In this document: piece by piece, positions 1 through 64,000 of the stretch
How positions within the stretch are numbered: the stretch's first letter is position 1
How the letters are laid out: the number at the start of each line of letters is the position of its first letter
NCBI GenBank assembly: GCA_017518105.1
Contig: JAFWWC010000020.1
Span: 2,056 to 66,055, forward strand
DNA: 64,000 nt
From: Selenomonadaceae bacterium
GTDB taxonomy: Bacteria; Bacillota; Negativicutes; Selenomonadales; Selenomonadaceae
Reading direction: 5' to 3'
Notes under the pieces: generated by a model
The model's input: the letters and a program-made list of their open reading frames with translations, nothing else
What the model was told of the DNA's origin: nothing
Database searches by the model: none
Program-made: the position numbers and the translations under genes

Positions 1-2962
1 TTATGTGCGGGTCGGCTAGCAGTCTCTTGCGGAATTCTTGAGGCGTGGCACCAGCATTGAACAGGCACCGCGCCGGGTGAACTAACGAGACCTTATCGGA
101 AAGCTTGAAGGCGTTTTCCATGAACAGATGATAAACAGGCGGATTGAAATTGCCCGTGTCAGTGGTCGTTTGATAGGGCGGGTTGCCAACGACGGCATCG
201 AAAAACATTTTGCCAGCTCCTTTATTCCAGAAATTCTTATTGGTAACGTTCTTGAGGAATTGCGCGGCTTTATTTTTAAGCTGATTAATGAGGTCGTCGA
301 AGCAATGGGCGTTGACGGAGCCTGCGCGATAGCCGAGCAAAGTTCTGCGGGTGATAGTCTTCGCCATGGGGGTTTTGCAGATGACAAAGACGTTATCGGC
401 GACAGTCATATCCCAGAGGCGGCGGAGTTCGTCGAGAGGGATTTTATCTTCGCTTACGTTGCCGAGCCGCGCCCTAAAAATTTTGTGGGTGACGTAAAGC
501 GGATAAAGCCCCGTCTTTGAATTAATCTCAAGGATTTTTTTATCGGGCGTGAAGAAGTCATCGGCGAAGGCTGAATCGATATGGAGTTTGACGACGCGCC
601 ACGGGGTCAGGACGGTTTCCTTATCGGGGTTCTTGAAAGTGGCGAACAGTTCCGCGATTTTGTTAATGCGTTCGGTCGGGCGGAGTTTATCGGCGGCTTT
701 GGCGCGTTGGCGAATGATATTTCCCGCTTGAATGAAAACTTCGGGGTCGTAGTACGGGATAAACTCTTTGAAAAGCTCTTTGGTGACGCCCGCTGGCATG
801 AATTCAAGCCAGCTCGCGTCGTCGACAAGCTCAATAAAGCGGTCAATGCTGATGTCCTCGTCGAAGGGAACCTCCGCGCCGTAAATCAGAAGCGGCATAC
901 GAATCGAAATCCCACGCAGAATAGAAATTGCGTTGCGTTTAACGTCGGCTTTGTGAGCGGCTTCCTTTTCTTCGGGCGTTTGGGGCTTGCGAGCCGCCTT
1001 TTTATCGTCGTATTGTTCGTTAGTCAAGCCTTGAGCATTTACGGGAATATCGGCGGGCTTCTTGGTGGGCTTAGAGGAGCCGATAATTTTCTTTAGGGTG
1101 TCGAACTTCTTCCAATCGATATTGGAAAGGTCGCGGAGAGTGTCGTTGTAGATGTTGCTGTCTTCAAAGCCATTGCGGACGGCGCGTTCGGCTTGGGCGT
1201 GTTTAATCCTCTGCAAAAGTCTATTGGCGTCCAAGGATTTCATTTCGGAGCCTTCGACGGCGATGACTGGGCAAAAGTTCAGCAGTTCGCCTAAAATTTC
1301 TCGTTGGCTGTCCTTAGTGCGACCGGCGCGAGTGGAGACCTTAACGGATTCGGCAATCACTCTTAGGGCGCGGTCGGGCGCGAAGTCGAAAACGTAGCAA
1401 TTCTGCTTGGAGACGCCGCCTTTATTGCAAGGGCTTTGAACGCGGAAAATCGTTTGCAGATAACTCGTCGCGGAAGTCGAGTAGGAACCAGCCAACATAA
1501 AAACGGCAGTCCATTCTGGGACGGTGACGCCAGCAGTCAGTTTGCCGCATGAAAGGGTTATCGTGTATTCGTGATTGTCTATGGCGTCGCGCACAGCGGC
1601 AAGGGCTTCGCCAGTTTTATCTTCGGGGTCGCCGTCGCCCGCCACGTTCACGATTTCAAACTTGCCGAAGACAGGATGCCGCTTTAAAAGTTTGCTTAGG
1701 GCGAGACCTTCCTTGACGCCGGGGATAATCCAGAACGTGTGCTTGAACATTTCGCGGAAGTCGGCGCGGCTGAAGGGATAATTATTGTCGTCCGCCTTAA
1801 CCAGCAGATTGAGGAAGCTTTTAACGTCGGGTTCATGAACGAAGCGTCCATTATCCGCCCTGAAGAACTCTTTAAAGCTGAAGGAAATATCTTCGCTGTC
1901 AATGTAGTTGAAGAGCTTGCCGAGGTCGTAAGTAAAAATATTCATGCGCGGCAAGTCAGCGTAAGGGTTGGGGTCGCCGAAATTCTTTTTATCCCAATCG
2001 GCTTTGGCGCGTTGCTCCATGACGTAATCCCAAGTAAAAACGCTGTCTGGATTGTAGGCGTCGATAAGGTTAAAGGGTGTGCCGCTCAGGTCGAGTAATT
2101 TTGAATTCTTCTTGACGAGCTTTTTAATAACAGCTTGACCAGGATCAGTTTGGGTTCCTTCGTGCGCCTCGTCGACGATAACCAAATCCCACTTCGTCTT
2201 AAAGGCGGCGTCATTCTTATCGAACCTGCCGCCGACAGTCTCGGAGCCGCGCAGGTCTTGCATAGAGGCGAAGTAAACGAACTTCCTGCCGTCGCGGAGC
2301 AATTCTTCAAGAGAACTGCCTTTGTTGCCGTAAATGTAATCAGTGCCGCGGAAAATCTCGTTGAAGTCGTCGTACCAGCCCGCGTCGACTACGGGGCGAT
2401 GCGTGATGATAATCGTCTTGTCAAAGTTCATGCGGCGGACGACTTCCAAGGCGCAAAACGTCTTACCAAATCGCATCTTAGCATTCCAGAGAAAATCTTT
2501 GCCGCCCTTCTTGAAGTGTTCGACGGTTTTATTTATGGCGGTCTCCTGTTCGGGGCGGAAAATTATATCTTCGCGAACACGCTTAACCGAAATGAACTTC
2601 TTGCCCTGCTTGACGGCGGCGATAGCTTTAATGGCGTTTTGCAAATCGATTTTGAACCACTCGCGACCTTTGGTACCTTTGGGGGCGTGTCGATATTTCT
2701 TCAGCAGGCGGTGAACGTCATAATCGCGGAAGGCGCGCCCGTCGTCGGTTATGGCAAGTTCAAAATGCAGGAGATTGTAATCAATGCCCGCCGTCCTCGT
2801 GTATTGGTCAATGCGTTCTTTGGCGGCGCGTTCCAAATTCTTTTTGGTCGGCGGAAGGTTCTTTATCGTCGTCTCTCCGATTTTCAAAAGCCCCTTGTGC
2901 GCGGCGTCTGAAATTCCAAAGATATAAATCAATCGGCGTTGATAAACTTCATAAGGATTCAT
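1..2962 (-). CDS. Large restriction-modification/defence-type fusion protein, 3' end cut by window edge: N-terminal GIY-YIG/T5orf172-like domain + SF2 (ResIII/DEAH) helicase + C-terminal Eco57I-like N6-adenine DNA methyltransferase
   Basis: Absent from the ORF track because it has no stop inside the window. Manual minus-strand translation from ATG 2962..2960 stays open for 987 codons down to nt 2. Motifs: MNPYEVYQRRLIYIFGISDAAHKGLLKIGETT (T5orf172/GIY-YIG-like), AKMRFGKT (Walker A), DLVIVDEAHEG (DEAH), LDLSGTPF (motif III), MFFDAVVGNPPYQ (MTase motif IV). ATGA start/stop overlap with the upstream gene. The + strand ORFs 128-2911 are its antisense shadows. Confidence 0.8.
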   Translation of the reverse strand, partial: MNPYEVYQRRLIYIFGISDAAHKGLLKIGETTIKNLPPTKKNLERAAKERIDQYTRTAGIDYNLLHFELAITDDGRAFRDYDVHRLLKKYRHAPKGTKGREWFKIDLQNAIKAIAAVKQGKKFISVKRVREDIIFRPEQETAINKTVEHFKKGGKDFLWNAKMRFGKTFCALEVVRRMNFDKTIIITHRPVVDAGWYDDFNEIFRGTDYIYGNKGSSLEELLRDGRKFVYFASMQDLRGSETVGGRFDKNDAAFKTKWDLVIVDEAHEGTQTDPGQAVIKKLVKKNSKLLDLSGTPFNLIDAYNPDSVFTWDYVMEQRAKADWDKKNFGDPNPYADLPRMNIFTYDLGKLFNYIDSEDISFSFKEFFRADNGRFVHEPDVKSFLNLLVKADDNNYPFSRADFREMFKHTFWIIPGVKEGLALSKLLKRHPVFGKFEIVNVAGDGDPEDKTGEALAAVRDAIDNHEYTITLSCGKLTAGVTVPEWTAVFMLAGSYSTSATSYLQTIFRVQSPCNKGGVSKQNCYVFDFAPDRALRVIAESVKVSTRAGRTKDSQREILGELLNFCPVIAVEGSEMKSLDANRLLQRIKHAQAERAVRNGFEDSNIYNDTLRDLSNIDWKKFDTLKKIIGSSKPTKKPADIPVNAQGLTNEQYDDKKAARKPQTPEEKEAAHKADVKRNAISILRGISIRMPLLIYGAEVPFDEDISIDRFIELVDDASWLEFMPAGVTKELFKEFIPYYDPEVFIQAGNIIRQRAKAADKLRPTERINKIAELFATFKNPDKETVLTPWRVVKLHIDSAFADDFFTPDKKILEINSKTGLYPLYVTHKIFRARLGNVSEDKIPLDELRRLWDMTVADNVFVICKTPMAKTITRRTLLGYRAGSVNAHCFDDLINQLKNKAAQFLKNVTNKNFWNKGAGKMFFDAVVGNPPYQTTTDTGNFNPPVYHLFMENAFKLSDKVSLVHPARCLFNAGATPQEFRKRLLADPHI

Positions 2963-3681
2963 CGTCGTCCGCCCCTCTCCAGTTCTATAAATTCAAACTT
3001 CTCGCCCGTGCTCCAGTCTTTGATTCGACAATACACGCCGCCAAAAAGGTTTACTTCCTCCGTGAAGGGCGGCGAACCCGTCAACCCGTCCATTTGAAAT
3101 AAATTCCACGAGATAACCTCCGCAACCTCACGTAGAATATCTTCGGGCGGCTTGCGATAAAATTTCTCCGCGTAGTAGTCTTTGAACGTCTCGAAAACAT
3201 TTCGGCGGGCAAGGAACAGATTATCGCCTTGGAACTCGTAGCCGTAGACACTTTTAACGGCACGGATAGCCCACGTCGTCCAATCAAGTAAAGTTTTAGT
3301 CTGCATGCCGACGACGCGCAATTTTTTATCCAACAAGCCGACGCGTTTAGGAAGGTCAATCGCCTTGCCCGTTACGGCATTATATCGGCTGACGAGGTAA
3401 GGAGCCTCGCCGCAGGTTATCTCCAAAAATCTCGCGTCAATATAATCCGTCCATTTCTTGTCCTTGCAGTCAATCAAATTGTTTTGAATGCGGCAGACTT
3501 CAGGCGGCGTGAAAATCTCTGCGCGGTCTTTAGTGCGTTGCCTCTGTTGCTCGCGAAGTTTTTGCCAACGCGGGCGAATCAACTTAACGTCGGCGGCTGT
3601 AATCTCTTGCCTGCCGTGTTCAGCGTTCGCCCAAATGATATTGCGTCCGGTCGTTCGGTCTTTCAAAAGAATCTCAAGCAT
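2959..3681 (-). CDS. R-M-associated protein resembling the N-terminal module of type IIG/Eco57I-like methylase subunits
   Basis: 240-aa ORF whose stop overlaps the start of the downstream fusion gene (ATGA at 2959-2962). AEIFTPPEV (motif X-like FTP) and LEITCGEAPYLVSRY recall, from memory, N-terminal regions of proteins annotated as restriction endonuclease subunit M. No NPPY motif in this ORF. Confidence 0.5.
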   Translation of the reverse strand: MLEILLKDRTTGRNIIWANAEHGRQEITAADVKLIRPRWQKLREQQRQRTKDRAEIFTPPEVCRIQNNLIDCKDKKWTDYIDARFLEITCGEAPYLVSRYNAVTGKAIDLPKRVGLLDKKLRVVGMQTKTLLDWTTWAIRAVKSVYGYEFQGDNLFLARRNVFETFKDYYAEKFYRKPPEDILREVAEVISWNLFQMDGLTGSPPFTEEVNLFGGVYCRIKDWSTGEKFEFIELERGGRR

Positions 3682-3749
3682 CGTCTCACCTCAAAAAAAG
3701 AAAGCGACCGGGGAAAACCCTTGCCGCCTTCTTAGTAGCTACCGATTGA

Positions 3750-5063
3750 TTAAGCGTCGAGCACAGCCCATTCATTGCTGAAGTAAAAACTTTTACTTTC
3801 GGGGAGCTTGCCCCAATTCTCGACTACTCGACTGATTGCGCGTGTAACGTCGTGATGTCCGTCGGTGTTCGTGAGCAGGACTAAGAATTGATTCGTGCCG
3901 TTCTGCGAAATGACATCGCCGCGCCTCAACGTATCGTGCAGACATTCCATAAATTTTTCGCCAGCGTATTTCAAGGACAAACTCTTATCTTCGCCCGTCC
4001 GCTTGAGTGCAAACAGCACAATGCAAATCGTCTTAGCGTAGCCAGCGCGGGTGCGCTTTAGGAAACGATAAATGTTGCGGAAACTCTCGAAGGGCAGGAT
4101 ATAAGCTCCAGGCTCCTTGTTGCGTTCGGCAAGAATCATTTCGACCTGCGCGAGCGTGGCGACGGTCTCAACGTTTTCTTCGGGGGCGTCCTCGCTGAAG
4201 ATATTGTAGCCGTGCTTGCCGTTCTGCTTGACAATGTACAGAGCCTTATCCGCCTTCTTGTAAAGTTCGGTAAAATCGGTGCCCGCCTGCGGAACGAGTA
4301 CGCAACCGATTGACGCACCAAGGGGAATGTTCATGTCTTCGCCCATGAGTTTCTTAGCCGCCTCGATAATCTTCTCGTTGATAAACTGGGTTTTAGCGGC
4401 AATGGACGCCTCGTCGCTGACGCCGTGGCAGAAGGCAACGAATTCATCGCCGCCCATACGCCCGATTAAATCCGTCGAACGCATTGCCGCCCGCAAGATG
4501 TCCGCGAACGCTATCAAAATCTTATCGCCCATTGCGTGTCCGTGCAGGTCGTTTACCAGCTTAAAGCTGTCTAGGTCAATCATCATCAACGAGCCGTGCG
4601 ACTTCTTGCAAGTCTTCTTAAGTTCCTCTTCCGACGAACCCTTATTGAACAGCCCCGTTAGCTTGTCTATTGAGGAAGTCTTCTTTAGGTCTTGAATCTC
4701 GCCGACCGTCTGGAGAATGTTCGCCACGCGGCGTTGCAGGACTTCGGGCTTAAAGGGCTTGCGGATAAAATCCATTGCGCCGTTATCGAAGCCTTTGCTC
4801 TCGACCTCTTCGCTTTTGTCCGCCGTCATGAACATGAACGGAATCTTTCTATGGAACTCGTTCTGGAGGGCGATTTGCATTTCGTAGCCTGTCATGCCTG
4901 GCATCCGGAAATCGGACAGGATCATATCGGGCTTTTCCTTGCGATAAATTTCCATTGCCTCTTCTGCCGAACCCGCACAGACAGTTTCGTATAGCCCTTC
5001 CAACATGAACGCCGTCATCTCGCGTAACATGTCCACATCGTCGACAATCAGAATCTTTTTCAT
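3750..5063 (-). CDS. Response regulator receiver + GGDEF diguanylate cyclase with an extra degenerate GGDEF-like C-terminal domain
   Basis: MKKILIVDDVDMLRE...SDFRMPGMTGYE receiver. RMGGDEFVAF active-site motif. The last ~130 aa repeat the GGDEF-domain pattern but carry NQFLVLL instead of GGDEF. Start moved from TTG 5069 to ATG 5063 (GTGAGG 8 nt upstream). Confidence 0.85.
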   Translation of the reverse strand: MKKILIVDDVDMLREMTAFMLEGLYETVCAGSAEEAMEIYRKEKPDMILSDFRMPGMTGYEMQIALQNEFHRKIPFMFMTADKSEEVESKGFDNGAMDFIRKPFKPEVLQRRVANILQTVGEIQDLKKTSSIDKLTGLFNKGSSEEELKKTCKKSHGSLMMIDLDSFKLVNDLHGHAMGDKILIAFADILRAAMRSTDLIGRMGGDEFVAFCHGVSDEASIAAKTQFINEKIIEAAKKLMGEDMNIPLGASIGCVLVPQAGTDFTELYKKADKALYIVKQNGKHGYNIFSEDAPEENVETVATLAQVEMILAERNKEPGAYILPFESFRNIYRFLKRTRAGYAKTICIVLFALKRTGEDKSLSLKYAGEKFMECLHDTLRRGDVISQNGTNQFLVLLTNTDGHHDVTRAISRVVENWGKLPESKSFYFSNEWAVLDA

Positions 5064-5163
5064 AGCCAAAACCTCACTGTCCGAAATTAGCTGATATATT
5101 TTTTAGCCATTATAAAGGTTTTTCGCGACCTTGCAAAGAAAAAGTTTTCGAGGAGGCGATTGT

Positions 5164-6561
5164 ATGTCTAAGGTCTTAAAGGGTGAGCTGTTCGATAGAC
5201 TTCCGAGCGTCGACGAGCAAAAGTTCCGCAACGAACTCAAAGCGGCGTTGAAGGGCTTCAACAAAAAAATTGTCGTGCTGGACGACGACCCGACCGGCGT
5301 TCAAACTGTCAACGGGATTTCGGTTTACACGGACTGGACGGCGGCGAGCATTGCGGCGGGTTTCGCGGAGGATAATTCCATGTTCTTTATCCTGACGAAT
5401 TCGCGAGCCTTCTCCGCCGATAAGACCCGTGCCGAACATAAAAAAATCGCCGAACGTCTTTGCGCGGCGGCTAAAGACTTCGGCAAAGACTTCGTGCTTG
5501 TCAGTCGCAGTGATTCGACTTTGCGCGGGCATTACCCGATTGAAACTCAGACCTTGCGCACGACTTTGGAGGCTTGCGGCGTTGCAGTCGACGGAGAAAT
5601 TTTAATGCCGTTCTTCAAGGAGGGCGGGCGATTCACTCTAGGCGACGTTCACTACGTGCAGGAGGGCGATTATCTGATTCCCGCGGGCGAAACGGAATTT
5701 GCTAAAGATAAGACGTTCGGCTATACGAGTTCAAACCTTGCCGCTTACGTCGAGGAGAAGACCAGCGGCGCGTTCAAAAAATCTTCCGTCACGTGCATTA
5801 GCCTTGAGGAGTTGCGCGGCGGCGACGTTGATAAAATCTCCGCACGCCTCGAAAGCATCCGCGACTTCAATAAAGTTATCGTCAATGCGGCGGATTATGT
5901 CGACGTGGAAATTTTTTCATTGGCTCTGATTAAAGCTCTGGCGGCGGGCAAAAACTTCATCTTCAGGACGGCGGCGGCGTTCACGAAGGTTATCGGCGGC
6001 ATTGAAGATAAACCGCTACTTACACGCGCTGAACTCCTCGACGCGGGCAATCCCAACGGCGGCTTGATAATCATAGGCTCACACGTCCAGAAGACCACCG
6101 CACAACTCGACGAGCTTAAAAAACTTTCTTCGGTGGCGTTCATTGAATTTGACGTTAGTAACCTCGGCTCGGTCGATAGAATCATTCAGCAGACGGAGGA
6201 GAATCTTTCACGCGGACGAACGACAGCCATTTACACCAGCCGCGAAGTTCTGGACGTTGGCTCGGCGGAGAAAAATCTTGCGGCGAGCGTGAACATCTCC
6301 GACGCCTTGACTAGCATTGTTAATCGGCTGAGCGTGCGCCCGAAGTTTTTGATTGCCAAAGGCGGCATAACCTCAAGCGACGTGGGGACTAAAGGTTTGA
6401 GCGTCAAGAACGCTCTAGTACTCGGTCAAGTGGCGGCTGGCGTTCCCGTGTGGCGGCTCGGCTCGGAAAGTAAATTCCCTGGCATGAGCTATATAATCTT
6501 CCCCGGCAACGTCGGCAAGGTCGAGACTCTCCGCGAGATTGTCGAGATGCTAGGCGCATAA
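5164..6561 (+). CDS. Four-carbon acid sugar kinase family protein (DUF1537; OtnK/DtnK-like)
   Basis: KIVVLDDDPTGVQT, FFILTNSRA and DSTLRGHYP motifs. ATG 5164 is preceded by GAGGAGG. The track start 5131 is an upstream TTG without an SD. Confidence 0.75.
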   Translation: MSKVLKGELFDRLPSVDEQKFRNELKAALKGFNKKIVVLDDDPTGVQTVNGISVYTDWTAASIAAGFAEDNSMFFILTNSRAFSADKTRAEHKKIAERLCAAAKDFGKDFVLVSRSDSTLRGHYPIETQTLRTTLEACGVAVDGEILMPFFKEGGRFTLGDVHYVQEGDYLIPAGETEFAKDKTFGYTSSNLAAYVEEKTSGAFKKSSVTCISLEELRGGDVDKISARLESIRDFNKVIVNAADYVDVEIFSLALIKALAAGKNFIFRTAAAFTKVIGGIEDKPLLTRAELLDAGNPNGGLIIIGSHVQKTTAQLDELKKLSSVAFIEFDVSNLGSVDRIIQQTEENLSRGRTTAIYTSREVLDVGSAEKNLAASVNISDALTSIVNRLSVRPKFLIAKGGITSSDVGTKGLSVKNALVLGQVAAGVPVWRLGSESKFPGMSYIIFPGNVGKVETLREIVEMLGA

Positions 6562-6606
6562 AAAAATTGCCCCCTGTGCGGGAGCTTTTCTGCCGTCAAA
6601 GATTTT

Positions 6607-7074
6607 TTAAGCGTTGCGGTTCACGTCGAGGGCAATATCCACAATGTGTCCGCCCACTTCCATTTCAACCGTTAGATATTGTGCGTCGCTGATTTTAATC
6701 GTGTGGTCTTCGCTTATGATAAGTTCGGGCGTGGTTATGTCGACATCAAGTCCGAGTTTAGTAAAGTTCGTGGCGGCGCGGGCAGTTAGCATATTTGACA
6801 TTTCGCGAAGGGCACTTTGCACCAACTCGCCAAACTTCGTGACGGGCACGCCCATCATCATAGTCGAGGCAATATATTTCGCTGTGTCCGCCGTCATGTT
6901 GTAGACGACCTTGCCTTGCATTTGTCTAGTAAAGCCGACCACGAGCACGACGCCGTTGATTATTACGTTCCTGTCCTGCAAATAAATCCTCTGCCGCTTG
7001 GGGGTCGGGAAGCCCATCTGCGGCATTATCTCCATGAATGCATCGATTATCGGGTTGACGAGTTTTGCATCCAC
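6607..7074 (-). CDS. cheX: CheX-family chemotaxis phosphatase
   Basis: 155 aa. N-terminus (V)DAKLVNPIIDAFMEIMPQMGF and overall length/pattern are typical of CheX. GTG start with GAAGGGAGA SD. Confidence 0.7.
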   Translation of the reverse strand: MDAKLVNPIIDAFMEIMPQMGFPTPKRQRIYLQDRNVIINGVVLVVGFTRQMQGKVVYNMTADTAKYIASTMMMGVPVTKFGELVQSALREMSNMLTARAATNFTKLGLDVDITTPELIISEDHTIKISDAQYLTVEMEVGGHIVDIALDVNRNA

Positions 7075-7237
7075 TTTATCAATCTCCCTTCGCGTATAAA
7101 ATCTTCGCTGAAATTCTATGCAACTGCTGATTTTACCTGCCGCCTTGCCAAAATATTTTTTTATAGCTTAGGAAACTTTTCAGCGGCTAACTTTTTTGTT
7201 ATCATGACGGAAAATTTTTCGGAGGAGGAAACTTATC

Positions 7238-8539
7238 TTGAAGAAGAAAAAAGTTTTAGTCCACGGCACGCCCGATAGCCTGAAGAAATTCTTTTCGGAC
7301 GCAATCAGCTTTGATTATGAAGTCGCCGCTATCTTGAGTGAGTCGTTCGAGAAAATATCTATCGTGCGGGGCGGCAAGGAGCTTGAAGTCATTCCGTCGC
7401 AGAGCCTGCCGAAATTCATTCAACGTATCATCGAAGCGGTCATCATCACCGATTCCAACGCAAGAGATGCTGTCGTTAATTTTTTCCTCAAGCAGGGCTT
7501 TAATCCCCGCAAACTTATCCTTTGGCACGAAACGGAAGGTTGGGTAAAACTTGAGATTCAAGGTTCGGACAACATGCGGGTTGCTTACGTCAACGGCTTG
7601 GAATTTCACATTCAGAACGAAGCCGACGAAAAATTTTTCAACAGCACGCTTGGAAGGTTTAAAACAATCAGGGCGTATAGGAACACAGACCCAAAGCTTT
7701 ATCCGTCCATTTTGGCGCAAGACTTTCAACGGCGGACAGGTAAGCCTCTCAACTTTGCTAACTTGAAGACTTATACGGAGAAAATGCAGTGGCTAAAGCT
7801 TTATGACGCCACGCCGCTTAAGAGCCGCCTCGCCGATAAATTCCTCGTGCGTAGCTGGGTTATGGAAAAAATCGGGGCGCAGTATCTGATTCCGCTTTTG
7901 GGCGTGTGGGACAGCTTCGACGACATTGATTTTAATGCACTGCCCGAACGATTTGTTTTGAAGTGCAACCACGGCTCTATGATGAATGTCGTTGTTCGCG
8001 ATAAGCATTCCTTTGATAAACAGCTTGCCCGCGAAAGATTCAATGCTTGGCTGGCTCAGGACTTTGGGCTACGCTTCCTTGAGCTTCATTACACGCGCAT
8101 TAATCGGAAGATTATCGCCGAAAAGTTCATGCAAGACGGCGACGCCCCAGACCTAACTGATTATAAATTCCTTTGCTTTAACGGTAAGCCCGTCGTTATT
8201 CAATGTACAACTGAACGCTCAACGCACTTGAAGCTGACTTATTTTGATATGAACTGGAAACCAACACATATCGAACGCAATGACCATCCGCGAAGCGAAC
8301 ACCCCGAACAGATTCCGCCGCCGAAAAACTTTGAACTGATGAAGGAACTTGCCGCCAAACTCGCGGAGGGTTTTGCTCATGTCCGCGTTAATTTCTACGA
8401 GATTGGCGGGCGCGTCTACTTCGGGGAAATGACTTTCACGCCAGGCGCAGGACTTTTTTCTTTTAAGTCAGAGGGCACCGACGAATACTTAGGCTCGCTC
8501 CTTACCTTGCCCAAAGCCTCGCCGCTCCCACGCATTTAA
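7238..8539 (+). CDS. ATP-grasp fold amidoligase family protein (TupA-like)
   Basis: C-terminal half has KMQWLKLYD, DKFLVRSWV, FVLKCNHGS, DYKFLCFNGKP and GEMTFTPG, typical of TupA-like ATP-grasp proteins. TTG start after GGAGGAGGAA. Confidence 0.7.
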   Translation: MKKKKVLVHGTPDSLKKFFSDAISFDYEVAAILSESFEKISIVRGGKELEVIPSQSLPKFIQRIIEAVIITDSNARDAVVNFFLKQGFNPRKLILWHETEGWVKLEIQGSDNMRVAYVNGLEFHIQNEADEKFFNSTLGRFKTIRAYRNTDPKLYPSILAQDFQRRTGKPLNFANLKTYTEKMQWLKLYDATPLKSRLADKFLVRSWVMEKIGAQYLIPLLGVWDSFDDIDFNALPERFVLKCNHGSMMNVVVRDKHSFDKQLARERFNAWLAQDFGLRFLELHYTRINRKIIAEKFMQDGDAPDLTDYKFLCFNGKPVVIQCTTERSTHLKLTYFDMNWKPTHIERNDHPRSEHPEQIPPPKNFELMKELAAKLAEGFAHVRVNFYEIGGRVYFGEMTFTPGAGLFSFKSEGTDEYLGSLLTLPKASPLPRI

Positions 8540-8550
8540 TTCGACGCGAC

Positions 8551-8578
8551 AAAAAAACTCCGCTAAGAGCGGAGCTTT
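8551..8578. terminator. Bidirectional rho-independent terminator shared by the ATP-grasp gene (+) and the small toxin transcript (-)
   Basis: AAAAAAA-CTCCGCT-aag-AGCGGAG-CTTT. Perfect 7-bp stem (8558-8564 / 8568-8574). The A7 run on the + strand reads as a T7 run on the minus strand. Confidence 0.75.
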
Positions 8579-8624
8579 GCGCGTTTTGTAGATTAACGCT
8601 AACCACGGGCTGTGTTGTCAATGG

Positions 8625-8702
8625 TTAATGTCGATCCAGCCACTTGCAAATGTAGTGACCAACCACACTCGCTACGACCGACACGAGAAACGTAACGATC
8701 AC
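8625..8702 (-). CDS. Type I toxin, Fst/PepA1-like small hydrophobic peptide (25 aa)
   Basis: GTG 8702 preceded by GGAAGGAGGG (8711-8720, minus strand). Peptide (M)IVTFLVSVVASVVGHYICKWLDRH is one TM helix followed by a W-L-D-R charged tail. Compare S. aureus PepA1 ...IIAPVISGCAIAFFSYWLSRR. It has its own promoter and terminator. Too short for the ORF track. Confidence 0.65.
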   Translation of the reverse strand: MIVTFLVSVVASVVGHYICKWLDRH

Positions 8703-8749
8703 GAGTAATCCCTCCTTCCGTTGCCGGTTTAGGGATTGACAACGCCGCC

Positions 8750-8778
8750 ATTCTATAGTTTAGTAAAAATTTTTTCAA
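8750..8778 (-). promoter_or_regulatory. Sigma-70-type promoter for the toxin mRNA
   Basis: Minus strand TTGAAA (8778-8773), 17 nt spacer, TAGAAT (8755-8750). Confidence 0.6.
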
Positions 8779-8782
8779 GTCA

Positions 8783-8811
8783 TTGCGAATCAAAATGTTA
8801 TATGCTATATT
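8783..8811 (+). promoter_or_regulatory. Sigma-70-type promoter, divergent from the toxin promoter (antitoxin sRNA and/or leader of the radical SAM operon)
   Basis: TTGCGA (8783-8788), 17 nt spacer, TATATT (8806-8811). Confidence 0.6.
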
Positions 8812-8817
8812 ATTTGC

Positions 8818-8876
8818 GGTAACGATCACGGCAAATCCAAACAAAAAAGTTCCGACCGACCATCGGGCTTTTTTGA
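8818..8876 (+). ncRNA. Putative antitoxin sRNA (or 5' leader) complementary to the toxin translation-initiation region
   Basis: GGTAACGATCACGG (8818-8831) is the reverse complement of the toxin mRNA segment spanning its GTG start (12 contiguous nt, CGTGATCGTTAC, with further flanking matches). It is followed by a weak hairpin CCGA-n7-TCGG and a T6 run (8869-8875). Confidence 0.45.
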
Positions 8877-8905
8877 TTTAAGAAGAAATTTTTGGAGGAT
8901 GTTCA

Positions 8906-10510
8906 ATGGCGCGGACTTATAAAGACGATTTACGGGCTAGGCTTGCCAAAGAAAAAATTCTATGCACGAGGTCGGGCGGACGCTTGAAATTCGCGTTGGC
9001 TTATCCGAATTTCTATCGCGTCGGCATGAGCAACCTCGGCATTCAAATAATCTATCAAATTCTCAACGCTCACAAGGAAATTTCTTGCGAGAGATTTTTT
9101 TTGCCCGAAAATAACAGGCTCCTAAGCCAAGAGACGTTCGCGCCGCTCAATAAGTTTCAAATCGTCGGGTTCGCGGTGTCCTTCGAGCCAGATTACTTTA
9201 ATGTCGTGCGAATGCTCAAACTCGGCAAGATAAATCCTCGCGCCGCTGAACGGACGGACTTTGACCCGCTAATCATTGCCGGCGGTCCTTGTGCAACGTT
9301 CAATCCGGAGCCGCTAAGCGAAATCTTCGACGCGTTTATCATTGGCGAGGGCGAAATCATTTTGCCGCCGCTCCTAGACGAAATCATTTCTACGGAAGGT
9401 CTGCCACGCCGTCAACGCTTGGAAAGGCTTTCGCTCGTGGCGGGCGTCTACGTTCCGACCTTCCCTAAAAAAGTTTCGCGGCAATGGGTTGAGGATTTGG
9501 ACGCTTACCCCGCTCACTCGACGATTTTGACGGACGACGCCGAATTCAATATGTATCTGGTGGAGACGGCTCGCGGTTGCGGGCGGCATTGTCGATTTTG
9601 CATGGCGGGATACTGTTTTAGGCGTCCTAGAAACCGTTCGCTAGACGTGCTAAAGGCTCAAATCCTCGACGCTAAAAAATTCGGCAAGAAGGTCGGCTTA
9701 ATGGGCGCGGCGATTTCCGATTATCCGCAGATTGATGAGTTATGCCGCTTTATTCTCGAAAACGGCTTGCAAATGTCGGTTGCGTCCTTCCGTGCAGATT
9801 CGGTGACGCGGGAGCTTGTTCAATCTTTGGCGGCTAGTGGATTGCAGACTTTGACAATCGCGCCCGAAGTCGGTTCGGAGAAGATGCGCCGCGTCGTCAA
9901 CAAGGGAATCACGGAGGAAAATATCTTCACGGCGATTGATTTGGGATTGGCGGCGGGCATAAAAAGTTTTCGGCTGTATTTCATGGTCGGCTTGCCCTTT
10001 GAAGAGCTTGACGACGTGGAGGCAATCGCAGAGCTGACGACGCGAGTAAAAAAATTCTGCGGCGGGCGGCTGACGTTGAGTGTTAATCCGTTCGTGCCAA
10101 AACCTTTTACGCCGTTCCAATGGTCGCCGTTCGCCGGGAAAAAATATCTGGACGCGGCTTTTAAAATCTTGCGCGGCAGGTTAAAATCAATGCACGGCGT
10201 GGAAATGATTTCGGAGTCGATAAGGTCGGCTCAAGTTCAGGCGATACTTTCACGCGGCGATAAAAAAATCTCGGAAGTCGTCTTGCAATCGGAGACGGCG
10301 CAGGATTTCAGGAAGAATTTCAAGGCGGCGGGTCTCGATGAGGATTTCTACTTAAGCGGGCGAGACATGGAAGAGCCTTTGCCGTGGGATTTCCTCGACC
10401 AGGGCTTTGACAAAAAATATCTGCGCGACGAGTTCAATCGGGCGAAAGATTTAAAGTCAACGCCGAAATGCTTTGACGGTTGCAAGCGTTGCGGCGTGTG
10501 TAAGGGGTGA
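8906..10510 (+). CDS. B12-binding-domain-type radical SAM protein (TIGR03960-like)
   Basis: ETARGCGRHCRFCMAGY (CxxxCxxC radical SAM cluster). The N-terminal YPNFYRVGMSNLGIQIIY pattern fits this family. GGAGGA SD. Confidence 0.8.
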   Translation: MARTYKDDLRARLAKEKILCTRSGGRLKFALAYPNFYRVGMSNLGIQIIYQILNAHKEISCERFFLPENNRLLSQETFAPLNKFQIVGFAVSFEPDYFNVVRMLKLGKINPRAAERTDFDPLIIAGGPCATFNPEPLSEIFDAFIIGEGEIILPPLLDEIISTEGLPRRQRLERLSLVAGVYVPTFPKKVSRQWVEDLDAYPAHSTILTDDAEFNMYLVETARGCGRHCRFCMAGYCFRRPRNRSLDVLKAQILDAKKFGKKVGLMGAAISDYPQIDELCRFILENGLQMSVASFRADSVTRELVQSLAASGLQTLTIAPEVGSEKMRRVVNKGITEENIFTAIDLGLAAGIKSFRLYFMVGLPFEELDDVEAIAELTTRVKKFCGGRLTLSVNPFVPKPFTPFQWSPFAGKKYLDAAFKILRGRLKSMHGVEMISESIRSAQVQAILSRGDKKISEVVLQSETAQDFRKNFKAAGLDEDFYLSGRDMEEPLPWDFLDQGFDKKYLRDEFNRAKDLKSTPKCFDGCKRCGVCKG

Positions 10511-10514
10511 TTAA

Positions 10515-11855
10515 ATGCGTGTGGTAATTGTCGGGGCGGGCAAGCTCGGCTACACAATCGCGGAGCTTTTAAGCAACGAGGGCATGTCGGTTACGGTCAT
10601 CGACCACGAGGAGAGCCAACTGACTGCCGTTAAGAACAATTTGGACGTGCTGACGATAACAGCCAACGGCGCAAGCCCAATAACGATGGACGACCCCGAC
10701 GTAAATGGCGCGGACGTGTTCATTGCAGTCACGGCGATTGATGAAGTCAACATGGTCGCTTGCATTCTCGCCAAAAAGCACGGCATTAAACATACGATTG
10801 CCCGAATTCGCGATATGCAGTTCCTAAGCGAGGCAAAAGACTATCTCAAGAAGAATTTCGATATAGACCTCATGCTAAACCCTGAAATGATTGCCGCGCA
10901 CGAAATTTATCGAATCCTCATGACGCCGGCAGCTTTGGACGTGGACGAGTTCGCGGGCGGGAAAATTCGCCTGTTTGAAGTCAAAATACAAAAGGACAGC
11001 AAGTATATCGACATACCGTTTAAGAAATTGCGCCTGCCCGAAGGCGTTTTGGCTGGATTAATCTTCCGCGACCATGAAATGATAATCCCGCACGGCGATG
11101 ACGCCTTACAAGTCGATGACAACGCATATTTTATCGGATTCCCTGACGAGATAGAGAAGTTCAGCTCCAATTTCGTTCAACGCAACTCACGGAAGCTCGA
11201 ACGGGTGATGATAATCGGTGCGGGCAGAATTGCTCGGACGCTGTCAGTCATGCTTGTAAGGGCGGGCGTCAATGTCAAAGTCATAGAAAAAGACCGCGAG
11301 CGATGCGAAGACATTGCACAGCTTTTGAGCGGCGACAGCATAGCGATTTACGGCGACGGCACGAACGTTGACTTGCTGGCGCAGGAAGGAATTGCCTCGG
11401 CGGACGTGGTCGTTTGCTTGACGGAGGACGATAAACTTAATTTGATGATGGCGTTGCTCGCAAAGCACCTCGGCGCAAAAAAAACCGTCGTCAGGGTTTA
11501 TCGGACGGAATACGCGGACTTGATAGAAAAAGTCGGCGTGGACGTGGTAATATCGGCGCGTCTCTTGTCGGCTAGTGAGGTTTTGGCGTTCGTGAGGCGT
11601 GGCGGCGTGGTTAGCGTGTCGATTTTGGAGGGCGCACGAGCCGAGGCAGTCGAACTTATCGTTCAGAAGGGCGCGAAGGTCGCCGGGAAAAAATTAATGG
11701 ACGTTAGGTTGCCTAAGTCGTGCTTGGTGTGCGCTTACGTGCGAAAAAATCGGGCGGCGATACCAAACGGTCACACAGTCCTTGAGCCAGGCGACAGAAC
11801 GATACTATTTTGCTTGAGAGGTGCGGCGCAAGAGGTCATGACTTGGTTTAATTAA
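10515..11855 (+). CDS. trkA: Trk potassium uptake system protein TrkA (two RCK/NAD-binding modules)
   Basis: MRVVIVGAGKLGYTIA and a second VMIIGAGRIARTL Rossmann motif. 446 aa, the typical TrkA architecture. Confidence 0.85.
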   Translation: MRVVIVGAGKLGYTIAELLSNEGMSVTVIDHEESQLTAVKNNLDVLTITANGASPITMDDPDVNGADVFIAVTAIDEVNMVACILAKKHGIKHTIARIRDMQFLSEAKDYLKKNFDIDLMLNPEMIAAHEIYRILMTPAALDVDEFAGGKIRLFEVKIQKDSKYIDIPFKKLRLPEGVLAGLIFRDHEMIIPHGDDALQVDDNAYFIGFPDEIEKFSSNFVQRNSRKLERVMIIGAGRIARTLSVMLVRAGVNVKVIEKDRERCEDIAQLLSGDSIAIYGDGTNVDLLAQEGIASADVVVCLTEDDKLNLMMALLAKHLGAKKTVVRVYRTEYADLIEKVGVDVVISARLLSASEVLAFVRRGGVVSVSILEGARAEAVELIVQKGAKVAGKKLMDVRLPKSCLVCAYVRKNRAAIPNGHTVLEPGDRTILFCLRGAAQEVMTWFN

Positions 11856-11862
11856 GGAGGAG

Positions 11863-12531
11863 ATGGGATTGAGCGTATTCAACTTTGCAAAGAAGGACAC
11901 GGAGTTTTTCGATTTATTCTTGGAGAACGCGAAGTTCTTCCATTTGGGCGCGGAGCTACTCGACGAGGTGATTAAAGACCCGAATCAAGCTTTGGAACGA
12001 ATCGAAGACATATTGGGGCTTGAGTCGGCGGCGGACGAAGTCAACGAGAAGATAATCAACAAACTGAATCTGAGCTTCATAACGCCGATAGACCGTGAGG
12101 ACATCTACGCGATAGCAAACGAGCTTGATAAGGGCGTAGACATGTTGCAGGGCGCGTTGCAAAGAATCATCATGTATCACGCGGGGCATTCGACTAAACG
12201 CAGTCACGCCTTGACGAAACTTTTACTAGAAAGTACCGATGAACTGGTTAAGGCGTTCAAACTCCTAAGCGACGTGAAAAAGAATCAGCGCGAGATTCTC
12301 GACGCCGTGCATAAGGTATCGGAGAACGAGAGCCGCGGCGATTTGATTTATCGGGCGGACATTGGGATTTTGTTCGACGAGGCAGTTGAGGCTTCTAAAG
12401 AACACGGAGCCAGCCGAGCTGTTATCCATCTGATTAAGTGGAAAGACATCTTAGAGGACGTGGAAGAGGCACTCGACCACACAAAGCGCGTTTCGGATAT
12501 GATTCGCGGTGTCGTCATGAAGTATTCGTAA
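11863..12531 (+). CDS. DUF47/PhoU-like (TIGR00153) family protein
   Basis: 222 aa helical protein. FNFAKKDTEFFDLFLENAK N-terminus and REDIYAIANELD motif are typical of the DUF47 family. The start could instead be TTG 11869. Confidence 0.65.
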   Translation: MGLSVFNFAKKDTEFFDLFLENAKFFHLGAELLDEVIKDPNQALERIEDILGLESAADEVNEKIINKLNLSFITPIDREDIYAIANELDKGVDMLQGALQRIIMYHAGHSTKRSHALTKLLLESTDELVKAFKLLSDVKKNQREILDAVHKVSENESRGDLIYRADIGILFDEAVEASKEHGASRAVIHLIKWKDILEDVEEALDHTKRVSDMIRGVVMKYS

Positions 12532-12543
12532 CAAAGCTTTTTA

Positions 12544-12571
12544 GTCTCGGCTACGGTCGAGGCTTTTTTTT
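12544..12571 (+). terminator. Rho-independent terminator
   Basis: GTCTCGGC-tacg-GTCGAGGC stem (two G-U pairs) followed by a T8 run. Confidence 0.6.
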
Positions 12572-12612
12572 GCCCAAAAGTTTGACAACGGGGCATTGGA
12601 AGTAGGGAGATA

Positions 12613-12977
12613 ATGGGCGGGAAAGTATTGTTTTTTTAGGAGATGGTTCTTATGTAGACGAAAACTAACTGAGATGACGGCTCGCAAGTTTCAATTAACG
12701 TGGGCGCAAGCGACGTATTGCCAACTCGAAGGGCAATGCGATTAAATTCAAAGTTAAAATTGCTGGCATATACAAGGACGACTACATTTACAATAGCGGC
12801 GGCTTAAATCTCTCAATCGATGGCGGGGCTGGCAACGATACCATTACCAACAAGACAAGCTACATCCAGACTGAAATAAAGGTACGAATACGAAGAGGTA
12901 GAAACTACGCCGCGACGACCTTCCACATTGATAACGACACGTATAAAATCAGCGGCTCCAAGCTCCATAAGAAATAA
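12613..12977 (+). pseudogene. Decayed remnant of an RTX/calcium-binding-repeat-type secreted protein gene
   Basis: ATG 12613 with a GGGAGA SD gives MGGKVLFF and then a stop at a T7 run. Other frames read GDGSYVDEN and ...IKFKVKIAGIYKDDYIYNSGGLNLSIDGGAGNDTITNK...TFHIDNDTYKISGSKLHKK* (12699-12977, no start codon). GGAGNDTI is an RTX-like nonapeptide. There are several frame breaks. Confidence 0.35.
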
Positions 12978-12994
12978 CCTACACGAACTTTAAT

Positions 12995-13019
12995 CCCGTC
13001 GACGAGGCGGGCTTTTTTT
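12995..13019 (+). terminator. Rho-independent terminator
   Basis: CCCGTC-gacga-GGCGGG stem followed by CTTTTTTT. Confidence 0.6.
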
Positions 13020-13079
13020 GCCGTTGTCAAAGACTTTCGCCTATGCTAAGCTTGCAAAAAATTTCTGGAGGGATGTTTA

Positions 13080-14645
13080 ATGCTAAAGAAGCTTTTAATC
13101 TCGCTTGTCTTTATCGTCATGAACAGCACGACAGCCTTTGCCGCTGAAGAAATTTTATTCATACCGCACGACGACCGCCCCGTATCTTATCAACAGCCCG
13201 TCGAAGTCGTTAGCCAGCTCGGCTATAAAATAATCTCGCCGCCACCAGAGCTTTTGACTCAACCCGACGAGCTTTGGGCGTGGCTCAACGAGAACGCGCC
13301 CGCCGCCAATGCCGCAGTCATATCCTCGGACGCTCTGCTTTATGGCGGATTGATTCCCTCGCGCAGTCATATAATTTCCGTCGACGAACTCAATGCCCGC
13401 GTCGAGAACTTCAAAAGCCTCCGCGAAAACAATCCGTACTTGCAACTTTACGTCTTCGGCTCGCTTATGAGGACGCCCATGTTCGGCACGCCCGGCGACA
13501 TTGAGGAGCCTGACTATTACGGGCAATACGGCGGGCAAATCTTCCAGCTCACCGCGCTAATGGATAAGCAGGAGACTAACGAGCTTAGCCGCAAGGAGAA
13601 GACTTACCTAGATGAACTCGAAAAGAATATCCCCGACGAAATCCTAGACGATTACTTTGCACGCCGCCTTAAAAATTTCTCCGCGACAACAAAGCTCCTA
13701 GACTTCACGCACGAAGGTTTAATCGATTATTTTGTTATCGGGCGCGACGATAATGCCCCGCTCTGTCAGACGCACCGCGAGAACCGTCATCTGCTTGCTT
13801 ACATGGAAAATCTCGGCGTGGGCAAGGACAAGGCTCAATCGCACGTGGGCATTGACGAATACGCTATGTTGCTCCTAACTCGTGCCGTAAATGACCTGTC
13901 GGGAACTCTTCCGCTTGTCAGCGTGCAATTCAATCGCGGCATGGGCGGCAAGACCATTCCAGAGTTTTCCGACGAGCCGATTGCCGATTCGATTCGCGAC
14001 GAGATTTTGATTGCGGGCGGCTACCTCATATCCAATCCCGCCCGCGCCGATTTCGTTTTGTTCGTCAACACCGCCCCTGATGGCGAGACTTACGATAATC
14101 ATAACTCTTTGCCTCCACAACCCCTTACCAAAGGCGAGCAAAGATTTTTCAGACGCAACGCAAAAAAATTCTCGTCCCTTGTCGAAGACGCCATCAATAA
14201 AAATTTGCCCGTGGGCGTCTCGGACATTACCTTTGCTAATGGCTCCGATAACTTCTTAATGGCTCAGCTCCGCGATAAAGACTTGCTGTTTAAATTGCAG
14301 GCTTACGGCGGCTGGAATACCGCGACCAACTCAAGCGGTTTTGCACTGGGCACGGGTATCCTTGCAAAGAAAATGAGCCGCAAGTCAATCGACCAGCTCC
14401 TTGCCCGCCGCTACCTTGACGACTGGGCTTATCAGGCGAATGTTCGCACGCAGATTGCCGAAGAACTTTCCACACGCACCGACGCCTTGCAAATCTATCT
14501 TCACCTCGGCGAGCATGAATCAGAAATCGTCAAGCGCGAGAACAAGCTTATGCAAGAGTTCGTCAAAGAGAACTTGCCGCAGATAAAACATTTCACGCTG
14601 TCCAATCCGTGGCACCGTATGTTTGAATGCCAGATTGATTTCTGA
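13080..14645 (+). CDS. Secreted protein, DUF4127-like
   Basis: Signal peptide MLKKLLISLVFIVMNSTTAFA. FIPHDDRPVSYQ resembles the (V)PLDERP motif I associate with DUF4127. The family assignment is from memory only. Confidence 0.5.
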   Translation: MLKKLLISLVFIVMNSTTAFAAEEILFIPHDDRPVSYQQPVEVVSQLGYKIISPPPELLTQPDELWAWLNENAPAANAAVISSDALLYGGLIPSRSHIISVDELNARVENFKSLRENNPYLQLYVFGSLMRTPMFGTPGDIEEPDYYGQYGGQIFQLTALMDKQETNELSRKEKTYLDELEKNIPDEILDDYFARRLKNFSATTKLLDFTHEGLIDYFVIGRDDNAPLCQTHRENRHLLAYMENLGVGKDKAQSHVGIDEYAMLLLTRAVNDLSGTLPLVSVQFNRGMGGKTIPEFSDEPIADSIRDEILIAGGYLISNPARADFVLFVNTAPDGETYDNHNSLPPQPLTKGEQRFFRRNAKKFSSLVEDAINKNLPVGVSDITFANGSDNFLMAQLRDKDLLFKLQAYGGWNTATNSSGFALGTGILAKKMSRKSIDQLLARRYLDDWAYQANVRTQIAEELSTRTDALQIYLHLGEHESEIVKRENKLMQEFVKENLPQIKHFTLSNPWHRMFECQIDF

Positions 14646-14720
14646 CGTTTGCAGGAAAATTTTTCTTCAAACCGAAATGCCTTCCACGTTGCAGAAAAAA
14701 CTAAAGGCGGGGGAAAAGCA

Positions 14721-16691
14721 GTGAGACTTAGACAGAAATTCATGACGCTGGCTTGGCTAATGGGGGCGGCAGTTGCGGTCGTGTGTGCTATCAGCTATTG
14801 GTTCGCCAGTGAAGAACTTGAGAGTAGCACGGACAGCGAATTGCGCTTGACGGCTTTAAAGGAGGCGACGCAGCTTAACGGTTGGCTCGAAACTAAGCGG
14901 GCGTTCGGCGAAAGTACTTCCAATGTCCTAACGAGTTTGAACGGGAATATGACTTTGCTAAAGTCGCGGGAGGTCTTGGGTACCGTCACTTCCGACAAAG
15001 AGATTTTAGACATGGCGTTTGCTCTGGAGGACAAATACATTGCCTGCTACTACGCGGGCGACATCACCGGCAAGCTTGACCCGACGACGCGTGCTTGGTT
15101 CAATAATGCCCGCGACCTCGATAAGGCGTTCTTCACTGCGCCCTATGTCGACGTAAACACGAACGCTTACATCGTCTCAATCGGCGTGCCCGTCAAGTCG
15201 AACGGAAAATTTATCGGGGCAACCTGTTTGGATTTGTCGTTGGAAGTTCTATCTAAGCAAGTTGAAGCGATGAATTATCACGGCGAGGGCGCGGGCATCA
15301 TCACCGAGGCTGACGGAAATATTTTGGCAACAGCACAATTCGGCGAGCCTACGAAGAACTTCAAGGAGATTGACGGCATAGGCAGTCACTTCGAGGAAAT
15401 GGTCAGGCAGGGCAATGGCTACTTTGAAGTCACTATCGACGGCGAGGACATGGTCTTTGCTTATTCGACGGTTCCGGCAACGGGTTGGCTTATCGGGATA
15501 ACCGTTCCGAGTTCGGCTGTCTTTGCTCCGCTCAGAAATTTGCGGATACTTTTCGGGGTGCTTATCGTCGGCGGGTTCCTTTCTGCCTTTGCGATATGTC
15601 TTCTCTTCTCCAGCAAAATCACTACGCCCGTCGCCCGCCTTGAAGAGTATTCGATTCAGCTTGCCAAAGGAGATTTGACGATGGCGAACTTGCCAATCGC
15701 CGCCAACGACGAAATCGGCGCGCTTACTCGTGACTTCAACGGCATGAAAGAACATCTCCAGAAGCTTATCGCTAAGATGACGACGAACTCCGAACACGTA
15801 GCCGCCTCATCGCAGGAATTAACTGCAAGCTCTCAATCGTCGGCGGATGCGTCGGTTCACGTGGCGGAGACTGTCAGCGAAGTTTCCGAAGCCGTAAGCA
15901 AACAAATGCAAGCTATCGACGCGGCTAAGGGCAATGTCGATACGGTTTTCAAGGACATTAAAGCGGTCGAGGAGAAGTCCCGCGAAGTAGCTGACACTTC
16001 CAATCAAACAGCACAAGCCGCGCAAAAAGGTTCCGAACTTATGAGCGCGGCGGTCGAGAATATGGGAAGGATTGAACGGAGCGTCATGACCTCGGCGGAC
16101 GTGGTTAAGCGGCTCGGCGAGGACAGCAAGCAAATCGGGCAAATCGTCGAGTCAATAGCGGCTATCTCCCGTCAGACGAATCTTTTAGCCCTAAACGCGG
16201 CAATCGAGGCGGCTTCGGCTGGCGAACATGGTAAAGGCTTTGCAGTCGTTGCGGAAGAAGTTCGCAAACTCGCCGCGCAGTCGCAGGAGTCCGCCGAGCA
16301 AATACAAATTCGTATCTCTTCCGTCCAAAAGGATACTGAAGAAGCCGTCGAATCAATGCAGACCGGAACCGACGAGGTTAAGGCGGGCACGGGAGCTATC
16401 CGCGAAGTCGGCGAACAGTTCGGGCATATCCTCGGCATGGTCAACGGTATCAAAACTCAAATGGACGCGATTAACTCTTCCGTGCAGACCGTGACGAACG
16501 AGACTTCGGCGATTGTCAAAATGGTTGATTCAATCGACGAGATAAGCAAGAAGACTGCCGATAACATGCGGGCAATTTCCGCGTCCGCCGAGGAGCAATC
16601 CGCCTCGAACGAAGAGATTGCCGCCGCCAGTCAAGCCCTAGCAAAGATGGCGGAGGATATGCAAGAGGTCGTCGGGCAGTTCAAAGTTTAG
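14721..16691 (+). CDS. Methyl-accepting chemotaxis protein (Cache-like sensor, HAMP, MA signalling domain)
   Basis: TM helix, extracytoplasmic Cache-like region, second TM helix and HAMP ([14 protein letters not shown]). Highly conserved hairpin [38 protein letters not shown] 14721 preferred over TTG 14649. Confidence 0.9.
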
Positions 16692-17122
16692 ATTAATAGC
16701 TCCGTCTCGCCAAGATGATTGAGCAACTCATTTGTTTGTATGACGGATAAACTTTGTTCGATAGCCGAGATTATCACGGCGTCCCAGCTGTTTCGCGGAT
16801 ACAAGACGCCTTGCCCGGCGTATCGCAACAGATATTGAACCTCGTCCAAACTTAAGCCCATCGCGATTGCTAATGCCAAAAGCTTAGTTCGCGACGGGTT
16901 TTTCTTTTTGTCCGAAAAGATATGATAAGCGTACTCCCGATTCAAGCCAGAACGCTCGATGACTTCCTGCTTAGTCAGATTTTTTTCCGTCAGCAGTTTC
17001 GTAAGGTACTCGCCGAGCGGCAAGGTAAATTCTTCGCGGTTATTCGTTCGCCAGCCCTGAAGGTTCTTTTCCTTCTTAAGCTCCGTGAACAATTCGCCCG
17101 TACTCTTTCCGAATTTGAACAA
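16688..17122 (-). CDS. XRE-family helix-turn-helix transcriptional regulator
   Basis: [41 protein letters not shown] region. TTG start after GAGGTGAAG. Confidence 0.7.
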
Positions 17123-17192
17123 GACACTTCACCTCGACCAAAAATTTTCCCAATGATATAATGCCGACAAGATTTTTACAAGGAGGCGCGGC

Positions 17193-18572
17193 ATGGATTC
17201 CCTTGAACGATATTTGGGCGACACTTACGAACTTGTCGACACGCTGAAGAGTTCCGAGCAAGGATTCGTTGCCGTCGTCTATGACAAGCGGGCAAAGCGG
17301 CTTTGCACCATGAAGCAACGCGCTTGGAATTCCTTGCCGATTTACAAGACGCTAAAGGAGCTGAACAATCCGCACGTCCCGCAAATTTATCGGCTCATTG
17401 AACGGGACGGCAAGTTAATCGTCGTCGAGGAGCACATTGACGGGCAGACGCTGGAGGAGTTTTTGATTTATCGGCAACTCGACGAGACCTTAGCAGAAAA
17501 AATTCTGCTGCAACTGTGCGATAGCCTTAGCATACTTCACGAACGAAATATCATTCACCGCGACCTCAAGCCGTCAAACATCATGCTCACGGAAGAAATC
17601 GTCGTTAAGCTGATAGACTTTGGCATTGCCCGATTCTTTAAGCCGGAGAGCACAGCGGATACGGAGCTAATGGGCACGCGGGGATATGCGCCGCCTGAAC
17701 AGTTCGGGCTGTTCGATTTTGGGCAGACGGATAGACGCTCTGACATTTACGCGCTCGGCATGACGATAAAGACTTTGCTCGGCGAGGATTATGACGGACG
17801 CTTTAAAAAAGTTTTGGACAAGTGCATAGCTTTGGAACCAGCGCAACGTTTCCAATCAGTCGAGGAGCTACGGCGGGCAGTTTTATCAAGCAAGCGTCCG
17901 TTTAAGCCGTGGAAAGTCATCGCCGCCGCAATCGTCGGAGCCGCGATATTTTTTTTGCCGCGAACCCTAGAACATCACCAGCCGCCTAAACCCGAAGAAA
18001 ATATTTCCGCGTTCGTCGAAGTCACTAAGCCTGAAGAAAAATCTTCCGCGCCTGTCGAAGTGTCTAAGCCCGAAGAAAAAACTTTTGAACTGCCGACTCT
18101 CCCACAGACTTCCCTGCCCGATATAAATTTGCCGACGTTAACACCGCTACCAGAGTCGACGCCCCCGCCCGTTCAGCAGGAGGAAAAGTCTTCGGGCGAA
18201 GTCGAGCTGAAACTTTTCATGAACGGCGAACTAACTGGCAAGGAGCACACGTTTTATCTTTACGGCTGGCAATCGTGGTCGCGGGATAAATTCGGGCAAT
18301 TCCTCTTCCCTAGCGATTGGCAAGCACGGCTCCGCATTGAGAATCACAGCGGCAAGGACTTAATCAATCCTAGCGTCGCAGTCAATATCGGCAAGGACAA
18401 AAAAAAATTCGACGTGCCCGCCCTCGCAAACGGTCAGTCGTTCGATTTGGAAATTCCCCTTGGCAATCAACTTGCCTCGCCCGCAAAGGGTAGCGGACAT
18501 CTCCAGATTATTTTAAAGGCTCAAGGCGTCCCGGACATTTTTCTTAACAAGACCTTCCGCCTTGTTCAATGA
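17193..18572 (+). CDS. Serine/threonine protein kinase (Hanks-type) with TM segment and extracellular C-terminal domain
   Basis: [17 protein letters not shown] and GTRGYAPPE catalytic motifs. TM helix [13 protein letters not shown]. Repeated KPEEK(S/T) linker. Confidence 0.9.
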
Positions 18573-19854
18573 AGCGTTCTAAGTCGTCAAGTGCCCGCGC
18601 CGCTAGTCTCTCCTTGCGAAACTTTTTGGGCGTGCGCCCCTCAAGCGGCGGCAACAGTCCGAAAGTTACGTTCATGGGCTGAAAGTCTTTCGTGACGGCT
18701 GTCGTTATGTAATTGGCTAAGGCTCCGTGGCAAGTCGTCGGCGGGAAGGGCAGCGGCTCCAAAGTCTTTGCAAGTCTTGCGGCATTGACACCAGCCATCA
18801 GCCCCGACGCCGCAGACTCGACGTAGCCTTCAACGCCCGTTATTTGTCCTGCGAAGAATATTCTAGGCGAACTCTTTAATTGGAACGTCGGCAACAAGAC
18901 TTTCGGCGAATTAATGTAAGTGTTCCTATGCATGACGCCGAAGCGCACGAAGTCCGCCGCCTCAAGCCCTGGAATCATTCGGAAGACGCGCAGTTGCTCG
19001 CCCCAAGTCAAATGCGTTTGGAAGCCGACCAAGTTATAAAGTGTCGCCTCTCGATTGTCCTGCCGAAGCTGAACGACCGCATAAGGCGTCGAACCAGTTT
19101 TATCAGTCAAGCCGACGGGTTTAAGCGGTCCGAAGCGCAAAGTGTCTTCGCCGCGAGCCGCTAAGACTTCCACGGGCAAGCAACCTTCAAAGAAAATCTC
19201 CGCCTCGAAATCGTGCGGCTTAGTCTTCTCGGCGGCAATCAATTCAGCGCGGAAGGCAAGATATTCATCGCGGGTCATCGGGCAGTTAATGTAGGAATCA
19301 TCGTTGCCCTTGCCGTATCGCGACGCCTTGAACGCCTTAGCGAAGTTGACTGAATCCACAGTGACAATCGGAGCCGCCGCGTCGTAGAAGTAGAAATCAT
19401 CGCCGCCCGTGAGTTTTGCAATCTCTTCGGCAAGTTTACCTTCCGTCAAAGGACCGCTGGCGATAATCAACACGTCGTCCGCGAAGGCATCAAGGCTCGT
19501 AACTTCCTCCTCGACGAACTGAACGACGCTTTTAACCTTCGACGTGACGAGCCGCCCGAACTCATTTCTATCGACAGCCAAAGCCCCGCCCGCAGGAATT
19601 TTCGCCGCGTCCGCCGCAGACATGATAACCGAGCCGAGCCGCCGCATTTCCTCTTTGAGCACGCCGACGGCATTAGCCAAGCCCGCCGCCCTTAGCGAAT
19701 TACTGCAGACGAGTTCGGCAAAACTTCCGGTCTTGTGCGCGGGAGTTTTTTTAGTCGGGCGCATCTCGTGCAAGACGACTTCGACGCCGCGTTTAGCAAT
19801 CTGCCACGCCGCCTCCGAACCAGCAAGCCCCGCGCCGATAACATGAACAGTCAC
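18544..19854 (-). CDS. trmFO: Methylenetetrahydrofolate--tRNA-(uracil-5-)-methyltransferase TrmFO
   Basis: [22 protein letters not shown] motif, ELVCSNSLR and [23 protein letters not shown] overlap with the upstream topA-like gene. Confidence 0.9.
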
Positions 19855-21506
19855 GACTTGCCCTCCGAAGTTTTGCGCTCCCTACGTTCCTTGCGAGCCT
19901 CGGCACGACGCTTTATATCCGCTAAGATTTTATTCATCGGGTGATTTGCCCGCGTCGGACAGTTCTCGTTGCCGCAATAGAACATCGGCGCACGGTCTTT
20001 GAACCTGTGCACAAACATCGTTGACCCGCACTCCTTGCACGTCATCGCCTGCGGCTCGTCCCACGTCTTGAAGTCGCACGCCTCACAGCAATAGACAATC
20101 AAACCTCGTTGCAAGGAACGCTTAGCCAAACGCCCGCCGCACTTCGGGCACTTCTTATCGAGCGGCTCAAGCAAAGGTTTCGTGTTCTTGCACTCCGGAT
20201 AACCCGAACACGCAAGGAACACGCCGTAGCGACCGCGCTTGATTAACATCTTGCGTCCGCACTTATCGCAAACTTCATCGGACTCAACGACGGGTTCTTC
20301 ATTCGGCTTAGCGTCCTCGCCGAGCGTAGCCATTGCCTTATCAAAAGCAACATTAAACCTTGTGCAATAGTTTTCAATCACAGAGAGCTTTGGCGTCTTT
20401 CCGTCCGCGACCTTATGAACTTGAGCGGCGACCTCGTTATAAGCCTTAGCGTTGAACACGTCATCGAAGAATCCGTTAAGGGCGTCAAGGACACGTTGCC
20501 CCAGCGCGGTGATTTTGTAAGTCGAATCCTCCGCCGTAATGTACTTGCGTTTAATCAAGCTGGCAATGCCGCCCGCGTAATATTCCGCCCAATCCACGCC
20601 GACTTTATCGAACTCAGCTAGTAAAGTCGCGTCGTTCGTCGTGCCGTCAAGTTCAATCCGAGCAGATGACGCCTTCGCCGTGAGCCGAGAATAAATCAAA
20701 CTGTAAAGGCGGAACTGTTGCTCTGTCAAAAACTGCTTAACCGATTCGGGGTCGCGGCGTTCACTCGTCAAGGCAATCTCCTTTCCGTGCGGATAAGTTA
20801 TCAGCCCCGCGCAACCGTCCTTATCGAAGTTCATTCCCTCGTAAAGCTGGTCGGCTATAAACCGTGTTCGCCCCGCCGAGAAGTTCAGCTCTTTAACGGC
20901 CAGTTCCTGAAGCGTAGCTGACGTTAGGACTTTTTTTATCGTCAAGGACTTCGGCGCGAGCTTCTGTTCGGCAATTAGCCTTAACAGCATGGCACGGAAC
21001 CTGCCGACCTTCACGCCGCGCCAAATCACTCGCGAAAGATATTCCCCGACCTTGTGGCTGACGTACTTATCAATCAGCTGCTTAGCTTGGAAGGCGTCCG
21101 CTAACTTGTCGTCAATCGGTCGCGCCGCCTCGAACGCCGCCTTATAACTCTGCTTAGTCAGCTCGTCCAGCGTGATTCGGCAATGGCTCAGCGGATTGAT
21201 TCCAAAGACCTCGCAATACTGCCGCGCTAAGAACTCGCCCTGCCAATCGGGATTCGTCGCGATAAATATCTTGCGGGCGTTCAACGTCTCGCGCTTGAGC
21301 TCGGCTAGCAACTTTCCCTTGCCGCGCACCGTAATATAATCGGGCTGATAGCTCCCGTCCTCTACGCCAATCCGGCTCTTAGGCAAATCCTTTAGAAAAC
21401 CGTCCGTCGATAGCACCGAATAATTTCGCCCGACGAACTTGCGAAGCGTCTTTGCCTTCATCGCGCTCTCGACGAGCACCAAAGACTTTAAAACTTTTTC
21501 TGCCAC
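19851..21506 (-). CDS. topA: DNA topoisomerase I homolog, shortened (about 551 aa) with substituted catalytic motifs and three C-terminal zinc ribbons
   Basis: [13 protein letters not shown] (TOPRIM), ATNPDWQGE in place of [17 protein letters not shown] in place of GLITYMRTDS. Zn ribbons CDKCGRKM...CSGYPEC, CPKCGG...CEAC and CKECG...CGNENC. Sits in the conserved dprA-topA-trmFO position. GTG 21506 preferred over TTG 21521. Confidence 0.65.
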
Positions 21507-21510
21507 CTGT

Positions 21511-22620
21511 TTAACCCCCAACCTTGCGTTTATATCGTCCAGCGTCCTCTTCGACGCAACCTTTCATATCAAGTTCAAGCATAATGCCCGGCAACTCGCT
21601 AGGGTTTATGTCGTCAAGCTTGTCAATAATCTCCTCGTCCGTGATGTATCTGTCAAACGGAATCATTTCCAACACCTTAGCCGCCGCGCCCGCCAAAGTA
21701 ATCTTCGGTTCAGTCGTAATCTTCGGCTCTAGCTTATCAATGGCTTTCTCCGTCGAGGCGAAGTTGTATTCGTTCAAAATGTCCTGCGCCCCCTTAATCA
21801 ACTTGGCACCGCCTCGAATCAGTTCATTGCAACCGCGGCTCATCTTTGCATAGACCTGACCAGGCACGGCAAACACATCCCGCCCGTATTCGCTGGCATA
21901 ATTGCTAGTGATGAGTGCGCCGCTTTTGAAATCCGCCTCTACGACGACAACGCCCTTGCTTAGTCCCGCGATGATTCTGTTGCGCGAAGGGAAGGTTCCA
22001 GGATTCGGCTTAAGATTCGGCGGGAATTCGCTGAGGACGACGCCGCGTTCAGCAATCTCCTCGAAAAGATTTTTGTTCTCGCGTGGGAAGATATAATTTA
22101 TCCCGCAACCCAAGACCGCAACCGTCCGCCCCGCCTTTAATGCCCCGCGATGTGCAAAGCTATCAATGCCACGAGCCGCGCCGCTTACGACCGTTAGACC
22201 TGCCGCCGCGAGCTGTTCGCCCAATTCTAAGGCGACGTTTTGTCCGTAGGCTGTGTTGTGCCGCGAGCCGACGATACCTATCCTGAACGCGTTGGGCTGA
22301 AGGGTTCCCCGATAATAAAAAAACATTGGCGGCGTATTTATCCCCTTGAGAATCGGCGGATAATCTTCGTCGTTGATACAGCACAGCTTTATTTTCTGCC
22401 GCTCGCAATAGCCAACCAGTTTTTCGGGTGCGTCGGGGTGTCCTTGGCGAAATGTGATAAAGGCTCCGATAGAATTCTTCCGAACGCCAGAGTTTATAAG
22501 CTCGTCAAGCGGAGCCGACCACGCCGCTTTTGCACTGCCGAAAACCTCCACCAAATGCGCGATGCTCTTGTTGCCGAAACCTTCCGCGCCACCCATCGCC
22601 GCCATATAATATTTTTCCAC
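21511..22620 (-). CDS. dprA: DNA processing protein DprA (Smf)
   Basis: IVGSRHNTAYG, VVSGAARGIDSFAHRGAL and FPSRNRIIAGL motifs. GTG 22620 preceded by GGGAGGG is preferred over the SD-less TTG 22707. Confidence 0.85.
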   Translation of the reverse strand: MEKYYMAAMGGAEGFGNKSIAHLVEVFGSAKAAWSAPLDELINSGVRKNSIGAFITFRQGHPDAPEKLVGYCERQKIKLCCINDEDYPPILKGINTPPMFFYYRGTLQPNAFRIGIVGSRHNTAYGQNVALELGEQLAAAGLTVVSGAARGIDSFAHRGALKAGRTVAVLGCGINYIFPRENKNLFEEIAERGVVLSEFPPNLKPNPGTFPSRNRIIAGLSKGVVVVEADFKSGALITSNYASEYGRDVFAVPGQVYAKMSRGCNELIRGGAKLIKGAQDILNEYNFASTEKAIDKLEPKITTEPKITLAGAAAKVLEMIPFDRYITDEEIIDKLDDINPSELPGIMLELDMKGCVEEDAGRYKRKVGG

Positions 22621-22725
22621 GACTGCCGCCCTCCCGCGCCGTATAATATCTTGCAACTTTTTTGCCGTCAAGTGACAAGGAAAATCCCGCGTGCTATACT
22701 TGCCCAAAAAAAGTCAGGTGAGCTC

Positions 22726-23880
22726 GTGAAGAAGAAATACTTTTACTTCCAACCGCAGTACGTTAAAAAGTTCAAGTGCGACGGCTCCAAATGTTCGGCT
22801 CATTGTTGCCGGGGCTGGAATGTTTTCATCGACAAGGGCACTTACAAGCAGTATTCAAGGCTCGGCTCGCAGGAAATCACTTCGCACTTGCAATTCAACG
22901 CCGACAGGGACGAATACTTAATCCGGCTCGGAGGCAAGGCTTGTCCCTTCCTCAACGAAAATCATTTGTGCCGCATTCAGCTGGAGCACGGTGAAAAATT
23001 TTTATCCCAAACGTGCGCGACTTATCCGCGGGTTACAAGTGCCTTCGGGAAATTCTTTGAGCGGTCATTGACGCTAAGTTGCCCCGTGGCGGCGGAGCTG
23101 ATTCTGTTCAATCCAAAGCCCATGCCTTTTGAATTCGTCGAGGTTCCAGAAAAGGTTCACTCGCCCGGCGGAAAAATCTTCTTGCAATCAATCCAAGCAA
23201 CCGACGAGCTAAAGGCGCACATAATCGAGATACAACTTGCGATGATTTCAATCTTGCAGGAGCGCACGCTTTCAATCGACCAACGGCTAATCGTCCTAGG
23301 CTTTTTCCTCGACAGGCTAGAAGAAATCTTCGCCGACTTCAACGAGGCGGCTCTGGCGAAATTAATCATGGCTTACGAGTCGAAAAAGTTTCTGGCGGAG
23401 CAAGTACCGCTTATGTTGCAAAGTATCTCCTTCGACGCAGATAAGTTCGTTCGGCTGATGTCGGAGCTACTAAAGAAGTTTTCTGACGAGGAGCCATTCC
23501 CTAAGGACAAAAAATTTATCCAGTCCCTCAATCAGACGCTTCAACCTTTCCCAGACAAAAAAAGCTTCCTCGTTGAGCATTCGACCTTCCTTGAAAATTA
23601 TCTCGTCAACGAGCTGATACTGAATATCTACCCGTGGCGGTTCGAGGGGCGGCTTATGCAGAACTTCGCCGCGTTCGTTGCCGAGTACAAACTCTTTGAG
23701 CTAATAACTTTCTCCGCGACGCTTAAGAGTTCGGATAAGCAAGCTTTGATTGAGTTGGTCGGCTGGTTCACGACGCGCTTTGACCATACGGGCGAATATA
23801 AGCAAATGCTCTTTGAACACTTCAACGACGTGGACGACCCCTTTGACCTAATGGAGAGTCTGCTGGAGGCTGGTGACTAA
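22726..23880 (+). CDS. fliB: FliB-like flagellin lysine-N-methylase
   Basis: FKCDGSKCSAHCCRGWNVFIDKGTYKQY...CPFLNENHLCRIQ...SQTCATYPR closely parallels the Salmonella FliB N-terminal Cys-rich region. GTG 22726 chosen. The track start 22240 runs antisense through dprA. Confidence 0.75.
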   Translation: MKKKYFYFQPQYVKKFKCDGSKCSAHCCRGWNVFIDKGTYKQYSRLGSQEITSHLQFNADRDEYLIRLGGKACPFLNENHLCRIQLEHGEKFLSQTCATYPRVTSAFGKFFERSLTLSCPVAAELILFNPKPMPFEFVEVPEKVHSPGGKIFLQSIQATDELKAHIIEIQLAMISILQERTLSIDQRLIVLGFFLDRLEEIFADFNEAALAKLIMAYESKKFLAEQVPLMLQSISFDADKFVRLMSELLKKFSDEEPFPKDKKFIQSLNQTLQPFPDKKSFLVEHSTFLENYLVNELILNIYPWRFEGRLMQNFAAFVAEYKLFELITFSATLKSSDKQALIELVGWFTTRFDHTGEYKQMLFEHFNDVDDPFDLMESLLEAGD

Positions 23881-23914
23881 AAAAATTATCCCGACGTCTG
23901 CCGGGATTTTTTTT
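23881..23914. terminator. Bidirectional rho-independent terminator between fliB-like and merR-like genes
   Basis: AAAAATT-ATCCCG-acgtctgc-CGGGAT-TTTTTTT. Confidence 0.7.
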
Positions 23915-23925
23915 GCGAGCAAGCT

Positions 23926-24285
23926 TTACTTCTGCTTTAGCATCAATTCTTCGTAATGTTCGATTTTGTAATCGAGCCGCTCAATCGTCGTGCGCAAGTG
24001 CTCCGCTTGCCTTTGGAGTCGTGCGCGTTGTTCGATTAAAATTTCTTTGCGCCGTTCAAGTCCGGTGTTCGCCTGCATGAGTGCGACGTACTCAATCAAC
24101 GCCTCGATTTGAACGCCGGCACTGCGCATACACTTAACGAACGACACCCAACCACACGCCTCCTCGTCGTAGTCGCGGATGCCATTTTGCTTGCGCGGCA
24201 CCGCTGGGATTAATCCTATGCGTTCATAATATCTGAGCGTGTCCGTCGTTATGTCGTACTTTTCACTGACTTCGCCAATCGTCAT
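23926..24285 (-). CDS. MerR-family transcriptional regulator
   Basis: MTIGEVSEKYDITTDTLRYYERIGLIP HTH plus a C-terminal coiled coil. ATG 24285 follows GGAGGAA. Confidence 0.85.
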   Translation of the reverse strand: MTIGEVSEKYDITTDTLRYYERIGLIPAVPRKQNGIRDYDEEACGWVSFVKCMRSAGVQIEALIEYVALMQANTGLERRKEILIEQRARLQRQAEHLRTTIERLDYKIEHYEELMLKQK

Positions 24286-24352
24286 CGAGCATTCCTCCGA
24301 CCAAAAATTTTTCTGTCGCAAGTCTATCAGCTTAAGTCGGCTTTAAGTCAAG

Positions 24353-25141
24353 TTAAATCGTCGAGAAAAAATCTTTAGCGGTCGTGTCCTCGATAATCTC
24401 CACGTCGAAAGACTTCAGCTCGGCTTTAAGATACTCGGCTAGCACATGAACGATTGGATATTCCGTGGCGAAGTGTCCCGCGTCCACGACGTGGATTTTG
24501 TTTTCGACGGCGGCTTGAGCCTCATGATACTTAACGTCGCCAGTTACGAAGGCTTGCGCCCCGAAGAACTTCGCTTTTTGGATAATGTCCGCGCCCGCTC
24601 CGCCGCATAAGCCGACTTTGCTTATCATGAAGTCTCCCGCGTCGACGAGCCGAACGTTATCAGCGTTTAGAACCTTTTTGACGTGGCGGGCGAAGTCAGG
24701 AGCCGTCATCGGCGTTTCAAGAGTACCGAGCCGCCCCAATGAAAATTCTTCGTCGCCGAACATCTTGACATCGACTAGACCAATCAGCTTAGCCAGCACA
24801 TCATTGACGCCGCCCGCCGCCGTGTCTAGGTTTGTGTGTGCCGCGAACACCGCCAGATTATTTTTTATCAGGCGGGCAAGCTTTCTTCCGTGCGGCAGGT
24901 CGAAGCGGACATTTTTTATCGCGTGAAAGATAAGCGGGTGGTGAGCTACGATTAACTGCGCGTCTAAGTCAATCGCCTGCGTGATAGTCTCGTCAGTCAC
25001 ATCTAAGCAAACGAAAACTTTCTGGACTTCAGCGGACGGTTCGCCGACCAAAAGTCCGGGGTTGTCCCACTCCTCAGCCAAGCGACGTGGTGCCAATCGA
25101 TTTACGGCGTCCGCGACAATCTGAACTGTGCATTTCTTCAT
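24353..25141 (-). CDS. Nif3-like dinuclear metal centre protein (GTP cyclohydrolase 1 type 2 homolog family)
   Basis: AEEWDNPGLLVG, LIVAHHPLIF, AHTNLD and HFATEYP motifs. Confidence 0.8.
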   Translation of the reverse strand: MKKCTVQIVADAVNRLAPRRLAEEWDNPGLLVGEPSAEVQKVFVCLDVTDETITQAIDLDAQLIVAHHPLIFHAIKNVRFDLPHGRKLARLIKNNLAVFAAHTNLDTAAGGVNDVLAKLIGLVDVKMFGDEEFSLGRLGTLETPMTAPDFARHVKKVLNADNVRLVDAGDFMISKVGLCGGAGADIIQKAKFFGAQAFVTGDVKYHEAQAAVENKIHVVDAGHFATEYPIVHVLAEYLKAELKSFDVEIIEDTTAKDFFSTI

Positions 25142-25902
25142 CTAATCCCCTCCAGTAATCTCAACACGTCGTTAAAGGTCTCGGCTTTGTTCGGATAGGA
25201 AATCTTCGGGCGGTCAATCATGACGACGGGCAAGCCTAAGAACTTCGCCGCCTCAAGTTTGGTGTCCGCGCCGCCGATTTGTCCGCTGTTCTTCGTGACG
25301 ATGACTTGTGCGCCCGCGTGCCTGAACAGTTCGACGTTAAGGGCGGTCGAGAAGGATCCTTGCATAGCGACGATTTGTTTGGGCGTCAAGCCGAGTTCCT
25401 CACATTGCGTCAAAACTTCGGCGGTCGGGAGAATCCTAACAGTCAAGTTGCAATCTTTGAGCCGGTCGACGAAGCTTTTTAAGCTTCGGCTACCCGTCGT
25501 CAGATAAATGTTTTTGCCGAGTTCGGAGGCTTTAACCGCCGCCGTCTCGTAGCTGTCGACGTGGAAAATCTTTTCGTAGTCAAAGGCGACCTCCGCCCGC
25601 TCGTATCGAACGTAGACAACTTGCGCGGACTGCGTAGCGGCGATTGCATTTGCGGAAATATTTTTGGCATAGGGATGGCTGGCATCGACGAGGCAAGAGA
25701 ATCCTTCCGCACGAAGAATCTTTTCCAACTCGTCACGGTCAAGCGGCTTGTCATTAATCGCAACGTTCGCGCAGGTCTCCAAAAGCTTGCGTCCATAATC
25801 ACTCACGACCGAGGCTGTCACGTCGAAATTTTTATCCGCCAAGTACTCTGCGAGCTTTCGACCGTCCGCCGTCCCCGCTATTAGAAAAATCTTTTTATTC
25901 AT
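25138..25902 (-). CDS. cobK: Precorrin-6A/cobalt-precorrin-6A reductase
   Basis: 254 aa. IFLIAGTADGRKLAEYL, LTTGSRSL and VTKNSGQIGGADTKLEAA are typical of CobK/CbiJ. Confidence 0.75.
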   Translation of the reverse strand: MNKKIFLIAGTADGRKLAEYLADKNFDVTASVVSDYGRKLLETCANVAINDKPLDRDELEKILRAEGFSCLVDASHPYAKNISANAIAATQSAQVVYVRYERAEVAFDYEKIFHVDSYETAAVKASELGKNIYLTTGSRSLKSFVDRLKDCNLTVRILPTAEVLTQCEELGLTPKQIVAMQGSFSTALNVELFRHAGAQVIVTKNSGQIGGADTKLEAAKFLGLPVVMIDRPKISYPNKAETFNDVLRLLEGIR

Positions 25903-25981
25903 GCCGACGATTGTAATTCTTTTTGCGCTACTTGTCGATACCTGCTATAATCGGCGCGAAAAAAATTTTATGGAGGACAAC

Positions 25982-26425
25982 ATGAAGATTCTAGCACGCC
26001 AACTGACTCTTGACCTATACAACTGCGATACGAGCCGGCTTAGCAATGTCGACGAGATAAAAGCCACGTTAGTGAACGTCATCGGAGAGGAGCCGCGCCT
26101 GACTTCCGACTTTATCGACGAGGAGCACTTTTCGATTATCGGAGCCTTCGACGGCGGTCATGTGGCTTTGCACGTCTACAAAGTCTTGCGATACGTCGCG
26201 GCGGATATTTTTACCTGCGACGACACAGACGACACCGAAGACCTTGCCAAAGTCATTCGCAACTTTTTCCGCCCAGATAAGATAAAGTCGACTTCCCTTA
26301 AGCGCGGCGATTTCGGACTTGAACGCGATATGAAACCCAAGATAAAAATCCGCGTCGCCCCTCTGCGCAAGGTAAAGAACGCCGGAGCCAAGGTCGTAAA
26401 AAAATTGGTGCGGAGGGGTAAGTAA
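25982..26425 (+). CDS. S-adenosylmethionine decarboxylase (SpeD/SpeH)-like family protein lacking the usual self-processing Ser
   Basis: LTLDLYNCD...HFSIIGAFDGGHVALHVYKVLRYVAADIFTCDD follows the AdoMetDC pattern (DLYGC...ESHisIHTWPE...D.FTCG), but the ES(H) cleavage site reads DGGH. Promoter TTGCGC-17-TATAAT lies upstream. Confidence 0.55.
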   Translation: MKILARQLTLDLYNCDTSRLSNVDEIKATLVNVIGEEPRLTSDFIDEEHFSIIGAFDGGHVALHVYKVLRYVAADIFTCDDTDDTEDLAKVIRNFFRPDKIKSTSLKRGDFGLERDMKPKIKIRVAPLRKVKNAGAKVVKKLVRRGK

Positions 26426-28461
26426 TGACATTCACTCACGTTGCCGAGCTTTATCGCTCCGTCGGCAAATCGAAGAAATGCACGTTCATCTTTTGCGCTG
26501 ACCACGGCGTAGCCAAGGAAAATGTCAGTGCCTACCCGCAAACCACGACCGCCGATATGGTTCGCAACTATCTGGTCGAGGACGGAGCCGCCGCTAATGC
26601 CTTCGCTAAGTTCGCTTACTCTGAACTTTACGTTGTGGACGTGGGCGTTGATGCAGACATTGCAAACTTGCCGGGGCTTGTCGATAGGAAAATTTCTCGC
26701 GGCACGAAAAACATTGCCCAAGAACCCGCGATGACTTTTGAACAGGCAATGCAATCCGTGCGAATTGGCAAGACGCTAGCGGAAGAAGCAATCGCGGCGG
26801 GCTGTAATTGTTTCCTTATCGGCGAAATGGGAATCGGCAACACGACCGCCGCCGCCGCTATGACTGCCGCTTATCTGCACCTGCCGCCCGAAAAGGTCAC
26901 GGGGCGCGGCTCGAACATTGACGACGATAAATTTGCTCACAAGGTCGAAATCGTCCGCCGAGCCTTAAAGGTCAACTTGCCCAGCCGCTATCGCTTGCTT
27001 GATGTTCTGGCGTCGGTTGGTGGCTACGAGTTCGGAGCTATGGCGGGCGTTATAATCGCGGCGTATCATCATCAATGCGTTGTCGTGCTTGACGGATTTA
27101 ATACAGCAGTTGCCGCGCTCGTCGCCGAAGAACTTTTGCCGCAGTCTACGGAATGCCTTATCGCCTCTCACGTCGGGCGCGAGGTCGGGCATAAAAAAAT
27201 TCTTGAGCACCTAAATCTTACTCCGATGTTCAATCTCGACTTGGCACTTGGCGAGGCAATCGGTTCGTCAATCGCTGCGAGGGTTCTCGACAACTTGGTT
27301 TATATCTTCGTGTGCGGTCCCGATGCTGACTTCGACGGCGAGCTTGTACAGGAGGACAGCGAGTTTGACCTTTTCAAGAAGCAACTGGGGCTTGACGGCG
27401 TAGAAGGTCTTGACTCAATCGAAGACGTGCAAGAACTCTTCGGCGATGAGATTCAGATTGAGGAGATACCGCTTGATTTCCACGTAAGCGAACACCGCAT
27501 GGAAAGTATCGAGTTGCCGTTCAGCACGCAGACGCTAAACATTCCCCGCGCCTATCCTATGGCAGTTCATGTTATGGGCGCGGAGGGCGATGAAGTTGTA
27601 GCCGCCACGGATAGGACGTTTAACTTTTATCTGCGGACGATGCCACGCCTCCACGATAGACCGATGAATAATTGCCGCGACATTCTCGACAGCCTGACTA
27701 AGCCCAAAGGCAGTCTCGGACATTTGGAAGAAATTGCCATTCAAGTTGCGGGCATTGCTAATGAAGACCGACCGACTAACAAGCTACGCCATGCCGCCCT
27801 TGCTTTTACCAACTTCGTGAACTGCCCGTCGATTATCGACCCCGATAACTACGACCCCAAGGCTAAAGGAGCACGCCGCGATATTTCTATGGACTTCAGC
27901 GCGACAACTCGTACGTTCGGTATGAAAATTTTCTTAGGCGTCGTCAATCCCGATGAAAATCTTAACGTCGCCTTCAACTTCGGACGCAACCTCGCCGAGG
28001 AAATTACATTCGACACGCCGATTATCGCCCTTACTGCCCTTAGCAATCTTTTGGAAGAGAAACTAGCGGATAACTTCGCCAACGCACTCCTGACTAAGAG
28101 AGGCAAGCTCCGCTTTAAACCCGAAAACTTTTTGCAACACGTCCCTAAAGATTATCAGTGCATGACGAGCGCGATTATCGGTTCACTCGTGGCGGCGGCG
28201 CACAACTCAACGCTAATCGTCGTCGATAGGGGCGCGGCGGATATTATCGCCCGCTACCTTGAAAAGATTTGCCCCGAAGTCCGACCGTTTATCCTGCACG
28301 CCGAACAGCTGATTACATACCGCAACGACGACGGAGCACCGACGGGCTTTGACGGCGAGGCGGCTTGTATTGGCGTCGAGATTGTCGAGGCGGCGTTGAC
28401 TGCCCTTAACGAGATGAAAACTTTCGAGGAGACCGGCGTTAAGAAGGCCATTAGGAATTAG
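26425..28461 (+). CDS. Tandem CobT-like (nicotinate-nucleotide--dimethylbenzimidazole phosphoribosyltransferase family) fusion protein
   Basis: Module 1 (about aa 1-290) has GEMGIGNTTAAAAMTAA, GGYEFGAMAG and LGEAIGSSIA. An acidic linker follows. Module 2 starts with LTKPKGSLGHLEEIAIQVAGI but is otherwise degenerate. Confidence 0.7.
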   Translation: MTFTHVAELYRSVGKSKKCTFIFCADHGVAKENVSAYPQTTTADMVRNYLVEDGAAANAFAKFAYSELYVVDVGVDADIANLPGLVDRKISRGTKNIAQEPAMTFEQAMQSVRIGKTLAEEAIAAGCNCFLIGEMGIGNTTAAAAMTAAYLHLPPEKVTGRGSNIDDDKFAHKVEIVRRALKVNLPSRYRLLDVLASVGGYEFGAMAGVIIAAYHHQCVVVLDGFNTAVAALVAEELLPQSTECLIASHVGREVGHKKILEHLNLTPMFNLDLALGEAIGSSIAARVLDNLVYIFVCGPDADFDGELVQEDSEFDLFKKQLGLDGVEGLDSIEDVQELFGDEIQIEEIPLDFHVSEHRMESIELPFSTQTLNIPRAYPMAVHVMGAEGDEVVAATDRTFNFYLRTMPRLHDRPMNNCRDILDSLTKPKGSLGHLEEIAIQVAGIANEDRPTNKLRHAALAFTNFVNCPSIIDPDNYDPKAKGARRDISMDFSATTRTFGMKIFLGVVNPDENLNVAFNFGRNLAEEITFDTPIIALTALSNLLEEKLADNFANALLTKRGKLRFKPENFLQHVPKDYQCMTSAIIGSLVAAAHNSTLIVVDRGAADIIARYLEKICPEVRPFILHAEQLITYRNDDGAPTGFDGEAACIGVEIVEAALTALNEMKTFEETGVKKAIRN

Positions 28462-28533
28462 GTTATCCTGAAGCTGATAACTTCAACAATGAATCATAAA
28501 GAAAGAACTTTTTAAAAGGTGGCTAGCTCTGAT

Positions 28534-28857
28534 ATGGGATATATCTATCTGGCACTGGCAATAATTTTGGAGATGTTAGGCACGACTTGCATGAAGTTAT
28601 CGTACGGCTTCGAGCATAAACCGTTCGCAATCGCAACGCTGACTTTCTACGGTGTCTGTTTTTACTTCTTCGCGCTGTCGTTAAAAAGTGTTCAACTCAA
28701 CATTGCTTACGCGACTTGGGGCGGCTTAGGTGTCGTGCTCGCGGCGGTCATCGCTAAAATATTTTTTCACGAAAGCATTTCGACGCCGGGACTGATTGGG
28801 ATAATTTTAATAGTCGTCGGCGTGGTGCTGTGTAATTTTTTTGGAGCAACTAAATGA
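28534..28857 (+). CDS. SMR-family small multidrug/guanidinium-type exporter
   Basis: 107 aa, four TM helices. YIYLALAIILEMLGTTCMKLS (the conserved membrane Glu) and AYATWGGLGVV. Confidence 0.85.
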   Translation: MGYIYLALAIILEMLGTTCMKLSYGFEHKPFAIATLTFYGVCFYFFALSLKSVQLNIAYATWGGLGVVLAAVIAKIFFHESISTPGLIGIILIVVGVVLCNFFGATK

Positions 28858-29945
28858 AGATAATCGTATCGGGCGGCGGCACGGGCGGACACATTTACCC
28901 CGCGCTCACGCTCATAGACGCAATTAAATCGAAACGCCCCGAAGCTGACTTCCTCTACGTCGGCACGGAAAAAGGTTTGGAGGCGGACATCGTCCCGAAG
29001 GCGGGCATAAACTTTACCGCGCTTGACTTGGAGGGCGGCTTTGAACGTCGTTTTACCTTGGAAAACATTACCCGCGCCGCCAATGCCCTTTGGAGCGTCA
29101 AGCGTGCGGGCGACATCGTTAAAGACTTCAAACCAAATGCGGTCGTCGGGACGGGCGGTTATGTCTGCGGACCGATTCTCCTTGCCGCAAGCCTTATGAA
29201 GGTTCCGACGCTGATTCAAGAGCAAAACGCAGTCGCGGGCGTCACGAATAAAATCCTGTCAAAGTTCGTGGACAAGATAGCCGTTGGAACTCGCGACGCC
29301 TTGAAGAACTTTCCACGCGATAAGACGACTTACACGGGCAATCCGATTCGCAAAGAAGTCCTCGCGGCTAAGAGGGCTGACGGGCTACGCGAATTCAACT
29401 TCACGGACGATTTGCCGATTGTTTTAATCTCCGGCGGCTCGCGTGGCGCACGCAGTATCAACGACGCAATGATTGACGTTTTAAAATCGGAGGCGGGGAA
29501 GAATTCTGCGCAATTCCTGCACGTGACTGGCAAAGGCGAATTCGATTCTGTCATGAAGAGACTAGCCGACCTCGACGCGCCAAATATAAAAGTCGTGCCT
29601 TACCTGTACAACATGCCTCAAGCTATGGCGATGGCTGATTTGGCAATCTTCAGGGCGGGTGCAACTGGACTTGCCGAGCTGACTGCGCGAGGCGTCCCGG
29701 CGATTTTGATTCCGTATCCATTCGCGGCGGAGAATCATCAAGAATTCAACGCACGAGCATTAGTCGAGGTGGGCGCGGCTCGCATGATTCTTAACAAAGA
29801 CTTGACGGCTCCGCTTTTGCAAAAAAATCTCGACGAGCTGTTATCCTCGCCGCAAACGCTAAAGGACATGTTAGCGGCAAGCTTATCACTCGGCAAACCC
29901 GACGCCGCAGACGAAATCGCGGACTTGATTTTAAGTTTGATTTAG
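28854..29945 (+). CDS. murG: UDP-N-acetylglucosamine--N-acetylmuramyl-(pentapeptide) pyrophosphoryl-undecaprenol GlcNAc transferase MurG
   Basis: SGGGTGGHIYPAL, GTGGYV, ISGGSRGA and ENHQEFNA motifs. Confidence 0.9.
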   Translation: MKIIVSGGGTGGHIYPALTLIDAIKSKRPEADFLYVGTEKGLEADIVPKAGINFTALDLEGGFERRFTLENITRAANALWSVKRAGDIVKDFKPNAVVGTGGYVCGPILLAASLMKVPTLIQEQNAVAGVTNKILSKFVDKIAVGTRDALKNFPRDKTTYTGNPIRKEVLAAKRADGLREFNFTDDLPIVLISGGSRGARSINDAMIDVLKSEAGKNSAQFLHVTGKGEFDSVMKRLADLDAPNIKVVPYLYNMPQAMAMADLAIFRAGATGLAELTARGVPAILIPYPFAAENHQEFNARALVEVGAARMILNKDLTAPLLQKNLDELLSSPQTLKDMLAASLSLGKPDAADEIADLILSLI

Positions 29946-29956
29946 GAGGATTAATC

Positions 29957-30241
29957 ATGGCTGATAAAATTACTGTGAGCATTGAACTCGACGCCGATAT
30001 TAAAGCGGCTGCCGAGAAACTCTATCGCAAAATCGATTTGACGCTTGAAGAGGCTATCCCGCTCTTGGTCAAGTACAACGTCGAACAGGAAGAAGGCGCA
30101 ATCCCTAATCGGAAGCCCGCAATGGAAAAAAATTCCGCGTTCGGGGCGTTGTCGGAATATGCTAACCCCGCTTTGATTCCTTTTGAAGACGGCGCATTGG
30201 AAAGGGCTATGGTGAAACGCTATGAACAAGCTTTGGGTTGA
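29957..30241 (+). CDS. Type II antitoxin (RelB/DinJ-like N-terminus), partner of the downstream PIN toxin
   Basis: 94 aa. ITVSIELDADIKAAAEKLYRKIDLTLEEAIPLLVKY resembles the DinJ/RelB ribbon-helix-helix N-terminus. Overlaps the toxin gene by 20 nt. Confidence 0.6.
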   Translation: MADKITVSIELDADIKAAAEKLYRKIDLTLEEAIPLLVKYNVEQEEGAIPNRKPAMEKNSAFGALSEYANPALIPFEDGALERAMVKRYEQALG

Positions 30242-30593
30242 TACAAACGTTGTATTGCGCTATCTTTTGCGTGACAACGAGGAGCACGCGCAAGTTGCTA
30301 AGGAATTGATTGAGGGCGGCGCATTTCTTCTTCCCGAAGTGCTTATGGAAACGTCGCATGTCTTGCGTAGCTTTTATGAGGTTGATAGACAAAATATCGC
30401 TACGCAACTTTTAATCGTCTTGGATTGGGTCGAAATGGAACGCAAAGCCGTGATGATTCGTGCGGTAGAAATTTTCGCTAAGACAAAGTTGGACTTCGTT
30501 GACTGCATACTCGTCGCGTATCACGAATTGGAAAATGTCGAGGTCTTTACCTTTGACAGGAAACTGAATAAACAACTTAAGCAGGAGGATTAA
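30222..30593 (+). CDS. vapC: PIN-domain toxin (VapC-like)
   Basis: Acidic quartet in the expected order: VDTNV, PEVLME, DFVDCIL and TFD. 123 aa. Confidence 0.75.
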   Translation: MNKLWVDTNVVLRYLLRDNEEHAQVAKELIEGGAFLLPEVLMETSHVLRSFYEVDRQNIATQLLIVLDWVEMERKAVMIRAVEIFAKTKLDFVDCILVAYHELENVEVFTFDRKLNKQLKQED

Positions 30594-30597
30594 AGCT

Positions 30598-32919
30598 TTG
30601 AAACTTGACGGCTTGAAAAAACTTCACTTTATAGGAATTGGCGGCGTGGGTATGAGTGCCCTCGCTAAAATTTTGATTGAGCAAGGTTACGAGATAAGCG
30701 GCTCGGACGCTAAAGACTCGCCGACGCTTTACATGCTTAAAAGTCTCGGCGCAAGGATTTTCGTCGGGCACAAGGCTAAAAATATTCTCGACGAGGCGGG
30801 CAATCCCGTCGATGCTATCGTTTGCTCGTCGGCTATCCCTACGGACAATCCCGAAGTCATCGCGGCGGGCAAATTCAAGATTCCTAAGCTCCACCGCTCC
30901 GACATCAACGCTTTCCTAGTCAATTCGCACAAAGGGATTGCAATCGCCGGTTCGCACGGCAAAACTACTACGACTTCAATGATTGGTTACGTCCTGCACT
31001 ACGCGAGCATTGACCCGACGATTATTATTGGCGGCGAATCAACCGATTTGGGCACGGGAGCTATCCTCGGCAAAAGTGATTGGCTTGTAACCGAGGCTGA
31101 CGAAAGCGACGGCTCATTTGTCACGTTGAAGCCCGCAATCGCAGTTGTCACGAACGTTGAGGACGACCACCTCGACCATTATGGCACGATGGATAGGATT
31201 CGCGCCGCGTTTAAGATTTTTATCGAGAATATCGACCGCAAATCGGGCGTGGCAGTCCTTTGCTTCGACAATGACAACCTGCGCGAGCTTGCTAAGGACA
31301 TTGACCGCAAAATTATTTCCTACGCGATTGATAACCCCGCCGACTTTACGGCAAAGAACATTCGCACGACGATTAAGGGCGTGGCGTTTGAAGTTGTGCA
31401 CGGCGAAGAGACGCTTGGCAAAGTTCAGCTGGCGATTCACGGGCGGCACAACGTCCTTAACGCTTTGGCGACGATTGCCACGGCTCTTGAGGTCGGTTTG
31501 AGTTTTAATCAGATTGCCGAGGGCTTAAGCAACTTTCACGGGGCTAAAAGGCGTTTCCAAACCAAAGGACGCGTCAGAAATATTTTAATCGTCGACGATT
31601 ACGCCCATCACCCCACGGAGATTGCCGCGACACTCAAAGCCGCCCGCGAAACTAAGCCGCATAAAGTCATTTGCATTTTCCAGCCCCACAGATACAGCCG
31701 CACGCAACTTTTGCTTAAGGAATTCGGCGGCGCGTTCAAAGAGGCTGACCTTTTAATCTTGACGGACGTTTACTCGGCGGGCGAAGAAAAAATTTCGGGC
31801 GTCAGTGGCGAATCAATCCTCCAAGAAGTCCTAAGCACGACCAATCAAGCCGTCTCATACATTCCCAAACGCGAAGACATTGCCGCCGCTATCAAAGACC
31901 AACTTTCCGCCGGCGATTTGGTTATCACTATGGGCGCGGGCGATATTTACAAGACTGGCGAAGAACTTTTGAACATGCTCAAGGATTTGCGCGAGAAAAA
32001 AATTGTCGTCGTATGTGGCGGCACGTCCACCGAGGCTGAAGTCTCCAGACGCACCGGCAAGGCGATTTTTGACGCGCTAAGCTCCAAAAATTACGACGTT
32101 GAACTTATGGAACTCAATCCGCAGACTTTTGCCGCTACGATTCGCGCTAAGGATTGCGGAATTGTTTTTAACGCGATTCACGGCAAATACGGCGAGGACG
32201 GACTGATTCAAGGGACGCTCGACATGTTGAAGATTCCTTACACCGGTTCTGGAGTGCTTGCCGCCGCTTTGACTATGGATAAGGTCGCCACGAAACATTT
32301 TCTGAACTCCGCTAACCTCTCTACGCCCAAATTCGCCGTTTATCGTGAAATCGACCGTTCAGAAGACCTCGCCGCCGACATTGAAAACAAATTCGGGCTG
32401 CCCGTCGTCATCAAAGCCGCGTCGCAAGGTTCAAGTATCGGCGTGACTATCGTCGAGAAGCCTTCGGAGATTGCCGAGGCGATTGAAAATGCTTTTACCT
32501 TCGGCGACGAGATTTTAGTTGAGGAATTTATTCGCGGACGCGAGCTGACGGTTGCGGTTATGGGCAATGAGGACGCCGCCGAAGCCCTGCCCGTCATCGA
32601 AATCACCACAACGACCGGTCGCTACGATTATAAATCAAAATATACTAAGGGATTGTCGACGCACATTTGCCCCGCGCCGATTCCAGACAATTTGACCGCC
32701 GAAGTTAAAAAATTAGCCGTCGACGCCTTCAAAATCTGCAAATGCGCCGGCGTCGCCCGCGTTGACCTCATGCTTTCCGAAAATAATATTCCTTACGTCA
32801 TCGAAATTAATTCTGTGCCCGGCATGACTGAAACTTCACTTGTCCCCGACGCCGCTCGCGCTGCTGGCATCGATTTTCCGGAGCTTTGCGAAAAAATTCT
32901 TGCCCTCGCCGAATTCTAA
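30598..32919 (+). CDS. murC-ddl: Fused UDP-N-acetylmuramate--L-alanine ligase (MurC) / D-alanine--D-alanine ligase (Ddl)
   Basis: N-terminal HFIGIGGVGMSALA, GSHGKTTTTSM and DDYAHHPTE (MurC). From about aa 470, KIVVVCGGTSTEAEVS, GEDGLIQG, ATP-grasp and EINSVPGMTETSLVP (Ddl). One uninterrupted 773-codon ORF. Confidence 0.9.
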   Translation: MKLDGLKKLHFIGIGGVGMSALAKILIEQGYEISGSDAKDSPTLYMLKSLGARIFVGHKAKNILDEAGNPVDAIVCSSAIPTDNPEVIAAGKFKIPKLHRSDINAFLVNSHKGIAIAGSHGKTTTTSMIGYVLHYASIDPTIIIGGESTDLGTGAILGKSDWLVTEADESDGSFVTLKPAIAVVTNVEDDHLDHYGTMDRIRAAFKIFIENIDRKSGVAVLCFDNDNLRELAKDIDRKIISYAIDNPADFTAKNIRTTIKGVAFEVVHGEETLGKVQLAIHGRHNVLNALATIATALEVGLSFNQIAEGLSNFHGAKRRFQTKGRVRNILIVDDYAHHPTEIAATLKAARETKPHKVICIFQPHRYSRTQLLLKEFGGAFKEADLLILTDVYSAGEEKISGVSGESILQEVLSTTNQAVSYIPKREDIAAAIKDQLSAGDLVITMGAGDIYKTGEELLNMLKDLREKKIVVVCGGTSTEAEVSRRTGKAIFDALSSKNYDVELMELNPQTFAATIRAKDCGIVFNAIHGKYGEDGLIQGTLDMLKIPYTGSGVLAAALTMDKVATKHFLNSANLSTPKFAVYREIDRSEDLAADIENKFGLPVVIKAASQGSSIGVTIVEKPSEIAEAIENAFTFGDEILVEEFIRGRELTVAVMGNEDAAEALPVIEITTTTGRYDYKSKYTKGLSTHICPAPIPDNLTAEVKKLAVDAFKICKCAGVARVDLMLSENNIPYVIEINSVPGMTETSLVPDAARAAGIDFPELCEKILALAEF

Positions 32920-32930
32920 GCCTTAAACGC

Positions 32931-32972
32931 AAAAAAATTATCCGAGCCTAGAAATTAAGCTCGGATTTTTTT
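32931..32972. terminator. Bidirectional rho-independent terminator
   Basis: AAAAAAA-tt-ATCCGAGC-n11-GCTCGGAT-TTTTTT. Confidence 0.75.
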
Positions 32973-32982
32973 ATTTCCTAAA

Positions 32983-34398
32983 TTATCGCGTCGTATTCGT
33001 TTTGGCGGTGTTTATTTCTTTTCTCATGCGGAAAATCAGCCCGTTGAACTCGTCAGCGCGTTTCTTTATCGCGTCTGCGTATGTTTTGGCGTCCGAAAGG
33101 TATTCCGCGAAGTTTTGCCGCCTCAAGTCCGTAAATCTTTCCATAACTTCATCTGAAATCGCTTTTAACTTTTTTTCCTCTATAAATTCGTTTATCTCGT
33201 CGATTTGAAGGTTAATTATCGGCTCCGACCACTTGATTATAAAGATTTTTTCCTCCGTTTTGCCAGTCGAAAAGATTATGTCCTGCAATTCCCGTTGAAA
33301 TGCGCTTGATAACTTGTTTATTTCGCTCTCTACCTCAAATTTCTCTTGCAATTCGCCGCCTGACATGAATACGAATTTCTGATAGATATTTTTCCGCTCA
33401 TTCAAATAAAATTCGTCTACCTTGTCGCGATATTGGCGCAGAATCGCTACCACTTGCCCTATTTTATCCCCTAAATACCCTTTTAACACGAATTCAAACA
33501 GCGGCAACAATCTTTGTTCTATCAAAATCCTTTTTTTAGCCCATTCGTCGTACCAATTTATAAAAATTTCCTCTTCTATGCTCTCCGAACGGCTTATTGC
33601 TCGCATTTCCTCCCGCAAACTCGTCCGAAATGATTTATATTCCTCGCTGAACGAATTATGCGCCGATATTACGTCCAAAATTATTTTTTTGTGCGCCGTG
33701 AAGAAATTTAGCCGCGTCAACGCGCTTTGAACCAGTTCTACTAGGTTTTCGACCAAAAATCCGAAGCTTGGACGCTCTTCACGCTCCAATTTTGCCATTT
33801 CTCTAAGCGATTCATAGCCCATATTGATTTCTGACAGCTTTTTAAAGAATACTTCTGCCTGTTCCTTGACTAAAAGCATTTCCCGCTTTATTTCTTCCGA
33901 ACCAAACGCTAATTTTCTTACTAAAAACTCCTGCCGAGTCGCCAATAATGTATTTTCTTCGGGTGTGAGGTGCGGATTTTCGATATATTTGGCGTTTAAC
34001 TTTAAAATTGTTCGTGTGAGTTCGCCGATTGACTCTTTTTGCGCCGTTTCTTGACTTTGAATCACGTTTAACAGCTCATCGACTACTTTTTGCGTTGCCT
34101 TGTAGTATTTTATCGGTGATTTTTCGATTTCGGCGACCGCGTAGCCATTTAAAATTGTTTGCGCGTCGATTTCTTGCTTTGGCGGCGTTATTTGCGTGTT
34201 TGACGGTGTGGATTTAGGTTTTTTTTGCATTTCAGGCTTTGAAAAGTGAATTTTAGCAACGTTATACATATAATCACTCATATAAGCATAATTACTAAAA
34301 AACTCAAAGCCAGAATTCTTTAAAAAATCCATAAGAGTCTTTTCAGAGCAGTTTAATTCTTTTGCAACTTCAAAAATACGTTTTTCTTGATAAGCCAA
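32983..34398 (-). CDS. 471-aa helical/coiled-coil protein with an IF2_N-like helix-turn-helix N-terminus, function unknown
   Basis: TTG 34398 sits 8 nt after AAGGAGG. N-terminus (M)AYQEKRIFEVAKELNCSEKTLMDFLKNSGFEF resembles the IF-2 N-terminal domain (RVYELAKELGVSSKELLEKLKELG). The rest is Glu/Lys-rich and helical. The track start 34719 reads through non-coding repeats. Confidence 0.6.
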   Translation of the reverse strand: MAYQEKRIFEVAKELNCSEKTLMDFLKNSGFEFFSNYAYMSDYMYNVAKIHFSKPEMQKKPKSTPSNTQITPPKQEIDAQTILNGYAVAEIEKSPIKYYKATQKVVDELLNVIQSQETAQKESIGELTRTILKLNAKYIENPHLTPEENTLLATRQEFLVRKLAFGSEEIKREMLLVKEQAEVFFKKLSEINMGYESLREMAKLEREERPSFGFLVENLVELVQSALTRLNFFTAHKKIILDVISAHNSFSEEYKSFRTSLREEMRAISRSESIEEEIFINWYDEWAKKRILIEQRLLPLFEFVLKGYLGDKIGQVVAILRQYRDKVDEFYLNERKNIYQKFVFMSGGELQEKFEVESEINKLSSAFQRELQDIIFSTGKTEEKIFIIKWSEPIINLQIDEINEFIEEKKLKAISDEVMERFTDLRRQNFAEYLSDAKTYADAIKKRADEFNGLIFRMRKEINTAKTNTTR

Positions 34399-34435
34399 AG
34401 GATTCAACCTCCTTAAAAATGATTTTTGCTGGAAG

Positions 34436-34464
34436 ATTATAGCATGTAGAAGAAAAATGAGCAA
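34436..34464 (-). promoter_or_regulatory. Sigma-70-type promoter of the 471-aa gene
   Basis: Minus strand TTGCTC (34464-34459), 17 nt spacer, TATAAT (34441-34436) with a TGC extended -10 context. Confidence 0.6.
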
Positions 34465-34492
34465 AGATTTTTTCAAAACGACCTCTGAAGAT

Positions 34493-34620
34493 GATTTTGG
34501 TCTTTGAAAGACGCTTTGAACTGCTTTCATCGGCTTGAAACTGCTTTTGGCGGTTTGAAAACGGTTTTGAGTGCTTGAAAGTGATTTTGGAGCTTTGAAA
34601 CGGGTTTTGAGGTCGATTTG
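34493..34620. repeat. Iteron-like array of about six tandem 19-22-bp direct repeats
   Basis: + strand units: ttgaactgctttcatcggc (34516), ttgaaactgcttttggcggt (34535), ttgaaaacggttttgagtgc (34555), ttgaaagtgattttggagct (34575), ttgaaacgggttttgaggtcga (34595), plus partial units at 34493-34515. Consensus TTGAAA-NNG-NTTTTGR-NNGY. The 20-bp period is not a multiple of 3. Confidence 0.8.
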
Positions 34621-34635
34621 GAGGCTCAAATTACG

Positions 34636-34656
34636 AAATCCTATATATGGGATTTT
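34636..34656. repeat. Palindrome AAATCC-n8-GGATTT (copy 1)
   Basis: aaatcctatatatgggatttt. Confidence 0.8.
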
Positions 34657-34692
34657 GTATCGCGTGATTATGCGTGTTTTTCGGCGATTACA

Positions 34693-34710
34693 AAAATCAG
34701 GGGTGATTTT
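34693..34710. repeat. Palindrome AAAATCA-GGGG-TGATTTT
   Basis: aaaatcaggggtgatttt. 7-bp arms sharing the AAAATC half-site. Confidence 0.8.
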
Positions 34711-34724
34711 GAGGGTCAAAACGG

Positions 34725-34746
34725 AAAATCCAGAATATCGGATTTT
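34725..34746. repeat. Palindrome AAAATCC-n8-GGATTTT (copy 2)
   Basis: aaaatccagaatatcggatttt. Confidence 0.8.
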
Positions 34747-34780
34747 TCAAAAGGCTAAGTGGCGTCATTACGCGAAACAA

Positions 34781-34804
34781 TAAAAAAGCCCCTGTTCAGG
34801 GCTT
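34781..34804 (-). terminator. Rho-independent terminator downstream of the 1230-aa gene
   Basis: Minus strand AAGCCC-tgaacag-GGGCTT-TTTTATT. Confidence 0.65.
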
Positions 34805-34815
34805 GAGAAGGGCTG

Positions 34816-34859
34816 AAAAATCCAGCATACAGGATTTTTATCCGAAATACCGGATTTTT
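34816..34859. repeat. Two adjacent palindromes of the AAAATCC-n-GGATTTT family (copies 3 and 4) directly after the stop of the 1230-aa gene
   Basis: aaaaatccagcatacaggattttt followed by atccgaaataccggattttt. Confidence 0.8.
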
Positions 34860-37800
34860 CAGTTCGCCAAGACGATAACGCCAGAATGCTTGAGATTCCA
34901 AGAATCGCCGCTGACCTCGAAGGTCGCCGCTCGCTCGACACGAATTTTAGAATAAGTGCCGCCGTCGAAATTCGATTCAAAGACCAGCCCAAAAGCGCGT
35001 TCGGCGTGATGATTTTCGGTGTAAGTCTTGAGATTCGGCACGACCGCGAAAATATTTCCGTCGACGTTGCACGCCCAAAAATCGCCGTTCGCTATACCGG
35101 ATTCCGTAAATTTCGGGGCTATTTTCGGGTTATTCATGCGTTCTTCGACATTTGCACAGCTAAAAGCACGTATTTTATAGCGTCTAATGAATTTTTCGCG
35201 GGCTTGACGGGCACTAAACCCGCTCAATTTCTCTAAAGCGTTAAAATCGTTTACAAAATTTTCTCCGATTGAACTTTCAACGCTCGGCGAATTTTTTTCT
35301 GCAGAAATAATTTTTCGAGTCCCTAATTTCTTATTCTTAGTTCCTAAAAACATCTTTAATTCGGAAATAAAAATCGGTTCAACAGACAATTTTTTAACGT
35401 CGCGACCCTTTTTATCAACAAAAAAGTTATTAACATCGCTGATAAGGTCTTCTTCTTCAAAATTAATGCCTTCCGACCAAAGCTTTTGCGAGGAATTAAA
35501 TCTATCGACGAAAATTTTAAATTCGCGAAGACTATTAACCGTGACGCCCTCCGAAATGTCATAAGCACTGATAAACGCGCCCGCCAATTGATTTTCGCTG
35601 TTCTGAACGAAATTTTCGCCCGCCAATACCGCTGAATAAATAATTTCGTCAGATTCGCCGAACATTTCCCGATTTATACGCGCTTCATCGAAAAATTCAG
35701 CGTCATTTGCAGGTTTTTCGACAATCATACCCGCCGCAACCTCGATTTTCGGTTGTTCGCTAAGGTGCAAGTTAAATTTTTTATAGTTTTCTAGTCCAGA
35801 CGCCGCAACAAAGACTTTTTCAAGGACATTTAAATAAATATTGCCGTCAATTTCCGTTCCGCCCGTGAGCCATTTAAAAATTCGTGCGCCATTGCCGCCT
35901 ACGAACAAATGCGGCACCTTTTTTTCCCGATAATGCCCGTAATCATGCAAAATCTTAACTAATTTGCCCAAATAATGAAATAAACCCGCCGTAGCGAACT
36001 GTGAAGCCTGCAAAACGTTTTTTATTTGCTCCGTACCCGTTTTAAACTTCAAATCAGCTAAATATTTCTCGGAATGCTCGCGTAAATCGGCGTCAATTAC
36101 CGCTTGACGTTGCGTTTCGTCGTTAAATTTGCCAGAAATTTTTTCGCCAGCAAAAAGCTCGTAATTATCATAAATCGGCTTAAAAAGTTGTCTTGCGGCG
36201 TATTTAATCGACGTATGATAAATAATTCGAGGTGATTCGCCGCTAATAACGCTAATATCGGTCGTTCCCGCGCCAATATCAACGCAAATTGCACCTTGAG
36301 CGAAATTTCCGCTTTTCCCGTCGAGTTTATTGAAGTGATACGCCGCCGCTTTGCTTTCAGACCAGAAATTTGGCGTATTTTCGACTGATTCGCGGCAAAT
36401 TTCTTGGAAAGAGACCTTTTGAGCCTGCGAAAACGCTGTTGGATAAGAAAAATTCCATTGAATAGCGTTTGCACCGCTCGAAAACGCCTCAACAGCCGCT
36501 TGCAAACAAATTTGTTCGATATAAGCCGCCGTTTTACGTCTTTGGCGGTCATCGTCTTGCCATTTTAAATTTGCGTCAATATTTGCGGCTAATTGCTCGA
36601 AAACTCGCGTATTCTCGGAACTTAATAAAAAAACGTGCCCATCGATTAACGGACGAATATTTTTTGTATTTTCGACGTTAAGCAAGTGGAAAATGCTTAA
36701 AAAAGAACCGTCAGCGCGATTTGGGATTTGCGAAGGGATAAAATTGCGATAAGTTTGAGTTCGTGCGCCGCCTGAAGACGTAATTTGGAATAAATGCGGC
36801 GAAAAATTCAATGGACGCGGCGAATTTTGATTTTCGGCGAAAAAAACCATTGTGGAGCTTGTCCCGAAGTCCACGCCGATTTTCCAAGTCAAATTAGCGT
36901 TGCGTTCGGCGATTTTAGGTTTGTTAAGTAGAATTGCGCCGACTTCAAAGGGATTTTTACCTAAATGAGCGGGCGGATTGTACGTTACGATTAAAATTTC
37001 TGGGAAATTATCAAGCTTAACGGTGAATCTATTCTTTAAAAAGTTTTTATCGTTGTGAGCATAAGGAGTGACAAAATAAATATCTGATGCGGGCAAATCG
37101 TCATCAGACTTATAATTTTCGTAGTAAAGGTAGTAATTTTTCCAATCAGGGCGTTGAAAGTTGGGATAAAGCTCGATAACGGGGACTTCCTGGTCAATAT
37201 AAATTAAATCGCGCTTTGGATAAGTTTTAGACCAACGAAAATCTTTTCCATTGCCATTTACGCCGCTAAGAGGAAAAATAAAGTGCAAATAAAAGTTGTC
37301 GGCGTCATCGGAGATAGAAATTCGATTTGAAAGCTCTTCGGGCGTAAAAATATCCAACAGTTCACGTCTAAGGGGCAGAATCGGCGTTAAATCTTTTTCA
37401 ACGAGCGAATCATAACCTTTAAGCGGCGGAGAGTTCGGAAAGGCGTTTGCAGGTTCGACAACAGCCATTCTGTCATAAAAAAAATCTTCGGGGCGGCGGA
37501 ATTCAGCTCCATTGAGGTTTACGCGCCCAATTTTTTTATTATCGGCTAATTTATCGTTTGAAATTTCATTTGCGCTGATGCCTTGCCAAATGACGAGCCT
37601 TGAAGCGTCGACGCCTTCAAAGCGGGCAAAGTCTCTGACGAATTCGGGAGAAATCAACAGCAAATGCTTTTTATCGTTGAGCAAACGGACGGCGGAATCT
37701 TCAAAGCGAGCTTCGCGCCCTTTAATCGTTTCGTCGAGCAATCTGGTAATCCCAACGTGCAAATTTAAATTCGACGGGACAATTTCAAAGCTGACGGTCG

Positions 37801-38551
37801 AGGGTTGAGCATTAGCAACGTCGCGTTCGTAATCGGCAATGCATTTCAACAGCGCATTAGAAATTTCCTTAGCACGGCTTCCGAACTTCTCTAGCTGCTG
37901 AATTTTGCCGTAAAGATTGTCCAACCACATTTTGAGCGCGGCGAGTTCGACGGAAGATAAAAATTTTATCGGGTCGGTCAAGGTTCGTTGATTGGAACTC
38001 CACGGCGTGAAAATATTTCCGTCAAAGGTGTTTTCGTAGTCCGCCGCACAAGTTACGAGCGTCGTCGGCGAAGTCATTGCTAGCGGTCGTCCGTTGAAAA
38101 AAATTATGTAAACGTCCGTCAGCCAAGCGTCCCTGTTGCCCGTCAATGATTCTTGTGGCGCGAGAGACTTTAAAATTTGCGCGAGGTCTGAATTGTCGTC
38201 GAGGAGATTGACTTGCTCCGCTTTGAGGTCGAGACGTTTGAAATCTTTTAGCGCGAGCATTGCCAATAACGCCCGCCACTCGCCGCGAACTTTTTCATGT
38301 AAGCCCGTGACAAATTGTTTGGTCGGCTCCAAGTCGAACAACGCCATTTTGAACAGCAGAGGACGCGCCCACATGTCGGGGATTGAATCGACCGAGCCCA
38401 TGTCCTTGATTGATTCGCCGCAATCGAGACTGTTTGACAGTCCGAGCAAAAAATTTATGTCCGTTTCCTTCCAAATGCCTGCCTGGTCTTTGAGGACTTT
38501 GGAAACGTCTTCGTTGACCTTCGGCAACATCGGAAAATATGAATTCGCCAT
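34859..38551 (-). CDS. 1230-aa protein of unknown function with an embedded actin/Hsp70-fold (ASKHA) ATPase domain
   Basis: ATG 38551 sits 6 nt after GGAGGT. The track start 38656 has no SD. ASKHA motifs: WKIGVDFGTSSTMVFF (phosphate 1), AICVDIGAGTTDISVI (phosphate 2) and HLFVGGNGARIFKWL (adenosine). About 590 aa N-terminal and about 300 aa C-terminal carry no motif I recognise. Confidence 0.7.
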   Translation of the reverse strand: MANSYFPMLPKVNEDVSKVLKDQAGIWKETDINFLLGLSNSLDCGESIKDMGSVDSIPDMWARPLLFKMALFDLEPTKQFVTGLHEKVRGEWRALLAMLALKDFKRLDLKAEQVNLLDDNSDLAQILKSLAPQESLTGNRDAWLTDVYIIFFNGRPLAMTSPTTLVTCAADYENTFDGNIFTPWSSNQRTLTDPIKFLSSVELAALKMWLDNLYGKIQQLEKFGSRAKEISNALLKCIADYERDVANAQPSTVSFEIVPSNLNLHVGITRLLDETIKGREARFEDSAVRLLNDKKHLLLISPEFVRDFARFEGVDASRLVIWQGISANEISNDKLADNKKIGRVNLNGAEFRRPEDFFYDRMAVVEPANAFPNSPPLKGYDSLVEKDLTPILPLRRELLDIFTPEELSNRISISDDADNFYLHFIFPLSGVNGNGKDFRWSKTYPKRDLIYIDQEVPVIELYPNFQRPDWKNYYLYYENYKSDDDLPASDIYFVTPYAHNDKNFLKNRFTVKLDNFPEILIVTYNPPAHLGKNPFEVGAILLNKPKIAERNANLTWKIGVDFGTSSTMVFFAENQNSPRPLNFSPHLFQITSSGGARTQTYRNFIPSQIPNRADGSFLSIFHLLNVENTKNIRPLIDGHVFLLSSENTRVFEQLAANIDANLKWQDDDRQRRKTAAYIEQICLQAAVEAFSSGANAIQWNFSYPTAFSQAQKVSFQEICRESVENTPNFWSESKAAAYHFNKLDGKSGNFAQGAICVDIGAGTTDISVISGESPRIIYHTSIKYAARQLFKPIYDNYELFAGEKISGKFNDETQRQAVIDADLREHSEKYLADLKFKTGTEQIKNVLQASQFATAGLFHYLGKLVKILHDYGHYREKKVPHLFVGGNGARIFKWLTGGTEIDGNIYLNVLEKVFVAASGLENYKKFNLHLSEQPKIEVAAGMIVEKPANDAEFFDEARINREMFGESDEIIYSAVLAGENFVQNSENQLAGAFISAYDISEGVTVNSLREFKIFVDRFNSSQKLWSEGINFEEEDLISDVNNFFVDKKGRDVKKLSVEPIFISELKMFLGTKNKKLGTRKIISAEKNSPSVESSIGENFVNDFNALEKLSGFSARQAREKFIRRYKIRAFSCANVEERMNNPKIAPKFTESGIANGDFWACNVDGNIFAVVPNLKTYTENHHAERAFGLVFESNFDGGTYSKIRVERAATFEVSGDSWNLKHSGVIVLAN

Positions 38552-38670
38552 GCTGATACCTCCAAAAAGTTTTCCGCGCAAAGTATAGCAGAAAAAAAAT
38601 TCCGCGCAAAGCGGGCAAGGCGTGTTATAATGGCGACGCTTGAGATTTTTTGACAAGAGAGGAAAGTTTA

Positions 38671-39342
38671 ATGTTCAGAGTAAAAATCGTCGCCGCTCTG
38701 CTAATCGTCGGGTTGTTCGGAGCGATTCACCTAGCCGCGCCAGAATTCTTGCCGGAGGTCGTCGACCTTTTATCACGCGGAGACATCGTAGAGACGGCGA
38801 ATTATATTCAAGGCTACGGCTCGTTAGCGGTCGTGTTCAGTTTCCTGCTTACGTTGTTTGTAAACGCAATCGGCTTCCCACCCGCAATAATCTTTTCCAC
38901 GGCGAACACGTTGATATTTGGTATCGTGCCGGGGATAGTTTTATCGGTCGTAGCGGAGACCGTCGGCGTGACGATAAGTTTCCAGCTGTTAAGATTCTTT
39001 TTCCGCGACTCGGCTAAGAAGATTATCAAGAAAAGCAAACGCCTAAGCTCCGTCGACAAGTACAGCTCCAAAAACGGCTTTACAGTCATGCTGATTGCCA
39101 GAATGGTTCCTTACGTGCCGAGCGGGATATTAAATGCGGCGGGCGCGTTGAGTTCGATGAGCCTGCGCGATTACTTCCTAGCGTCGCTTGTCGGCAAGTT
39201 CCCGTCGACGGGCATTGAGGCAATCATTGGGCATGACGCCATCTTGCAGGAAGAGGACATGACGCGGATAATTGTCGTCGTGATATTCGCCATTGTCCTA
39301 ATCGCGTGGGCGTGGCATTATCAGAAGAAGTATCACCATTAA
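38671..39342 (+). CDS. TVP38/TMEM64 (DedA-related, SNARE-associated) family membrane protein
   Basis: 223 aa polytopic protein. MIARMVPYVPSGILNAAGALS and FLASLVGKFP are typical of the family. ATG 38671 follows GAGAGGAAAG. Confidence 0.7.
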   Translation: MFRVKIVAALLIVGLFGAIHLAAPEFLPEVVDLLSRGDIVETANYIQGYGSLAVVFSFLLTLFVNAIGFPPAIIFSTANTLIFGIVPGIVLSVVAETVGVTISFQLLRFFFRDSAKKIIKKSKRLSSVDKYSSKNGFTVMLIARMVPYVPSGILNAAGALSSMSLRDYFLASLVGKFPSTGIEAIIGHDAILQEEDMTRIIVVVIFAIVLIAWAWHYQKKYHH

Positions 39343-39361
39343 AGTTTTGGAGGTTGATAAC

Positions 39362-39562
39362 ATGAAGAAAATTTTAATCGGCGCGTTGATGTCGGTCATG
39401 CTGATGAGTTTCGGCGCGTTCACCGAGGCAAGCGACGTTGAGCAGGAGAATATTTGTTGCCGTGGTTATTGCTACCAAGATTGCGACGACCAAAGCGGCG
39501 AATACTGCGGGCGTTATGGTTGCGGGCAAGGTCAAGGCAATGGATATCGCGGCGGCAGATGA
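39362..39562 (+). CDS. Small secreted Cys/Gly-rich peptide (66 aa)
   Basis: ATG 39362 sits 7 nt after GGAGGT. Signal peptide MKKILIGALMSVMLMSFGAFTEA. Mature part: SDVEQENICCRGYCYQDCDDQSGEYCGRYGCGQGQGNGYRGGR (7 Cys). Confidence 0.55.
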   Translation: MKKILIGALMSVMLMSFGAFTEASDVEQENICCRGYCYQDCDDQSGEYCGRYGCGQGQGNGYRGGR

Positions 39563-40951
39563 TTATTCCTTAGCCGTCACGATTTTTTTCAAGCCGTGAA
39601 TGTGCGCAAAGACTATGTTGCGGTTGTTCGAGTCGTAAGACTTCAAGTCGCCGCCCAATAGAAGAGTCAGCCTATCCCACGTGCGAGAGCCTAGGAGAGT
39701 TTCAGACCAAGCGGGCAATTCAATCGGCGGGACAACAACTAAGTCGTCGTTCTTGTGAGCGGCGACTATTTCATTTCGCACAACAATCTGATTGAGGAAT
39801 TCGGCTTCGACGTAAAGACAGCCGAGCAAACTGATTGACCAGACGGCGGCAAGGACGACAAGAATTTTTACTCGACGGAGGAAAAAACTTTCGACAAGTA
39901 GCAAGACTTCTTTAAGCGCGGCAAGCGAGGCGACCAATAAAAATATCGTGGAAGGAAAGCCAGCGCGTTCAGGGAACATCGGCGCACACATCATAACCAG
40001 CAAGCTAAGCACAGACGCCGCCGCGAACGTCAAGATAAAGCGTGTGACTTCGGGCGACGTTCGGGCTTTGATGAAGTAAAGGATTATCGGCACGAACAAA
40101 ATTACTTCGCGCAGGAACACGGGCAAGAATCCTCCGACAAAGTTAGCGTAGAGTACTTGCGCTATATCGTGTTGCAAGTGGTCGCTTATCAAGTCCGCTC
40201 TATGCAAATTGCCCGGCGCGAGCATTAATATTGCAAAGCCGACGACTAAGCAGGCAAAGCCGACCTTCATCCACGGCTGAATATTTTTTTCTCGGCGAAA
40301 GTGCATGACGAATACGAACGTTATAAAGACTGCGACTGCCGCGCCCGGCTCAATCGACCAACCAGCAATCAAGCCGAGGATAGGGATTAGGAACTGGGGA
40401 CTAGGGACTAGTTTTTTTCGGCGATAGGCTTCGGCGAACGGTAGCAGGAACAAAAGTATTAGCGTGCACATCCAAAGATAGTTGCAAGTGCCCGTCAGCC
40501 AAATCGTCGTGATTATCTGTGACGGCACACAGAAATATATTCCCGCCAACGTGAACAGCAGGTAGCTTTTATTCATCTGCCGCAAGCTTAGACCCGTGCC
40601 GACTTTGAACAGGAGCAACACCAACGCCGCGAACACGAAGACATTTGCCACGTCGAAGAAAATTTTATCCTGCCAAACGAAGAACTGCGCGAAGATATGA
40701 GCAATCGTCCTTCCGCCCCACGCGAAGTAATGTTGCCACTGCGAATAGAGAATGTCCGCGAAACTCTCCACAGGTTGCAGGCGGTTCGGGTCAATGCCGT
40801 TGATTAAGTTGCCCTTGCCCGCGCCGTCCCAAATGAACTTGTAAGAGTTATCGTCCGCGACGTTGGGCATTAGCAGGTTGCGTAAAAAAAATATAGCCAA
40901 GTACGCGGCGAAGATACTTTGCCATGTGAGGCGTCCAAAAAAGTTTTTCAT
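39563..40951 (-). CDS. Polytopic membrane protein, possible GT-C-type glycosyltransferase (DUF6056-like)
   Basis: 462 aa with more than 10 predicted TM segments. The N-terminal loop ADDNSYKFIWDG...YSQWQHYFAWGGRTIAH is reminiscent of GT-C/DUF6056 proteins. Family assignment is from memory only. Confidence 0.5.
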   Translation of the reverse strand: MKNFFGRLTWQSIFAAYLAIFFLRNLLMPNVADDNSYKFIWDGAGKGNLINGIDPNRLQPVESFADILYSQWQHYFAWGGRTIAHIFAQFFVWQDKIFFDVANVFVFAALVLLLFKVGTGLSLRQMNKSYLLFTLAGIYFCVPSQIITTIWLTGTCNYLWMCTLILLFLLPFAEAYRRKKLVPSPQFLIPILGLIAGWSIEPGAAVAVFITFVFVMHFRREKNIQPWMKVGFACLVVGFAILMLAPGNLHRADLISDHLQHDIAQVLYANFVGGFLPVFLREVILFVPIILYFIKARTSPEVTRFILTFAAASVLSLLVMMCAPMFPERAGFPSTIFLLVASLAALKEVLLLVESFFLRRVKILVVLAAVWSISLLGCLYVEAEFLNQIVVRNEIVAAHKNDDLVVVPPIELPAWSETLLGSRTWDRLTLLLGGDLKSYDSNNRNIVFAHIHGLKKIVTAKE

Positions 40952-40952
40952 A

Positions 40953-42410
40953 TCAATTCAACCCCAATGAATTCCAAATGTTATCGACGCGTGCTTTGAC
41001 TTCGGGCGACATTTCGATTTCGTCGGGCCACTCGCGGACGTGCCCCTCCTCCGCCCAAGTCTTAGTTGCGTCAATGCCGAGTTTAGCTCCCCACTTTGCA
41101 TACGGCGACGAATGGTCTAGCACGTCAAGTGGTCCGTGAACAATTTCTAAGTCGTGTTCGGCGTCAATGTTGTTGAAGACTCGCCACGCCACCTCGCTCA
41201 AGTCCTGAACGTTTACATGCGAATCGACGACGACAATCATCTTGACGTTCATCATCTGCCCTAAACCCCAAAGCGCGTGCATGACTTTGCGGGCGTGCAT
41301 GGGGAATTGTTTTTTTATCGAGACGATAACGCAATCATGGAAGACGCCTTCAAGCGGCATGTTAATATCGATGATTTCGGGTAGGAGTTGTTGTAGGAGC
41401 GGAAGGAAGATTCTTTCGGTTGCCTTAGCCATATAGCAATCTTCCATGGGCGGCTTGCCCACGACTGTCGCGAAGTAAATCGGATTGCGGCGATGAGTTA
41501 TGCAGGTGACGTGGAAGACAGGATAATCATCAGCCAGAGAATAATAGCCGGTGTGATCGCCAAAAGGACCTTCGCGTCGGAGCTCGTCGGTTGCAACGTA
41601 GCCTTCCAAAATGATTTCGGCAGTCGCGGGGACTTCCAAATCAACTGTTTTGCACTTAGTTAGCTCAACGGACTTTTTCCTGAGGAAGCCGGCAAAAACC
41701 ATCTCATCAACGTCACGGGGCAAGGGGGCAGTCGCGGCATAAGTTACAACTGGGTCAGTGCCAATGGCAACCGCCGCCTCGATTTTGTTTGAGCCGAGGG
41801 CTTGGGCGTCGCGGAAATTCTCTGCGCCGTTCTTGTGAATGTGCCAATGCATACCAGTCGTGCGTGCGTCGTACTTCTGCAAGCGGTACATGCCGACGTT
41901 GCGTTTACCAGTCTTAGGGTTCTTCGTGAAGACAAGCGGCAACGTCACGAAGGCTCCGCCGTCCTTGGGCCAGCACTTTAGGATTGGAATTTTATCAAGT
42001 GACGGATTGACTTCGACGACCTCTTGACAGGGCGCGTTGCGGACGTATTTTGGGAAGTTAATCGCCTTGTGCGCCGTCGACACGATAGAAAAGATATTCG
42101 AGCGGTTCTTGAAGGACAGGTAAGGCAACTTCATAATCTCGCGTATGTCGTCGGCGGCATCGTCCAATTTCTCCACGCCGAGAGCCAGAGCCATGCGCTC
42201 ATAACTTCCGAACGCATTCATCAGCACGGGCATATCATAGCCTTTGACGTTCTCAAATAGCAATGCGACGTTGCGGCTGTCCTTGAACTTCGACACGCGG
42301 TCAGTTATCTCGGTTATCTCAAGTTCAGCGTCGACGGGAACTTTTATCCGCTTTAGCAACTGCCGCCGCTCAAGCTCTGCAATGAATTCGCGCAAATCTT
42401 TGTAAGCCAA
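40953..42410 (-). CDS. UbiD-family (prFMN-dependent) decarboxylase
   Basis: MAYKDLREFIAELERRQLLKRIK, GMYRLQ, MHWHIHK and FGDHTGYYS motifs. Confidence 0.85.
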   Translation of the reverse strand: MAYKDLREFIAELERRQLLKRIKVPVDAELEITEITDRVSKFKDSRNVALLFENVKGYDMPVLMNAFGSYERMALALGVEKLDDAADDIREIMKLPYLSFKNRSNIFSIVSTAHKAINFPKYVRNAPCQEVVEVNPSLDKIPILKCWPKDGGAFVTLPLVFTKNPKTGKRNVGMYRLQKYDARTTGMHWHIHKNGAENFRDAQALGSNKIEAAVAIGTDPVVTYAATAPLPRDVDEMVFAGFLRKKSVELTKCKTVDLEVPATAEIILEGYVATDELRREGPFGDHTGYYSLADDYPVFHVTCITHRRNPIYFATVVGKPPMEDCYMAKATERIFLPLLQQLLPEIIDINMPLEGVFHDCVIVSIKKQFPMHARKVMHALWGLGQMMNVKMIVVVDSHVNVQDLSEVAWRVFNNIDAEHDLEIVHGPLDVLDHSSPYAKWGAKLGIDATKTWAEEGHVREWPDEIEMSPEVKARVDNIWNSLGLN

Positions 42411-42431
42411 TGAATCATCTCCTTAGTAAAT

Positions 42432-42460
42432 TTGACAAGACGCACGGCATTTTGTATAAC
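42432..42460 (+). promoter_or_regulatory. Sigma-70-type promoter of hicAB
   Basis: TTGACA (42432-42437), 17 nt spacer, TATAAC (42455-42460). Confidence 0.65.
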
Positions 42461-42477
42461 GATATCGAAGGAGGAAT

Positions 42478-42684
42478 TTGATGCCGACGTACAAGGTAAG
42501 GCAAGTGCTCCGCGATTTGGAAAGCAAATGCGAAGTCGTACCGAACAACAACGGGAGCCATCAAAAGTTTAGGAATCCAAAGACAGGACAAACTACAACT
42601 GTTCCAGTGCATTTCAACAAGGACATGCCACAATACTTCGTCAAGGAAATTTATAGGCAACTGGGCTTAAAGCTCGACTATTAA
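42478..42684 (+). CDS. hicA: HicA-family type II toxin (mRNA interferase)
   Basis: 68 aa. VRQVLRDLESKC...NGSHQKFRNPKTGQTTTVPVH fits the HicA/YcfA pattern. Confidence 0.8.
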   Translation: MMPTYKVRQVLRDLESKCEVVPNNNGSHQKFRNPKTGQTTTVPVHFNKDMPQYFVKEIYRQLGLKLDY

Positions 42685-42696
42685 GGAGGCGCAATC

Positions 42697-43008
42697 ATGA
42701 AGTACTATTATCCCGCCGTGTTTACGCCGAAGGGTAGCGGCCTCGTAGGCTATACGCTTGAATTCCCCGATATCCCCGGCTGTCTCACTATGGGCGACGA
42801 TATCCCCGAATGCATGTGGATGGCGCAGGACGCGCTCGGCTTAATGCTTGAAGATTACGAAGACAAAGGCTATCCTACTCCGTCGAATTTACTTGACATT
42901 GACCTTAGCGATTATCCTGCTGGTTCGTTTGTCTCTTACGTCTGCTTTGATAAGGAGCAATACGACGCCGCTACCGGCAAGTCCAAAGTCGTTAAGCAAA
43001 CCGCTTAG
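42697..43008 (+). CDS. hicB: HicB-family antitoxin (N-terminal HicB fold only)
   Basis: MKYYYPAVFTPKGSGLVGYTLEFPDIPGCLTMGDDIPECMWMAQDAL is typical of HicB. No obvious C-terminal HTH/RHH. Confidence 0.75.
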   Translation: MKYYYPAVFTPKGSGLVGYTLEFPDIPGCLTMGDDIPECMWMAQDALGLMLEDYEDKGYPTPSNLLDIDLSDYPAGSFVSYVCFDKEQYDAATGKSKVVKQTA

Positions 43009-43054
43009 TCTTTAAATTTTTAACGTTCGGCTCCGTCAAATCGGCGGGGCTTTT

Positions 43055-43810
43055 TTATCGGCGCAGAATGTATTTCACGACAAGATAGCCGACCTCATAA
43101 AGCAGGATAACGGGAATAGCTACGGCGATTTGAGTTATCACGTCGGGCGATGTGACTAAGGCTCCAATCACGAACGAGAAGAAGAATACGTAGCGGCGAT
43201 ATTTGCCGAGCTTCTCGCTGGTTAAGATGCCGAGCTTGCCTAGGACGATAATCACAAGCGGCAACTCGAATACAAACCCGAACGGCAGGACGAACAGTAT
43301 CACGAACTCGAAATAGCTACCGAACGAAAAGAGCGTCTGCAGGTTCTCTGATTCTTGCCCGAAACCCATAAAGAACTTAAGCGCAGTCGGCAGGATAAGG
43401 AAGAACGAGAACGCTAGCCCCGTGAAGAACAACGCGACTGACGTGGGCACAAGGATTCCCATTACGGCTCGTTCACTCTTTGTCAGGGCGGGCAAGAAGA
43501 ATTTCCACGCGTGATAAAAAATTATCGGCAGAGCAATCAGGAAACCCGCCGCGACATCGATTTTAAGATACGTAAAGAAAGCCTCGCCGGGCTTCATGTA
43601 GTAAAGCTTGCCGACGGGCAATGTCAGGTAATTTGTTATCTCGTCGAGGAAAAGATAGGCGACGCAACTGCCAAAGGCGATAGCCAGCAACGATTTGATG
43701 ATTCGTGAACGGAGTTCCTCAAGGTGCGCCGTCAAGCTCATAGTGCCATCGTCATCAGCGGGAACTTTATCTTGCTCGACCTGTGCGGAGGTTTTATCAG
43801 GCTCAGTCAT
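43055..43810 (-). CDS. tatC: Twin-arginine translocase subunit TatC
   Basis: MSLTAHLEELRSRIIKSLL and six TM segments with FFLPAL and FELP patterns. Confidence 0.9.
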   Translation of the reverse strand: MTEPDKTSAQVEQDKVPADDDGTMSLTAHLEELRSRIIKSLLAIAFGSCVAYLFLDEITNYLTLPVGKLYYMKPGEAFFTYLKIDVAAGFLIALPIIFYHAWKFFLPALTKSERAVMGILVPTSVALFFTGLAFSFFLILPTALKFFMGFGQESENLQTLFSFGSYFEFVILFVLPFGFVFELPLVIIVLGKLGILTSEKLGKYRRYVFFFSFVIGALVTSPDVITQIAVAIPVILLYEVGYLVVKYILRR

Positions 43811-44013
43811 TTTTTCTCCGTGTCAATCTTTGCGGCGTCAAGTTTCTTTTGCTCAGTCACGTCGACGGTTTTATTGTCGTCGGAGTTTGCCTGCTTGAAC
43901 TCTTTAATGCTCTGTCCTAAAGCTTTGCCGACGCCGGGGAGCTTGCCGGGACCAAAGACAACTAAGCCGATGATAAGAATTAAAATGAGTTCGGGAACGC
44001 CTATGCCAAACAT
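43807..44013 (-). CDS. tatA: Twin-arginine translocase subunit TatA
   Basis: MFGIGVPELILILIIGLVVFGPGKLPGVGKALG. ATG 44013 preferred over the track start 44088. Confidence 0.9.
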   Translation of the reverse strand: MFGIGVPELILILIIGLVVFGPGKLPGVGKALGQSIKEFKQANSDDNKTVDVTEQKKLDAAKIDTEKK

Positions 44014-44109
44014 GATTATCACTCTCCAAAAATTTTTTGCGATTATATCATAAGTTTTTTTGCGTGTCGAAAAATTTTTTGCTATCATTGGCGGCGGAGG
44101 TGTTCAAAG

Positions 44110-45216
44110 TTGACGAGCAGGCAAATAATCTTCGTGGCACTGGGCGGATCGCAAGCAGTCGGGGCAAGCTGTTACTTCCTCAAGCTCGGCGATAATAATC
44201 TTTTGCTCGATTGCGGCTACGGTTCGACACGCGGAATCAGATTCGCGCCGCAATTTAATGCTCTGCTCGACACGCCTTACTTGCAAGACTTCCATCAGGT
44301 ATCGCACGTCGTGATTTCTCATGCACACCTAGACCACGCCGCTGCCCTGCCTGATTTCTTGGAACTCAACGAACGAGCCGCAGTTTACATGACGGACTTG
44401 ACGCGAGAAATTTTATCCGCGCAACTGGAGGAGAGATTCACTCGGCTTGAGGAAAATATTTCGTCGGTCGCCTTCCTGCAAAAAATTCCTCTGCCGCGAC
44501 TTAAGCTGAGCTTTCACCAAGCAGGACATATCCCCGGCGCGATGATGACGCTGATAAACTTCCGAGGCAAGAACATTCTTTACACGGGCGACTATTCGAC
44601 GTTCTCGACGCAACTGGTAGGAGCCGCCCTCTTGCCCGACGTGCCGATTGATATTCTGATTCTTTGTGGACTGCACGCTAGGCATCCGAACTATCATCGC
44701 TACGGGGACAGCGACGCCGCCTTGAAAAAGATTCTGCACAAGATTTATTATGCTCTGCGTCATCGTAAGTCGGTTTACTGTCAAGTCACGCAGATTAGCA
44801 AGGGCGTTGAGCTCATCACGCTGATTAACAAGTTCCTGCCGCAAGTCGAGCTTTTCATTGATGAACGCGTCATGGGAATCGTTCGCCGCTTCGAGAACTT
44901 GCATATCCCGATAATGCGCGAACAGAATCACCCGCTGAACGTCCTGCCGCGAGCCCCCTGCGTTATCCTGTCGACAATGCCGCCGCCTGTGCATTCAGGT
45001 TTGGAGATTATAAACGGCGATTTCTCTTTGCATGATGACTTCGCCGCGACTGTAGAATTTGTCCGCCGAATCAATCCGAAAACTTGCGTTGTAGTGCACA
45101 GCCCGCCCGATAAATTCTTCCACACGGGCACGACGCTTGAACAAGTTTTAATTAACGACCCCGACTCAAGGACGAGCTTTATCTTCCCGAAGACGGGCGA
45201 GCCGTTTGAACTGTAA
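44110..45216 (+). CDS. MBL-fold metallo-hydrolase of the beta-CASP type (putative nuclease)
   Basis: LLLDCG (motif 1), ISHAHLDHAAALP (HxHxDH), QAGHIPGA (motif 3), LYTGDYS (motif 4), later SLHDDF and VVVHSPP (beta-CASP B/C-like). TTG start 7 nt after GGAGGTG. Confidence 0.7.
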   Translation: MTSRQIIFVALGGSQAVGASCYFLKLGDNNLLLDCGYGSTRGIRFAPQFNALLDTPYLQDFHQVSHVVISHAHLDHAAALPDFLELNERAAVYMTDLTREILSAQLEERFTRLEENISSVAFLQKIPLPRLKLSFHQAGHIPGAMMTLINFRGKNILYTGDYSTFSTQLVGAALLPDVPIDILILCGLHARHPNYHRYGDSDAALKKILHKIYYALRHRKSVYCQVTQISKGVELITLINKFLPQVELFIDERVMGIVRRFENLHIPIMREQNHPLNVLPRAPCVILSTMPPPVHSGLEIINGDFSLHDDFAATVEFVRRINPKTCVVVHSPPDKFFHTGTTLEQVLINDPDSRTSFIFPKTGEPFEL

Positions 45217-45232
45217 CAGGAGGGAACTTTCA

Positions 45233-46303
45233 ATGATAAACACCAATGACCCGCTGATTAAAAGATTTATCGACAACCTGCACAAAGCCATTGAACGCAA
45301 GAGCAAAAATCTTTCCTCAAGCTCCTACGATGACTACATCAGGGAAAATCGTATCATAAAGATTTTCTGCGAGGACAAGACGAGGGGTCCGCGCCAATGT
45401 GCCGCCGCCATGAACGCCCGCTACAAAACCGACCTGGACAACGAAGACGTTATCCGCGTCCTTAAGTCCAATCGATTGAGCTATCAGGATAAACGCGCCG
45501 AGCTTTTGAATTGGGCGGAGGAGATGGTTGAGACTTTCGCTAAGGCTCTCGAAACGCAAAAGCAGAAGGACTTCGATGAGTTCATGACCGTTCGCAACAG
45601 AGCCATTCGCACGAACGACTACGAACGCTATAAAATTCAGGAGCGAATTGCTAGCCTTATGCTTTACGTCAAGCACCCCGAATTGGACAGCGGCACCGAT
45701 GCCGAGGCTCTTGAAAAGTTCGGAAACGTCTACATGAAGCATTTCATCTACGACGCCAGCGACTTCCTCCGGAATATTTGTAGTAAGCCCAAGACAAATT
45801 CCAAAGGCGATAAGAGAGACCCTCAGGCGGAAAAGATTGAGCTACTCGAAAACATGTTGAATCGCTCCGATATGCTCTTGAAGGACTTGCAAGACGAGTT
45901 CGACGCCCGCATTAAGCAAAGTCATCAAGATGATTTGGTGGAGTTCTTCTCGCGGCTCAATTCGGAAAAGTACGGTTGCATTCTCGACGAGGTCTTGAAC
46001 GCTAGGAACGGGGTTCGCAAGCTCCGCAAGGAAAATATTCAGCTTCATCCCGAAATAGGCGGGCTGTTTATCCTCATCGAACGCTTCGCGCAATTTATCC
46101 GTGACAGCGAGATCAATCCAATCCTCAAGCCCGGTGCCGTCAAAGAAGTTCGTTTGGAAGAGGTCGAGTCGTGCGATTATGACGGTTCGCCCTTCCTAAA
46201 CACCACGGAGACTAAAAAGGTTAGAGTTCTATCGCCCGGCTGGGTGTATAAGAATAAAGATGTTCAAATTTCACGCCCGCGACTTAAAGAGGTCACGGAG
46301 TAA
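45233..46303 (+). CDS. 356-aa protein: possible J-like (HPE) domain fused to a GrpE-like C-terminal domain
   Basis: ATG 45233 sits 8 nt after AGGAGGG. KDFDEFMTVRNRA...ASLMLYVKHPELDSGTDAEALEKFGNVYMKHF parallels DnaJ QDYYEILGVSKTA...[27 protein letters not shown]. A coiled coil follows. The C-terminus ...KKVRVLSPGWVYKNKDVQISRPRLKEV parallels the GrpE end (..V..V.QKGY.L..R.LRPA.V.V). All by eye. Confidence 0.4.
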   Translation: MINTNDPLIKRFIDNLHKAIERKSKNLSSSSYDDYIRENRIIKIFCEDKTRGPRQCAAAMNARYKTDLDNEDVIRVLKSNRLSYQDKRAELLNWAEEMVETFAKALETQKQKDFDEFMTVRNRAIRTNDYERYKIQERIASLMLYVKHPELDSGTDAEALEKFGNVYMKHFIYDASDFLRNICSKPKTNSKGDKRDPQAEKIELLENMLNRSDMLLKDLQDEFDARIKQSHQDDLVEFFSRLNSEKYGCILDEVLNARNGVRKLRKENIQLHPEIGGLFILIERFAQFIRDSEINPILKPGAVKEVRLEEVESCDYDGSPFLNTTETKKVRVLSPGWVYKNKDVQISRPRLKEVTE

Positions 46304-46315
46304 GGAGGTATTTTT

Positions 46316-49222
46316 ATGTTAATCAACGGAGAAGAGCACAACGATTTGTGCGTTGGAATTGATTTGGGTACGACCAATTCCGTTTTGGCGACGGTGAATA
46401 TCCGCCCGAACGGAAATATCGTCAGCAAGGTCGTCGACCTGGACAGAGCTGTTGACATGTACAACGCGGGGGTAGGTGCTAAATTCACGCTAAAGAAAAG
46501 TCCTATCCTGCCGAGCTGCGTCTATTACAACGACGAAAAAAACTATCAGCCGATTGTCGGCGACTTCGCGAAGGGCAGGTATCCTCTTCGCCCGTATTTA
46601 GTCGCTAAGTCAATCAAAAGCCAAATGGGTAATGAGTTCGTCGAAGGTTTATCATCGAATATCCCAGATAAGACGCCCGCGCAAGTCTCAGCCAGAATCT
46701 TAGAACACATGTTGCGCAATGCCGCTAAGATTTATCACTTGGAGAAAATTGACGACGCAGTAATAACCGTGCCCGCCAATTTCGATTTCATCATGAGGCA
46801 AGCGACTTTGAAGGCGGCGGAGCTTGCTGGAATTAAAATCAGAAAGGCGGACGGCTCCCCGCGACAAATTCTTTTGTCTGAACCACGCGCCGTTATCTAT
46901 GATTTTATTAATCAAGTGCGCAATGGTGAGATAGCCGACCAAATATTAGATTTAAGTTCGAAGAAAAATGTTATGGTCTTCGACTTGGGCGGCGGCACTC
47001 TCGATATTACTTTGCATGAAATTTCACGACGCGACGACGCGCCCGAAATTTTAAACGTCAAAGACATTGCGACCAATCGTTATACCCTCTTGGGCGGCGA
47101 TGATTTTGATTTGTGCCTCGCTAAGGCTATGTTCCAAAATTATCTCAAGCAATACGCGACGCACTCGGACATTGTTCAAAAGATACGCAACGAGGAACAA
47201 GGCGTTATGAGTCAGCTCCTCAACTACGCCGAGAATTTAAAACTGGAAGTTAGTGCTCAGAAAAGCGACGCGTTCGGCGATGGTGATTCTGGTTGGTGGG
47301 ACGACGAAGGCGAAGATTTTCCCGTCGGCGGCAATATCGGCACTACGGGTTATGCTTACAGCGACAATTTCACGGTCACGCAACTTGAAGACATTTGGAA
47401 AGACTTTATGGGCGATGAATTGCGATTCGACGACTACAAAGACCTAAACGCCGTCGCAGAGAGATTCGGCAAGCAGAAGAATATTATCCTGCCGATTCTC
47501 GACGTGCTAAGCAAAGCCTCAATCAAGCTCGGCACGGACATTAAAGTTGACGCCGTAATCATGAACGGAGGAATGTCCCGCTTCTACATGGTGATTAATC
47601 GCTTGAAGAAGTTTTTCGGCTTTGAACCGATTGTCGCCCTAGACCCCGACCAAGCTGTTGCTCGTGGCGCGGCTGTCTACCATTACTTTATCCACAAGTA
47701 CGACAAGGAGCTTGCCGGCGAAGTTCAAAACGAATTGCCAAGCAAAGAACCCAAACTTCCTACGCCGCCCCCGCTGACTTATTCAAGGCAGAACACCCGA
47801 CCCGATTTCCTGACACGCAGAACCAATCGCAATATCACGGCGGCTGATAGGTCAATCGGTGTCGTCTTCGGCAGCAATATCCTCAACGAAAGTTTTTATC
47901 TGGTAACCTTCGGCGGCAATTACGAAGAGATTATCCCCGCCGGCAAGGAGTTGCCTTACACGTCGAACCGATTCACCGGCTTTAGGTTGCCGCCGGGGAA
48001 AAATGTTATCAGCGTTCCGATTGCCCGTTGCGAGGCGGACGGCAACTACAAAATCATCGCCAAGGGCAATATCTCCTTCCCCGAACGCTATTCCAAGATG
48101 AAGGAAGATGTTTTCGTTACGTTTAGCATCTTCATGGACGAGGATAAGATTATCCGCATGGACGCCGCCACGTGTCGAGATGAACGCGGGCTTGAGCTGA
48201 TGGATCATGGCACGACGGAAATTTCTATCGCGACTGGCTTTGATAAGGGCGTTAAGACTAAGCTAATCTCTCGTTTCGGGGGCAAGGTCAATCCGCGTGC
48301 CCAACTCAATACGATTCGTTCGCTGTGCCGCAATGTCGATGATTCTTTCCGCCGCAAGAACAAGGAAGCTAACGTTAAATTCTCTGCGACGCTCAAGCTA
48401 AACGTCAGCACGATTATTTCTGCCACGAATCACAGAGACTTTGCCGAACCGCTCCTGCAAATGCTAGACGACGTTAAGAACTCCCGCGAAGAATCATTCA
48501 AGCTCCGTTGCGTCATCATTGCTCGGAAGATTGGCTCGGTTTGGACGCCCCAACAAAAAAGACGCCTTGCGCGCCTGTGCTTGTACCTTTTGGACGATGA
48601 GATTTACAACCCCGGCATAACCCTCGGACGCCCCCAAGGCTTGAAGATGAACACGAAGATACAAGCTATCTATACGCTGTCGATGTGCGGCAGTGAAAGT
48701 GATCTTGCCTTGCTGATTAACCTGCACAACAACGACAAGTTCCGCATGGCAAATCTTTTTACGCACGCAATGACTAAAACGGAGGTCGATTGGATTTATT
48801 ACGAGTTCAAGAAGGATTGTGCGAAGATTTTAAACGGCGCGACGACCTCGGCGATTCAAATCTCGGCGCACGCGCTCGGCGTTGCCTTCAAAGTCGACGG
48901 ACGCCCGACTAACTCTTCAATTCGCCGTGAACAAATCGTGACTGACCTTTGCAACGTGATTCGCTCGCGGAACCTAAATAACGTCGAGATTAGCGTTTGC
49001 ATTTTGGCTATTGGAATGATTTGCGACCGCCGTAACGTCAACAACATGTCGCAAGGCTCCTTCGAAGACGCGGAAAAGCTCCTTAACGATCTGAACCGCA
49101 TTTACGACGAAAACTTTGTTGAACTGTTCGCTAAGGCTCAAGACGTGGCGCAGAAGATGATTCACGGCGGGCAACTCAGCGCGGAGGAGGAAGAGTCTTT
49201 GCTGATGAAGTGGGCGACTTGA
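46316..49222 (+). CDS. Atypical Hsp70-family protein (NBD + SBD-beta-like region) with about 330-aa helical-repeat C-terminal extension
   Basis: VGIDLGTTNSVLA, AVITVPANF, VMVFDLGGGTLDITL, LLGGDDFD, VIMNGGMSRF and DPDQAVARGAAVY (Hsp70 NBD). YLVTFGGNYEEIIPAGKELPY...FMDEDKIIRMDA is SBD-beta-like. The C-terminal about 330 aa are helical rather than the canonical lid. Confidence 0.85.
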   Translation: MLINGEEHNDLCVGIDLGTTNSVLATVNIRPNGNIVSKVVDLDRAVDMYNAGVGAKFTLKKSPILPSCVYYNDEKNYQPIVGDFAKGRYPLRPYLVAKSIKSQMGNEFVEGLSSNIPDKTPAQVSARILEHMLRNAAKIYHLEKIDDAVITVPANFDFIMRQATLKAAELAGIKIRKADGSPRQILLSEPRAVIYDFINQVRNGEIADQILDLSSKKNVMVFDLGGGTLDITLHEISRRDDAPEILNVKDIATNRYTLLGGDDFDLCLAKAMFQNYLKQYATHSDIVQKIRNEEQGVMSQLLNYAENLKLEVSAQKSDAFGDGDSGWWDDEGEDFPVGGNIGTTGYAYSDNFTVTQLEDIWKDFMGDELRFDDYKDLNAVAERFGKQKNIILPILDVLSKASIKLGTDIKVDAVIMNGGMSRFYMVINRLKKFFGFEPIVALDPDQAVARGAAVYHYFIHKYDKELAGEVQNELPSKEPKLPTPPPLTYSRQNTRPDFLTRRTNRNITAADRSIGVVFGSNILNESFYLVTFGGNYEEIIPAGKELPYTSNRFTGFRLPPGKNVISVPIARCEADGNYKIIAKGNISFPERYSKMKEDVFVTFSIFMDEDKIIRMDAATCRDERGLELMDHGTTEISIATGFDKGVKTKLISRFGGKVNPRAQLNTIRSLCRNVDDSFRRKNKEANVKFSATLKLNVSTIISATNHRDFAEPLLQMLDDVKNSREESFKLRCVIIARKIGSVWTPQQKRRLARLCLYLLDDEIYNPGITLGRPQGLKMNTKIQAIYTLSMCGSESDLALLINLHNNDKFRMANLFTHAMTKTEVDWIYYEFKKDCAKILNGATTSAIQISAHALGVAFKVDGRPTNSSIRREQIVTDLCNVIRSRNLNNVEISVCILAIGMICDRRNVNNMSQGSFEDAEKLLNDLNRIYDENFVELFAKAQDVAQKMIHGGQLSAEEEESLLMKWAT

Positions 49223-49226
49223 TACC

Positions 49227-49991
49227 ATGGAGACATTAGACCTTGCAACTATGTCAGTAATGGCGGGGATGGGATTTGTAGCGGCGTTCATTGATTCGGT
49301 TGTGGGCGGCGGCGGGCTCATCTCCGTCCCAACGCTGATGTGGGCGGGCTTGCCAATGCTTAACGTTCTCGGCACGAATAAAATCGCGTCTTGCATGGGA
49401 GCTTGCGCGGGCTTTGTGACTTATCTGCGGTCGGGCACTATTGACAAAAAGATTATGCGTGTGATGTTCCCGCTGTCGTTTATCGGCTCGGCTCTGGGCG
49501 TGTTCGTCGTCAGGCAAGTCCCGTCAGACTTCCTGCGCCCGCTCGTCGTCGTCATGCTGATTGTCATTGCGATTTACTCCGTGGCAAAAAAAAATTGGAG
49601 CGCGGATAAAAAATCTGTCCGCGTCTCCCACAAAAATTATTTGCTCGGCGTCGTGTTAATCTTCGTGCTCGGCTTCTATGACGGCTTCTTTGGTCCGGGC
49701 ACGGGTTCTTTTATGTTGTTCTTGTATCTGATGATGGGCTACGGCTTCTTGACTGCCGCCGCCAATGCCCGCGCCGCGAACTTTGCAAGCAACCTAGCCG
49801 CCGCGAGTATCTTTGCGGGCTTCGGGCTCGTGAATTATTCCTACGCTATTCCGATGGGCTTAGGCATGATTCTGGGTGCGGCGTGCGGTGCAAGGATGGC
49901 TATCACCAAAGGCGCGGCTTACGTCCGTCCACTTTTTATCGGCATGACTGTCATTTTAATCGGCAAGCAGTTGATTGAGCTGTTTAAATGA
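49227..49991 (+). CDS. TSUP (TauE/SafE) family anion exporter
   Basis: FIDSVVGGGGLISVP, GFYDGFFGPGTGSF; 254 aa polytopic protein. Confidence 0.8.
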   Translation: METLDLATMSVMAGMGFVAAFIDSVVGGGGLISVPTLMWAGLPMLNVLGTNKIASCMGACAGFVTYLRSGTIDKKIMRVMFPLSFIGSALGVFVVRQVPSDFLRPLVVVMLIVIAIYSVAKKNWSADKKSVRVSHKNYLLGVVLIFVLGFYDGFFGPGTGSFMLFLYLMMGYGFLTAAANARAANFASNLAAASIFAGFGLVNYSYAIPMGLGMILGAACGARMAITKGAAYVRPLFIGMTVILIGKQLIELFK

Positions 49992-50480
49992 CGCCAGAAC
50001 TTTTCGGACGCCCGCGCCTCTTATCTCCAGTCGATTGCCGTCGACGTGCAAGGAAAGCGATTCGCCTGCCGTGATAAAGTGTTTGAACTTGAGCTGGATA
50101 AAGTCCGCTGTGACTTCCGCGCTGATTGTCTCCAAGATTAGGAAGGCGGGCACGATTGGCGGGTTGAGTCTGTGAATCGGATTGTTATCGCCGACTGCCT
50201 GAACGAAATCCGAGACCTCCGACGCCGTGAACACTCGCCAAATCTTTTCCGCCGATTGAATGCGACTGCCCAAAGCAGCCGTTATTTTTTTGCGCGGACG
50301 AATCATCTTGACGACAAGTTCAGCCTCTGCCGAACTCGCACGCAGGAGAATCATTGACGAATGCTCCTTGACGATTTGTGCGCCCGCCTCGAATGTCCCG
50401 CGCTTGAATTGCAACTCGATAATCACGAAGTCGGCTACCTCAGCGAACGCCGACAATTTTTTTGCAAGCTCCCGTATCAT
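49956..50480 (-). CDS. MaoC-like hot-dog fold domain protein
   Basis: VGDNNPIH motif in the C-terminal half. ATG 50480 follows GGAGTGA. The 3' end overlaps the TSUP gene by 36 nt. Confidence 0.55.
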   Translation of the reverse strand: MIRELAKKLSAFAEVADFVIIELQFKRGTFEAGAQIVKEHSSMILLRASSAEAELVVKMIRPRKKITAALGSRIQSAEKIWRVFTASEVSDFVQAVGDNNPIHRLNPPIVPAFLILETISAEVTADFIQLKFKHFITAGESLSLHVDGNRLEIRGAGVRKVLASFKQLNQLLAD

Positions 50481-50550
50481 TAGCATCACTCCAAAAAAAA
50501 TCGCCCGCCAGCCTTCGACGAGCAATTTTTATTTCGGTCTAGAAAATCAC

Positions 50551-51348
50551 TTAGAACATCATGTTAATCAAGTTGCCCATGTTGCCCAAAGCCGCCATAT
50601 TCCGATAGGCATTGCCGGTGTAAAGGGCGGCGGTGTCGAGTTGGTCGCCGAGCATCGCTTGAGCCGTGGGGAAGAGCTTATCGGCTTGGCTGTTTGCGAA
50701 GCTGATATGACTTTCCGCCTTGCCCGCCAACCCGTCCTTACCTAGGATAGAAGAGACTTTATCGGGGTTGTTTACAATCGAGTTGGCAAGTTGCGCCTCG
50801 TTAATGCTCAAGGAACCGTTGCTGCCCACCGTCAAGCCGATTGAATCATAGAGATTGGCGCGATAGGTCGTGTCCCCGAAAGTCGTTGCCATTTGCCCGA
50901 TACGGTTTGAAACGTCTTTGTGGTCGCCGAAGAATTTAACCGCGCTGTTGTAGTCGTCGACGAACGCTTTGACGGTATCGAGAGCTGCCTGAAGGTCTTT
51001 GCTGTAAGTTGTGGTCGTGGTAACGTTGCCGTCCTCGTCGGTCTCGGTCTTCGTTGTGATTGCGCCTTCCTGTTCAACGCTGAAGTTGTAATCCTTAACT
51101 TTGGCGGCGGAGGAGCTAAGGTCTTCCATTGTCTCCTTGAATTCGGAATTGAAAGCCGCCTTAGCGTCGTCGTAGCTTGCCATAACCGCCTTGAGATTGG
51201 CATTGACTTCCGTTATCCCCGCCAGCGAACTCGTCGCGTTGTTCTGGAAGTTGCCGTAAGCATTCCATAGTTGCGCCGCCGAATTCTTCTTCTGGTTGTT
51301 CGTGTTGAATAGCCAGCTGTAGTTGTTGATTCCGTTAATGCCTGACAT
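50551..51348 (-). CDS. FliD C-terminal-like protein (putative flagellum-associated)
   Basis: 265 aa. YDSIGLTVGSNGSLSINEAQLANSIVNNPDKVSSILG resembles the FliD cap C-terminal region (L..IGI....dG.L.lD..KL..AL..NP..V..LF). ATG 51348 follows GGAAGGTG. Confidence 0.4.
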   Translation of the reverse strand: MSGINGINNYSWLFNTNNQKKNSAAQLWNAYGNFQNNATSSLAGITEVNANLKAVMASYDDAKAAFNSEFKETMEDLSSSAAKVKDYNFSVEQEGAITTKTETDEDGNVTTTTTYSKDLQAALDTVKAFVDDYNSAVKFFGDHKDVSNRIGQMATTFGDTTYRANLYDSIGLTVGSNGSLSINEAQLANSIVNNPDKVSSILGKDGLAGKAESHISFANSQADKLFPTAQAMLGDQLDTAALYTGNAYRNMAALGNMGNLINMMF

Positions 51349-51495
51349 TTTAATCACCTTCCTTGAATCTAAACTCTCCTTGAAAAAAATTTTTTTGATT
51401 CTACAACATTCGCCGAGGGCTTGCAAGAATTTTTTACGGCGGCAGGAATTTTAATCAGCGCGGAAAACTTATCACAGGCAAAGGAGATGTTTTGA

Positions 51496-53223
51496 TTGAA
51501 AGAATTGATGTTGGGCAACAAGGCACTAGCTCGCGGACTGTGGGAAGCGGGCGTTGCGTTCGTGTCGAGCTACCCCGGCACGCCTTCGACGGAGATAACC
51601 GAAGAGGCTGTCAAGTTCGATGACATTTACTGCGAATGGGCACCCAATGAGAAAGTCGCGATGGAGTCGGCGTTCGGGGCGTCGCTAGCGGGGCGTCGTG
51701 CCTTCTGCGGACAAAAACACGTCGGCTTGAACGTCGCGGCTGACCCGCTGTTCACGATGAGTTATACGGGCGTCAATGCGGGTTTAGTGGTTGTGGTTGC
51801 CGACGACGCGGGGATACACTCTTCCCAGAACGAACAGGACAGCCGGCACTACGCCATAGCCGCCAAAGTTCCAATGCTTGAGCCGAGCGATTCAGCCGAG
51901 GCTTTGAACTTCGCTAAGCTTGCCTACGAGATTTCCGAGGAGTTCGATACGCCGGTTATAATCAAAATGTGTACGCGGGTTGCACACAGTCAATCGGTCG
52001 TTGAGACTTCGGAACGCGTCGAACACAGCATACCTTACGTCAAAGACATTGCTAAGTACGTGATGATGCCGGGCAACGCTAAGAAACGTCATCCGATAGT
52101 TGAGGAGCGGACGCGCAAGCTAATTGCCTACGCGGAACGGACGCCGATTAATCGCGTGGAGTTCACGACGGACGAGCTTGGAATAATCACCTCGTCGACT
52201 TGCTATCAATACGTTAAGGAAGTCTTCGGCGAGGGCGCAAGCGTCCTAAAGCTCGGCATGATTAATCCTTTGCCCGTGGAGCTGATAAAGAACTTCGCGG
52301 CGCGTGTCAAACGGTTAGTCGTGGTCGAGGAGCTTGACCCCGTGATTGAAACGCACGTCAAGTCATTGGGCTTGCAGGTCGAAGGTTCGGAGCTGTTGCC
52401 GCGTATCGACGAGTTCAGCCAAAATTTAATCGCGCAAGCCTTCGGCAAGGAGACTTCAGCGGGCGTGGCATTGAACGACGCGATACCGGCAAGACCGCCT
52501 GTCATGTGCGCGGGCTGTCCTCATCGCGGTTTGTTCTACTCCCTAAAGAAACGCAAGTGCACTGTCTTAGGCGATATTGGCTGTTATACGCTCGGAGCTG
52601 TGCCGCCGCTTAGCACGATTGAATTAACTTTGTGTATGGGCGCGAGTATCGGGGCGACGCACGGCTTTAATAAAATGCTCGGCAAGGCGTCGGAGGGAAA
52701 GACGGTTGCGGTTATCGGCGACTCGACCTTTATGCATTCGGGCATGACGGGCTTGGCGAACGTCGCTTATAATCAATCCAATTCGACGGTAATTATCTTA
52801 GACAACTCGATAACGGGCATGACGGGTCATCAGCAGAATCCGTTGACGGGTTTGAATATCAAAGGCGACCCCGCGGGCAAGATTGACCTTGAGGCGTTGT
52901 GCAGGGCAATGGGGATTAATCGCGTGCGCGTCGTCGACCCGTACAACCTCAAAGAGTGCGACACGGCGATTAAGGAAGAACTCGCCGCCGCCGAGCCGAG
53001 CGTTATCATCAGCCGCAGACCATGTGCCCTGCTTAAGACCGTCAAGCACAAACCGCCGCTCAAAGTCGACGCGGACAAGTGCATCGGTTGCAAGTCGTGC
53101 ATGAAGATTGGTTGCCCGGCAATCAGCATGAAGGACGGAAAAGCCGTTGTCGACCAAACCCAATGCGTCGGCTGTGAGGTTTGCAGTCAGCTTTGTCCGA
53201 AGGGGGCTTTCAGTCGTGACTAA
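51496..53223 (+). CDS. iorA: Indolepyruvate ferredoxin oxidoreductase subunit alpha
   Basis: LMLGNKALARGLWEAGVAFVSSYPGTPSTEI, a TPP-binding region, and C-terminal 2x[4Fe-4S] CIGCKSCMKIGCP / CVGCEVCSQLCP. Confidence 0.9.
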   Translation: MKELMLGNKALARGLWEAGVAFVSSYPGTPSTEITEEAVKFDDIYCEWAPNEKVAMESAFGASLAGRRAFCGQKHVGLNVAADPLFTMSYTGVNAGLVVVVADDAGIHSSQNEQDSRHYAIAAKVPMLEPSDSAEALNFAKLAYEISEEFDTPVIIKMCTRVAHSQSVVETSERVEHSIPYVKDIAKYVMMPGNAKKRHPIVEERTRKLIAYAERTPINRVEFTTDELGIITSSTCYQYVKEVFGEGASVLKLGMINPLPVELIKNFAARVKRLVVVEELDPVIETHVKSLGLQVEGSELLPRIDEFSQNLIAQAFGKETSAGVALNDAIPARPPVMCAGCPHRGLFYSLKKRKCTVLGDIGCYTLGAVPPLSTIELTLCMGASIGATHGFNKMLGKASEGKTVAVIGDSTFMHSGMTGLANVAYNQSNSTVIILDNSITGMTGHQQNPLTGLNIKGDPAGKIDLEALCRAMGINRVRVVDPYNLKECDTAIKEELAAAEPSVIISRRPCALLKTVKHKPPLKVDADKCIGCKSCMKIGCPAISMKDGKAVVDQTQCVGCEVCSQLCPKGAFSRD

Positions 53224-53788
53224 GAATATAATCATCGTGGGCGTCGGCGGGCAAGGTTCGTTGCTTGCCAGTAAAATCCTCGGACACCTGCTCCTAAGCG
53301 AGGGCTTCGACGTTAAAGTTTCGGAAGTGCACGGCATGAGCCAACGCGGCGGCTCCGTGATAACTTACGTTCGGTTCGGCGACAAAGTTTATTCGCCAGT
53401 CGTCGACAAGGGGCAAGCGGACTTTATCGTATCGTTCGAGATATTGGAAACGGCTCGTTGGCTGTCGTATTTGAAGGCGGGCGGGCAAATCGTCACGAAC
53501 ACGCAGCAGATTGACCCAATGCCAGTCATCACGGGGGCGGCGGAGTATCCCGCTGACCTAGTGGAAAAGATTCGGGCGGCGGGAATCAAAATCGACGCAA
53601 TGGACTGTTTGACCTTGGCAAGGCAGGCGGGCAGTCAAAAGGCGGTTAATATCGTCTTGCTCGGTCGGCTTAGCCATTACTTTGACATATCGGAGGCTTC
53701 ATGGCAAAATGCGCTCAAGGCGAACGTGCCGCCGAAGTTCCTTGATATAAATCAGCGGGCGTTTGAGCTCGGCAAGAAGTTTGTTTGA
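53216..53788 (+). CDS. iorB: Indolepyruvate ferredoxin oxidoreductase subunit beta
   Basis: (V)TKNIIIVGVGGQGSLLASKILG, VHGMSQRGGSV. GTG 53216 overlaps the iorA stop. Confidence 0.85.
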   Translation: MTKNIIIVGVGGQGSLLASKILGHLLLSEGFDVKVSEVHGMSQRGGSVITYVRFGDKVYSPVVDKGQADFIVSFEILETARWLSYLKAGGQIVTNTQQIDPMPVITGAAEYPADLVEKIRAAGIKIDAMDCLTLARQAGSQKAVNIVLLGRLSHYFDISEASWQNALKANVPPKFLDINQRAFELGKKFV

Positions 53789-53802
53789 AGTGAGGTTGTA
53801 TT

Positions 53803-55104
53803 ATGGGAAAGTATTTTCAGGAGGAAATCGAATGCGCGCCGCTTGAAAAGATAAAGGCGTTGCAGGATGACCTGTTGCCTAAGCAGGTGCGCTACGTGTG
53901 GGAGAACGTCCCCTATTACCGCAAGAAGATGGAAGAGCATGGCGTTACGCCCGACGACATCAAATTGACGGCTGACTTGCATAAGCTCCCGTTCCTGTCT
54001 AAGGCGGACTTGAAGGCGGCGTATCCTTATGGGTTGCTTGCGGTGCCGCTTAGGGATTGCGTGCGGATTCAATCGACATCGGGCACGACGGGCAAAAGGG
54101 TTGTTGCCTTCTACACGCAGGGCGACCTCGACATTTGGGAAGATTGTTGCGCACGGGCTATCATGGCGGCGGGCGGCACGGCGGACGACGTTTGCCAAGT
54201 CTCTTATGGCTACGGACTGTTCACGGGCGGTCCCGGTCTCGACGGCGGCTCGCACAAAGTCGGTTGCTTGACTATCCCGACCAGCTCTGGCAATACCGAA
54301 CGGCAGATTATGTTTATCCTCGACCTGCAGGCGACGATTCTTTGTTGCACACCGAGCTACGCGGCTTATATCGGCGAGACACTAAAGGAAATGGGTTACA
54401 AGCCCGAAGACATTCCGCTCAAAGCTGGTATCTTCGGCGCGGAGGCGTGGTCAGAGGAAATGCGCCGCGACATTGAAAAGACGTTGGGCATTAAGGCTTA
54501 TGACATTTACGGCTTGACGGAGATTAGCGGTCCTGGCGTGGCGTTCGAGTGCTCTGAACAACGCGGCATGCACATTCAGGAAGACCACTTCATAGCCGAG
54601 ATTATCGACCCCGACACCGGCGAAGTTCTGCCCGAAGGCACGCAAGGCGAGCTGGTCTTCACGTCGTTGGATAAGAAAGCCTTTCCGCTGATTCGCTATC
54701 GCACCCGCGACATTTGCACATTGACTAGGGAGAAATGCTCCTGCGGCAGGACGCACGTTCGCATGACTAAGCCTAAGGGGCGTTCAGATGACATGCTGAT
54801 TATCCGCGGAGTCAACGTCTTCCCAAGCCAGATTGAAACCGTCCTCATGAACAACGGCTACGCGGCGAACTATCAAATCATCGTCGGGCGCGTCAACAAC
54901 ACTGATACCTTTGAAGTCAAAGTCGAGATGACGCCCGATATGTTTACGGATAACCTCGGCGAAGTGCAAGCCCGCCGCAAAGTTCTCGAAGACGGCTTGC
55001 GGGCGATGCTCGGTATCAAAGCTAAGGTGTCACTCGTCGCCCCTAAGACAATTACCCGTAGCGAGGGCAAAGCCGTCCGCGTCATCGACACTCGAAAAAT
55101 CTAA
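53803..55104 (+). CDS. paaK: Phenylacetate--CoA ligase
   Basis: VPYYRKKMEEHGV, IQSTSGTTGKRVV, YGLTEISGPGVAFEC and IRGVNVFPSQIE. Standard iorAB-paaK-ACT context. Confidence 0.85.
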   Translation: MGKYFQEEIECAPLEKIKALQDDLLPKQVRYVWENVPYYRKKMEEHGVTPDDIKLTADLHKLPFLSKADLKAAYPYGLLAVPLRDCVRIQSTSGTTGKRVVAFYTQGDLDIWEDCCARAIMAAGGTADDVCQVSYGYGLFTGGPGLDGGSHKVGCLTIPTSSGNTERQIMFILDLQATILCCTPSYAAYIGETLKEMGYKPEDIPLKAGIFGAEAWSEEMRRDIEKTLGIKAYDIYGLTEISGPGVAFECSEQRGMHIQEDHFIAEIIDPDTGEVLPEGTQGELVFTSLDKKAFPLIRYRTRDICTLTREKCSCGRTHVRMTKPKGRSDDMLIIRGVNVFPSQIETVLMNNGYAANYQIIVGRVNNTDTFEVKVEMTPDMFTDNLGEVQARRKVLEDGLRAMLGIKAKVSLVAPKTITRSEGKAVRVIDTRKI

Positions 55105-55107
55105 GAC

Positions 55108-55542
55108 ATGAGAACTTCAACCTTATTGCTTTACGTCTTGTTCATATCAATTGTTGCCTGCAGTGTGGTTGTCATCCTTTCCCCAAAAGATAGTCTTCGG
55201 TCGCTCGGAAAAGTTTCTAATCAAAAGAAATACACAATGTACCTCGGCACGAACGACAAGGACACCTTGAAGCAGGAACTGCCGACGGAGACAATACGCG
55301 AGCAAATGCACGAAATCTGCATGAGGCACGCCGACGGCTACACGGTGTCGATTATGGAAGGTTATTACCGCGACGGCGAAGGCAATCCGACTCATGAAGT
55401 TACTTTGGTTTATGTGTTCTTTGATACGCCGCTGGAGTCCGTCAAAAAGATTATGGACGAGGCACAGGTTAAATTTAATCAGTCGAGTATCCTGCTTGAG
55501 GAAAGTAAATCCAAAAGCATTTTCTACCAGAAGAAAGATTAA
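55108..55542 (+). CDS. Membrane-anchored hypothetical protein
   Basis: N-terminal TM/signal anchor LLLYVLFISIVACSVVVIL. No motif recognised with confidence. Confidence 0.5.
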   Translation: MRTSTLLLYVLFISIVACSVVVILSPKDSLRSLGKVSNQKKYTMYLGTNDKDTLKQELPTETIREQMHEICMRHADGYTVSIMEGYYRDGEGNPTHEVTLVYVFFDTPLESVKKIMDEAQVKFNQSSILLEESKSKSIFYQKKD

Positions 55543-55557
55543 CGGAGGTGATTTATC

Positions 55558-55983
55558 GTGAGCGTCAATCAAGTTTCGGTGTTCCTTGAAAACAAGCCCG
55601 GCACGCTGAACAAGCTTACTGAAGTCCTTGCCGCCAACAATGTTAATATCCGTGCGTTGAGTTTGGCGGAGACAAGTGAGTTCGGTATCGTGCGCATGTT
55701 GGTTAATGACGTGTTCGAGGCAACGACCGTCCTCAAGGAAAATCATTTCGTGGCGACCCTTACACCCGTTTTGGCTTATGCCATTGCCGACGAGGCGGGC
55801 GACCTAAACAAGCTCCTTAAGAAGTTCAGCGAGATTGAAGTTAATATCGAGTACATGTACGCCTTTGCGGGCAAGGAACGCGCTTACATGATTTTCCGCG
55901 TAAACGACACCAAAAAGGCTGAAGCCCTCCTCAAGGGCAAGGGGCTGAAGTCTTTAACACAGGAGGAAATTTCTGCCGTATGA
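55558..55983 (+). CDS. ACT domain-containing protein
   Basis: VNQVSVFLENKPGTLNKLTEVLAANNVNIRALSLAETSEFGIVRMLV, with a second ACT-like half. GTG start. Confidence 0.75.
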   Translation: MSVNQVSVFLENKPGTLNKLTEVLAANNVNIRALSLAETSEFGIVRMLVNDVFEATTVLKENHFVATLTPVLAYAIADEAGDLNKLLKKFSEIEVNIEYMYAFAGKERAYMIFRVNDTKKAEALLKGKGLKSLTQEEISAV

Positions 55984-55986
55984 TTA
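55854..55986 (+). repeat. 133-bp direct repeat, copy A (3' end of the ACT gene plus SD and ATG of the methyltransferase gene)
   Basis: Appears identical, on reading both copies, to 56869-57001 (offset 1015 bp): catgtacgcctttgcgggcaaggaacgcgcttacatg...aggaggaaatttctgccgtatgatta. Confidence 0.9.
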
Positions 55987-56856
55987 AGCTTAACAAAGTT
56001 ACTTTAGATTACTAGCCGCGCAATAAGATACTCCCGAAATTGCGTAGTAATCTGCAAGGTTTCGCTGCCCCCGAAATGAGCGGATTTGAATCGGCGTTCT
56101 TGTGCGGTCTATTGAAAGCTTATCGCCCGAAAAAAATTCTGGAGGTCGGAGTATCTGCTGGTAGCAGTACAACAATAATTTTACAAGCACTTGAAGACAT
56201 CGGCGAGCCTTACGAAATGTATTCCCTCGATGTTTTGGAAAAATGGTATCAGGATAAAACAAAATCGTCGGGATTCATGGCGACCTTTGCCAAAGAAAAT
56301 AATTTATTCCACACCCCCCCCCCAGTCAACCTTATGCGGTAAACATGAATTGTATCTAGGTAAATATCTTCCACAAATAATCGATGAAATAGGTGACGAT
56401 ATAGATTTCGTGATTCTCGATACGGTTCATTCTCTACCCGGTGAAGTTTTGGATTTTCCTGTGATGTTGCCTTATCTCAAAGACGGCGCGATTGTTGTTC
56501 TGCATGATGTAAGACACAATCAATATAGACCGAAAGTTTGGCATGGTTATGCAACAGCGGTTGTATTGAGTGCGGTGACCTCAGAAGAAAAATTCCTGAA
56601 TTTTGAACCCGAAGCTGAAAACCGTCCTTATTGCTACTCAAATATCGCAGCGTTCAGCATTAGTCAACGAACACGGGAATATATAGAAAACCTTTTTTTT
56701 AGTCTCGTAATAACATGGCATTATGTTCCCGACGAGAAGCAGTTAGGAATCTATCGCGAATTTTACAAGGAACATTACCCAAAAGAATTGGTTGATATTT
56801 TTAATGAGGCAGTCAAAATGAATCGCAACTTGCATTTAATGTTTAAACAGAAATAG
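55980..56856 (+). pseudogene. Class I SAM-dependent methyltransferase paralog 1, disrupted by an in-frame TAG and a frameshift at a C10 tract
   Basis: ATG 55980 (ATGA overlap with the ACT stop) gives MIKLNKVTLDY, then TAG at 56013 where the paralogs have Glu. The frame then reads PRNKIL...KKILEVGVSAGSSTT...NNLFHTPPP. The C10 tract (56314-56323) shifts the frame. The downstream frame QSTLCGKHELYLGKYLPQIIDEIGDDIDFVILDTVH... runs to 56856. C9 would restore it. Confidence 0.7.
56314..56323 (+). repeat. Homopolymeric C10 tract inside methyltransferase paralog 1
   Basis: Counted directly: c at positions 56314-56323. Confidence 0.95.
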
Positions 56857-56868
56857 TCTTTTATAGTT

Positions 56869-57001
56869 CATGTACGCCTTTGCGGGCAAGGAACGCGCTT
56901 ACATGATTTTCCGCGTAAACGACACCAAAAAGGCTGAAGCCCTCCTCAAGGGCAAGGGGCTGAAGTCTTTAACACAGGAGGAAATTTCTGCCGTATGATT
57001 A
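56869..57001 (+). repeat. 133-bp direct repeat, copy B
   Basis: Duplicate of 55854-55986. Supplies the SD and start codon of paralog 2. Confidence 0.9.
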
Positions 57002-57858
57002 TCATTGATAAGGTTCAGGAAAACTATGAGCCGCTGGATAAAATTTTGGCGAAGTTTAAGACTAACTTTCCTCAGCGCAAAAATTTTATCACTATGCATC
57101 GCAGGGAATCGGGCTTCATTTGCGGCTTAGTAGATATGACTCGTCCGAAAAAAATTCTGGAAGTCGGAGTGGCGTCTGGCGGCACGACGGCTATGATTCT
57201 GCAACAGCTCGAAGACCGCAACGAACCCTACGAAATGCACTCGGTCGACCTTAACAAGAGATTGCATAACGAGGACATCGGGGCGTTGGTGACTTTCGCC
57301 AAGGACAATAATTTGTTGGCTCCCAATGTCTTCATGAACGAAAAGCATAAACTCTATACAGGCAAATACCTACCGCAAGTCATAGACGAAATCGGTAGCA
57401 ATATCGATTTTGTGATTCTCGATACCGTGCACTATACGCCGGGCGAGCTGTTAGATTTCCCTGTCATGTTGCCTTACTTAAAGGAAGGTGCGCTCGTCGT
57501 CTTGCATGACGTTTCCTTAAATCAGCAGAATGACCCCTTCCACAAAAGCGACGCCCATGCAACTGTACTTCTCTTCAGTGCGGTTTACGCAAAGGAAAAG
57601 TTCTTGAACTTCAAGCCGGAGACCAAATGGGTGCCCTACAGCTATCCGAATATCGCAGCCTTCAGAGTGGATCACACGACACGCGAGGCTATCGAAAATG
57701 TTTTCTTGGCTCTCAATCTTACATGGCATTATCTGCCCAGCACCGAGGAGCTTACCATTTATCGCCAATTCTACAAGAAGCATTATCCCGCGGAGATAGT
57801 CGACCTCTTCGACGAGGCTGTTAAGATGAATCTCAACAACGTAGCTTTGAAAAAATAA
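56995..57858 (+). CDS. Class I SAM-dependent methyltransferase (Methyltransf_24/O-methyltransferase-like), intact paralog 2
   Basis: 287 aa. KKILEVGVASGGTTAMIL (SAM motif I), DFVILDTVH and ALVVLHDV. No homopolymer tract at the position where paralogs 1 and 3 carry poly-C. Confidence 0.8.
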   Translation: MIIIDKVQENYEPLDKILAKFKTNFPQRKNFITMHRRESGFICGLVDMTRPKKILEVGVASGGTTAMILQQLEDRNEPYEMHSVDLNKRLHNEDIGALVTFAKDNNLLAPNVFMNEKHKLYTGKYLPQVIDEIGSNIDFVILDTVHYTPGELLDFPVMLPYLKEGALVVLHDVSLNQQNDPFHKSDAHATVLLFSAVYAKEKFLNFKPETKWVPYSYPNIAAFRVDHTTREAIENVFLALNLTWHYLPSTEELTIYRQFYKKHYPAEIVDLFDEAVKMNLNNVALKK

Positions 57859-57893
57859 TCACACTACAGGCAATTAACAAAGGAGAAGAGTGC

Positions 57894-58761
57894 ATGATTA
57901 AAGTTAATGAAATTCCCAACAGTTATGAGCCGCGCAACAAAATTCTTTCGAAATTAGAAGCCTATTTTAAAGGCGCAAAAGGATCTGTTCTGATGACAAA
58001 TTCGCAATCGGCTTTTTTGTGCGGTTTACTTGAAACTTATCGCCCCAAAAAGATTCTAGAAATCGGTGTGGCAGCAGGTGGTTCAACGGCAATAATCTTG
58101 CAACCCCTCGAAGACATTGCTAGCCCCTACGAAATGCATTCCGTCGATATATGTGAAAAACATTGGGAACATAAAGAAAAGAATATTGGTTTCTTGGCTG
58201 AGATAGCTAAGGAGAATAATTTATTCACCCCCCCAGTCAACCTTATGCGGTAAACATGAATTTCACCTCGGAAAATGTATACCGCAAGTCATCGACGAAA
58301 TCGGCGACAACATTGATTTTGTTATTCTCGATACCGCTCATTTCCTTCCTGGTGAGATTTTAGATGTTCCCGTAATTTTGCCTTACCTCAATGATGGTGC
58401 GATTGTTATCTTGCATGACGTAATCTTGAATCAGCTCGACTTTAATTGGAGAGAGGCTTTTGCTACCGGTGCCTTGTTAAGCGTGGTAACATCTAAAGAA
58501 AAATTTCTAAACTCTGACGATACCAATAAAACTCTTCCCTTCTGCTATCCGAATATCGGCGCATTTAAAGTGGATCGCACTACACGTGAGAATATTGAAG
58601 ATGTTTTCTTGGCTCTCATGCTCAATTGGCATTATATGCCCAACAACGCGATGCTTGAAACGTATCGCACATTCTACAAAAGATATTACCCTGCGCACTT
58701 GGTAGATATATTTAACGAGGCTATCAGACTGAATCGCAATTACATGGCTAAAAAGAAATAA
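57894..58761 (+). pseudogene. Class I SAM-dependent methyltransferase paralog 3, frameshifted at a C7 tract (candidate phase-variable gene, currently OFF)
   Basis: MIKVNEIPNSYEPRNKIL...KKILEIGVAAGGSTAIIL...NNLFTPP, then the C7 tract (58228-58234). The downstream frame QSTLCGKHEFHLGKCIPQVIDEIGDNIDFVILDTAH...LPYLNDGAIVILHDV runs to 58761. C6 or C9 restores one 288-289-aa ORF. Confidence 0.75.
58228..58234 (+). repeat. Homopolymeric C7 tract inside methyltransferase paralog 3
   Basis: Counted directly: c at positions 58228-58234. Confidence 0.95.
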
Positions 58762-58780
58762 ATTTTTATAATCGAACATC

Positions 58781-58815
58781 AGCCGAGGGCGGCAAATGCT
58801 CTCGGCTTATTTTAT
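58781..58815 (+). terminator. Rho-independent terminator after the methyltransferase cluster
   Basis: AGCCGAG-n13-CTCGGCT-TATTTTAT. Confidence 0.6.
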
Positions 58816-58828
58816 CGGAGGTGACGCT

Positions 58829-61800
58829 TTGGATAGATACAGGCTTACAATCGACGAGAAAAATTTCTTCAGTCTCTTTGACGAGGCGAACTTAAATTTC
58901 ACTGCTTGCCATTTGCAGGAAATCATCATCACGCCCGCGGCAAACTTTTGGCAGATAAAACTACTAACGGATAAGAATTTCGACAAGCAAACCTTCCGCC
59001 GTGCCGAGGAGTTCCTGCGCAATAGATACGGCGTCGAGGTTCAAATTGATAACGAAATCTCCGCCTCGGACGAAGTGATTATTCCCGAAAAAAAATCTGT
59101 GCGGCACTCGTCAAACGGCAAATCGAACGGGACGAGCAAAAAATTTTCCGAGACCATAACAAACATCAGCGACATTAACGAACAGAGCGGGCAGGTTACA
59201 ATTATCGGCGAGGTTGGCGCGGACGATATTAACGGCGTTAAGCTCCGCGAATTCAAGAACGGGACGACTTGCGTTTCATTCAGCGTGACGGATAAGACTG
59301 ACGGCATCGCGTGCAAGAAATTTTTCAAGAAGGATAAGCAAGCCGACGCTCAGCCCTTCGCGGACAGTATCAAAGCGGGTAGTCTCTTAAAGATTGCCGC
59401 CGCCGCCAAGTATGACGAATACGCCAAAGAGACCGTCCTTTTAATCAATGCGCTTGAGACTGTGGAAACCGTCGCCCGCATGGACAATGCCGAAGTCAAA
59501 CGCGTTGAACTGCACGTGCATACGACAATGAGCGCGATGGACGCCGTTATACCCGTCGAGAAGTTGATTAAGACCGCCGCCGCTTGGAATTGGTCAGCGG
59601 TGGCGATAACCGACCACGGAGTTATTCAAGCTTTCCCGAACGCCGCAATCACCGCCGAAAAGCTCGCTAAGCAGGGCAAGCCGATTAAAATTATCTACGG
59701 CATGGAGGGCTACCTCGTCGGCGACGACCCTAAGCAAAAGTTCGCCAATCACGTCATCATTCTAGCGAAGAACAAACGCGGGCTTGAAAACCTCTACAAG
59801 CTCATTTCAATCAGCCAGATTAAGTTCATGCATTACCGTCCGCGAATTCCAAAAAGTTTGCTCAGCGACATGCGCGAGGGTTTGATAATCGGTTCGGCGT
59901 GCGAGGCGGGCGAATTGATTCGGGCAATCACGGCGGGCAAGGACGACACCGAGCTTGAGGTAATCGCCAAATTTTATGATTATCTGGAAATACAGCCCAT
60001 TCATAACAACGACTTCCTTATCCGCAGCGACGACTTCCCGACGATTACCGACGACGAGGACTTGCGCAATATCAATCGCAAAGTCGCCGAGCTAGCTAAG
60101 CGATTGGGCAAGCCGCTTGTCGCCACGACTGATGCCCATTTCCTCAACAAAGAAGATTCGATTTGCCGAGCCGTCCTCATGCACAGCAAAGGATACGCCG
60201 ACGCCGATAAGCAACCGCCGCTGTACTTGCGCACGACGGAGGAAATGTTCGCGGAGTTCGATTATCTGGACGAGGCGACAGCTTACGAGGCAATCATCAC
60301 CAACCCGAACAAAATCGCCGAGTCCGTCGAAGTCTTGAAGCCTATACCCGACGGCTTGTATTCTCCGCAAGTGCCCGGCGCGGAAGAGGAGATACGCCAG
60401 ACTTCCTACGCTAGAGCTAGGAGACTTTACGGGGAAAACTTGCCGGCGTTGGTTGAGGCTCGACTTGAACAGGAGCTTAAGCCGATAATCGCGCACGGGT
60501 TCGCGGGGCTGTATATGATTGCTCAACGGCTCGTCAAGAAGTCAAACGACGACGGCTACCTTGTCGGCTCGCGTGGCTCTGTTGGTTCGTCGTTCGTGGC
60601 GACCTTGACGGGGATAACTGAAGTCAATCCTTTGCCGCCGCATTATCGTTGCCCGAAGTGTCAGTACAGCAAATTTTTCACGGCGGGCGAAGTCGGTTGC
60701 GGCTACGATTTGGAAAGCGCAACTTGCCCCGTTTGCGGCTATCCTCTGATTAAAGACGGGCATGACATTCCGTTTGCGGTGTTCCTCGGCTTCGACGGCG
60801 ATAAGGTGCCCGACATTGATTTAAACTTCAGCGGCGAATATCAATCGACGGCGCACAAGTACACGGAGGTTTTATTTGGCAAGCACAATGTCTATCGTGC
60901 GGGGACAATCTCGACAGTCGCGGAGAAAACTTCCTTTGGTCTGGTTAAAAGATACTTCGACGACCGCGGGCAGAAGAAGCACGGCTCATTCATTGCCAAG
61001 ATTGCGGCAGGCTGTCAGGGCGTCAAGCGCACGACTGGTCAGCACCCCGCTGGGATTATGGTTGTGCCGCGCGATATGGATATTCATTACTTTACGCCGA
61101 TTCAATACCCCGCCGACAACAAGGACGCCTCGACCACGACGACGCACTTTGATTATCACTCGATAAGCTCGCGGCTCGTCAAACTCGATATTCTCGGACA
61201 CGTCGACCCAACGATGATTCGTATGCTAGAAAACCTCACGCACCGCGACCCGAAGACCATTCCCCTTGACGATAAGCCGACGCTAAGCCTGTTCAACTCG
61301 ACCGACGCCTTGGGAGTATCGGCTGGGCAGCTCGGCACGAAGTCCGGGACATATGGCTTGCCGGAGTTCCGCACGAGTTTTACGCGGCAAATGATTGACG
61401 ACACGCACCCCGATTGCTTTAGCGACCTGGTGAGGATTTCGGGCTTTTCGCACGGGACGGACGTTTGGTTAGGCAATGCACAGGATTTGATTAGGCAGGG
61501 AACTTGCACGCTGAAGAACGCAATCTCCGCCCGCGATGATATTATGATGTACCTGATTCATCACGGCGTTGACGCGCTCAAGTCCTTCAAGACTATGGAG
61601 AGCGTCCGCAAGGGCAAGGGCATTAAGCCCGACGACCTTAACGACCTAAAGGCGCACGACGTGCCCGACTGGTACATTGACTCTTGCCAAAAGATTAAGT
61701 ATCTCTTCCCGCGAGCCCACGCAACCGCCTATGTCATGATGGCTTATCGGATTGCCTACTGCAAGGTTCATTACCCGTTGGCTTACTACGCGGCTTACTT

Positions 61801-62236
61801 CAGCAAGCGTACAGAGGAATTCGACGCCAACGAGGTTATCAAAGGTCAGCAGTATGTTAAGCGGAAGCTTGATGAGTTGGAGGACTTAGCCGACGAGCGC
61901 AAGCTTGACATTAAGGAGGGCGACCGCTTGGCTGATTATCAAGTCGTGTATGAATTCTTCTTGCGCGGCTACAGCTTTGAACGGGCGAATCTTTACGACT
62001 CGGACGCCGAAGACTTTATCATCAAGAAGAACGGCTTGTTGATGTCTCTAAGTTCAATCGACGGCGTGAGCGAGGCGGCGGCAAGAAATATCGTTGAGGC
62101 TCGCAAGGCTGGCAGGTTCTCTTCCGTCGAAGACCTAAAGAATCGTGCCGGCTTGAATAAGACAGTAGTCGCCGCTCTAAAGGCGCACGGTTGCCTAAGG
62201 GATTTGCAGGAAAGCAATCAAATGTCGCTCTTTTGA
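58829..62236 (+). CDS. polC: PolC-type DNA polymerase III alpha subunit lacking the internal 3'-5' exonuclease domain
   Basis: OB fold, PHP (VELHVHTTMSAMDAV, AITDHGV), YLVGSRGSVGSSFVATLTGITEVNPLPPHY, Zn finger CPKC...CPVCG, DIDLNFSGEYQ, KRTTGQHPAGIMVVP, KLDILGH, ISGFSHGTDVWLGNAQ and the final NQMSLF are all collinear with B. subtilis PolC as I recall it. Between IIYGMEGYLVGDD and ANHVIILAKNKRG only 5 aa remain where the roughly 190-210-aa DEDDh exonuclease normally sits. TTG 58829 follows GGAGGTG. Confidence 0.85.
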   Translation: MDRYRLTIDEKNFFSLFDEANLNFTACHLQEIIITPAANFWQIKLLTDKNFDKQTFRRAEEFLRNRYGVEVQIDNEISASDEVIIPEKKSVRHSSNGKSNGTSKKFSETITNISDINEQSGQVTIIGEVGADDINGVKLREFKNGTTCVSFSVTDKTDGIACKKFFKKDKQADAQPFADSIKAGSLLKIAAAAKYDEYAKETVLLINALETVETVARMDNAEVKRVELHVHTTMSAMDAVIPVEKLIKTAAAWNWSAVAITDHGVIQAFPNAAITAEKLAKQGKPIKIIYGMEGYLVGDDPKQKFANHVIILAKNKRGLENLYKLISISQIKFMHYRPRIPKSLLSDMREGLIIGSACEAGELIRAITAGKDDTELEVIAKFYDYLEIQPIHNNDFLIRSDDFPTITDDEDLRNINRKVAELAKRLGKPLVATTDAHFLNKEDSICRAVLMHSKGYADADKQPPLYLRTTEEMFAEFDYLDEATAYEAIITNPNKIAESVEVLKPIPDGLYSPQVPGAEEEIRQTSYARARRLYGENLPALVEARLEQELKPIIAHGFAGLYMIAQRLVKKSNDDGYLVGSRGSVGSSFVATLTGITEVNPLPPHYRCPKCQYSKFFTAGEVGCGYDLESATCPVCGYPLIKDGHDIPFAVFLGFDGDKVPDIDLNFSGEYQSTAHKYTEVLFGKHNVYRAGTISTVAEKTSFGLVKRYFDDRGQKKHGSFIAKIAAGCQGVKRTTGQHPAGIMVVPRDMDIHYFTPIQYPADNKDASTTTTHFDYHSISSRLVKLDILGHVDPTMIRMLENLTHRDPKTIPLDDKPTLSLFNSTDALGVSAGQLGTKSGTYGLPEFRTSFTRQMIDDTHPDCFSDLVRISGFSHGTDVWLGNAQDLIRQGTCTLKNAISARDDIMMYLIHHGVDALKSFKTMESVRKGKGIKPDDLNDLKAHDVPDWYIDSCQKIKYLFPRAHATAYVMMAYRIAYCKVHYPLAYYAAYFSKRTEEFDANEVIKGQQYVKRKLDELEDLADERKLDIKEGDRLADYQVVYEFFLRGYSFERANLYDSDAEDFIIKKNGLLMSLSSIDGVSEAAARNIVEARKAGRFSSVEDLKNRAGLNKTVVAALKAHGCLRDLQESNQMSLF

Positions 62237-62240
62237 ATCA

Positions 62241-62278
62241 AAAAACCGTCAAGCCCAAATGCCTGACGGTTTCTTTAT
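62241..62278. terminator. Bidirectional rho-independent terminator between polC and the mutase gene
   Basis: AAAAACCGTCA-n12-TGACGGTTTCTTT. Confidence 0.7.
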
Positions 62279-62296
62279 GTCTGTGGAAAGTTTTGC

Positions 62297-64000
62297 TTAG
62301 CCAGCGTCTTCTTCTTCCTTAGCGCGGTCAACGAGGATATTTAAGAGTTTCATAGCGGCTTCGGGAATGTTGGTGCCTGGCGCGAAGATTGCAACGGCTC
62401 CGCTCTTGTAGAGGTGGTCGTAGTCTTGCACGGGGATAACGCCGCCGATAGCAACCAGAATATCTTCGCGGCCGAGTTTTTTAAGTTCGTCGACGAGTTC
62501 GGGAAGCAATGTATTATGACCCGCCGCCAACGAGCTAAAGCCGACAATGTGAACGTCGTTATCGACAGCATCTTGCGCCGCCTCTTGAGGAGTCTGGAAG
62601 AGCGGTCCAACGTCGACATCCCAACCCATATCCGCGAAACTCGACGCGATAACTTTTGCGCCGCGGTCGTGACCGTCCTGCCCAATCTTAGCCACGAAGA
62701 TACGCGGACGACGACCAGTGAGTTTCTCGAATTCATCTGCACGGGCACGAACCTTATCAAGTTCCGTCTGCTGCCCGAATTCGCTGGAGTAAACGCCGCT
62801 TATCGTGTGAATCGTCGCCTGATAACGTCCGCTAATCTTCTCGACAGCGTCAGAGATTTCACCGAGTGAGCAACGAACGCGAGCCGCCTCGACAGCGCAT
62901 TCAAGCAAGTTGCCGTTGTCGCGAGACTCAGCCGCCTTAGTGATAGCCTCCAGGGCGGCGCGTACATCGTCTTCGTTGCGTTCGGCGCGGAGTTTGTTAA
63001 GGCGTTCAACCTGAGCATTGCGGACGGCGGTATTGTCGACGGCGAGAATCTCAAGCGGGTCTTCCTTATCAAGGCGGAACTTATTCAAGCCGACAATCGT
63101 CTCGTTGTTGGAGTCGATACGCGCTTGACGACGAGCGGCGGCTTCTTCGATACGCATTTTGGGCAAGCCAGTCGCGATAGCCTTAGCCATGCCGCCGAGC
63201 TGTTCAATCTCTTGGATATGCGCCCAGGCGCGGCGGATAATCTCGTTTGTGAGAGCCTCGACGTAGTAGGAGCCGCCCCACGGGTCGATAATCTTGCAAA
63301 CGCTGGTCTCGTCCTGAATGTAAAGTTGCGTGTTGCGGGCAATGCGTGCGCTGAAGTCGGTCGGCAGGGCAATCGCTTCGTCAAGTGCGTTGGTGTGCAA
63401 GGATTGAGTGTGACCGAGAGCCGCGCCCATTGCCTCCATAACCGTGCGGGAAATGTTGTTGAAGGGGTCTTGAGCCGTAAGCGACCAGCCAGAGGTTTGG
63501 CAGTGAGTACGCAACGCCATCGACTTAGCATCACTGCCGCCCATTTGCTTAACAATCTTAGCCCAGAGGACGCGAGCCGCACGCATCTTAGCGACTTCCA
63601 TAAAGTAGTTCTTGCCGATAGCCCAGAAGAAGCTTAGACGTTTGGCGAAGGCGTCGACTTTCAAGCCGGCGTTGATACCCGTGCGGATATATTCGAGACC
63701 GTCCGCCAGAGTGTAGCCAAGCTCAATGTCAGCCGGTGCGCCTGCCTCTTGCATGTGGTAGCCGCTTATCGAAATGGAATTGAACTTCGGCATATATTTG
63801 GTCGTATACTCGAAAATGTCGCCGATGATACGCATTGACATATCGGGCGGATAAATGTAGGTATTGCGTACCATGAATTCTTTTAAGATGTCGTTCTGGA
63901 TTGTGCCGTTGAGTATCGACTTGTCGACGCCCTGTTCAATGCCGCTCTGAATGAAGAATGCCAGTATCGGGAGAACTGCGCCGTTCATTGTCATTGAAAC
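62297..64000 (-). CDS. mutB: Methylmalonyl-CoA mutase large subunit with fused C-terminal B12-binding domain; 5' end lies beyond the window
   Basis: The reading frame is open to nt 64000 ([16 protein letters not shown] is an internal MCM motif, not the N-terminus). Also [12 protein letters not shown]12-binding DxHxxG in [13 protein letters not shown], and GGVIP. Confidence 0.9.

Follow-up and report, generated by a model that had tools for sequence, protein, structure and literature searches.

The bacterial actins MreB, MamK, FtsA and BeeR are the best profile and structural matches of a giant ATPase encoded in a 64,000-nt stretch of DNA (the window) from a Selenomonadaceae bacterium, with which they share the nucleotide-binding fold and its three motifs. 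However, the giant ATPase is three to four times larger than the MreB-group actins, with ~550 residues before and ~240 after the ATPase domain, and its match to Pfam MreB/Mbl (PF06723) covers only residues 751–803 and, at 21.7–22.1 bits, is below the gathering threshold of 27. Hsp70/DnaK nucleotide-binding domains (NBDs) have the same fold in common with it. SrfB, another large protein of bacteria, is said to have an ASKHA-like (actin/Hsp70-type) domain within it, but the SrfB Pfam model matches neither the window ATPase nor 24 relatives at E up to 1, and there are no SrfA- or SrfC-like neighbors.

Two described multi-gene systems resemble the gene cluster in which relatives of the ATPase are found (the canonical cluster, described below). 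The FtsZl1 (Pfam Tubulin_2)–vWA–OmpA/MotB systems have been predicted to remodel membranes (Makarova and Koonin 2010, PMC2875224), and a giant Hsp70-like protein is also encoded in one FtsZl1 neighborhood, that of Magnetospirillum amb2961 (PMC2875224). Like these systems, the canonical cluster has a Tubulin_2-type GTPase together with membrane proteins; its lipoprotein, which has a MIDAS-like motif, is a candidate vWA protein, and outgroup clusters also encode a protein of the OmpA/MotB type. On the other hand, FtsZl1 proteins are ~900–1200 aa whereas the canonical-cluster GTPase is ~495 aa, and the giant actin-fold ATPase and the C-terminal-domain (CTD) proteins of the cluster are absent from the families listed for FtsZl1 systems (PMC2875224). 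None of these partner genes (tubulin-like, lipoprotein or TM) is found in the 64-kb window. The anti-phage defense system Zorya has a ZorA/ZorB motor, and ZorA and ZorB models match a 3-TM protein and a 1-TM OmpA-domain protein, respectively, of the outgroup clusters, but the clusters have no ZorC, ZorD or ZorE-type effector, and the window and the selenomonad clusters have no ZorAB-like pair. In a literature search, no publication connected Zorya with tubulin-like or actin-like proteins.

The third relevant system is pSK1 Par, whose centromere consists of repeats that precede the par gene. [quoted passage not shown] The 471-aa protein encoded next to the giant ATPase (the partner) has an N-domain of ~50 residues that superposes on those of pSK1 Par and IF2; long helices come after it, and there are direct repeats upstream of the partner gene. 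However, the partner gene is chromosomal and without plasmid genes, its 390-aa helical domain is unlike anything solved, and its relatives swap the N-domain for other modules and pair with an LRAT-type enzyme.

The giant ATPase

The ORF listing shows two minus-strand ORFs at 32983–38551, between a murC-ddl fusion gene (30598–32919) and a VTT/TVP38-domain gene (38650–39342), which is the arrangement given by an earlier, sequence-only reading of this DNA. The ATPase gene (34859–38551, minus strand, 1230 aa) belongs to a solo class from the Quinella group. It starts with an ATG (MANSYFPMLPK) that is kept in all aligned homologues. (The mechanical ORF listing also gives a longer version, with a TTG start and extending to 38656, but this is an artefact.)

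By alignments A1 and A2 and AF2 secondary structure, the N-terminal ~550 residues (36902–38551, minus strand) are mixed α/β and then β-rich. Within this part lies the block with the highest conservation in the whole protein (IDSIPDxWARPLLFKMALFD, GEWRALLAMLALK); the part has no sequence match in Pfam, NCBIfam or PDB. It is followed by the ASKHA ATPase domain (residues ~551–990; 35582–36901, minus strand), identified by motifs, Pfam and Foldseek. The three signatures named in the sequence-only reading lie within it in the expected order, all on the minus strand: the phosphate-1 motif DFGTSST (residues 561–567; 36851–36871), the phosphate-2 motif DIGAGTTD (residues 758–765; 36257–36280) and the adenosine motif VGGNGA (residues 884–889; 35885–35902). 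Their G/D/T core residues are invariant among 24 family members with identity down to 45%. A helical tail (residues ~991–1075; 35327–35581, minus strand) closes the core common to the ~1100-aa class; the ~1110-aa class ends at this tail in alignment A1, and AF2 places helices at residues 996–1072. The rest of the protein is a linker and a fused CTD (residues ~1091–1230), together at 34862–35326 on the minus strand, as found by tblastn of the CTD and by jackhmmer.

What kind of ATPase is this? The AF2 model (pLDDT 79.8, pTM 0.69) matches MreB, MamK, BeeR and Hsp70 NBDs in Foldseek at E~1e-8 and probability 1.0, with a TM(target) of 0.46–0.55 for actin chains and isolated NBDs, and all of the 50 matches listed are actin/Hsp70 ATPase domains, over ~420–530 alignment columns. 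As modeled, the domain is of the actin/Hsp70 (ASKHA) type with a two-lobed RNase-H-like fold, so that the three motifs do come together in a predicted ATPase domain. Since the Hsp70 NBDs match as well as MreB does, the protein could be an Hsp70-type chaperone or disaggregase instead of an actin-type assembly protein. This is very improbable, however: Pfam HSP70 matches none of the 24 members at E up to 1, while MreB_Mbl matches 24/24 and FtsA 23/24; the NCBIfam matches are MreB, MamK, FtsA and BeeR; no Hsp70 substrate-binding domain was detected; and a genuine Hsp70-like protein of 968 aa, also in the window, is unrelated to the giant ATPase (BLASTP E=1.2). The second Hsp70-fold locus (44110–49222), mentioned in the sequence-only reading, is not related to the ATPase, and its composition is normal. 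On the actin-type reading, the 1230-aa protein would be soluble and ATP-binding, and its ASKHA domain may cycle ATP, which would power either assembly or a switch in conformation.

The ATPase fits no characterized family, as had been suspected, SrfB included. Nor did a known defense family emerge: there were zero PADLOC-DB 2.0 model matches for both window proteins, and the gene pair had no match in PHROGs.

The canonical cluster and the solo class

The 1230-aa protein is a member of a large uncharacterized family whose proteins are ~1100 aa elsewhere. A profile search against 50%-identity cluster representatives gave 2096 matches, mostly of 1050–1150 aa (750 of them at E<1e-30), and full-length relatives at 27–31% identity are found in Acidobacteria, Cyanobacteria and Clostridia. 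The 356 ATPase homologues fall into two size classes, both of which are found in Selenomonadaceae.

The canonical cluster has the gene order lipoprotein, 3–4-TM protein, Tubulin_2-like GTPase (~495 aa), giant ATPase and one to three small CTD proteins, each ending in the ~135-aa CTD. Of 34 loci with an ATPase of the ~1100-aa class, 32 have the Tubulin_2-like gene, 31 the lipoprotein and 29 the TM protein. Among 19 tubulin-like proteins, all match Pfam Tubulin_2 (best 2e-11) and 17 match Tubulin. The lipobox of the lipoprotein and the TM helices are predicted. The lipoprotein has no Pfam match in 18 members and no PDB match, and its vWA assignment is by motif only (invariant D57-x-T59-x-S61, T122 and D142 in a MIDAS-like arrangement). 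A CTD protein is encoded directly 3′ of the ATPase gene in 30/35 loci (jackhmmer), always with the CTD at its C-terminus, and the first CTD protein usually has an N-terminal TM helix, as in loci L002 and L072.

In Acidobacteria and Clostridia, the clusters add a ZorA/ZorB-like ion-channel pair with a peptidoglycan-binding OmpA domain (9–10 outgroup loci). The 3-TM protein of ~600–840 aa matches PADLOC ZorA models at 2.6e-7, tail region included (acidobacterial locus L072), a modest match for which general MotA/ExbB homology could account. The 1-TM protein of 231 aa, also from L072, matches PADLOC ZorB at 2.6e-15 over nearly its full length and OmpA at 4e-15. The clusters of Selenomonadaceae lack the pair, include a GH3 glycosidase and are set among SH3 and YkuD cell-wall genes. 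No published description of the canonical cluster was found in a literature search, and it is apparently both widespread in bacteria and undescribed.

The 1230-aa class comprises 32 loci from Quinella-group MAGs, at 69–98% identity, and Tubulin_2-like, lipoprotein and TM genes are each found near 0/32 of its ATPase genes. Both size classes coexist in MAGs CAMNPA01 (L034, L052) and CAMVAG01 (L043, L055). The 1230-aa gene is a paralogue, specific to its lineage and standing alone, of the gene for the ~1100-aa ATPase subunit in the canonical cluster; its CTD is fused to the C-terminal end of the ATPase, and the membrane anchor has been lost. Purifying selection on this gene is strong, as tight as that on murC-ddl: dN/dS is 0.075 for the ATPase (against Quinella sp. 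1Q5), 0.062 for murC-ddl and 0.41 for the partner, at a similar dS (0.14–0.16). With 32 loci in the Quinella group and selection of this kind, the ATPase is not the sporadic accessory gene that it had been taken for.

Why fuse the CTD? The domain may serve as the docking surface by which the ATPase is normally held to a membrane-anchored partner protein, so that the fused copy would either plug into a canonical cluster encoded elsewhere in the genome or act alone. It might be that the window gene, now fused and emancipated, derives from the core ATPase of an undescribed, widespread prokaryotic machine whose parts are a divergent tubulin-like GTPase, the giant (~1100-aa) ATPase with its actin fold, the lipoprotein with the MIDAS motif and, in the ancestral state, an ion-driven stator resembling ZorAB; the odds of this being so are a little below even. 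If true, homologues of both cytoskeletal NTPase superfamilies cooperate in one envelope-spanning complex.

Alternatively, the whole family could be an anti-phage or conflict system, with a Zorya-like envelope sensor coupled to tubulin-like and actin-fold NTPases, which would set a threshold for the response or carry it out. This would be consistent with the ZorA/ZorB model matches in the outgroup clusters, with the patchy distribution across phyla and with the variable genes that flank the clusters, which in the solo class include RTX-repeat and partner-family genes. However, no PADLOC model matches a protein of the core (ATPase, tubulin-like, lipoprotein, TM, CTD), there is no recognizable nuclease, protease or other effector in the core, and ZorC/ZorD, ZorE and ZorF/G effectors had no PADLOC match among the cluster proteins scanned. 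Furthermore, the GC of the canonical cluster is like that of its hosts, its synteny is stable in MAGs of Selenomonas, Anaerovibrio and Schwartzia, the selenomonad clusters have cell-wall genes in place of ZorAB, and the window copy evolves under the tight constraint given above. Phage defense is thus rather unlikely, and an envelope- or peptidoglycan-associated, cytoskeleton-like role for the ATPase is judged likelier, although still just short of an even chance.

The partner gene and its leader

The partner gene (32983–34398, minus strand, 471 aa) starts with a TTG, 9 nt after GGAGG. (A mechanical ORF of 578 aa was rejected, the equivalent upstream stretch in L012 being a separate short ORF.) Its homologues in L012 and other loci are 470–479 aa. 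The AF2 model (pLDDT 86.8) has a small IF2_N/pSK1 Par-like N-domain (residues 1–52; 34243–34398, minus strand), a disordered linker and a conserved all-helical domain (residues ~79–471, within 32983–34398, minus strand; AF2 and alignment A5). AF2 and Foldseek thereby bear out the IF2_N-type domain and helical region that the sequence had suggested. The N-domain matches the IF2 structures 4b47, 4b48, 4b3x and 4b44 with a probability of 0.99–1.0 and an rmsd of 1.0–1.8 Å over ~50 residues, and the centromere-bound DNA-binding domain of pSK1 Par (8csh_A) with a TM of 0.73, 27% identity and a probability of 1.0. Pfam gives only a weak HTH_Mga match for the window partner; one relative, P0183, carries PF04760, which we take to be IF2_N.

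The partner is a member of a modular, fast-evolving family that is usually followed by an LRAT-type enzyme. In alignment A5 the N-termini are variable and the C-domain is conserved; most members have a DUF1566/Lcl_C N-module, and there are also relatives with a zinc ribbon. The helical domain (~385–390 aa) has no match to any solved structure or known family. The LRAT-type gene follows the partner-family gene in L018, L083, L084, L209, L210 and L212.

Upstream of the partner gene is a repeat-rich non-coding leader of 460 bp (34399–34858, minus strand), the structured intergenic region of the sequence-only reading. The repeat finder located four palindromes, AAAATCC-N8-GGATTTT (34635–34657, 34725–34747, 34817–34839 and 34837–34859), and at least five overlapping tandem units with a 20-nt period (34495–34611); the palindrome core has 3 matches against 0.13 expected. 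Rfam has no match for the leader. A putative extended −10 promoter-like box for the partner, TGcTATAAT, can be read at 34436–34444 (minus strand), and L012 and L084 each have a TATAAT box in the corresponding position. In L084, which is without the giant ATPase, a 175-nt stretch of the leader is 82% identical upstream of a partner homologue that is itself 43% identical and has a different N-terminal module. The DNA-binding-type N-domain of the window partner presumably binds the repeats upstream of its gene.

Are the partner and its leader the remnant of a plasmid-borne, single-protein Par-like unit for partition or replicon control, binding its own iterons and unrelated to the ATPase? The match to pSK1 Par followed by long helices, the 20-nt units and 90-nt-spaced palindromes just upstream of the promoter box, and the leader that travels with the gene would all be expected of such a remnant. 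Yet in every context seen the partner family is chromosomal, without genes for replication, a relaxase or other plasmid functions; the L084 homologue has kept the leader despite its different N-module; most of the family carries DUF1566/Lcl_C instead of a DNA-binding module; and the helical domain matches nothing. A Par-like origin is therefore improbable.

Linkage and origin of the two genes

Do the two genes form a module? The partner family is found 3′ of the ATPase gene in 6/32 solo-class loci and also in L212, with a gap of 13 nt in L011/L207, and is absent from all canonical (~1100-aa class) clusters. These seven ATPase-adjacent cases exceed chance, and there may be a functional tie between the genes. 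Nevertheless, since the partner follows the ATPase in only 6/32 loci, the two genes are not a linked module. In an NJ tree of the partner family (unbootstrapped), the ATPase-linked copies do not group together.

The sequence-only reading had proposed that both genes are one horizontally acquired accessory module (defense, conflict or plasmid-derived), working as a pair. In addition to the adjacent cases, the low GC3 common to both genes and the fast evolution of the partner would suit such a module, as would the type I restriction and GmrSD genes that adjoin partner relatives in Clostridium baratii. Against this, 26/32 loci have no partner, and in L010 the ATPase gene directly adjoins murC-ddl. 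The partner, with its leader, also occurs without the ATPase and has its own putative −10 box, and a terminator-like hairpin and T-run, AAGCCCTGAACAGGGGCTT then TTTTATTGTT, are found by consensus scan 55 nt past the ATPase stop codon (34786–34804, minus strand). The ATPase is selected like a housekeeping gene and has host GC in most genomes, and neither PADLOC nor PHROGs recognizes the pair. A joint module is thus quite improbable. It is probable, instead, that the 1230-aa gene is a conserved, fused, stand-alone copy of the ATPase of an undescribed cluster and that its 471-aa neighbor is separate and optional. The partner would be a unit of its own, with its own conserved repeat-rich leader, and its family would recurrently, although not obligatorily, settle next to the 3′ end of the ATPase gene.

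What remains of the proposed insertion is its composition. The AT-richness that had been seen by eye is real: GC over 33–38 kb of the window is 0.39–0.43 compared to ~0.51 in the flanks, and GC3 is 0.455 for the ATPase gene and 0.435 for the partner ORF, against a median of 0.62 (sd 0.064) for the window ORFs (n=42). The two genes are thus atypical for the genome, although not a linked insertion, and, as had been stated, there is no integrase or transposase among the flanking genes scanned against Pfam or the genes annotated in the syntenic locus L001. The GC3 offset of the ATPase gene is restricted to the window, L005, L006, L007 and L012, which form one sub-clade; outside of it, the GC of the ATPase gene is that of its neighbors. 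This would fit replacement or transfer of the gene, with a relative of lower GC as the source, prior to the split between the window lineage and Quinella sp. 1Q5. At the other end of the locus, a hairpin terminator with an 11-bp stem and a T-run (consensus scan; 32940–32966) separates the convergent partner and murC-ddl genes.

The giant ATPase and its relatives

Both minus-strand genes of the sequence-only reading are borne out as ORFs, at 34859..38656 and 32983..34719 in the mechanical ORF list, and their true starts lie inside these frames. The large gene begins with the ATG at 38551 (MANSYFPMLPK), a start common to every aligned homologue, and encodes 1230 residues. The partner begins with a TTG at 34398, 9 nt 3′ of a GGAGG, giving 471 residues; partner homologues in three other loci have 470–479 residues, and in Quinella sp. 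1Q5 (L012, the closest relative with a partner gene), the corresponding upstream segment forms a short ORF of its own, outside the partner ORF.

The three ASKHA motifs that had been picked out in the large protein (residues 561–567, 758–765 and 884–889) are likewise upheld, their core residues being invariant across 24 relatives, down to 45% identity. In an AF2 model that covers residues 1–1075 (pLDDT 79.8, pTM 0.69), the ATPase-domain part is aligned by Foldseek to MreB, Mbl, MamK, BeeR and Hsp70 nucleotide-binding domains (E ~1e-8, probability 1.0), and the predicted ASKHA fold therefore stands. By sequence profiles, the ATPase appears closer to the actin branch than to Hsp70: in curated libraries its only matches are sub-threshold and of the actin type (MreB, MamK, FtsA, BeeR), and HSP70 gives no match for the window protein. 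The rest of the protein outside the ATPase domain has no match in these libraries, and no Pfam model covers the ~60% of the family length that lies there. In the AF2 model, the first ~550 residues form a mixed alpha/beta and then a beta-rich region, and they hold the block with the strongest conservation in the whole protein. (Membership of SrfB was considered and rejected, with no Pfam match in 25 sequences. PHROGs gave nothing useful, and sequence searches of the PDB gave nothing significant for the ATPase or for the tubulin-like, lipoprotein and partner profiles.)

How widespread is this ATPase? A word-indexed search yields 356 relatives, all source names listed being Selenomonadaceae, in two size classes: ~1230 aa at 69–98% identity, and ~1110 aa at 44–56%, which ends ~155 residues earlier. 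Among 1.84 billion cluster representatives (50%-identity clusters), a profile search gives 2096 matches, including 750 at E<1e-30 that are nearly all full-length, at 1050–1150 aa. Scanning of the GTDB species genomes adds full-length relatives at 27–31% identity in Acidobacteria, Gloeobacterales, another cyanobacterium and Clostridia. This is a large family with neither a full Pfam model nor a solved structure, and no paper describing it was found in the literature searched; the giant ATPase gene goes unmentioned in the paper on the Quinella genome. Between the window and Quinella sp. 1Q5 (97% identity), dN/dS is 0.075 for the large gene vs 0.062 for murC-ddl, which is housekeeping-grade constraint. 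At one locus (L208, 3296–6987), the 1230-aa gene is split into ORFs of 504 and 726 aa, and it is intact in the otherwise identical L207; a misassembly or a recent frameshift would account for the split.

The canonical cluster and the solo class

When all ORFs of 82 loci are clustered, the ~1110-aa class is found in a deeply conserved gene order: lipobox protein, transmembrane (TM) protein, tubulin-like protein, ATPase, and a protein bearing the C-terminal domain (CTD). The ~440-aa lipobox protein (31/34 loci) has invariant residues in a MIDAS-like arrangement (D-x-T-x-S, T and D), and the ~165-aa protein that follows has 3–4 TM helices (29/34 loci). The tubulin-like protein, of ~495 aa and present in 32 of the 34 loci, carries GIGGTG and GGTGAAG motifs; all 19 members match Pfam Tubulin_2, and 17 of them match Tubulin. 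Immediately downstream of the ATPase gene, often overlapping its stop codon, 30 of 35 loci encode a protein of 184–436 aa, the last ~135 residues of which share homology with the C-terminal end of the window protein; the first CTD protein of loci L002 and L072 carries a TM helix at its N-terminus. A protein search with the CTD returned close fragments only.

In Acidobacteria and Clostridia, the cluster goes on with a pair of further genes: one encodes a 3-TM protein of 600–840 aa that matches ZorA models, the other a 1-TM OmpA-domain protein that matches ZorB models over almost its full length. Selenomonadaceae have a GH3 glycosidase instead, among SH3 and YkuD cell-wall genes. Two of the loci, L061 and L066, are from MAGs assigned to Selenomonas ruminantium. 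(The ZorA/ZorB-like pair lies at 14240–16857 of L072 and occurs also in L068, L070–L075, L077, L079 and L081; some Acidobacterial and Clostridial versions also have an ion-channel-domain protein. These clusters could be an unrecognised type of Zorya-related system.)

The cluster was not found described in a literature search for systems of actin-like, tubulin-like and MotA/OmpA/vWA proteins or for Zorya with tubulin. The nearest published set is that of the FtsZl1-vWA-OmpA predicted membrane-remodelling systems (PMC2875224), but the FtsZl1 GTPases are about twice as long as the ~495-aa GTPase of the cluster, and the neighbour families listed for FtsZl1 include no giant actin-fold ATPase. Identity of the cluster proteins with the FtsZl1 neighbourhood families A1–A2 and B1–B9 was rejected, the supplementary tables of PMC2875224 offering no correspondence.

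Tubulin-like, lipoprotein and TM genes are absent from 32/32 full-length loci of the 1230-aa class, and none of them lies within the 64-kb window. The 1230-aa class thus consists of solo paralogues that have gained, by fusion, the presumed docking domain of the downstream protein and have lost its membrane anchor. Two MAGs have both size classes, on different contigs, which makes it possible that the solo copy works together with a canonical cluster at another place in the same genome. The solo class amounts to a natural experiment, as the fused docking domain and the lost anchor point at the interacting parts.

What would such a protein do? The ATPase would undergo ATP-driven assembly or switching, the CTD would mediate docking, and the whole would be associated with the envelope. 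Because of the lipoprotein, TM, OmpA, GH3, SH3 and YkuD neighbours, the host-like composition and the tight constraint, we tentatively ascribe to it an envelope- or peptidoglycan-linked, cytoskeleton-like role, with a little less than even confidence. A role in defence, which the ZorAB-like genes and the patchy distribution keep alive, is less likely. PADLOC finds none of the known defence systems in either of the window proteins or in the cluster core. With the window gene, only the tip shows of an actin-fold and tubulin-like system for which no description was found; the canonical setting of the family brings together an actin-fold ATPase, a tubulin-like GTPase, envelope proteins and a Zorya-like motor in one cluster. 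The pairing bears on the role of the orphan Tubulin_2/FtsZl1 systems predicted in 2010, and on how ZorAB-type motors connect to cytoplasmic partners.

Composition and flanks of the locus

The AT-richness that had been judged by eye is confirmed by measurement. GC is 0.39–0.43 across 33–38 kb vs ~0.51 in the flanks, and GC3 is 0.455 in the large gene and 0.435 in the partner vs a median of 0.62 (sd 0.064) for 42 window ORFs. The GC3 deficit (0.46–0.48 vs 0.59–0.64 in the neighbours) is found only in the window and in loci L005, L006, L007 and L012. In L008 and L009, at 85–86% identity, the GC3 of the ATPase gene is the same as in the low-GC3 loci, and that of the neighbours likewise; in most other genomes, the composition of the ATPase gene is host-like. 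By inference, a relative of lower GC supplied the ATPase gene, by replacement or by transfer; the equally low GC3 of the partner also fits a lateral origin. Compared with Quinella sp. 1Q5, dS is 0.14–0.16 for ATPase, partner and murC-ddl alike; both ATPase and partner were presumably in place before the window lineage split from Quinella 1Q5.

The pair is flanked by the murC-ddl fusion and a VTT/TVP38-domain gene. As murG lies further upstream, the locus abuts the end of a division and cell-wall cluster. A VTT gene is upstream of the ATPase gene in 10 of the 32 solo-class loci, and the flanks differ between genomes. MurC and D-Ala-D-Ala ligase form one 773-aa fusion protein (window 30598–32919), a fusion kept in L010 and L012. 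In L005, the ATPase of which is 98% identical to that of the window, a 910-aa RTX-repeat (HemolysinCabind) gene at 7116–9845 sits between the VTT and ATPase genes; it is not present in the window, and related genes are found at this position in L008 and L009, and immediately 5′ of the ATPase gene in L010, L024 and L032.

The partner gene, its leader and other loci in the window

Are the two genes a unit? The proposal of a single, horizontally acquired two-gene insertion is unlikely. The partner follows the ATPase gene in 6/32 loci, plus L212; in L010, without a partner, the ATPase gene directly adjoins murC-ddl; and an HMM search finds no partner relative in the canonical clusters. A terminator-like hairpin follows the ATPase stop, and the partner has its own −10-like box, TGcTATAAT, 5′ of its ribosome-binding site. 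Its dN/dS is 0.41. The ATPase-linked partner copies are scattered in an NJ tree, which suggests that the partner repeatedly arrived at, or repeatedly left, the same ATPase flank. The pairing is incidental, or at most facultative. For annotation, the lesson is that low GC and an odd neighbour can mimic an inserted cassette even though the gene histories are separate.

The partner family (185 matches, mostly Selenomonadaceae, with a few Clostridium) has a conserved helical C-domain of ~385 aa and swappable N-termini: most members carry a coiled coil with DUF1566/Lcl_C, others a zinc ribbon, and the window protein an IF2_N-like module. In the AF2 model (pLDDT 86.8), only the N-domain matches solved structures, namely those of IF2 N-domains and of the centromere-bound DNA-binding domain of pSK1 Par; the helical domain has no match in the PDB or BFVD (none below E 0.04 with Foldseek against the latter). 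Relatives away from the ATPase are usually followed by an LRAT-type enzyme, a gene that does not occur in the window. LRAT (PF04970) and the partner-family protein make up a recurrent two-gene unit in L083, L084, L209 and L210. In L083, from Clostridium baratii, the pair (8001–11306) is located between HsdR, GmrSD and HsdS genes, and may be an uncharacterised conflict module.

The 460-bp leader upstream of the partner contains two sets of repeats upstream of the −10 box: four palindromes AAAATCC-N8-GGATTTT, the core of which occurs 3 times vs 0.13 expected by chance, and a tandem array of at least five overlapping units that recur every 20 nt. Upstream of the partner homologue in L084 (7640–7810), 175 nt are 82% identical to the leader (window counterpart 34495–34859), while the proteins are only 43% identical; conservation between these unrelated loci is thus higher in the leader than in the proteins. 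Since L084 has no giant ATPase, the element is to be assigned to the partner gene rather than to the ATPase, and its conservation implies a candidate functional DNA or RNA element. Simple autoregulation via the IF2_N-like domain is made less likely by the L084 homologue, the N-terminal module of which is of another kind. Rfam gave no match on 32.8–38.9 kb; in metagenome scans, a 39-nt leader pattern found nothing, and a 17-nt pattern gave 120 matches, none containing the element.

At 44110–49222, the window encodes an MBL-fold hydrolase (368 aa), a protein without a named family (365 aa) and an Hsp70-like protein (968 aa; Pfam HSP70 1e-36), in the same order as in L001, L005 and L047 and with a normal GC3 of 0.61–0.63. 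Kinship of this second Hsp70-fold locus with the giant ATPase was considered and rejected, the proteins being unrelated. The MBL protein of L001 has a weak match to the Anti-Pycsar Apyc1 Pfam family. A second patch of low GC3, at 55147–57858 and immediately 5′ of the gene for DNA polymerase III alpha, comprises a 199-aa protein without a Pfam match (GC3 0.49) and a 221-aa Methyltransf_24 protein (0.37), followed by a 287-aa Methyltransf_24 gene of near-normal GC3 (0.60).

Follow-up and report, generated by a model that had tools for sequence, protein, structure and literature searches.

We regard the operon described here, with moderate confidence, as a self-contained, non-canonical Hsp70 machine with an attached nuclease. 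It comprises three open reading frames in one direction (g1, g2 and g3) that are found at 44110-49222 on the + strand of the window, i.e. the whole stretch of 64,000 nucleotides that was analysed. The intergenic spacers span 16 nt (g1-g2) and 12 nt (g2-g3), SD-like motifs precede all start codons, and no terminator-like sites were found between the three genes on the + strand. The tight co-directional trio with strong SDs that was described in the initial annotation is thus present. Genes and domains are arranged as follows:

44110-45216, + strand: g1, 368 aa (TTG start, GGAGGTG upstream), predicted compact beta-CASP/RMMBL-type metallo-beta-lactamase-fold nuclease (Pfam, NCBIfam and PDB matches; conserved ligands)
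45233-46303, + strand: g2, 356 aa (ATG start, AGGAGG upstream)
45233-45787, + strand: g2 N-terminal domain, residues 1-185, orphan and all-helical in the AF2 model, holding an 'HPE' string
45803-46303, + strand: g2 C-terminal half, residues ~191-356, and stop codon, predicted GrpE-homologous exchange module (AF2, hhalign, Pfam matches of relatives)
46316-49222, + strand: g3, 968 aa (ATG start, AAGGAGG upstream)
46316-47695, + strand: g3 nucleotide-binding domain (NBD), residues 1-460 (PF00012, phmmer, invariant residues)
47696-47893, + strand: g3 variable low-complexity spacer between NBD and SBD, residues 461-526 (AF2 pLDDT, orthologue variation)
47894-48229, + strand: g3 predicted SBD-beta sandwich, residues ~527-638 (AF2, Foldseek)
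48293-49222, + strand: g3 predicted all-helical C-terminal region, residues ~660-968, and stop codon (AF2, Foldseek)

Conservation and distribution of the triad

The order of MBL gene, gene for the 356-aa protein and gene for the long Hsp70 recurs in essentially all of about 90 loci. The 85 loci with a g2 relative were used to count neighbours: g1 is the immediate upstream gene in 80 of them and g3 the immediate downstream gene in 84. All missing neighbours except one are explained by contig ends, and L063 is the sole genuine absence of g1. Five extra loci (L086-L090) contain the identical three genes in identical order. Median gaps amount to ~22 nt (g1-g2) and ~12 nt (g2-g3) with spacers mostly of 11-30 nt, and overlaps are frequent (76 loci). 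Order and strand are constant in ~80 independent loci with identity down to 33-40%, and the order is kept at identities as low as 33-50% between unrelated flanking genes. This adjacency is far from chance, and the three genes are inherited as a single unit, in agreement with the earlier proposal that they form one module.

Relatives of g2 occur in 104 of 185,579 species-level genomes, and the triad is found well beyond the source genome. Its carriers are Firmicutes from gut, rumen and oral habitats that belong to two classes and include Selenomonadaceae, Megamonas, Pectinatus, Lachnospiraceae, Ruminococcus, Eubacteriaceae and Epulopiscium. A natural fusion of complete g1 with complete g2 is represented by P0313 (732 aa), a single case from a metagenome gene call that could be an assembly or frameshift artefact. 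No recurrent fourth gene was detected among the distant loci. The TauE/TSUP gene, for which co-transcription had been considered, indeed begins 4 nt past the g3 stop codon in the window, but its position behind g3 is confined to the Quinella-like subclade and recurs at none of the 49 loci that are more distant; the gene is a clade-specific neighbour outside the module.

The predicted proteins

The product of g1 contains the motifs HAHLDH, GHIPGA and TGDYS together with late His residues and resembles CPSF73, aCPSF1, IntS11 and TTHA0252. Pfam assigns it to Lactamase_B/Lactamase_B_2. For RMMBL the window protein scores 20.6 bits, slightly under the cutoff of 21.6, and orthologues exceed this threshold with 33.5, 22.7 and 22.5 bits. 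Matches were obtained with NCBIfam aCPSF1 (E = 1.2e-26) and with CPSF73 of the PDB (E = 5e-22), where a second aligned stretch covers the motif B/C region. The residues D34, H71-x-H73-x-D75-H76, H139, D161, D181, H307 and H330 are (nearly) invariant in 75 orthologues, and in beta-CASP motif A the canonical position lacks a clearly acidic residue. The beta-CASP-type fold read from the motif series in the initial annotation is hereby corroborated, and g1 is predicted to be a beta-CASP/RMMBL metallo-nuclease that keeps its full set of metal ligands. RNA would be its more likely substrate because of the RMMBL signature and of its closest relatives named above.

The C-terminal half of g2 is, judged from profile comparison and modelling, a true GrpE homologue and a predicted nucleotide-exchange module, as had been suspected. 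Its AF2 model has GrpE topology with a long helix and a helical bundle (together H197-229, H232-241, H245-266, H273-291) and a beta domain (294-353). Comparison by hhalign of a 51-sequence g2 family profile with five GrpE sequences aligned g2 191-345 with GrpE 31-179 over 143 colinear columns (prob 74%, P = 2.7e-5); the score was 40.3 versus 20 for a reversed decoy and at most 17 in 30 column shuffles. Seven of the 51 family representatives match PF01025 at E <= 0.01, and the distant members from loci L087 and L086 reach 41.8 and 31.6 bits, above the gathering score of 25.8. Since g2 of the window itself gives no match with Pfam GrpE, its homology rests on this profile-profile and transitive evidence. 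Conserved positions coincide as well: D252 corresponds to Asp of LLPVLD, G336 to Gly of QKGY, and the C-terminal R348-P349...V354 to RPxxV of GrpE. The full-length model had no significant Foldseek match, with 1dkg_A (GrpE) as the non-significant match of highest probability.

The N-terminal domain of g2 is modelled by AF2 with nine helices (pLDDT mostly 84-96) and is duplicated in some family members. It had no match in Pfam, PDB sequences, NCBIfam or PADLOC, and Foldseek against PDB or BFVD revealed nothing significant. A J-like domain with HPE had been proposed for the middle of g2. The string YVKHPELDSG does exist, but hhalign against a J-domain alignment gave a probability of 0.07%, and H148 is kept in only 4 and P149 in 26 of the 51 representatives. 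The J-domain assignment is therefore rejected, and with it falls the idea that both co-chaperone functions reside in one polypeptide. No J-domain was found in g1, g2 or g3.

The long Hsp70 encoded by g3 matches PF00012 with 126.7 bits (E = 1.1e-36). By phmmer its NBD aligns with DnaK 5-280 and 333-378 (overall ~5-380), and it has a conserved, enlarged subdomain IIB loop (residues ~318-352). Among 19 orthologues with identity down to 49% the residues D16, G18-T19-T20, K98, E189, D223-x-GGGT228, GGDDFD260-265, NGGMS417-421 and D445/R450-GAA are invariant; all ATPase catalytic residues are kept and the NBD is predicted to be ATPase-competent. The spacer that follows has a pLDDT below 50 (AF2, model residues 1-62) and differs in length and sequence among orthologues. 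A canonical VLLLD linker between the domains is not readily recognisable, so that Hsp70-type allostery may differ.

A peptide-binding-type SBD-beta of nine strands, without match at sequence level, is confirmed by comparison of the AF2 model with known structures: Foldseek aligns the predicted sandwich with the SBDs of DnaK, BiP, HscA and Ssb (prob 1.00, best E = 4.5e-5; ~120 columns and rmsd 3.8-4.8 A in alignments restricted to SBD-beta). The tail of ~310 residues is modelled with 16 helices (pLDDT mostly 85-95) and has weak HEAT/ARM-type Foldseek matches (4d4z and 5dll, both prob 0.91). It would consist of lid-like helices and weakly HEAT-like repeats that extend or replace the usual lid. 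It ends in the conserved motif LSxEEEExLLxK, of which E958, E959, L962, L963 and K965 are invariant. The architecture of NBD, SBD-beta and helical tail is thus as initially described, and so is the distinction from housekeeping DnaK, as NCBIfam DnaK/HscA scores (119-134 bits) are far under the cutoffs of 620-822.

Relation to known systems

As in the housekeeping DnaK-GrpE(-DnaJ) system, the gene for an Hsp70 that has an NBD, an SBD-beta and intact ATPase residues stands beside one for a GrpE homologue, which shares the long helix, the helical bundle and the beta domain. In contrast, g3 is 968 aa long with low DnaK scores, a disordered spacer replaces the short conserved linker, a helical, HEAT-like tail is added, and the GrpE module bears an additional 185-residue N-terminal domain. 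Furthermore, dnaJ and hrcA are absent and a beta-CASP nuclease is the obligate partner. HscA/HscB and HscC/DjlB,C are likewise divergent Hsp70 paralogues with their own co-factor and presumably a narrow client range (PMC8215388), but they rely on a dedicated J-protein and manage without a NEF, whereas the triad has a dedicated NEF but lacks a J-protein. Compared with DnaK, HscA and HscC are shorter and g3 is much longer.

In its domain architecture CnuD/CnuCD of CoCoNuT type III also combines an Hsp70-like NBD/SBD with HEAT-like repeats, a nuclease partner and a predicted RNA target (PMC11090510). CnuD acts with McrB-like GTPase and McrC (DUF2357) proteins and with HEPN RNases, and degenerate ATPase motifs are described for it. 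The triad has invariant ATPase motifs, a GrpE-like NEF partner and a beta-CASP nuclease but no McrBC, HEPN or coiled-coil nuclease tandem. GAP1-N2 GTPase systems of Firmicutes and Actinobacteria include a dedicated Hsp70 and GrpE in a non-housekeeping multi-gene system but are built around a TRAFAC GTPase, together with DnaJ or TPR fusions of FNIII-repeat proteins (PMC7159879), components which the triad lacks. For neither of these systems is a beta-CASP nuclease described (PMC7159879, PMC11090510).

The beta-CASP ribonucleases CPSF73, IntS11, aCPSF1/FttA, TTHA0252 and Cas14 (type VII CRISPR-Cas) share with g1 the MBL and beta-CASP fold, HxHxDH and late His. With 368 aa versus 430-650, g1 is smaller and lacks KH or other RNA-binding extensions, and it is paired with a chaperone and a NEF instead of scaffold or Cascade-type proteins. 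As with CPSF73, IntS11 and Cas14, partner proteins probably bring it to its target. No paper on the g1-g2-g3 operon was found in the searchable literature, and the triad matched no named system there, in PADLOC or in NCBIfam. The claimed novelty therefore stands for the coupling of Hsp70/NEF with a beta-CASP nuclease; it does not extend to dedicated Hsp70/NEF pairs, which are already known from conflict-type systems (PMC7159879; cf. CnuD, PMC11090510).

Alternative readings and proposed mechanism

It is possible, if rather doubtful, that the triad acts as a conflict system in phage defence or abortive infection, with a latent toxic beta-CASP effector held or gated by the dedicated Hsp70/NEF pair. 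Infection would alter the Hsp70 load, for example by an influx of unfolded or foreign proteins or by a specific phage protein that the SBD or HEAT tail recognises, and the nuclease would be unleashed on cellular or phage RNA. Predicted conflict systems that contain an Hsp70 are precedents, namely the GAP1-N2 GTPase systems with Hsp70 and GrpE (PMC7159879) and the CoCoNuTs, in which CnuD occurs with HEPN RNases (PMC11090510). The patchy, sparse spread and the differing neighbourhoods of the cassette point in this direction, as does its position beside an orphan cas6 and a YhgA-like transposase in Lachnoanaerobaculum orale. Moreover, some Selenomonadaceae carry copies that resemble those of Lachnospiraceae/Eubacteriaceae (55-58%) more than those of Quinella (50%), a hint of transfer. 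On the other hand, PADLOC returned no significant match for g1, g2 or g3, and plasmids, phages and IMG/VR contigs yielded no g2. Housekeeping genes make up most of the flanks and no defence neighbours recur, synteny is stable across many Quinella-like genomes, and the identity of g3 between classes of Firmicutes (44-50%) is in our judgement higher than would be expected of defence proteins.

Less probable still, and in our opinion unlikely, is a client-dedicated chaperone that folds, metal-loads or assembles g1, comparable to HscA/HscB for IscU, with g1 then working alone in RNA- or DNA-processing. We know of no other beta-CASP nuclease that needs a dedicated chaperone, and the conserved helical domain together with SBD-beta seems excessive for one small client, even though the strict co-inheritance would fit and the g1-g2 fusion would suit a chaperone permanently bound to its client. 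Specialisation of a prokaryotic Hsp70 on one or few clients is established for HscA and HscC (PMC8215388), but these use a dedicated J-protein without NEF, the reverse of the situation here. Functionally meaningless adjacency of an ordinary DnaK paralogue and co-chaperone with an unrelated, possibly small-molecule MBL hydrolase can draw on the great diversity of MBL-fold proteins and on matches of some g1 orthologues to the generic MBL family Anti-Pycsar_Apyc1, but it is highly improbable in view of the constant order and strand, the g1-g2 fusion and the beta-CASP/RMMBL signatures, which indicate a nuclease.

In the Hsp70 machine with attached nuclease that we favour, g2 would dimerise via its GrpE-like long helix and dock on the NBD of g3, causing release of ADP. 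As no dedicated J-protein is present, ATP hydrolysis by g3 would be triggered by the client or partner or by J-proteins of the host. The N-terminal domain of g2 may hold g1 and thereby bring it to a client captured by the SBD and HEAT-like tail of g3, the likely target being a protein-RNA complex; alternatively, cycling of g3 may release or activate the nuclease. The triad thus suggests a chaperone motor wired directly to a nuclease, which the cell may use either in RNA/protein quality control or in defence.

Operon layout and conservation of the module

The module consists of a beta-CASP protein of the MBL fold (g1), a middle protein (g2) and a long Hsp70 (g3). Their open reading frames were found in the window where the initial annotation had placed them:

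44110-45216, co-directional with g2 and g3: g1, 368 aa; TTG start with GGCGGAGGTG upstream
45233-46303, co-directional with g1 and g3: g2, 356 aa; ATG start, AGGAGG within the 16-nt spacer
46316-49222, co-directional with g1 and g2: g3, 968 aa; ATG start, AAGGAGG within the 12-nt spacer

A mechanical ORF list runs g2 back to a TTG at 45206 within g1; the orthologues all align from the ATG. A scan of the + strand gave no terminator-like sites between the three genes, and an Rfam scan of the window returned no RNA family. The G+C content of the module is 49-51% with an unremarkable composition, and its nearest database relatives are found in Quinella sp. 1Q5 and other rumen Selenomonadaceae. Canonical grpE is absent by tblastn from the window and from the fetched loci. 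Upstream of g1 the mechanical ORF of tatA (93 aa; region 43807-44109) probably starts 25 codons too early, the TatA-like sequence beginning at MFGIGVPE; with a start there, about 96 nt of divergent intergenic sequence would precede g1. The intergenic region contains a near-consensus - strand promoter for tatAC (TCGACA-17-TATAAT with TG), and a + strand promoter for the triad was not reported there by the promoter scan.

Some other features of the window deserve mention in their own right. A low-G+C stretch on the - strand (32983-38656; 40-45% versus about 50% elsewhere) contains a pair of large genes flanked by a murC-ddl fusion and a DedA/VTT gene. The first (1265 aa) shows weak matches to actin/MreB/MamK-type ATPases at about residues 736-843 and the second (578 aa) has no solid domain; neither has a PDB sequence match or a significant PADLOC match. 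This stretch may be a horizontally acquired island with a second, unrelated ATPase of the actin/Hsp70 superfamily, 8 kb from the triad. At 30222-32919 a PIN-domain (VapC-like) gene is located immediately upstream, at 4 nt, of the 773-aa fusion of a MurC-type ligase and a D-Ala-D-Ala ligase, and a gene for a HicB-like antitoxin of 103 aa is found at 42697-43008, for which none of the ORFs of at least 80 aa is an obvious HicA partner.

Three distant homologues of g3 (49-54% identity) are encoded behind an MBL gene and a gene for an unannotated protein in the same order, each in a quite different neighbourhood. A scan with the g2 profile over 185,579 species, each represented by a single genome, yielded 104 relatives, 80 loci were fetched, and synteny was read by tblastn of g1, g2, g3 and the downstream TauE/TSUP gene (g4) against 85 loci. 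This comparison bears out the claim that the three genes form one module, since the order is kept: g1 immediately precedes g2 in 80 of the 85 loci, and g3 immediately follows it in 84. Contig ends account for four of the five absences of g1 and for the single absence of g3; one locus (L063) truly lacks g1. Median spacers across the loci are about 22 and 12 nt and an overlap of g2 and g3 is common. The operon first noticed in the sequence is genuine, and its conservation is robust. The suggested link with the TSUP gene did not hold: g4 starts 4 nt past the stop codon of g3 in the window and follows the triad solely in the Quinella-like clade, and was thus rejected as a fourth component. Among distant loci no recurrent neighbour gene family was found beside the triad.

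The hosts belong to two classes of Firmicutes. Among the Negativicutes they are Quinella, other Selenomonadaceae, Megamonas and Pectinatus, and among the Clostridia the type strains of Lachnoanaerobaculum orale and L. saburreum, Oribacterium, Faecalicatena, Acetatifactor, Robinsoniella, Ruminococcus, Eubacteriaceae and Epulopiscium. Human gut metagenomes add a spore-former, assigned as host by the adjoining spoIVA and sipL genes. In the identity matrix the copies mostly group by clade; one Selenomonadaceae copy is closer to the Clostridia copies than to those of Quinella. In a 732-aa protein (P0313) complete g1 and complete g2 are fused. Individual loci show peculiarities. In L063 (1-2255), without g1, g2 is short by about 30 N-terminal residues, and in L005 (6895-7979), one of the three loci with a distant g3 homologue, the middle gene is split, with only the C-terminal half of g2 present as an ORF; the module seems to be eroding in this Selenomonadaceae sub-lineage. 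The Quinella sp. 1Q5 metagenome-assembled genome carries the module on two contigs (L006 and L009; JACXWG010000036 and JACXWG010000077) at 94-98% identity to the window, which could reflect duplication or strain heterogeneity of the bin. In Lachnoanaerobaculum orale DSM 24553 (L056, 2775-4631) genes for an orphan Cas6 and a YhgA-like transposase are situated directly upstream of the triad, right after rpoC.

The beta-CASP nuclease and the long Hsp70

The nuclease-type fold proposed for g1 is confirmed by motif conservation and by matches to profile databases and PDB sequences. The protein matches Pfam MBL families; in NCBIfam the archaeal beta-CASP RNase aCPSF1 ranks first (E = 1.2e-26), ahead of Cas14, RNase J and ligase-associated exonuclease, and among PDB matches CPSF73 is best (5e-22), with Ysh1, IntS11, archaeal CPSF and TTHA0252 also present. 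Invariant or nearly so in 75 orthologues from related loci are D34, H71-x-H73-x-D75-H76, H139, D161, D181, H307 and H330. Of these D34, H71/H73/D75/H76, H139 and D161 are MBL motifs 1-4 (D, HxHxDH, H, D), all invariant. Motifs B (H307) and C (H330) of the beta-CASP region are kept as well, in a second PDB-aligned stretch where FSLHDD...VVVHSPP of g1 lies on (S)FSAHTD...(I)LVHGE of CPSF73; the acidic motif A is tentatively assigned to the invariant D181. Because the metal and catalytic residues are kept in these 75 orthologues, g1 is predicted to be a short yet catalytically competent beta-CASP enzyme. Its RMMBL score of 20.6 bits is just under the cutoff of 21.6, which is passed by orthologues at 33.5, 22.7 and 22.5 bits. 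With the cutoff for this 'RNA specificity' domain passed by orthologues, RNA would be the more likely substrate.

For g3 the proposed arrangement of an Hsp70 nucleotide-binding domain (NBD), a substrate-binding beta-sandwich (SBD-beta) and a helical tail was recovered by PF00012, AF2 and Foldseek, the HEAT/ARM likeness of the tail being weak. PF00012 matches with 126.7 bits (cutoff 20.6) and the NBD aligns to DnaK 5-280 and 333-378 (5-380 overall). In 19 orthologues, down to 49% identity, D16, G18-T20, K98, E189, D223-GGGT228 and NGGMS417-421 are invariant; via the NBD alignment they were matched to D8, T11-13, K70, E171, D194-GGGT199 and the adenosine motif of DnaK. The best NCBIfam equivalogs are the HscA subfamily (134 bits, cutoff 620) and DnaK (123 bits, cutoff 648), and as g3 falls far under the cutoffs for DnaK, HscA and HscC it represents a separate Hsp70 lineage. 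In subdomain IIB a loop (W327, G338, I341, Y348, D350, F352) is longer and strongly conserved. DnaK has its 'GrpE signature' at this place (PMC8215388), so the loop is a plausible candidate docking site for g2.

Past residue 460 sequence methods find nothing, and a PDB profile search with the C-terminal region gave no SBD. The AF2 model of residues 461-968 (pLDDT 76.7) shows a variable, disordered spacer of about 60 residues after the NBD, a nine-strand sandwich (about 527-638) and sixteen confident helices (about 660-967). By Foldseek the sandwich matches the SBDs of DnaK, BiP, HscA and Ssb with probability 1.00 (best E = 4.5e-5; SBD-beta-only alignments of about 120 columns, rmsd 3.8-4.8 A), and its conserved residues show the pattern typical of SBD-beta. 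A conserved NILN[DE]S segment immediately before it could be the equivalent of the VLLLD interdomain linker. The first two long helices behind the sandwich may be lid-like, with about 270 more helical residues beyond; on this tail Foldseek gave weak matches of HEAT/ARM type. The protein ends with an invariant, acidic LSxEEEExLLxK motif (residues 956-968; window 49181-49219), which recalls EEVD, the co-chaperone docking motif of eukaryotic Hsp70s.

The middle protein and its GrpE-homologous half

The 356-aa protein had been read as a fusion of J-like and GrpE-like parts; the GrpE part stood and the J-domain part did not. Neither as single sequence nor as profile (a 17-sequence profile included) does the window protein match anything in Pfam, NCBIfam, PADLOC or the PDB sequences. 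AF2 modelling from a 16-sequence alignment (mean pLDDT 79.6) gave, by DSSP, a confident nine-helix N-terminal domain (1-183), a long helix (197-229), three helices (232-291) and a beta domain (294-353). The sequence of long helix, helical bundle and C-terminal beta domain is the architecture of GrpE. The long helix has low confidence in the monomer model, as might be expected if it depends on dimerisation. Foldseek with the full-length model found nothing significant in PDB or BFVD, the PDB match of top probability (0.33) being the GrpE chain 1dkg_A.

A word-indexed protein search returned three relatives only. When 1.84 billion representatives were searched with a profile, 326 clusters of the family were found. 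A profile of 51 family sequences, down to 18% identity, was aligned by hhalign to five GrpE sequences (B. subtilis GrpE, confirmed by a 4e-63 match to PDB 4ANI, and four taken from PDB alignments). The result (probability 74%, P = 2.7e-5) covers 143 colinear columns, g2 191-345 on GrpE 31-179, which is nearly the whole GrpE core, and scores 40.3 versus 20 for the reversed decoy and at most 17 for 30 column-shuffled decoys. PF01025 is matched at E <= 0.01 by 7 of the 51 representatives, and any other family is found in two of them at most; precomputed matches to PF01025 are also on record for P0391-P0393. Two distant metagenomic members (L087 with 41.8 and L086 with 31.6 bits) exceed the gathering score of 25.8, and both are flanked by genes for an MBL protein and an Hsp70. 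The GrpE homology of the C-terminal half follows from the hhalign result against decoys, the PF01025 matches of representatives and these distant members. Coinciding positions read off the alignments are D252 (Asp of LLPVLD), G336 (Gly of QKGY) and R348-P349...V354 (RPxxV).

None of 16 members matches PF00226 even at E <= 10, and hhalign against an alignment of J-domain sequences gave a probability of 0.07%. The 'HPE' string, taken as equivalent of the J-domain HPD, has its H148 in 4 and its P149 in 26 of the 51 representatives, the third position being mostly Glu. As the J-domain reading fails, the N-terminal domain is an orphan module. Four relatives (P0245, P0328, P0322, P0351) have a tandem double copy of it before the GrpE-like half, which means that it is an independent, duplicable unit.

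Known systems, proposed mechanism and meaning

A dedicated Hsp70 with a nucleotide-exchange factor (NEF) of its own is not without parallels. Like DnaK and GrpE, g3 and g2 are proposed from homology to work as an Hsp70/NEF pair, g3 being neither DnaK nor HscA nor HscC by NCBIfam. Known specialised bacterial Hsp70s retain the J-protein and drop the NEF (PMC8215388); the triad is reversed, with a dedicated NEF and no dedicated J-protein. In its NBD/SBD architecture with HEAT-like repeats g3 resembles CnuD of the CoCoNuT systems (PMC11090510), and a dedicated Hsp70-GrpE pair in a non-housekeeping system is common to the triad and the GAP1-N2 GTPase systems (PMC7159879). Membership in both was rejected because the GTPase, McrC and HEPN genes that define them are missing. 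For CoCoNuT type III the McrB-like NxD GTPase, McrC/DUF2357 and HEPN are all absent around the triad, the neighbours in the window and related loci being Tat, TSUP, transporters, tRNA synthetases and similar, with no McrB, DUF2357 or HEPN. For GAP1-N2 neither a TRAFAC GTPase nor an FNIII-repeat protein with DnaJ or TPR was found beside the triad in any inspected locus. A beta-CASP partner is mentioned in neither PMC11090510 nor PMC7159879. The claim that the triad corresponds to no named system agrees with the PADLOC-DB v2 comparison, where generic MBL/NBD stretches gave only marginal matches (E = 0.0085 and 0.011) and g2 gave none, as well as with full-text literature searches, which returned no description of the triad. 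NCBI records name its proteins 'Hsp70 family protein' or 'hypothetical protein'.

On balance we favour, by a narrow preference, an Hsp70/NEF machine in which the g1 nuclease is tethered to the client cycle of g3 through g2. It builds on an Hsp70 with the residues of a competent ATPase, a GrpE homologue with an extra domain, intact beta-CASP residues, strict co-inheritance and one fusion. The GrpE-like half of g2 would dimerise and open the NBD of g3, and the N-terminal domain would hold g1, so that nuclease action would be tied in space or time to the client cycle; the target would most plausibly be an RNA-protein complex. A more far-reaching version is put forward tentatively and with some doubt: a GrpE-type factor turned adaptor would tether a beta-CASP RNase to an Hsp70 whose client-binding cycle licenses RNA cleavage. 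Such a previously unrecognised class could be an immune or stress sensor (for folding load or foreign protein) or a disposal pathway for faulty ribonucleoproteins.

A role in defence or abortive infection, with which the patchy distribution and the published precedents would agree, is less likely; PADLOC and the neighbourhoods lend it no support, nor do mobile elements, as no g2 relatives were found in PLSDB plasmids, GenBank phages or IMG/VR. That the Hsp70/NEF pair is a client-dedicated maturation chaperone for g1 is possible at rather low probability, and explains the HEAT-like domain poorly. Coincidental adjacency of the three genes is effectively excluded.

The triad is apparently an undescribed, dedicated Hsp70 system that would tether a nuclease through its NEF. 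The roles of bacterial DnaK-derived paralogues were stated as not known in a recent review (PMC13580251). Whereas known specialised Hsp70s are guided by dedicated J-proteins, this one is served by a dedicated, domain-extended GrpE homologue, with a nuclease predicted to be hard-wired to the system. If the proposed coupling is true, ATP-driven protein remodelling would be linked directly to nucleic-acid cleavage in bacteria, in parallel with chaperone-assisted RNA surveillance and chaperone-sensing immune systems. With about 5 kb and its presence in the cultured Lachnoanaerobaculum orale DSM 24553, L. saburreum DSM 3986 and Megamonas hypermegale the module is testable, and it provides a first entry point to the function of a 'hypothetical protein' family that comprises 326 clusters at 50% identity.

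Follow-up and report, generated by a model that had tools for sequence, protein, structure and literature searches.

Homopolymeric contingency loci are a textbook theme for pathogens adapted to a host, among them Campylobacter, Helicobacter, Neisseria and Haemophilus. In Campylobacter jejuni the poly-G tract of cj1426 makes phase-variable a methyltransferase responsible for 6-O-methyl-heptose in the capsule, with switching at ~2-3e-2 (PMC8437040). In PhasomeIt, variability of tracts between homologs is treated as indicative of phase variation (PMC6321876). In M. tuberculosis a 7C homopolymer in glpK mediates phase variation through reversible +1/-1 frameshifts, and variants of homopolymeric tracts are found more generally in the M. 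tuberculosis complex (bioRxiv 10.1101/717272; PMC10334774). Literature searches retrieved no description of homopolymer contingency loci in Selenomonadaceae, Negativicutes or Lachnospiraceae, in agreement with an earlier note on the DNA analysed here, made from the letters alone, which knew of none for this gene family or context.

The locus resides in a 64-kb stretch of DNA from a Selenomonadaceae bacterium (the window, meaning the whole stretch analysed; all the features described are on the + strand), and consists of three tandem paralogs, P1 (55980-56856), P2 (56995-57858) and P3 (57894-58761). They had been read as SAM-methyltransferases, and all match the PF13578 Methyltransf_24 family (E 1e-11 to 2e-14; 43-55 bits vs a cut-off of 26.3). 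In P1 and P3 the reading frame is broken at one and the same codon, by a C10 run at 56314-56323 and a C7 run at 58228-58234, respectively, both of 3n+1 length. P2 is intact (287 aa), and reads NNLLAPNVF, with no tract, at the corresponding site. In P1 and P3 alike, the frame after the tract is offset by +1 from the one before it, and removal of one C (C9 in P1, C6 in P3) yields proteins of 291 and 288 aa collinear with P2. The sequence statements of the earlier note on these tracts and paralogs proved correct. Both tracts are intra-ORF, changes in repeat number toggle between a full-length and a shortened product, and both reach the length of at least 7 nt, within an ORF or a promoter, by which slip-prone G/C repeats are defined.

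The organization recalls that of Campylobacter poly-G genes (cj1426; Cj0170, UbiE_3 and the C. fetus set), in which an intragenic G/C run of 7-10 nt shifts the frame of a SAM methyltransferase. As in the Campylobacter phasome, several switchable paralogs or neighbours may give rise to combinatorial ON/OFF states, and tract length varies among homologs (PMC6321876). The likeness is one of mechanism, and no homology to cj1426 is claimed. The host is a rumen commensal of the Negativicutes with ~50% GC, whereas campylobacters are low-GC pathogens of the Campylobacterota; the genes are found in a slot between an ACT-domain gene and PolC, outside any island for capsule, LOS or flagellar glycosylation; two tracts in 64 kb give no evidence of a genome-wide phasome. 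Modification of a surface glycan, demonstrated for cj1426 (PMC8437040), is presumed for the enzymes of the window. With glpK the locus shares a C7 coding tract, and the route of discovery, through population-genomic variation in tract length. However, glpK is a single metabolic gene connected with drug tolerance, whereas the window hosts a stacked array of diversifying paralogs, and organism and selective setting differ as well.

A phase-variable, or contingency, locus is the best explanation of the data, and we place its probability at about 0.68. Slipped-strand mispairing at replication would add a C to, or remove it from, the run, which in P1 and P3 is translated into one to three prolines of a surface loop (residues 108-111 of P2). 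In the structure model of P2 (pLDDT 93.8) the tract codons sit in the loop between helices 97-104 and 111-117. Lengths of 3n (C6, C9) would give the full enzyme; at other lengths translation would stop within 6 to ~40 codons, leaving a non-functional N-terminal fragment of ~120-155 aa. The state captured in the window would thus be P1 OFF, P2 ON and P3 OFF, with P1 also locked off by a nonsense mutation, and P2, tract-free, would always be expressed. Switching is presumably reversible within a lineage, and either phage or host may be the selective agent.

Tract lengths do vary in relatives and MAGs, a check which had been recommended in the earlier note. An alignment of loci L015 (C9, continuous ORF) and L096 (C8) spans 1,374 nt at 99.35% identity, and its sole gap is the tract. 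At the P1/P3 site all three length classes modulo 3 have been found (C9; C7 and C10; C8), and the tract is kept at the same codon across lineages separated by dS above 0.9-2 (P1, P3, L013, L015, L027, L098, L111). The P3 ortholog L013 (85% DNA identity) carries C10, and in the comparison of the two post-tract regions the ON frame has a dN/dS of 0.15 (dS 0.92), against 1.0-1.25, with 9-15 stops, in the other two frames. For other pairs, OFF alleles included, the ON-frame dN/dS is 0.12-0.35, and ~1 in control frames. Past the tract, selection on the ON frame of the coding sequence is hence purifying, and these values imply that the alleles are not long-dead pseudogenes. Phase variation, as proposed in the earlier note, gains from the length polymorphism, from ON-frame purifying selection and from the presence of tracts throughout the family, and loses from the fact that P1 is dead in the window strain and P3 has never been assembled in the ON state.

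G/C runs longer than 5 nt are found in the 64-kb window only as the P1 and P3 tracts. According to a first-order Markov model, 9.9 runs of at least 6 nt are expected, and 2 are observed, so that, the two tracts apart, G/C runs are under-represented in the window. Runs of at least 7 nt are expected 2.06 times and observed twice, and a lone C7 is not rare; a C10 is expected 0.02 times (P = 0.019). For efficient switching as demonstrated in Campylobacter, C7 is at the low end of the length range. P1 and P3 match perfectly over the last seven C and the 28 nt which follow (CCCCCCCAGTCAACCTTATGCGGTAAACATGAATT), and their identity is ~75-80% elsewhere. The identity of this block, pointed out before, stands; the suggestion that it reflects maintenance of the tract region does not, as the block is better explained by the conserved peptide QSTLCGKHE, combined with gene conversion.

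P1 is found in more than one allelic state. Among alleles at least 99.5% identical at the nucleotide level, C8 occurs on one contig (L110, a single assembly), C9 on 16 fetched contigs, and C10 in the window strain. C9 alleles (L003, L004, L100-L109, L112-L117) derive from many samples, and include two NCBI MAGs. The intact allele (P0135/P0138; C9, GAG at codon 12, 291 aa), on 16 fetched contigs, is the commonest P1 state. Support for C10 comes from a contig identical to the window and from a matching NCBI fragment, P0136, possibly assembled from the same reads. The C10 allele is tied to a distinct strain background, featuring the TAG codon, the presence of P3, and a PolC 93% identical.

P1 is doubly inactivated in the window, as in addition to the C10 frameshift it carries at codon 12 (56013-56015) TAG in place of GAG, a G34T change in alignments to the intact allele. 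GAG is found in all 19 other examined P1 alleles (at least 99.5% identical). The TAG had been spotted before as replacing a Glu codon, and is a strain-specific nonsense mutation; the accompanying idea that a TTG at 56040 may serve as alternative start is not supported. The N-terminus lost through TAG is conserved and structured, and P1 of the window therefore stays broken even at C9. Independent knockouts of P1 occurred in two further strains, by a TAT to TAG change at codon 81 (L003) and by a 1-nt deletion (L004), which brings the irreversible knockouts to three strains, the window strain included. Of the three substitutions among P1 variants, two create stop codons (P = 0.008), and synonymous changes are absent. 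The excess of nonsense changes with no synonymous ones probably reflects selected loss of function, rather than neutral decay, and the independent knockouts similarly suggest selection for loss. P1 combines a variable tract with recurrent, irreversible knockouts, so that some of its signal stems from loss of the gene and not from switching.

P3 is OFF because of the C7 frameshift, and is otherwise undamaged. It is missing from strains with an intact P1. C7 is shared by 13 contigs of several samples, in assemblies from ENA, NCBI and Logan; none of the P3 copies in public assemblies has an ON length, and the exact products of the C6 and C9 forms are absent from the 15 billion proteins searched.

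The view that P1 and P3 are decaying duplicates, and that the tracts are merely the places where breaks fell, is already true, narrowly, for P1 of the window strain, in which a nonsense codon is found besides the frameshift. The knockouts of L003 and L004, the lack of any P3 seen ON, and the retention of P2 alone in the closest species (L014) fit the same view. Further inactivating mutations across strains had been regarded as the mark of plain pseudogenes, and P1 shows such marks in part (codon 12, L003, L004). As an account of the whole locus, decay is nonetheless unlikely. It does not predict that the intact form of P1 is the most frequent, nor that ON-frame dN/dS remains low over dS values from 0.7 to >2 while omega is ~1 in control frames. 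Breaks fall exactly at the tract in P3, L013, L027, L096, L098, L110 and L111, and no further stops or frameshifts are present in the first five; the substitutions of P1, being predominantly nonsense and never synonymous, are not those of neutral decay. That P3 is under purifying selection, and yet 3n+1 in every assembly, could alternatively mean that 3n+1 is the native state, from which full-length enzyme would arise through a programmed +1 shift of the ribosome at CCC-C proline codons, or through slippage of transcription along the C run. That tRNA-Pro can slip on CCC-C is established, 3n+1 lengths are found in five OFF alleles (P1 C10, P3 C7, L013 C10, L098 C7, L111 C10), and a hairpin is located 12 nt past the P3 tract (z = -2.8). 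We deem recoding improbable, as the same site hosts 3n+2 alleles (L027, L096 and L110, all C8) as well as in-frame C9 alleles (the P1 majority, L015). P1 lacks an equivalent hairpin (z = +0.2); neither a stop codon nor a Shine-Dalgarno-like stimulator abuts the tract, in contrast to prfB, and the OFF-frame stop is found 6 codons downstream; tracts elsewhere in the family are a mixture of in-frame and out-of-frame lengths. A programmed +1 frameshift gene of the prfB type was rejected on account of the C9 and C8 alleles and of the hairpin not conserved between P1 and P3.

Homopolymers are error-prone, and the genes might be truly in frame, the more so because C8 rests on a single contig and C10 on one fetched contig plus the matching NCBI fragment. 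Contig names are however in MEGAHIT or scaffold style (k141_, XIEF21 scaffolds), which we take to denote short-read assemblies, where homopolymer indels are rare; contig k141_480153, 100% identical to the window, has such a name. C7 is the same on the 13 contigs from three sources, C9 is found on at least 16, the C10 allele is linked to a strain background of its own, and two A9 runs looked at in the window (among A/T runs of 7-9 nt) fall inside intact ORFs. An artefact, including the long-read basecalling error which the earlier note wished to see checked, is therefore very improbable. Mod-type DNA methyltransferases are the best-known phase-variable methyltransferases in the literature, and weak matches to PADLOC mad2 (E = 6e-5) and, at E about 1e-4, to phrog_2675, which bears a DNA methyltransferase annotation, might hint at a phasevarion or defence module, altering gene expression or countering restriction. 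We give hardly any credit to this interpretation. The matches score ~20 bits and are confined to the SAM-binding Rossmann region, the paralogs lack a (D/N/S)PP(Y/F/W/H) or PC catalytic motif, no restriction or specificity gene is found nearby, and the fold matches that of small-molecule and cation-dependent O-methyltransferases. Missing the catalytic motif and any match to Pfam DNA-methylase families, and having an O-methyltransferase fold, the proteins were rejected as DNA methyltransferases of the Mod/HsdM type.

The three genes occupy a defined site. The ACT-domain gene at 55558-55983, assigned through the Pfam ACT match of an identical gene in L001, marks the left boundary, and its TGA stop overlaps the ATG of P1 (ATGA). 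In Selenomonadaceae the two genes, ACT and Methyltransf_24, are neighbours in more than 12 species. A 137-nt direct repeat, which spans the 3' part of the ACT gene, a ribosome-binding site and the beginning of the methyltransferase gene, is found at 55850-55986 and, with 1 mismatch, at 56865-57001. The second copy is a duplicated ACT tail, with a 42-aa remnant ORF (56870-56998) the stop of which overlaps the P2 ATG; the same architecture is present in another species, L015. The right boundary of the array corresponds to an intrinsic terminator-like hairpin followed by a T-run (58781-58807; 11-bp stem, 7 GC pairs), which trails whichever methyltransferase comes last, the junction being conserved in L100, L014 and L013. 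Copy number at the ACT-PolC slot differs between strains. P2 is found in every strain examined, and the nearest species, L014, holds a 92% identical ortholog as sole copy. The ACT-to-PolC locus is a conserved cassette-stacking site; this site, the duplicated ACT tail and the differences in copy number had escaped the earlier note. Alleles would be swapped and stacked by recombination in this fixed slot, and each cassette added upstream would carry a copy of the ACT tail, so preserving the overlapping stop/start junction.

By fold, P1-P3 are predicted to be cation-dependent class I SAM O-methyltransferases. The best Foldseek matches are Rv0187, TrmR, CCoAOMT and COMT, all cation-dependent O-methyltransferases, with which P1-P3 share the Rossmann fold (probability 1.0; target-normalised TM 0.57-0.66 for the closest), and, as class I O-methyltransferases, the family has the GxGxG SAM motif. 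Yet, identity to these enzymes and to CmcI types is just 13-19%, and the P1-P3 family is extended at the C-terminus by a conserved region of ~100 aa (residues about 190-287). Conserved acidic and His residues (LDT-H at 142-146, HD at 171-172) form a pattern which we take to resemble the LDSDH motif of CmcI-type enzymes. Scores for PF04989 (RMNT_CmcI; 17 bits vs 23.2) and NF045824 (rhamnosyl O-methyltransferase; 18 bits vs 400) are far below the cut-offs, and hence denote only a distant resemblance. The substrate is most likely a sugar of a cell-surface glycan. Glycan genes (GT1, GT2, GT11, DegT) flank the Lachnospiraceae relatives L036 and L046; in Selenomonadaceae the neighbours are housekeeping genes (iorAB-paaK-ACT, PolC), not glycan genes, so that the substrate is deduced from distant relatives and fold.

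Tracts are a recurrent trait of the family. A set of 80 species-representative loci (485 kb) contains 14 G/C runs of at least 8 nt, and 8 of these fall in genes of the Methyltransf_24 family, to which 15% of the bases belong (binomial p = 3.5e-4). The tracts, poly-C or poly-G, reside at six positions (P2 coordinates 25-28, 61-64, about 74, 102-112, 108-111 and 122-125); five are ON and three OFF, and the tract of one relative reaches 13 nt. Lachnospiraceae members with G10 and G9 tracts neighbour GT1/GT4, GT2, GT11, DegT and radical-SAM genes. It is about an even bet that this Methyltransf_24 subfamily is an unrecognised contingency family, widespread in anaerobic commensals of the gut (Selenomonadaceae, Lachnospiraceae and others), in which tracts were acquired independently at six or more positions, alleles are swapped, stacked and spread between strains of Selenomonadaceae through a dedicated ACT-PolC recombination slot, and the excess of P1 knockouts results from strong fluctuating selection, most plausibly by phage, on a methylated surface glycan. 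If so, pathogen-style SSR phase variation would extend to rumen and gut commensals, and rumen Selenomonadaceae, and probably Lachnospiraceae of the mouse and human gut, would vary a surface methylation mark in this way. Frameshifted family members in MAGs would represent OFF alleles, rather than junk or assembly errors, and both gene family and conserved locus could be exploited in metagenomes to follow the dynamics of phages and their hosts, and the variation of surfaces at strain level. Lachnospiraceae bacterium A4, which is cultured and carries an in-frame G10 tract, may provide an experimental entry point.

Three tandem methyltransferase paralogs, P1, P2 and P3, lie on the + strand between an ACT-domain gene and PolC, and each scores above threshold for Pfam PF13578 (Methyltransf_24). 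P2 (56995-57858) is an intact ORF of 287 aa. The frame of P1 (55980-56856), which also carries TAG at codon 12 (56013), is broken by a C10 tract at 56314-56323, and that of P3 (57894-58761) by a C7 tract at 58228-58234. Both tracts directly follow ...ENNLF, at equal positions in the alignment. In both genes the frame past the tract is +1, and removal of one C yields products of 291 and 288 aa, respectively, collinear with P2. The earlier note had read the region in these terms, as tandem paralogs interrupted at one codon and restored by the loss of a single C, and the window sequence bears this out. P1 and P3 are identical over the last seven C and the next 28 nt, against a background identity of 75-80%. 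In the mechanism proposed, slipped-strand mispairing would shift the run by one C. Tract lengths of 3n would give the full enzyme (ON). At 3n+1 translation would stop at TAA after ...PPVNLMR, at 3n+2 after about 10-40 aberrant codons, and both OFF products would be devoid of most of the Rossmann fold. P2 would provide a constant activity, P1 and P3 optional ones, and the array would encode a combinatorial methylation state, set in the window to OFF-ON-OFF, with P1 locked off. We infer that switching is reversible within a population, and that a selective agent acts on the locus. Mechanism and logic match those of the poly-G contingency genes of Campylobacter, such as cj1426, the gene of a capsule heptose 6-O-methyltransferase, with a switching rate of about 2-3e-2 (PMC8437040).

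The comparison of tract lengths across related strains proposed in the earlier note drew on assembled public sequences, not on reads, and lengths differ between near-identical alleles. An intact P1 allele of 291 aa (proteins P0135 and P0138; NCBI MBQ4494781.1, MBQ6759156.1), carrying C9 and GAG at codon 12, has been identified on 16 contigs from many samples. Allele L110, found on one contig, has C8 and no other change; the window allele, with C10 and TAG at codon 12, occurs in the window and in one identical contig. The three are at least 99.5% identical. A diverged P1-like allele on a single contig (L111) also has C10. Homologous loci L015 (C9, continuous ORF) and L096 (C8) share 99.35% identity across 1,374 nt, the tract being the sole gap. 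Other alleles are OFF at this site with C8 (L027) or C7 (L098), and L013, a P3 ortholog of 85.5% DNA identity which also abuts PolC, has C10 versus C7 in the window. Pattern scans of JGI metagenomes and GTDB added just a few alleles. Variability of tracts among homologs has been taken as indicative of phase variation in PhasomeIt (PMC6321876).

The broken frames could in principle be assembly artefacts. This is unlikely: ENA contains a contig (ERZ27256873, k141_480153) that matches the window at 100% identity, its MEGAHIT-style name suggesting a short-read assembly, and the C7 state of P3 recurs on 13 contigs in ENA, NCBI (GCA_017510185.1) and Logan assemblies from several samples. According to a different view, the tracts are sites of programmed +1 frameshifting or slippage. 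Five OFF alleles are 3n+1, and as every P3-type allele encountered to date is 3n+1, recoding keeps some small probability. It has been down-weighted, since alleles with C8 (3n+2) and C9 share this site, and no RNA structure conserved at the tract was found. The presence of 3n, 3n+1 and 3n+2 lengths at one site fits slipped-strand mutation, not programmed frameshifting. A hairpin (GCGGTA…TACCGC) lies at 58246-58287, 12 nt 3' of the P3 tract (z = -2.8), and the equivalent P1 region is without such structure (z = +0.2). An Rfam scan of the full 64 kb gave no family at its gathering score.

P3 in ON length was never encountered in public assemblies. A homolog search with the reconstructed P3-ON product against 5.8 billion clusters gave nothing above 59% identity at full length, and neither the P3 ON products (C6, C9) nor the C8 fragment turned up in an exact look-up in the protein collection. 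That P3 is a long-dead pseudogene is nonetheless ruled out by dN/dS. Over the 175 codons past the tract, comparison of P3 with L013 gives an ON-frame dN/dS of 0.15 (dS 0.92), versus 1.0-1.25, with 9-15 stops, in the two other frames. In further pairs, including the OFF alleles L027, L096 and L098, dN/dS is 0.12-0.35 on either side of the tract, and these genes are disrupted nowhere else. Judged from substitution patterns, the OFF genes are not decayed.

G/C homopolymers are strongly depleted across the window. Runs of at least 5 nt number 21, against 47 expected (whole window, 1-64000), and those of at least 6 nt number 2, against 9.9 expected under a first-order Markov model of the window; the two are the P1 and P3 tracts, and no other G or C run exceeds 5 nt. 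The analytic first-order Markov expectation for C10 in the window is 0.02. A lone C7 is unremarkable taken alone; the C7 case bears a likeness to glpK of M. tuberculosis. Genes of the family account for 15% of the bases in a set of 80 species-representative loci (485 kb), and they hold 8 of the 14 G/C runs of at least 8 nt found there (p = 3.5e-4). In P2 coordinates, tracts have been identified at positions 25-28 (L029, C9, ON), at 61-64 within the GxGxG motif (L046, G9, ON; L070, G8, OFF), at about 74 (L034, G13, ON), at 102-112 (L091, G8, OFF), at 108-111 (the poly-C site of the window, with ON and OFF alleles) and at 122-125 (L036, G10, ON, from the cultured Lachnospiraceae bacterium A4). 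Independent gains of tracts at several positions, both poly-C and poly-G, argue that mutability itself is under selection in the methyltransferase family. In P0027, a protein of 308 aa from ENA, the tract region is duplicated internally (…ENNLFSRSALCGKYEYPLENNLFPPLPVNLSGSHEF…), partly in the frame that is OFF in P1 and P3 (PVNL…); this looks like the trace of an old frameshift that a later change compensated.

Differences among six P1 alleles were counted relative to the intact allele. The window allele has G34T (GAG to TAG) and one extra C, L003 has T243G (TAT to TAG), L004 has lost 1 nt from a T4 run, and L110 has one C fewer; a shared change is a missense, A30T, and synonymous changes among the six are zero. 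As stop-creating changes make up 5.2% of the possible P1 substitutions, the finding of two nonsense changes out of three has P = 0.008. P1 thus combines a variable tract with repeated, irreversible knockouts, and we read the pattern as selected loss of function in some populations. The TTG at 56040, indicated in the earlier note as an alternative start rescuing P1, is unneeded and unsupported: codon 12 is GAG in other strains, and conservation extends over the N-terminus, with M1, I2, P13 and K16 invariant or nearly so. P1 is 99.5-99.8% identical across strains in which P2 is ~97% and PolC ~93% identical, and this gap indicates that the P1 cassette spread horizontally in recent time. In comparison with window 57859-58780, P3 is wholly missing from the strains carrying intact P1 and from the C8 strain L110 (L100-L104, L110, L112-L114), in which P2 abuts terminator and PolC. 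A contig of 766 nt (L010; ENA ERZ28653793) corresponds to window 57751-58260 joined to 56340-56606, exact P3 up to the common 35-nt block and exact P1 beyond, with one A missing (GGTAAACATG to GGTAACATG). Genuine recombination or gene conversion may have produced this P3::P1 hybrid; alternatively, it may be a chimera made during assembly.

Named homologs all come from Selenomonadaceae MAGs from ruminant guts. The array is preceded by iorA/iorB-like oxidoreductase genes, a paaK-like ligase gene, a DUF3574 gene and the ACT-domain gene, whose stop overlaps the P1 start (ATGA), and is followed by PolC. Members of the methyltransferase family reside in exactly this ACT-PolC slot in more than 12 Selenomonadaceae species; across these, paaK is 90-99% and ACT 82-99% identical, the methyltransferase mostly only 45-65%. 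Copy number varies: one in L014, the closest species (a 92% P2 ortholog), two in L015, three in the window. The last methyltransferase, whichever it is, is followed by AAATAAATTTTTATAAT, a terminator hairpin (58781-58807) and the PolC ribosome-binding site. The constant flanking sequences mark a slot with fixed left and right boundaries, within which cassettes are stacked. A direct repeat of 137 nt with one mismatch (55850-55986 and 56865-57001) duplicates the ACT 3' end ahead of P2, leaving a 42-aa remnant ORF (56870-56998) with a stop overlapping the P2 ATG. L015, a different species, has a matching ACT-tail architecture (repeat at L015 1759-1884), and the duplication in two species suggests a recurrent route of cassette stacking. 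From ACT to P3 only two weak, intragenic + strand terminator matches were found, the strong one lying past P3; as no terminator separates the genes, the array is likely co-transcribed with the upstream genes. In the long PolC ORF, the first ATG (58796) overlaps with the terminator hairpin; PolC more likely starts at 58829, where an in-frame TTG follows a GGAGGTGA ribosome-binding site. The DUF3574-like ORF between paaK and ACT (55108-55542) is called as 125, 134, 138 or 144 aa in close strains, and is missing at this locus in several species.

The AlphaFold model of P2, from a 60-sequence alignment, is confident, with pLDDT 93.8 and pTM 0.92. It places the tract codons in a loop that connects helices 97-104 and 111-117, and one proline more or fewer should therefore be tolerated. 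Foldseek searches of the PDB retrieved cation-dependent class I O-methyltransferases (Rv0187, TrmR, CCoAOMT and COMT types; closest matches at probability 1.0, target-normalised TM 0.57-0.66, identity 13-19%), which give the enzyme class and no substrate. PDB sequence searches gave marginal matches only, and profile searches a sub-threshold likeness to CmcI and rhamnosyl O-methyltransferases. A role as DNA methyltransferase, in a phasevarion or in defence was rejected: the paralogs have no DNA-methylase motif or domain, and PADLOC and PHROG matches (~20 bits) are confined to the SAM-binding region. The Selenomonadaceae gene neighbourhood gives no substrate clue. The Lachnospiraceae homologs L036 and L046 reside among GT1/GT4, GT2, GT11, DegT and radical-SAM genes. 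Fold and glycan-gene context point tentatively, at somewhat below even odds, to O-methylation of a surface-glycan sugar.

No earlier description was found in the literature on SSR phase variation in Selenomonas, the rumen, Negativicutes or Lachnospiraceae. Novel aspects are the taxon, with rumen commensals of the Negativicutes as well as Lachnospiraceae, the candidate phase-variable methyltransferase family, a slot between ACT and PolC dedicated to cassettes and showing ACT-tail duplication, and the signature of parallel P1 loss. Lachnospiraceae bacterium A4, a mouse-gut isolate with an in-frame G10 (L036 3235-3244; KE159528.1), could be an experimental model. Its homolog has an additional C-terminal extension of ~110 aa with an IYGCGxxG motif, common to neighbouring genes. 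In Selenomonadaceae, PF07538 ChW repeats are fused to P0007 (L015), which has ~150 additional residues C-terminal to the methyltransferase domain, and to P0008, P0013, P0015, P0017, P0020 and P0029. ChW repeats are usually assigned to extracellular or cell-wall proteins, and their fusion to a SAM-dependent enzyme is odd.
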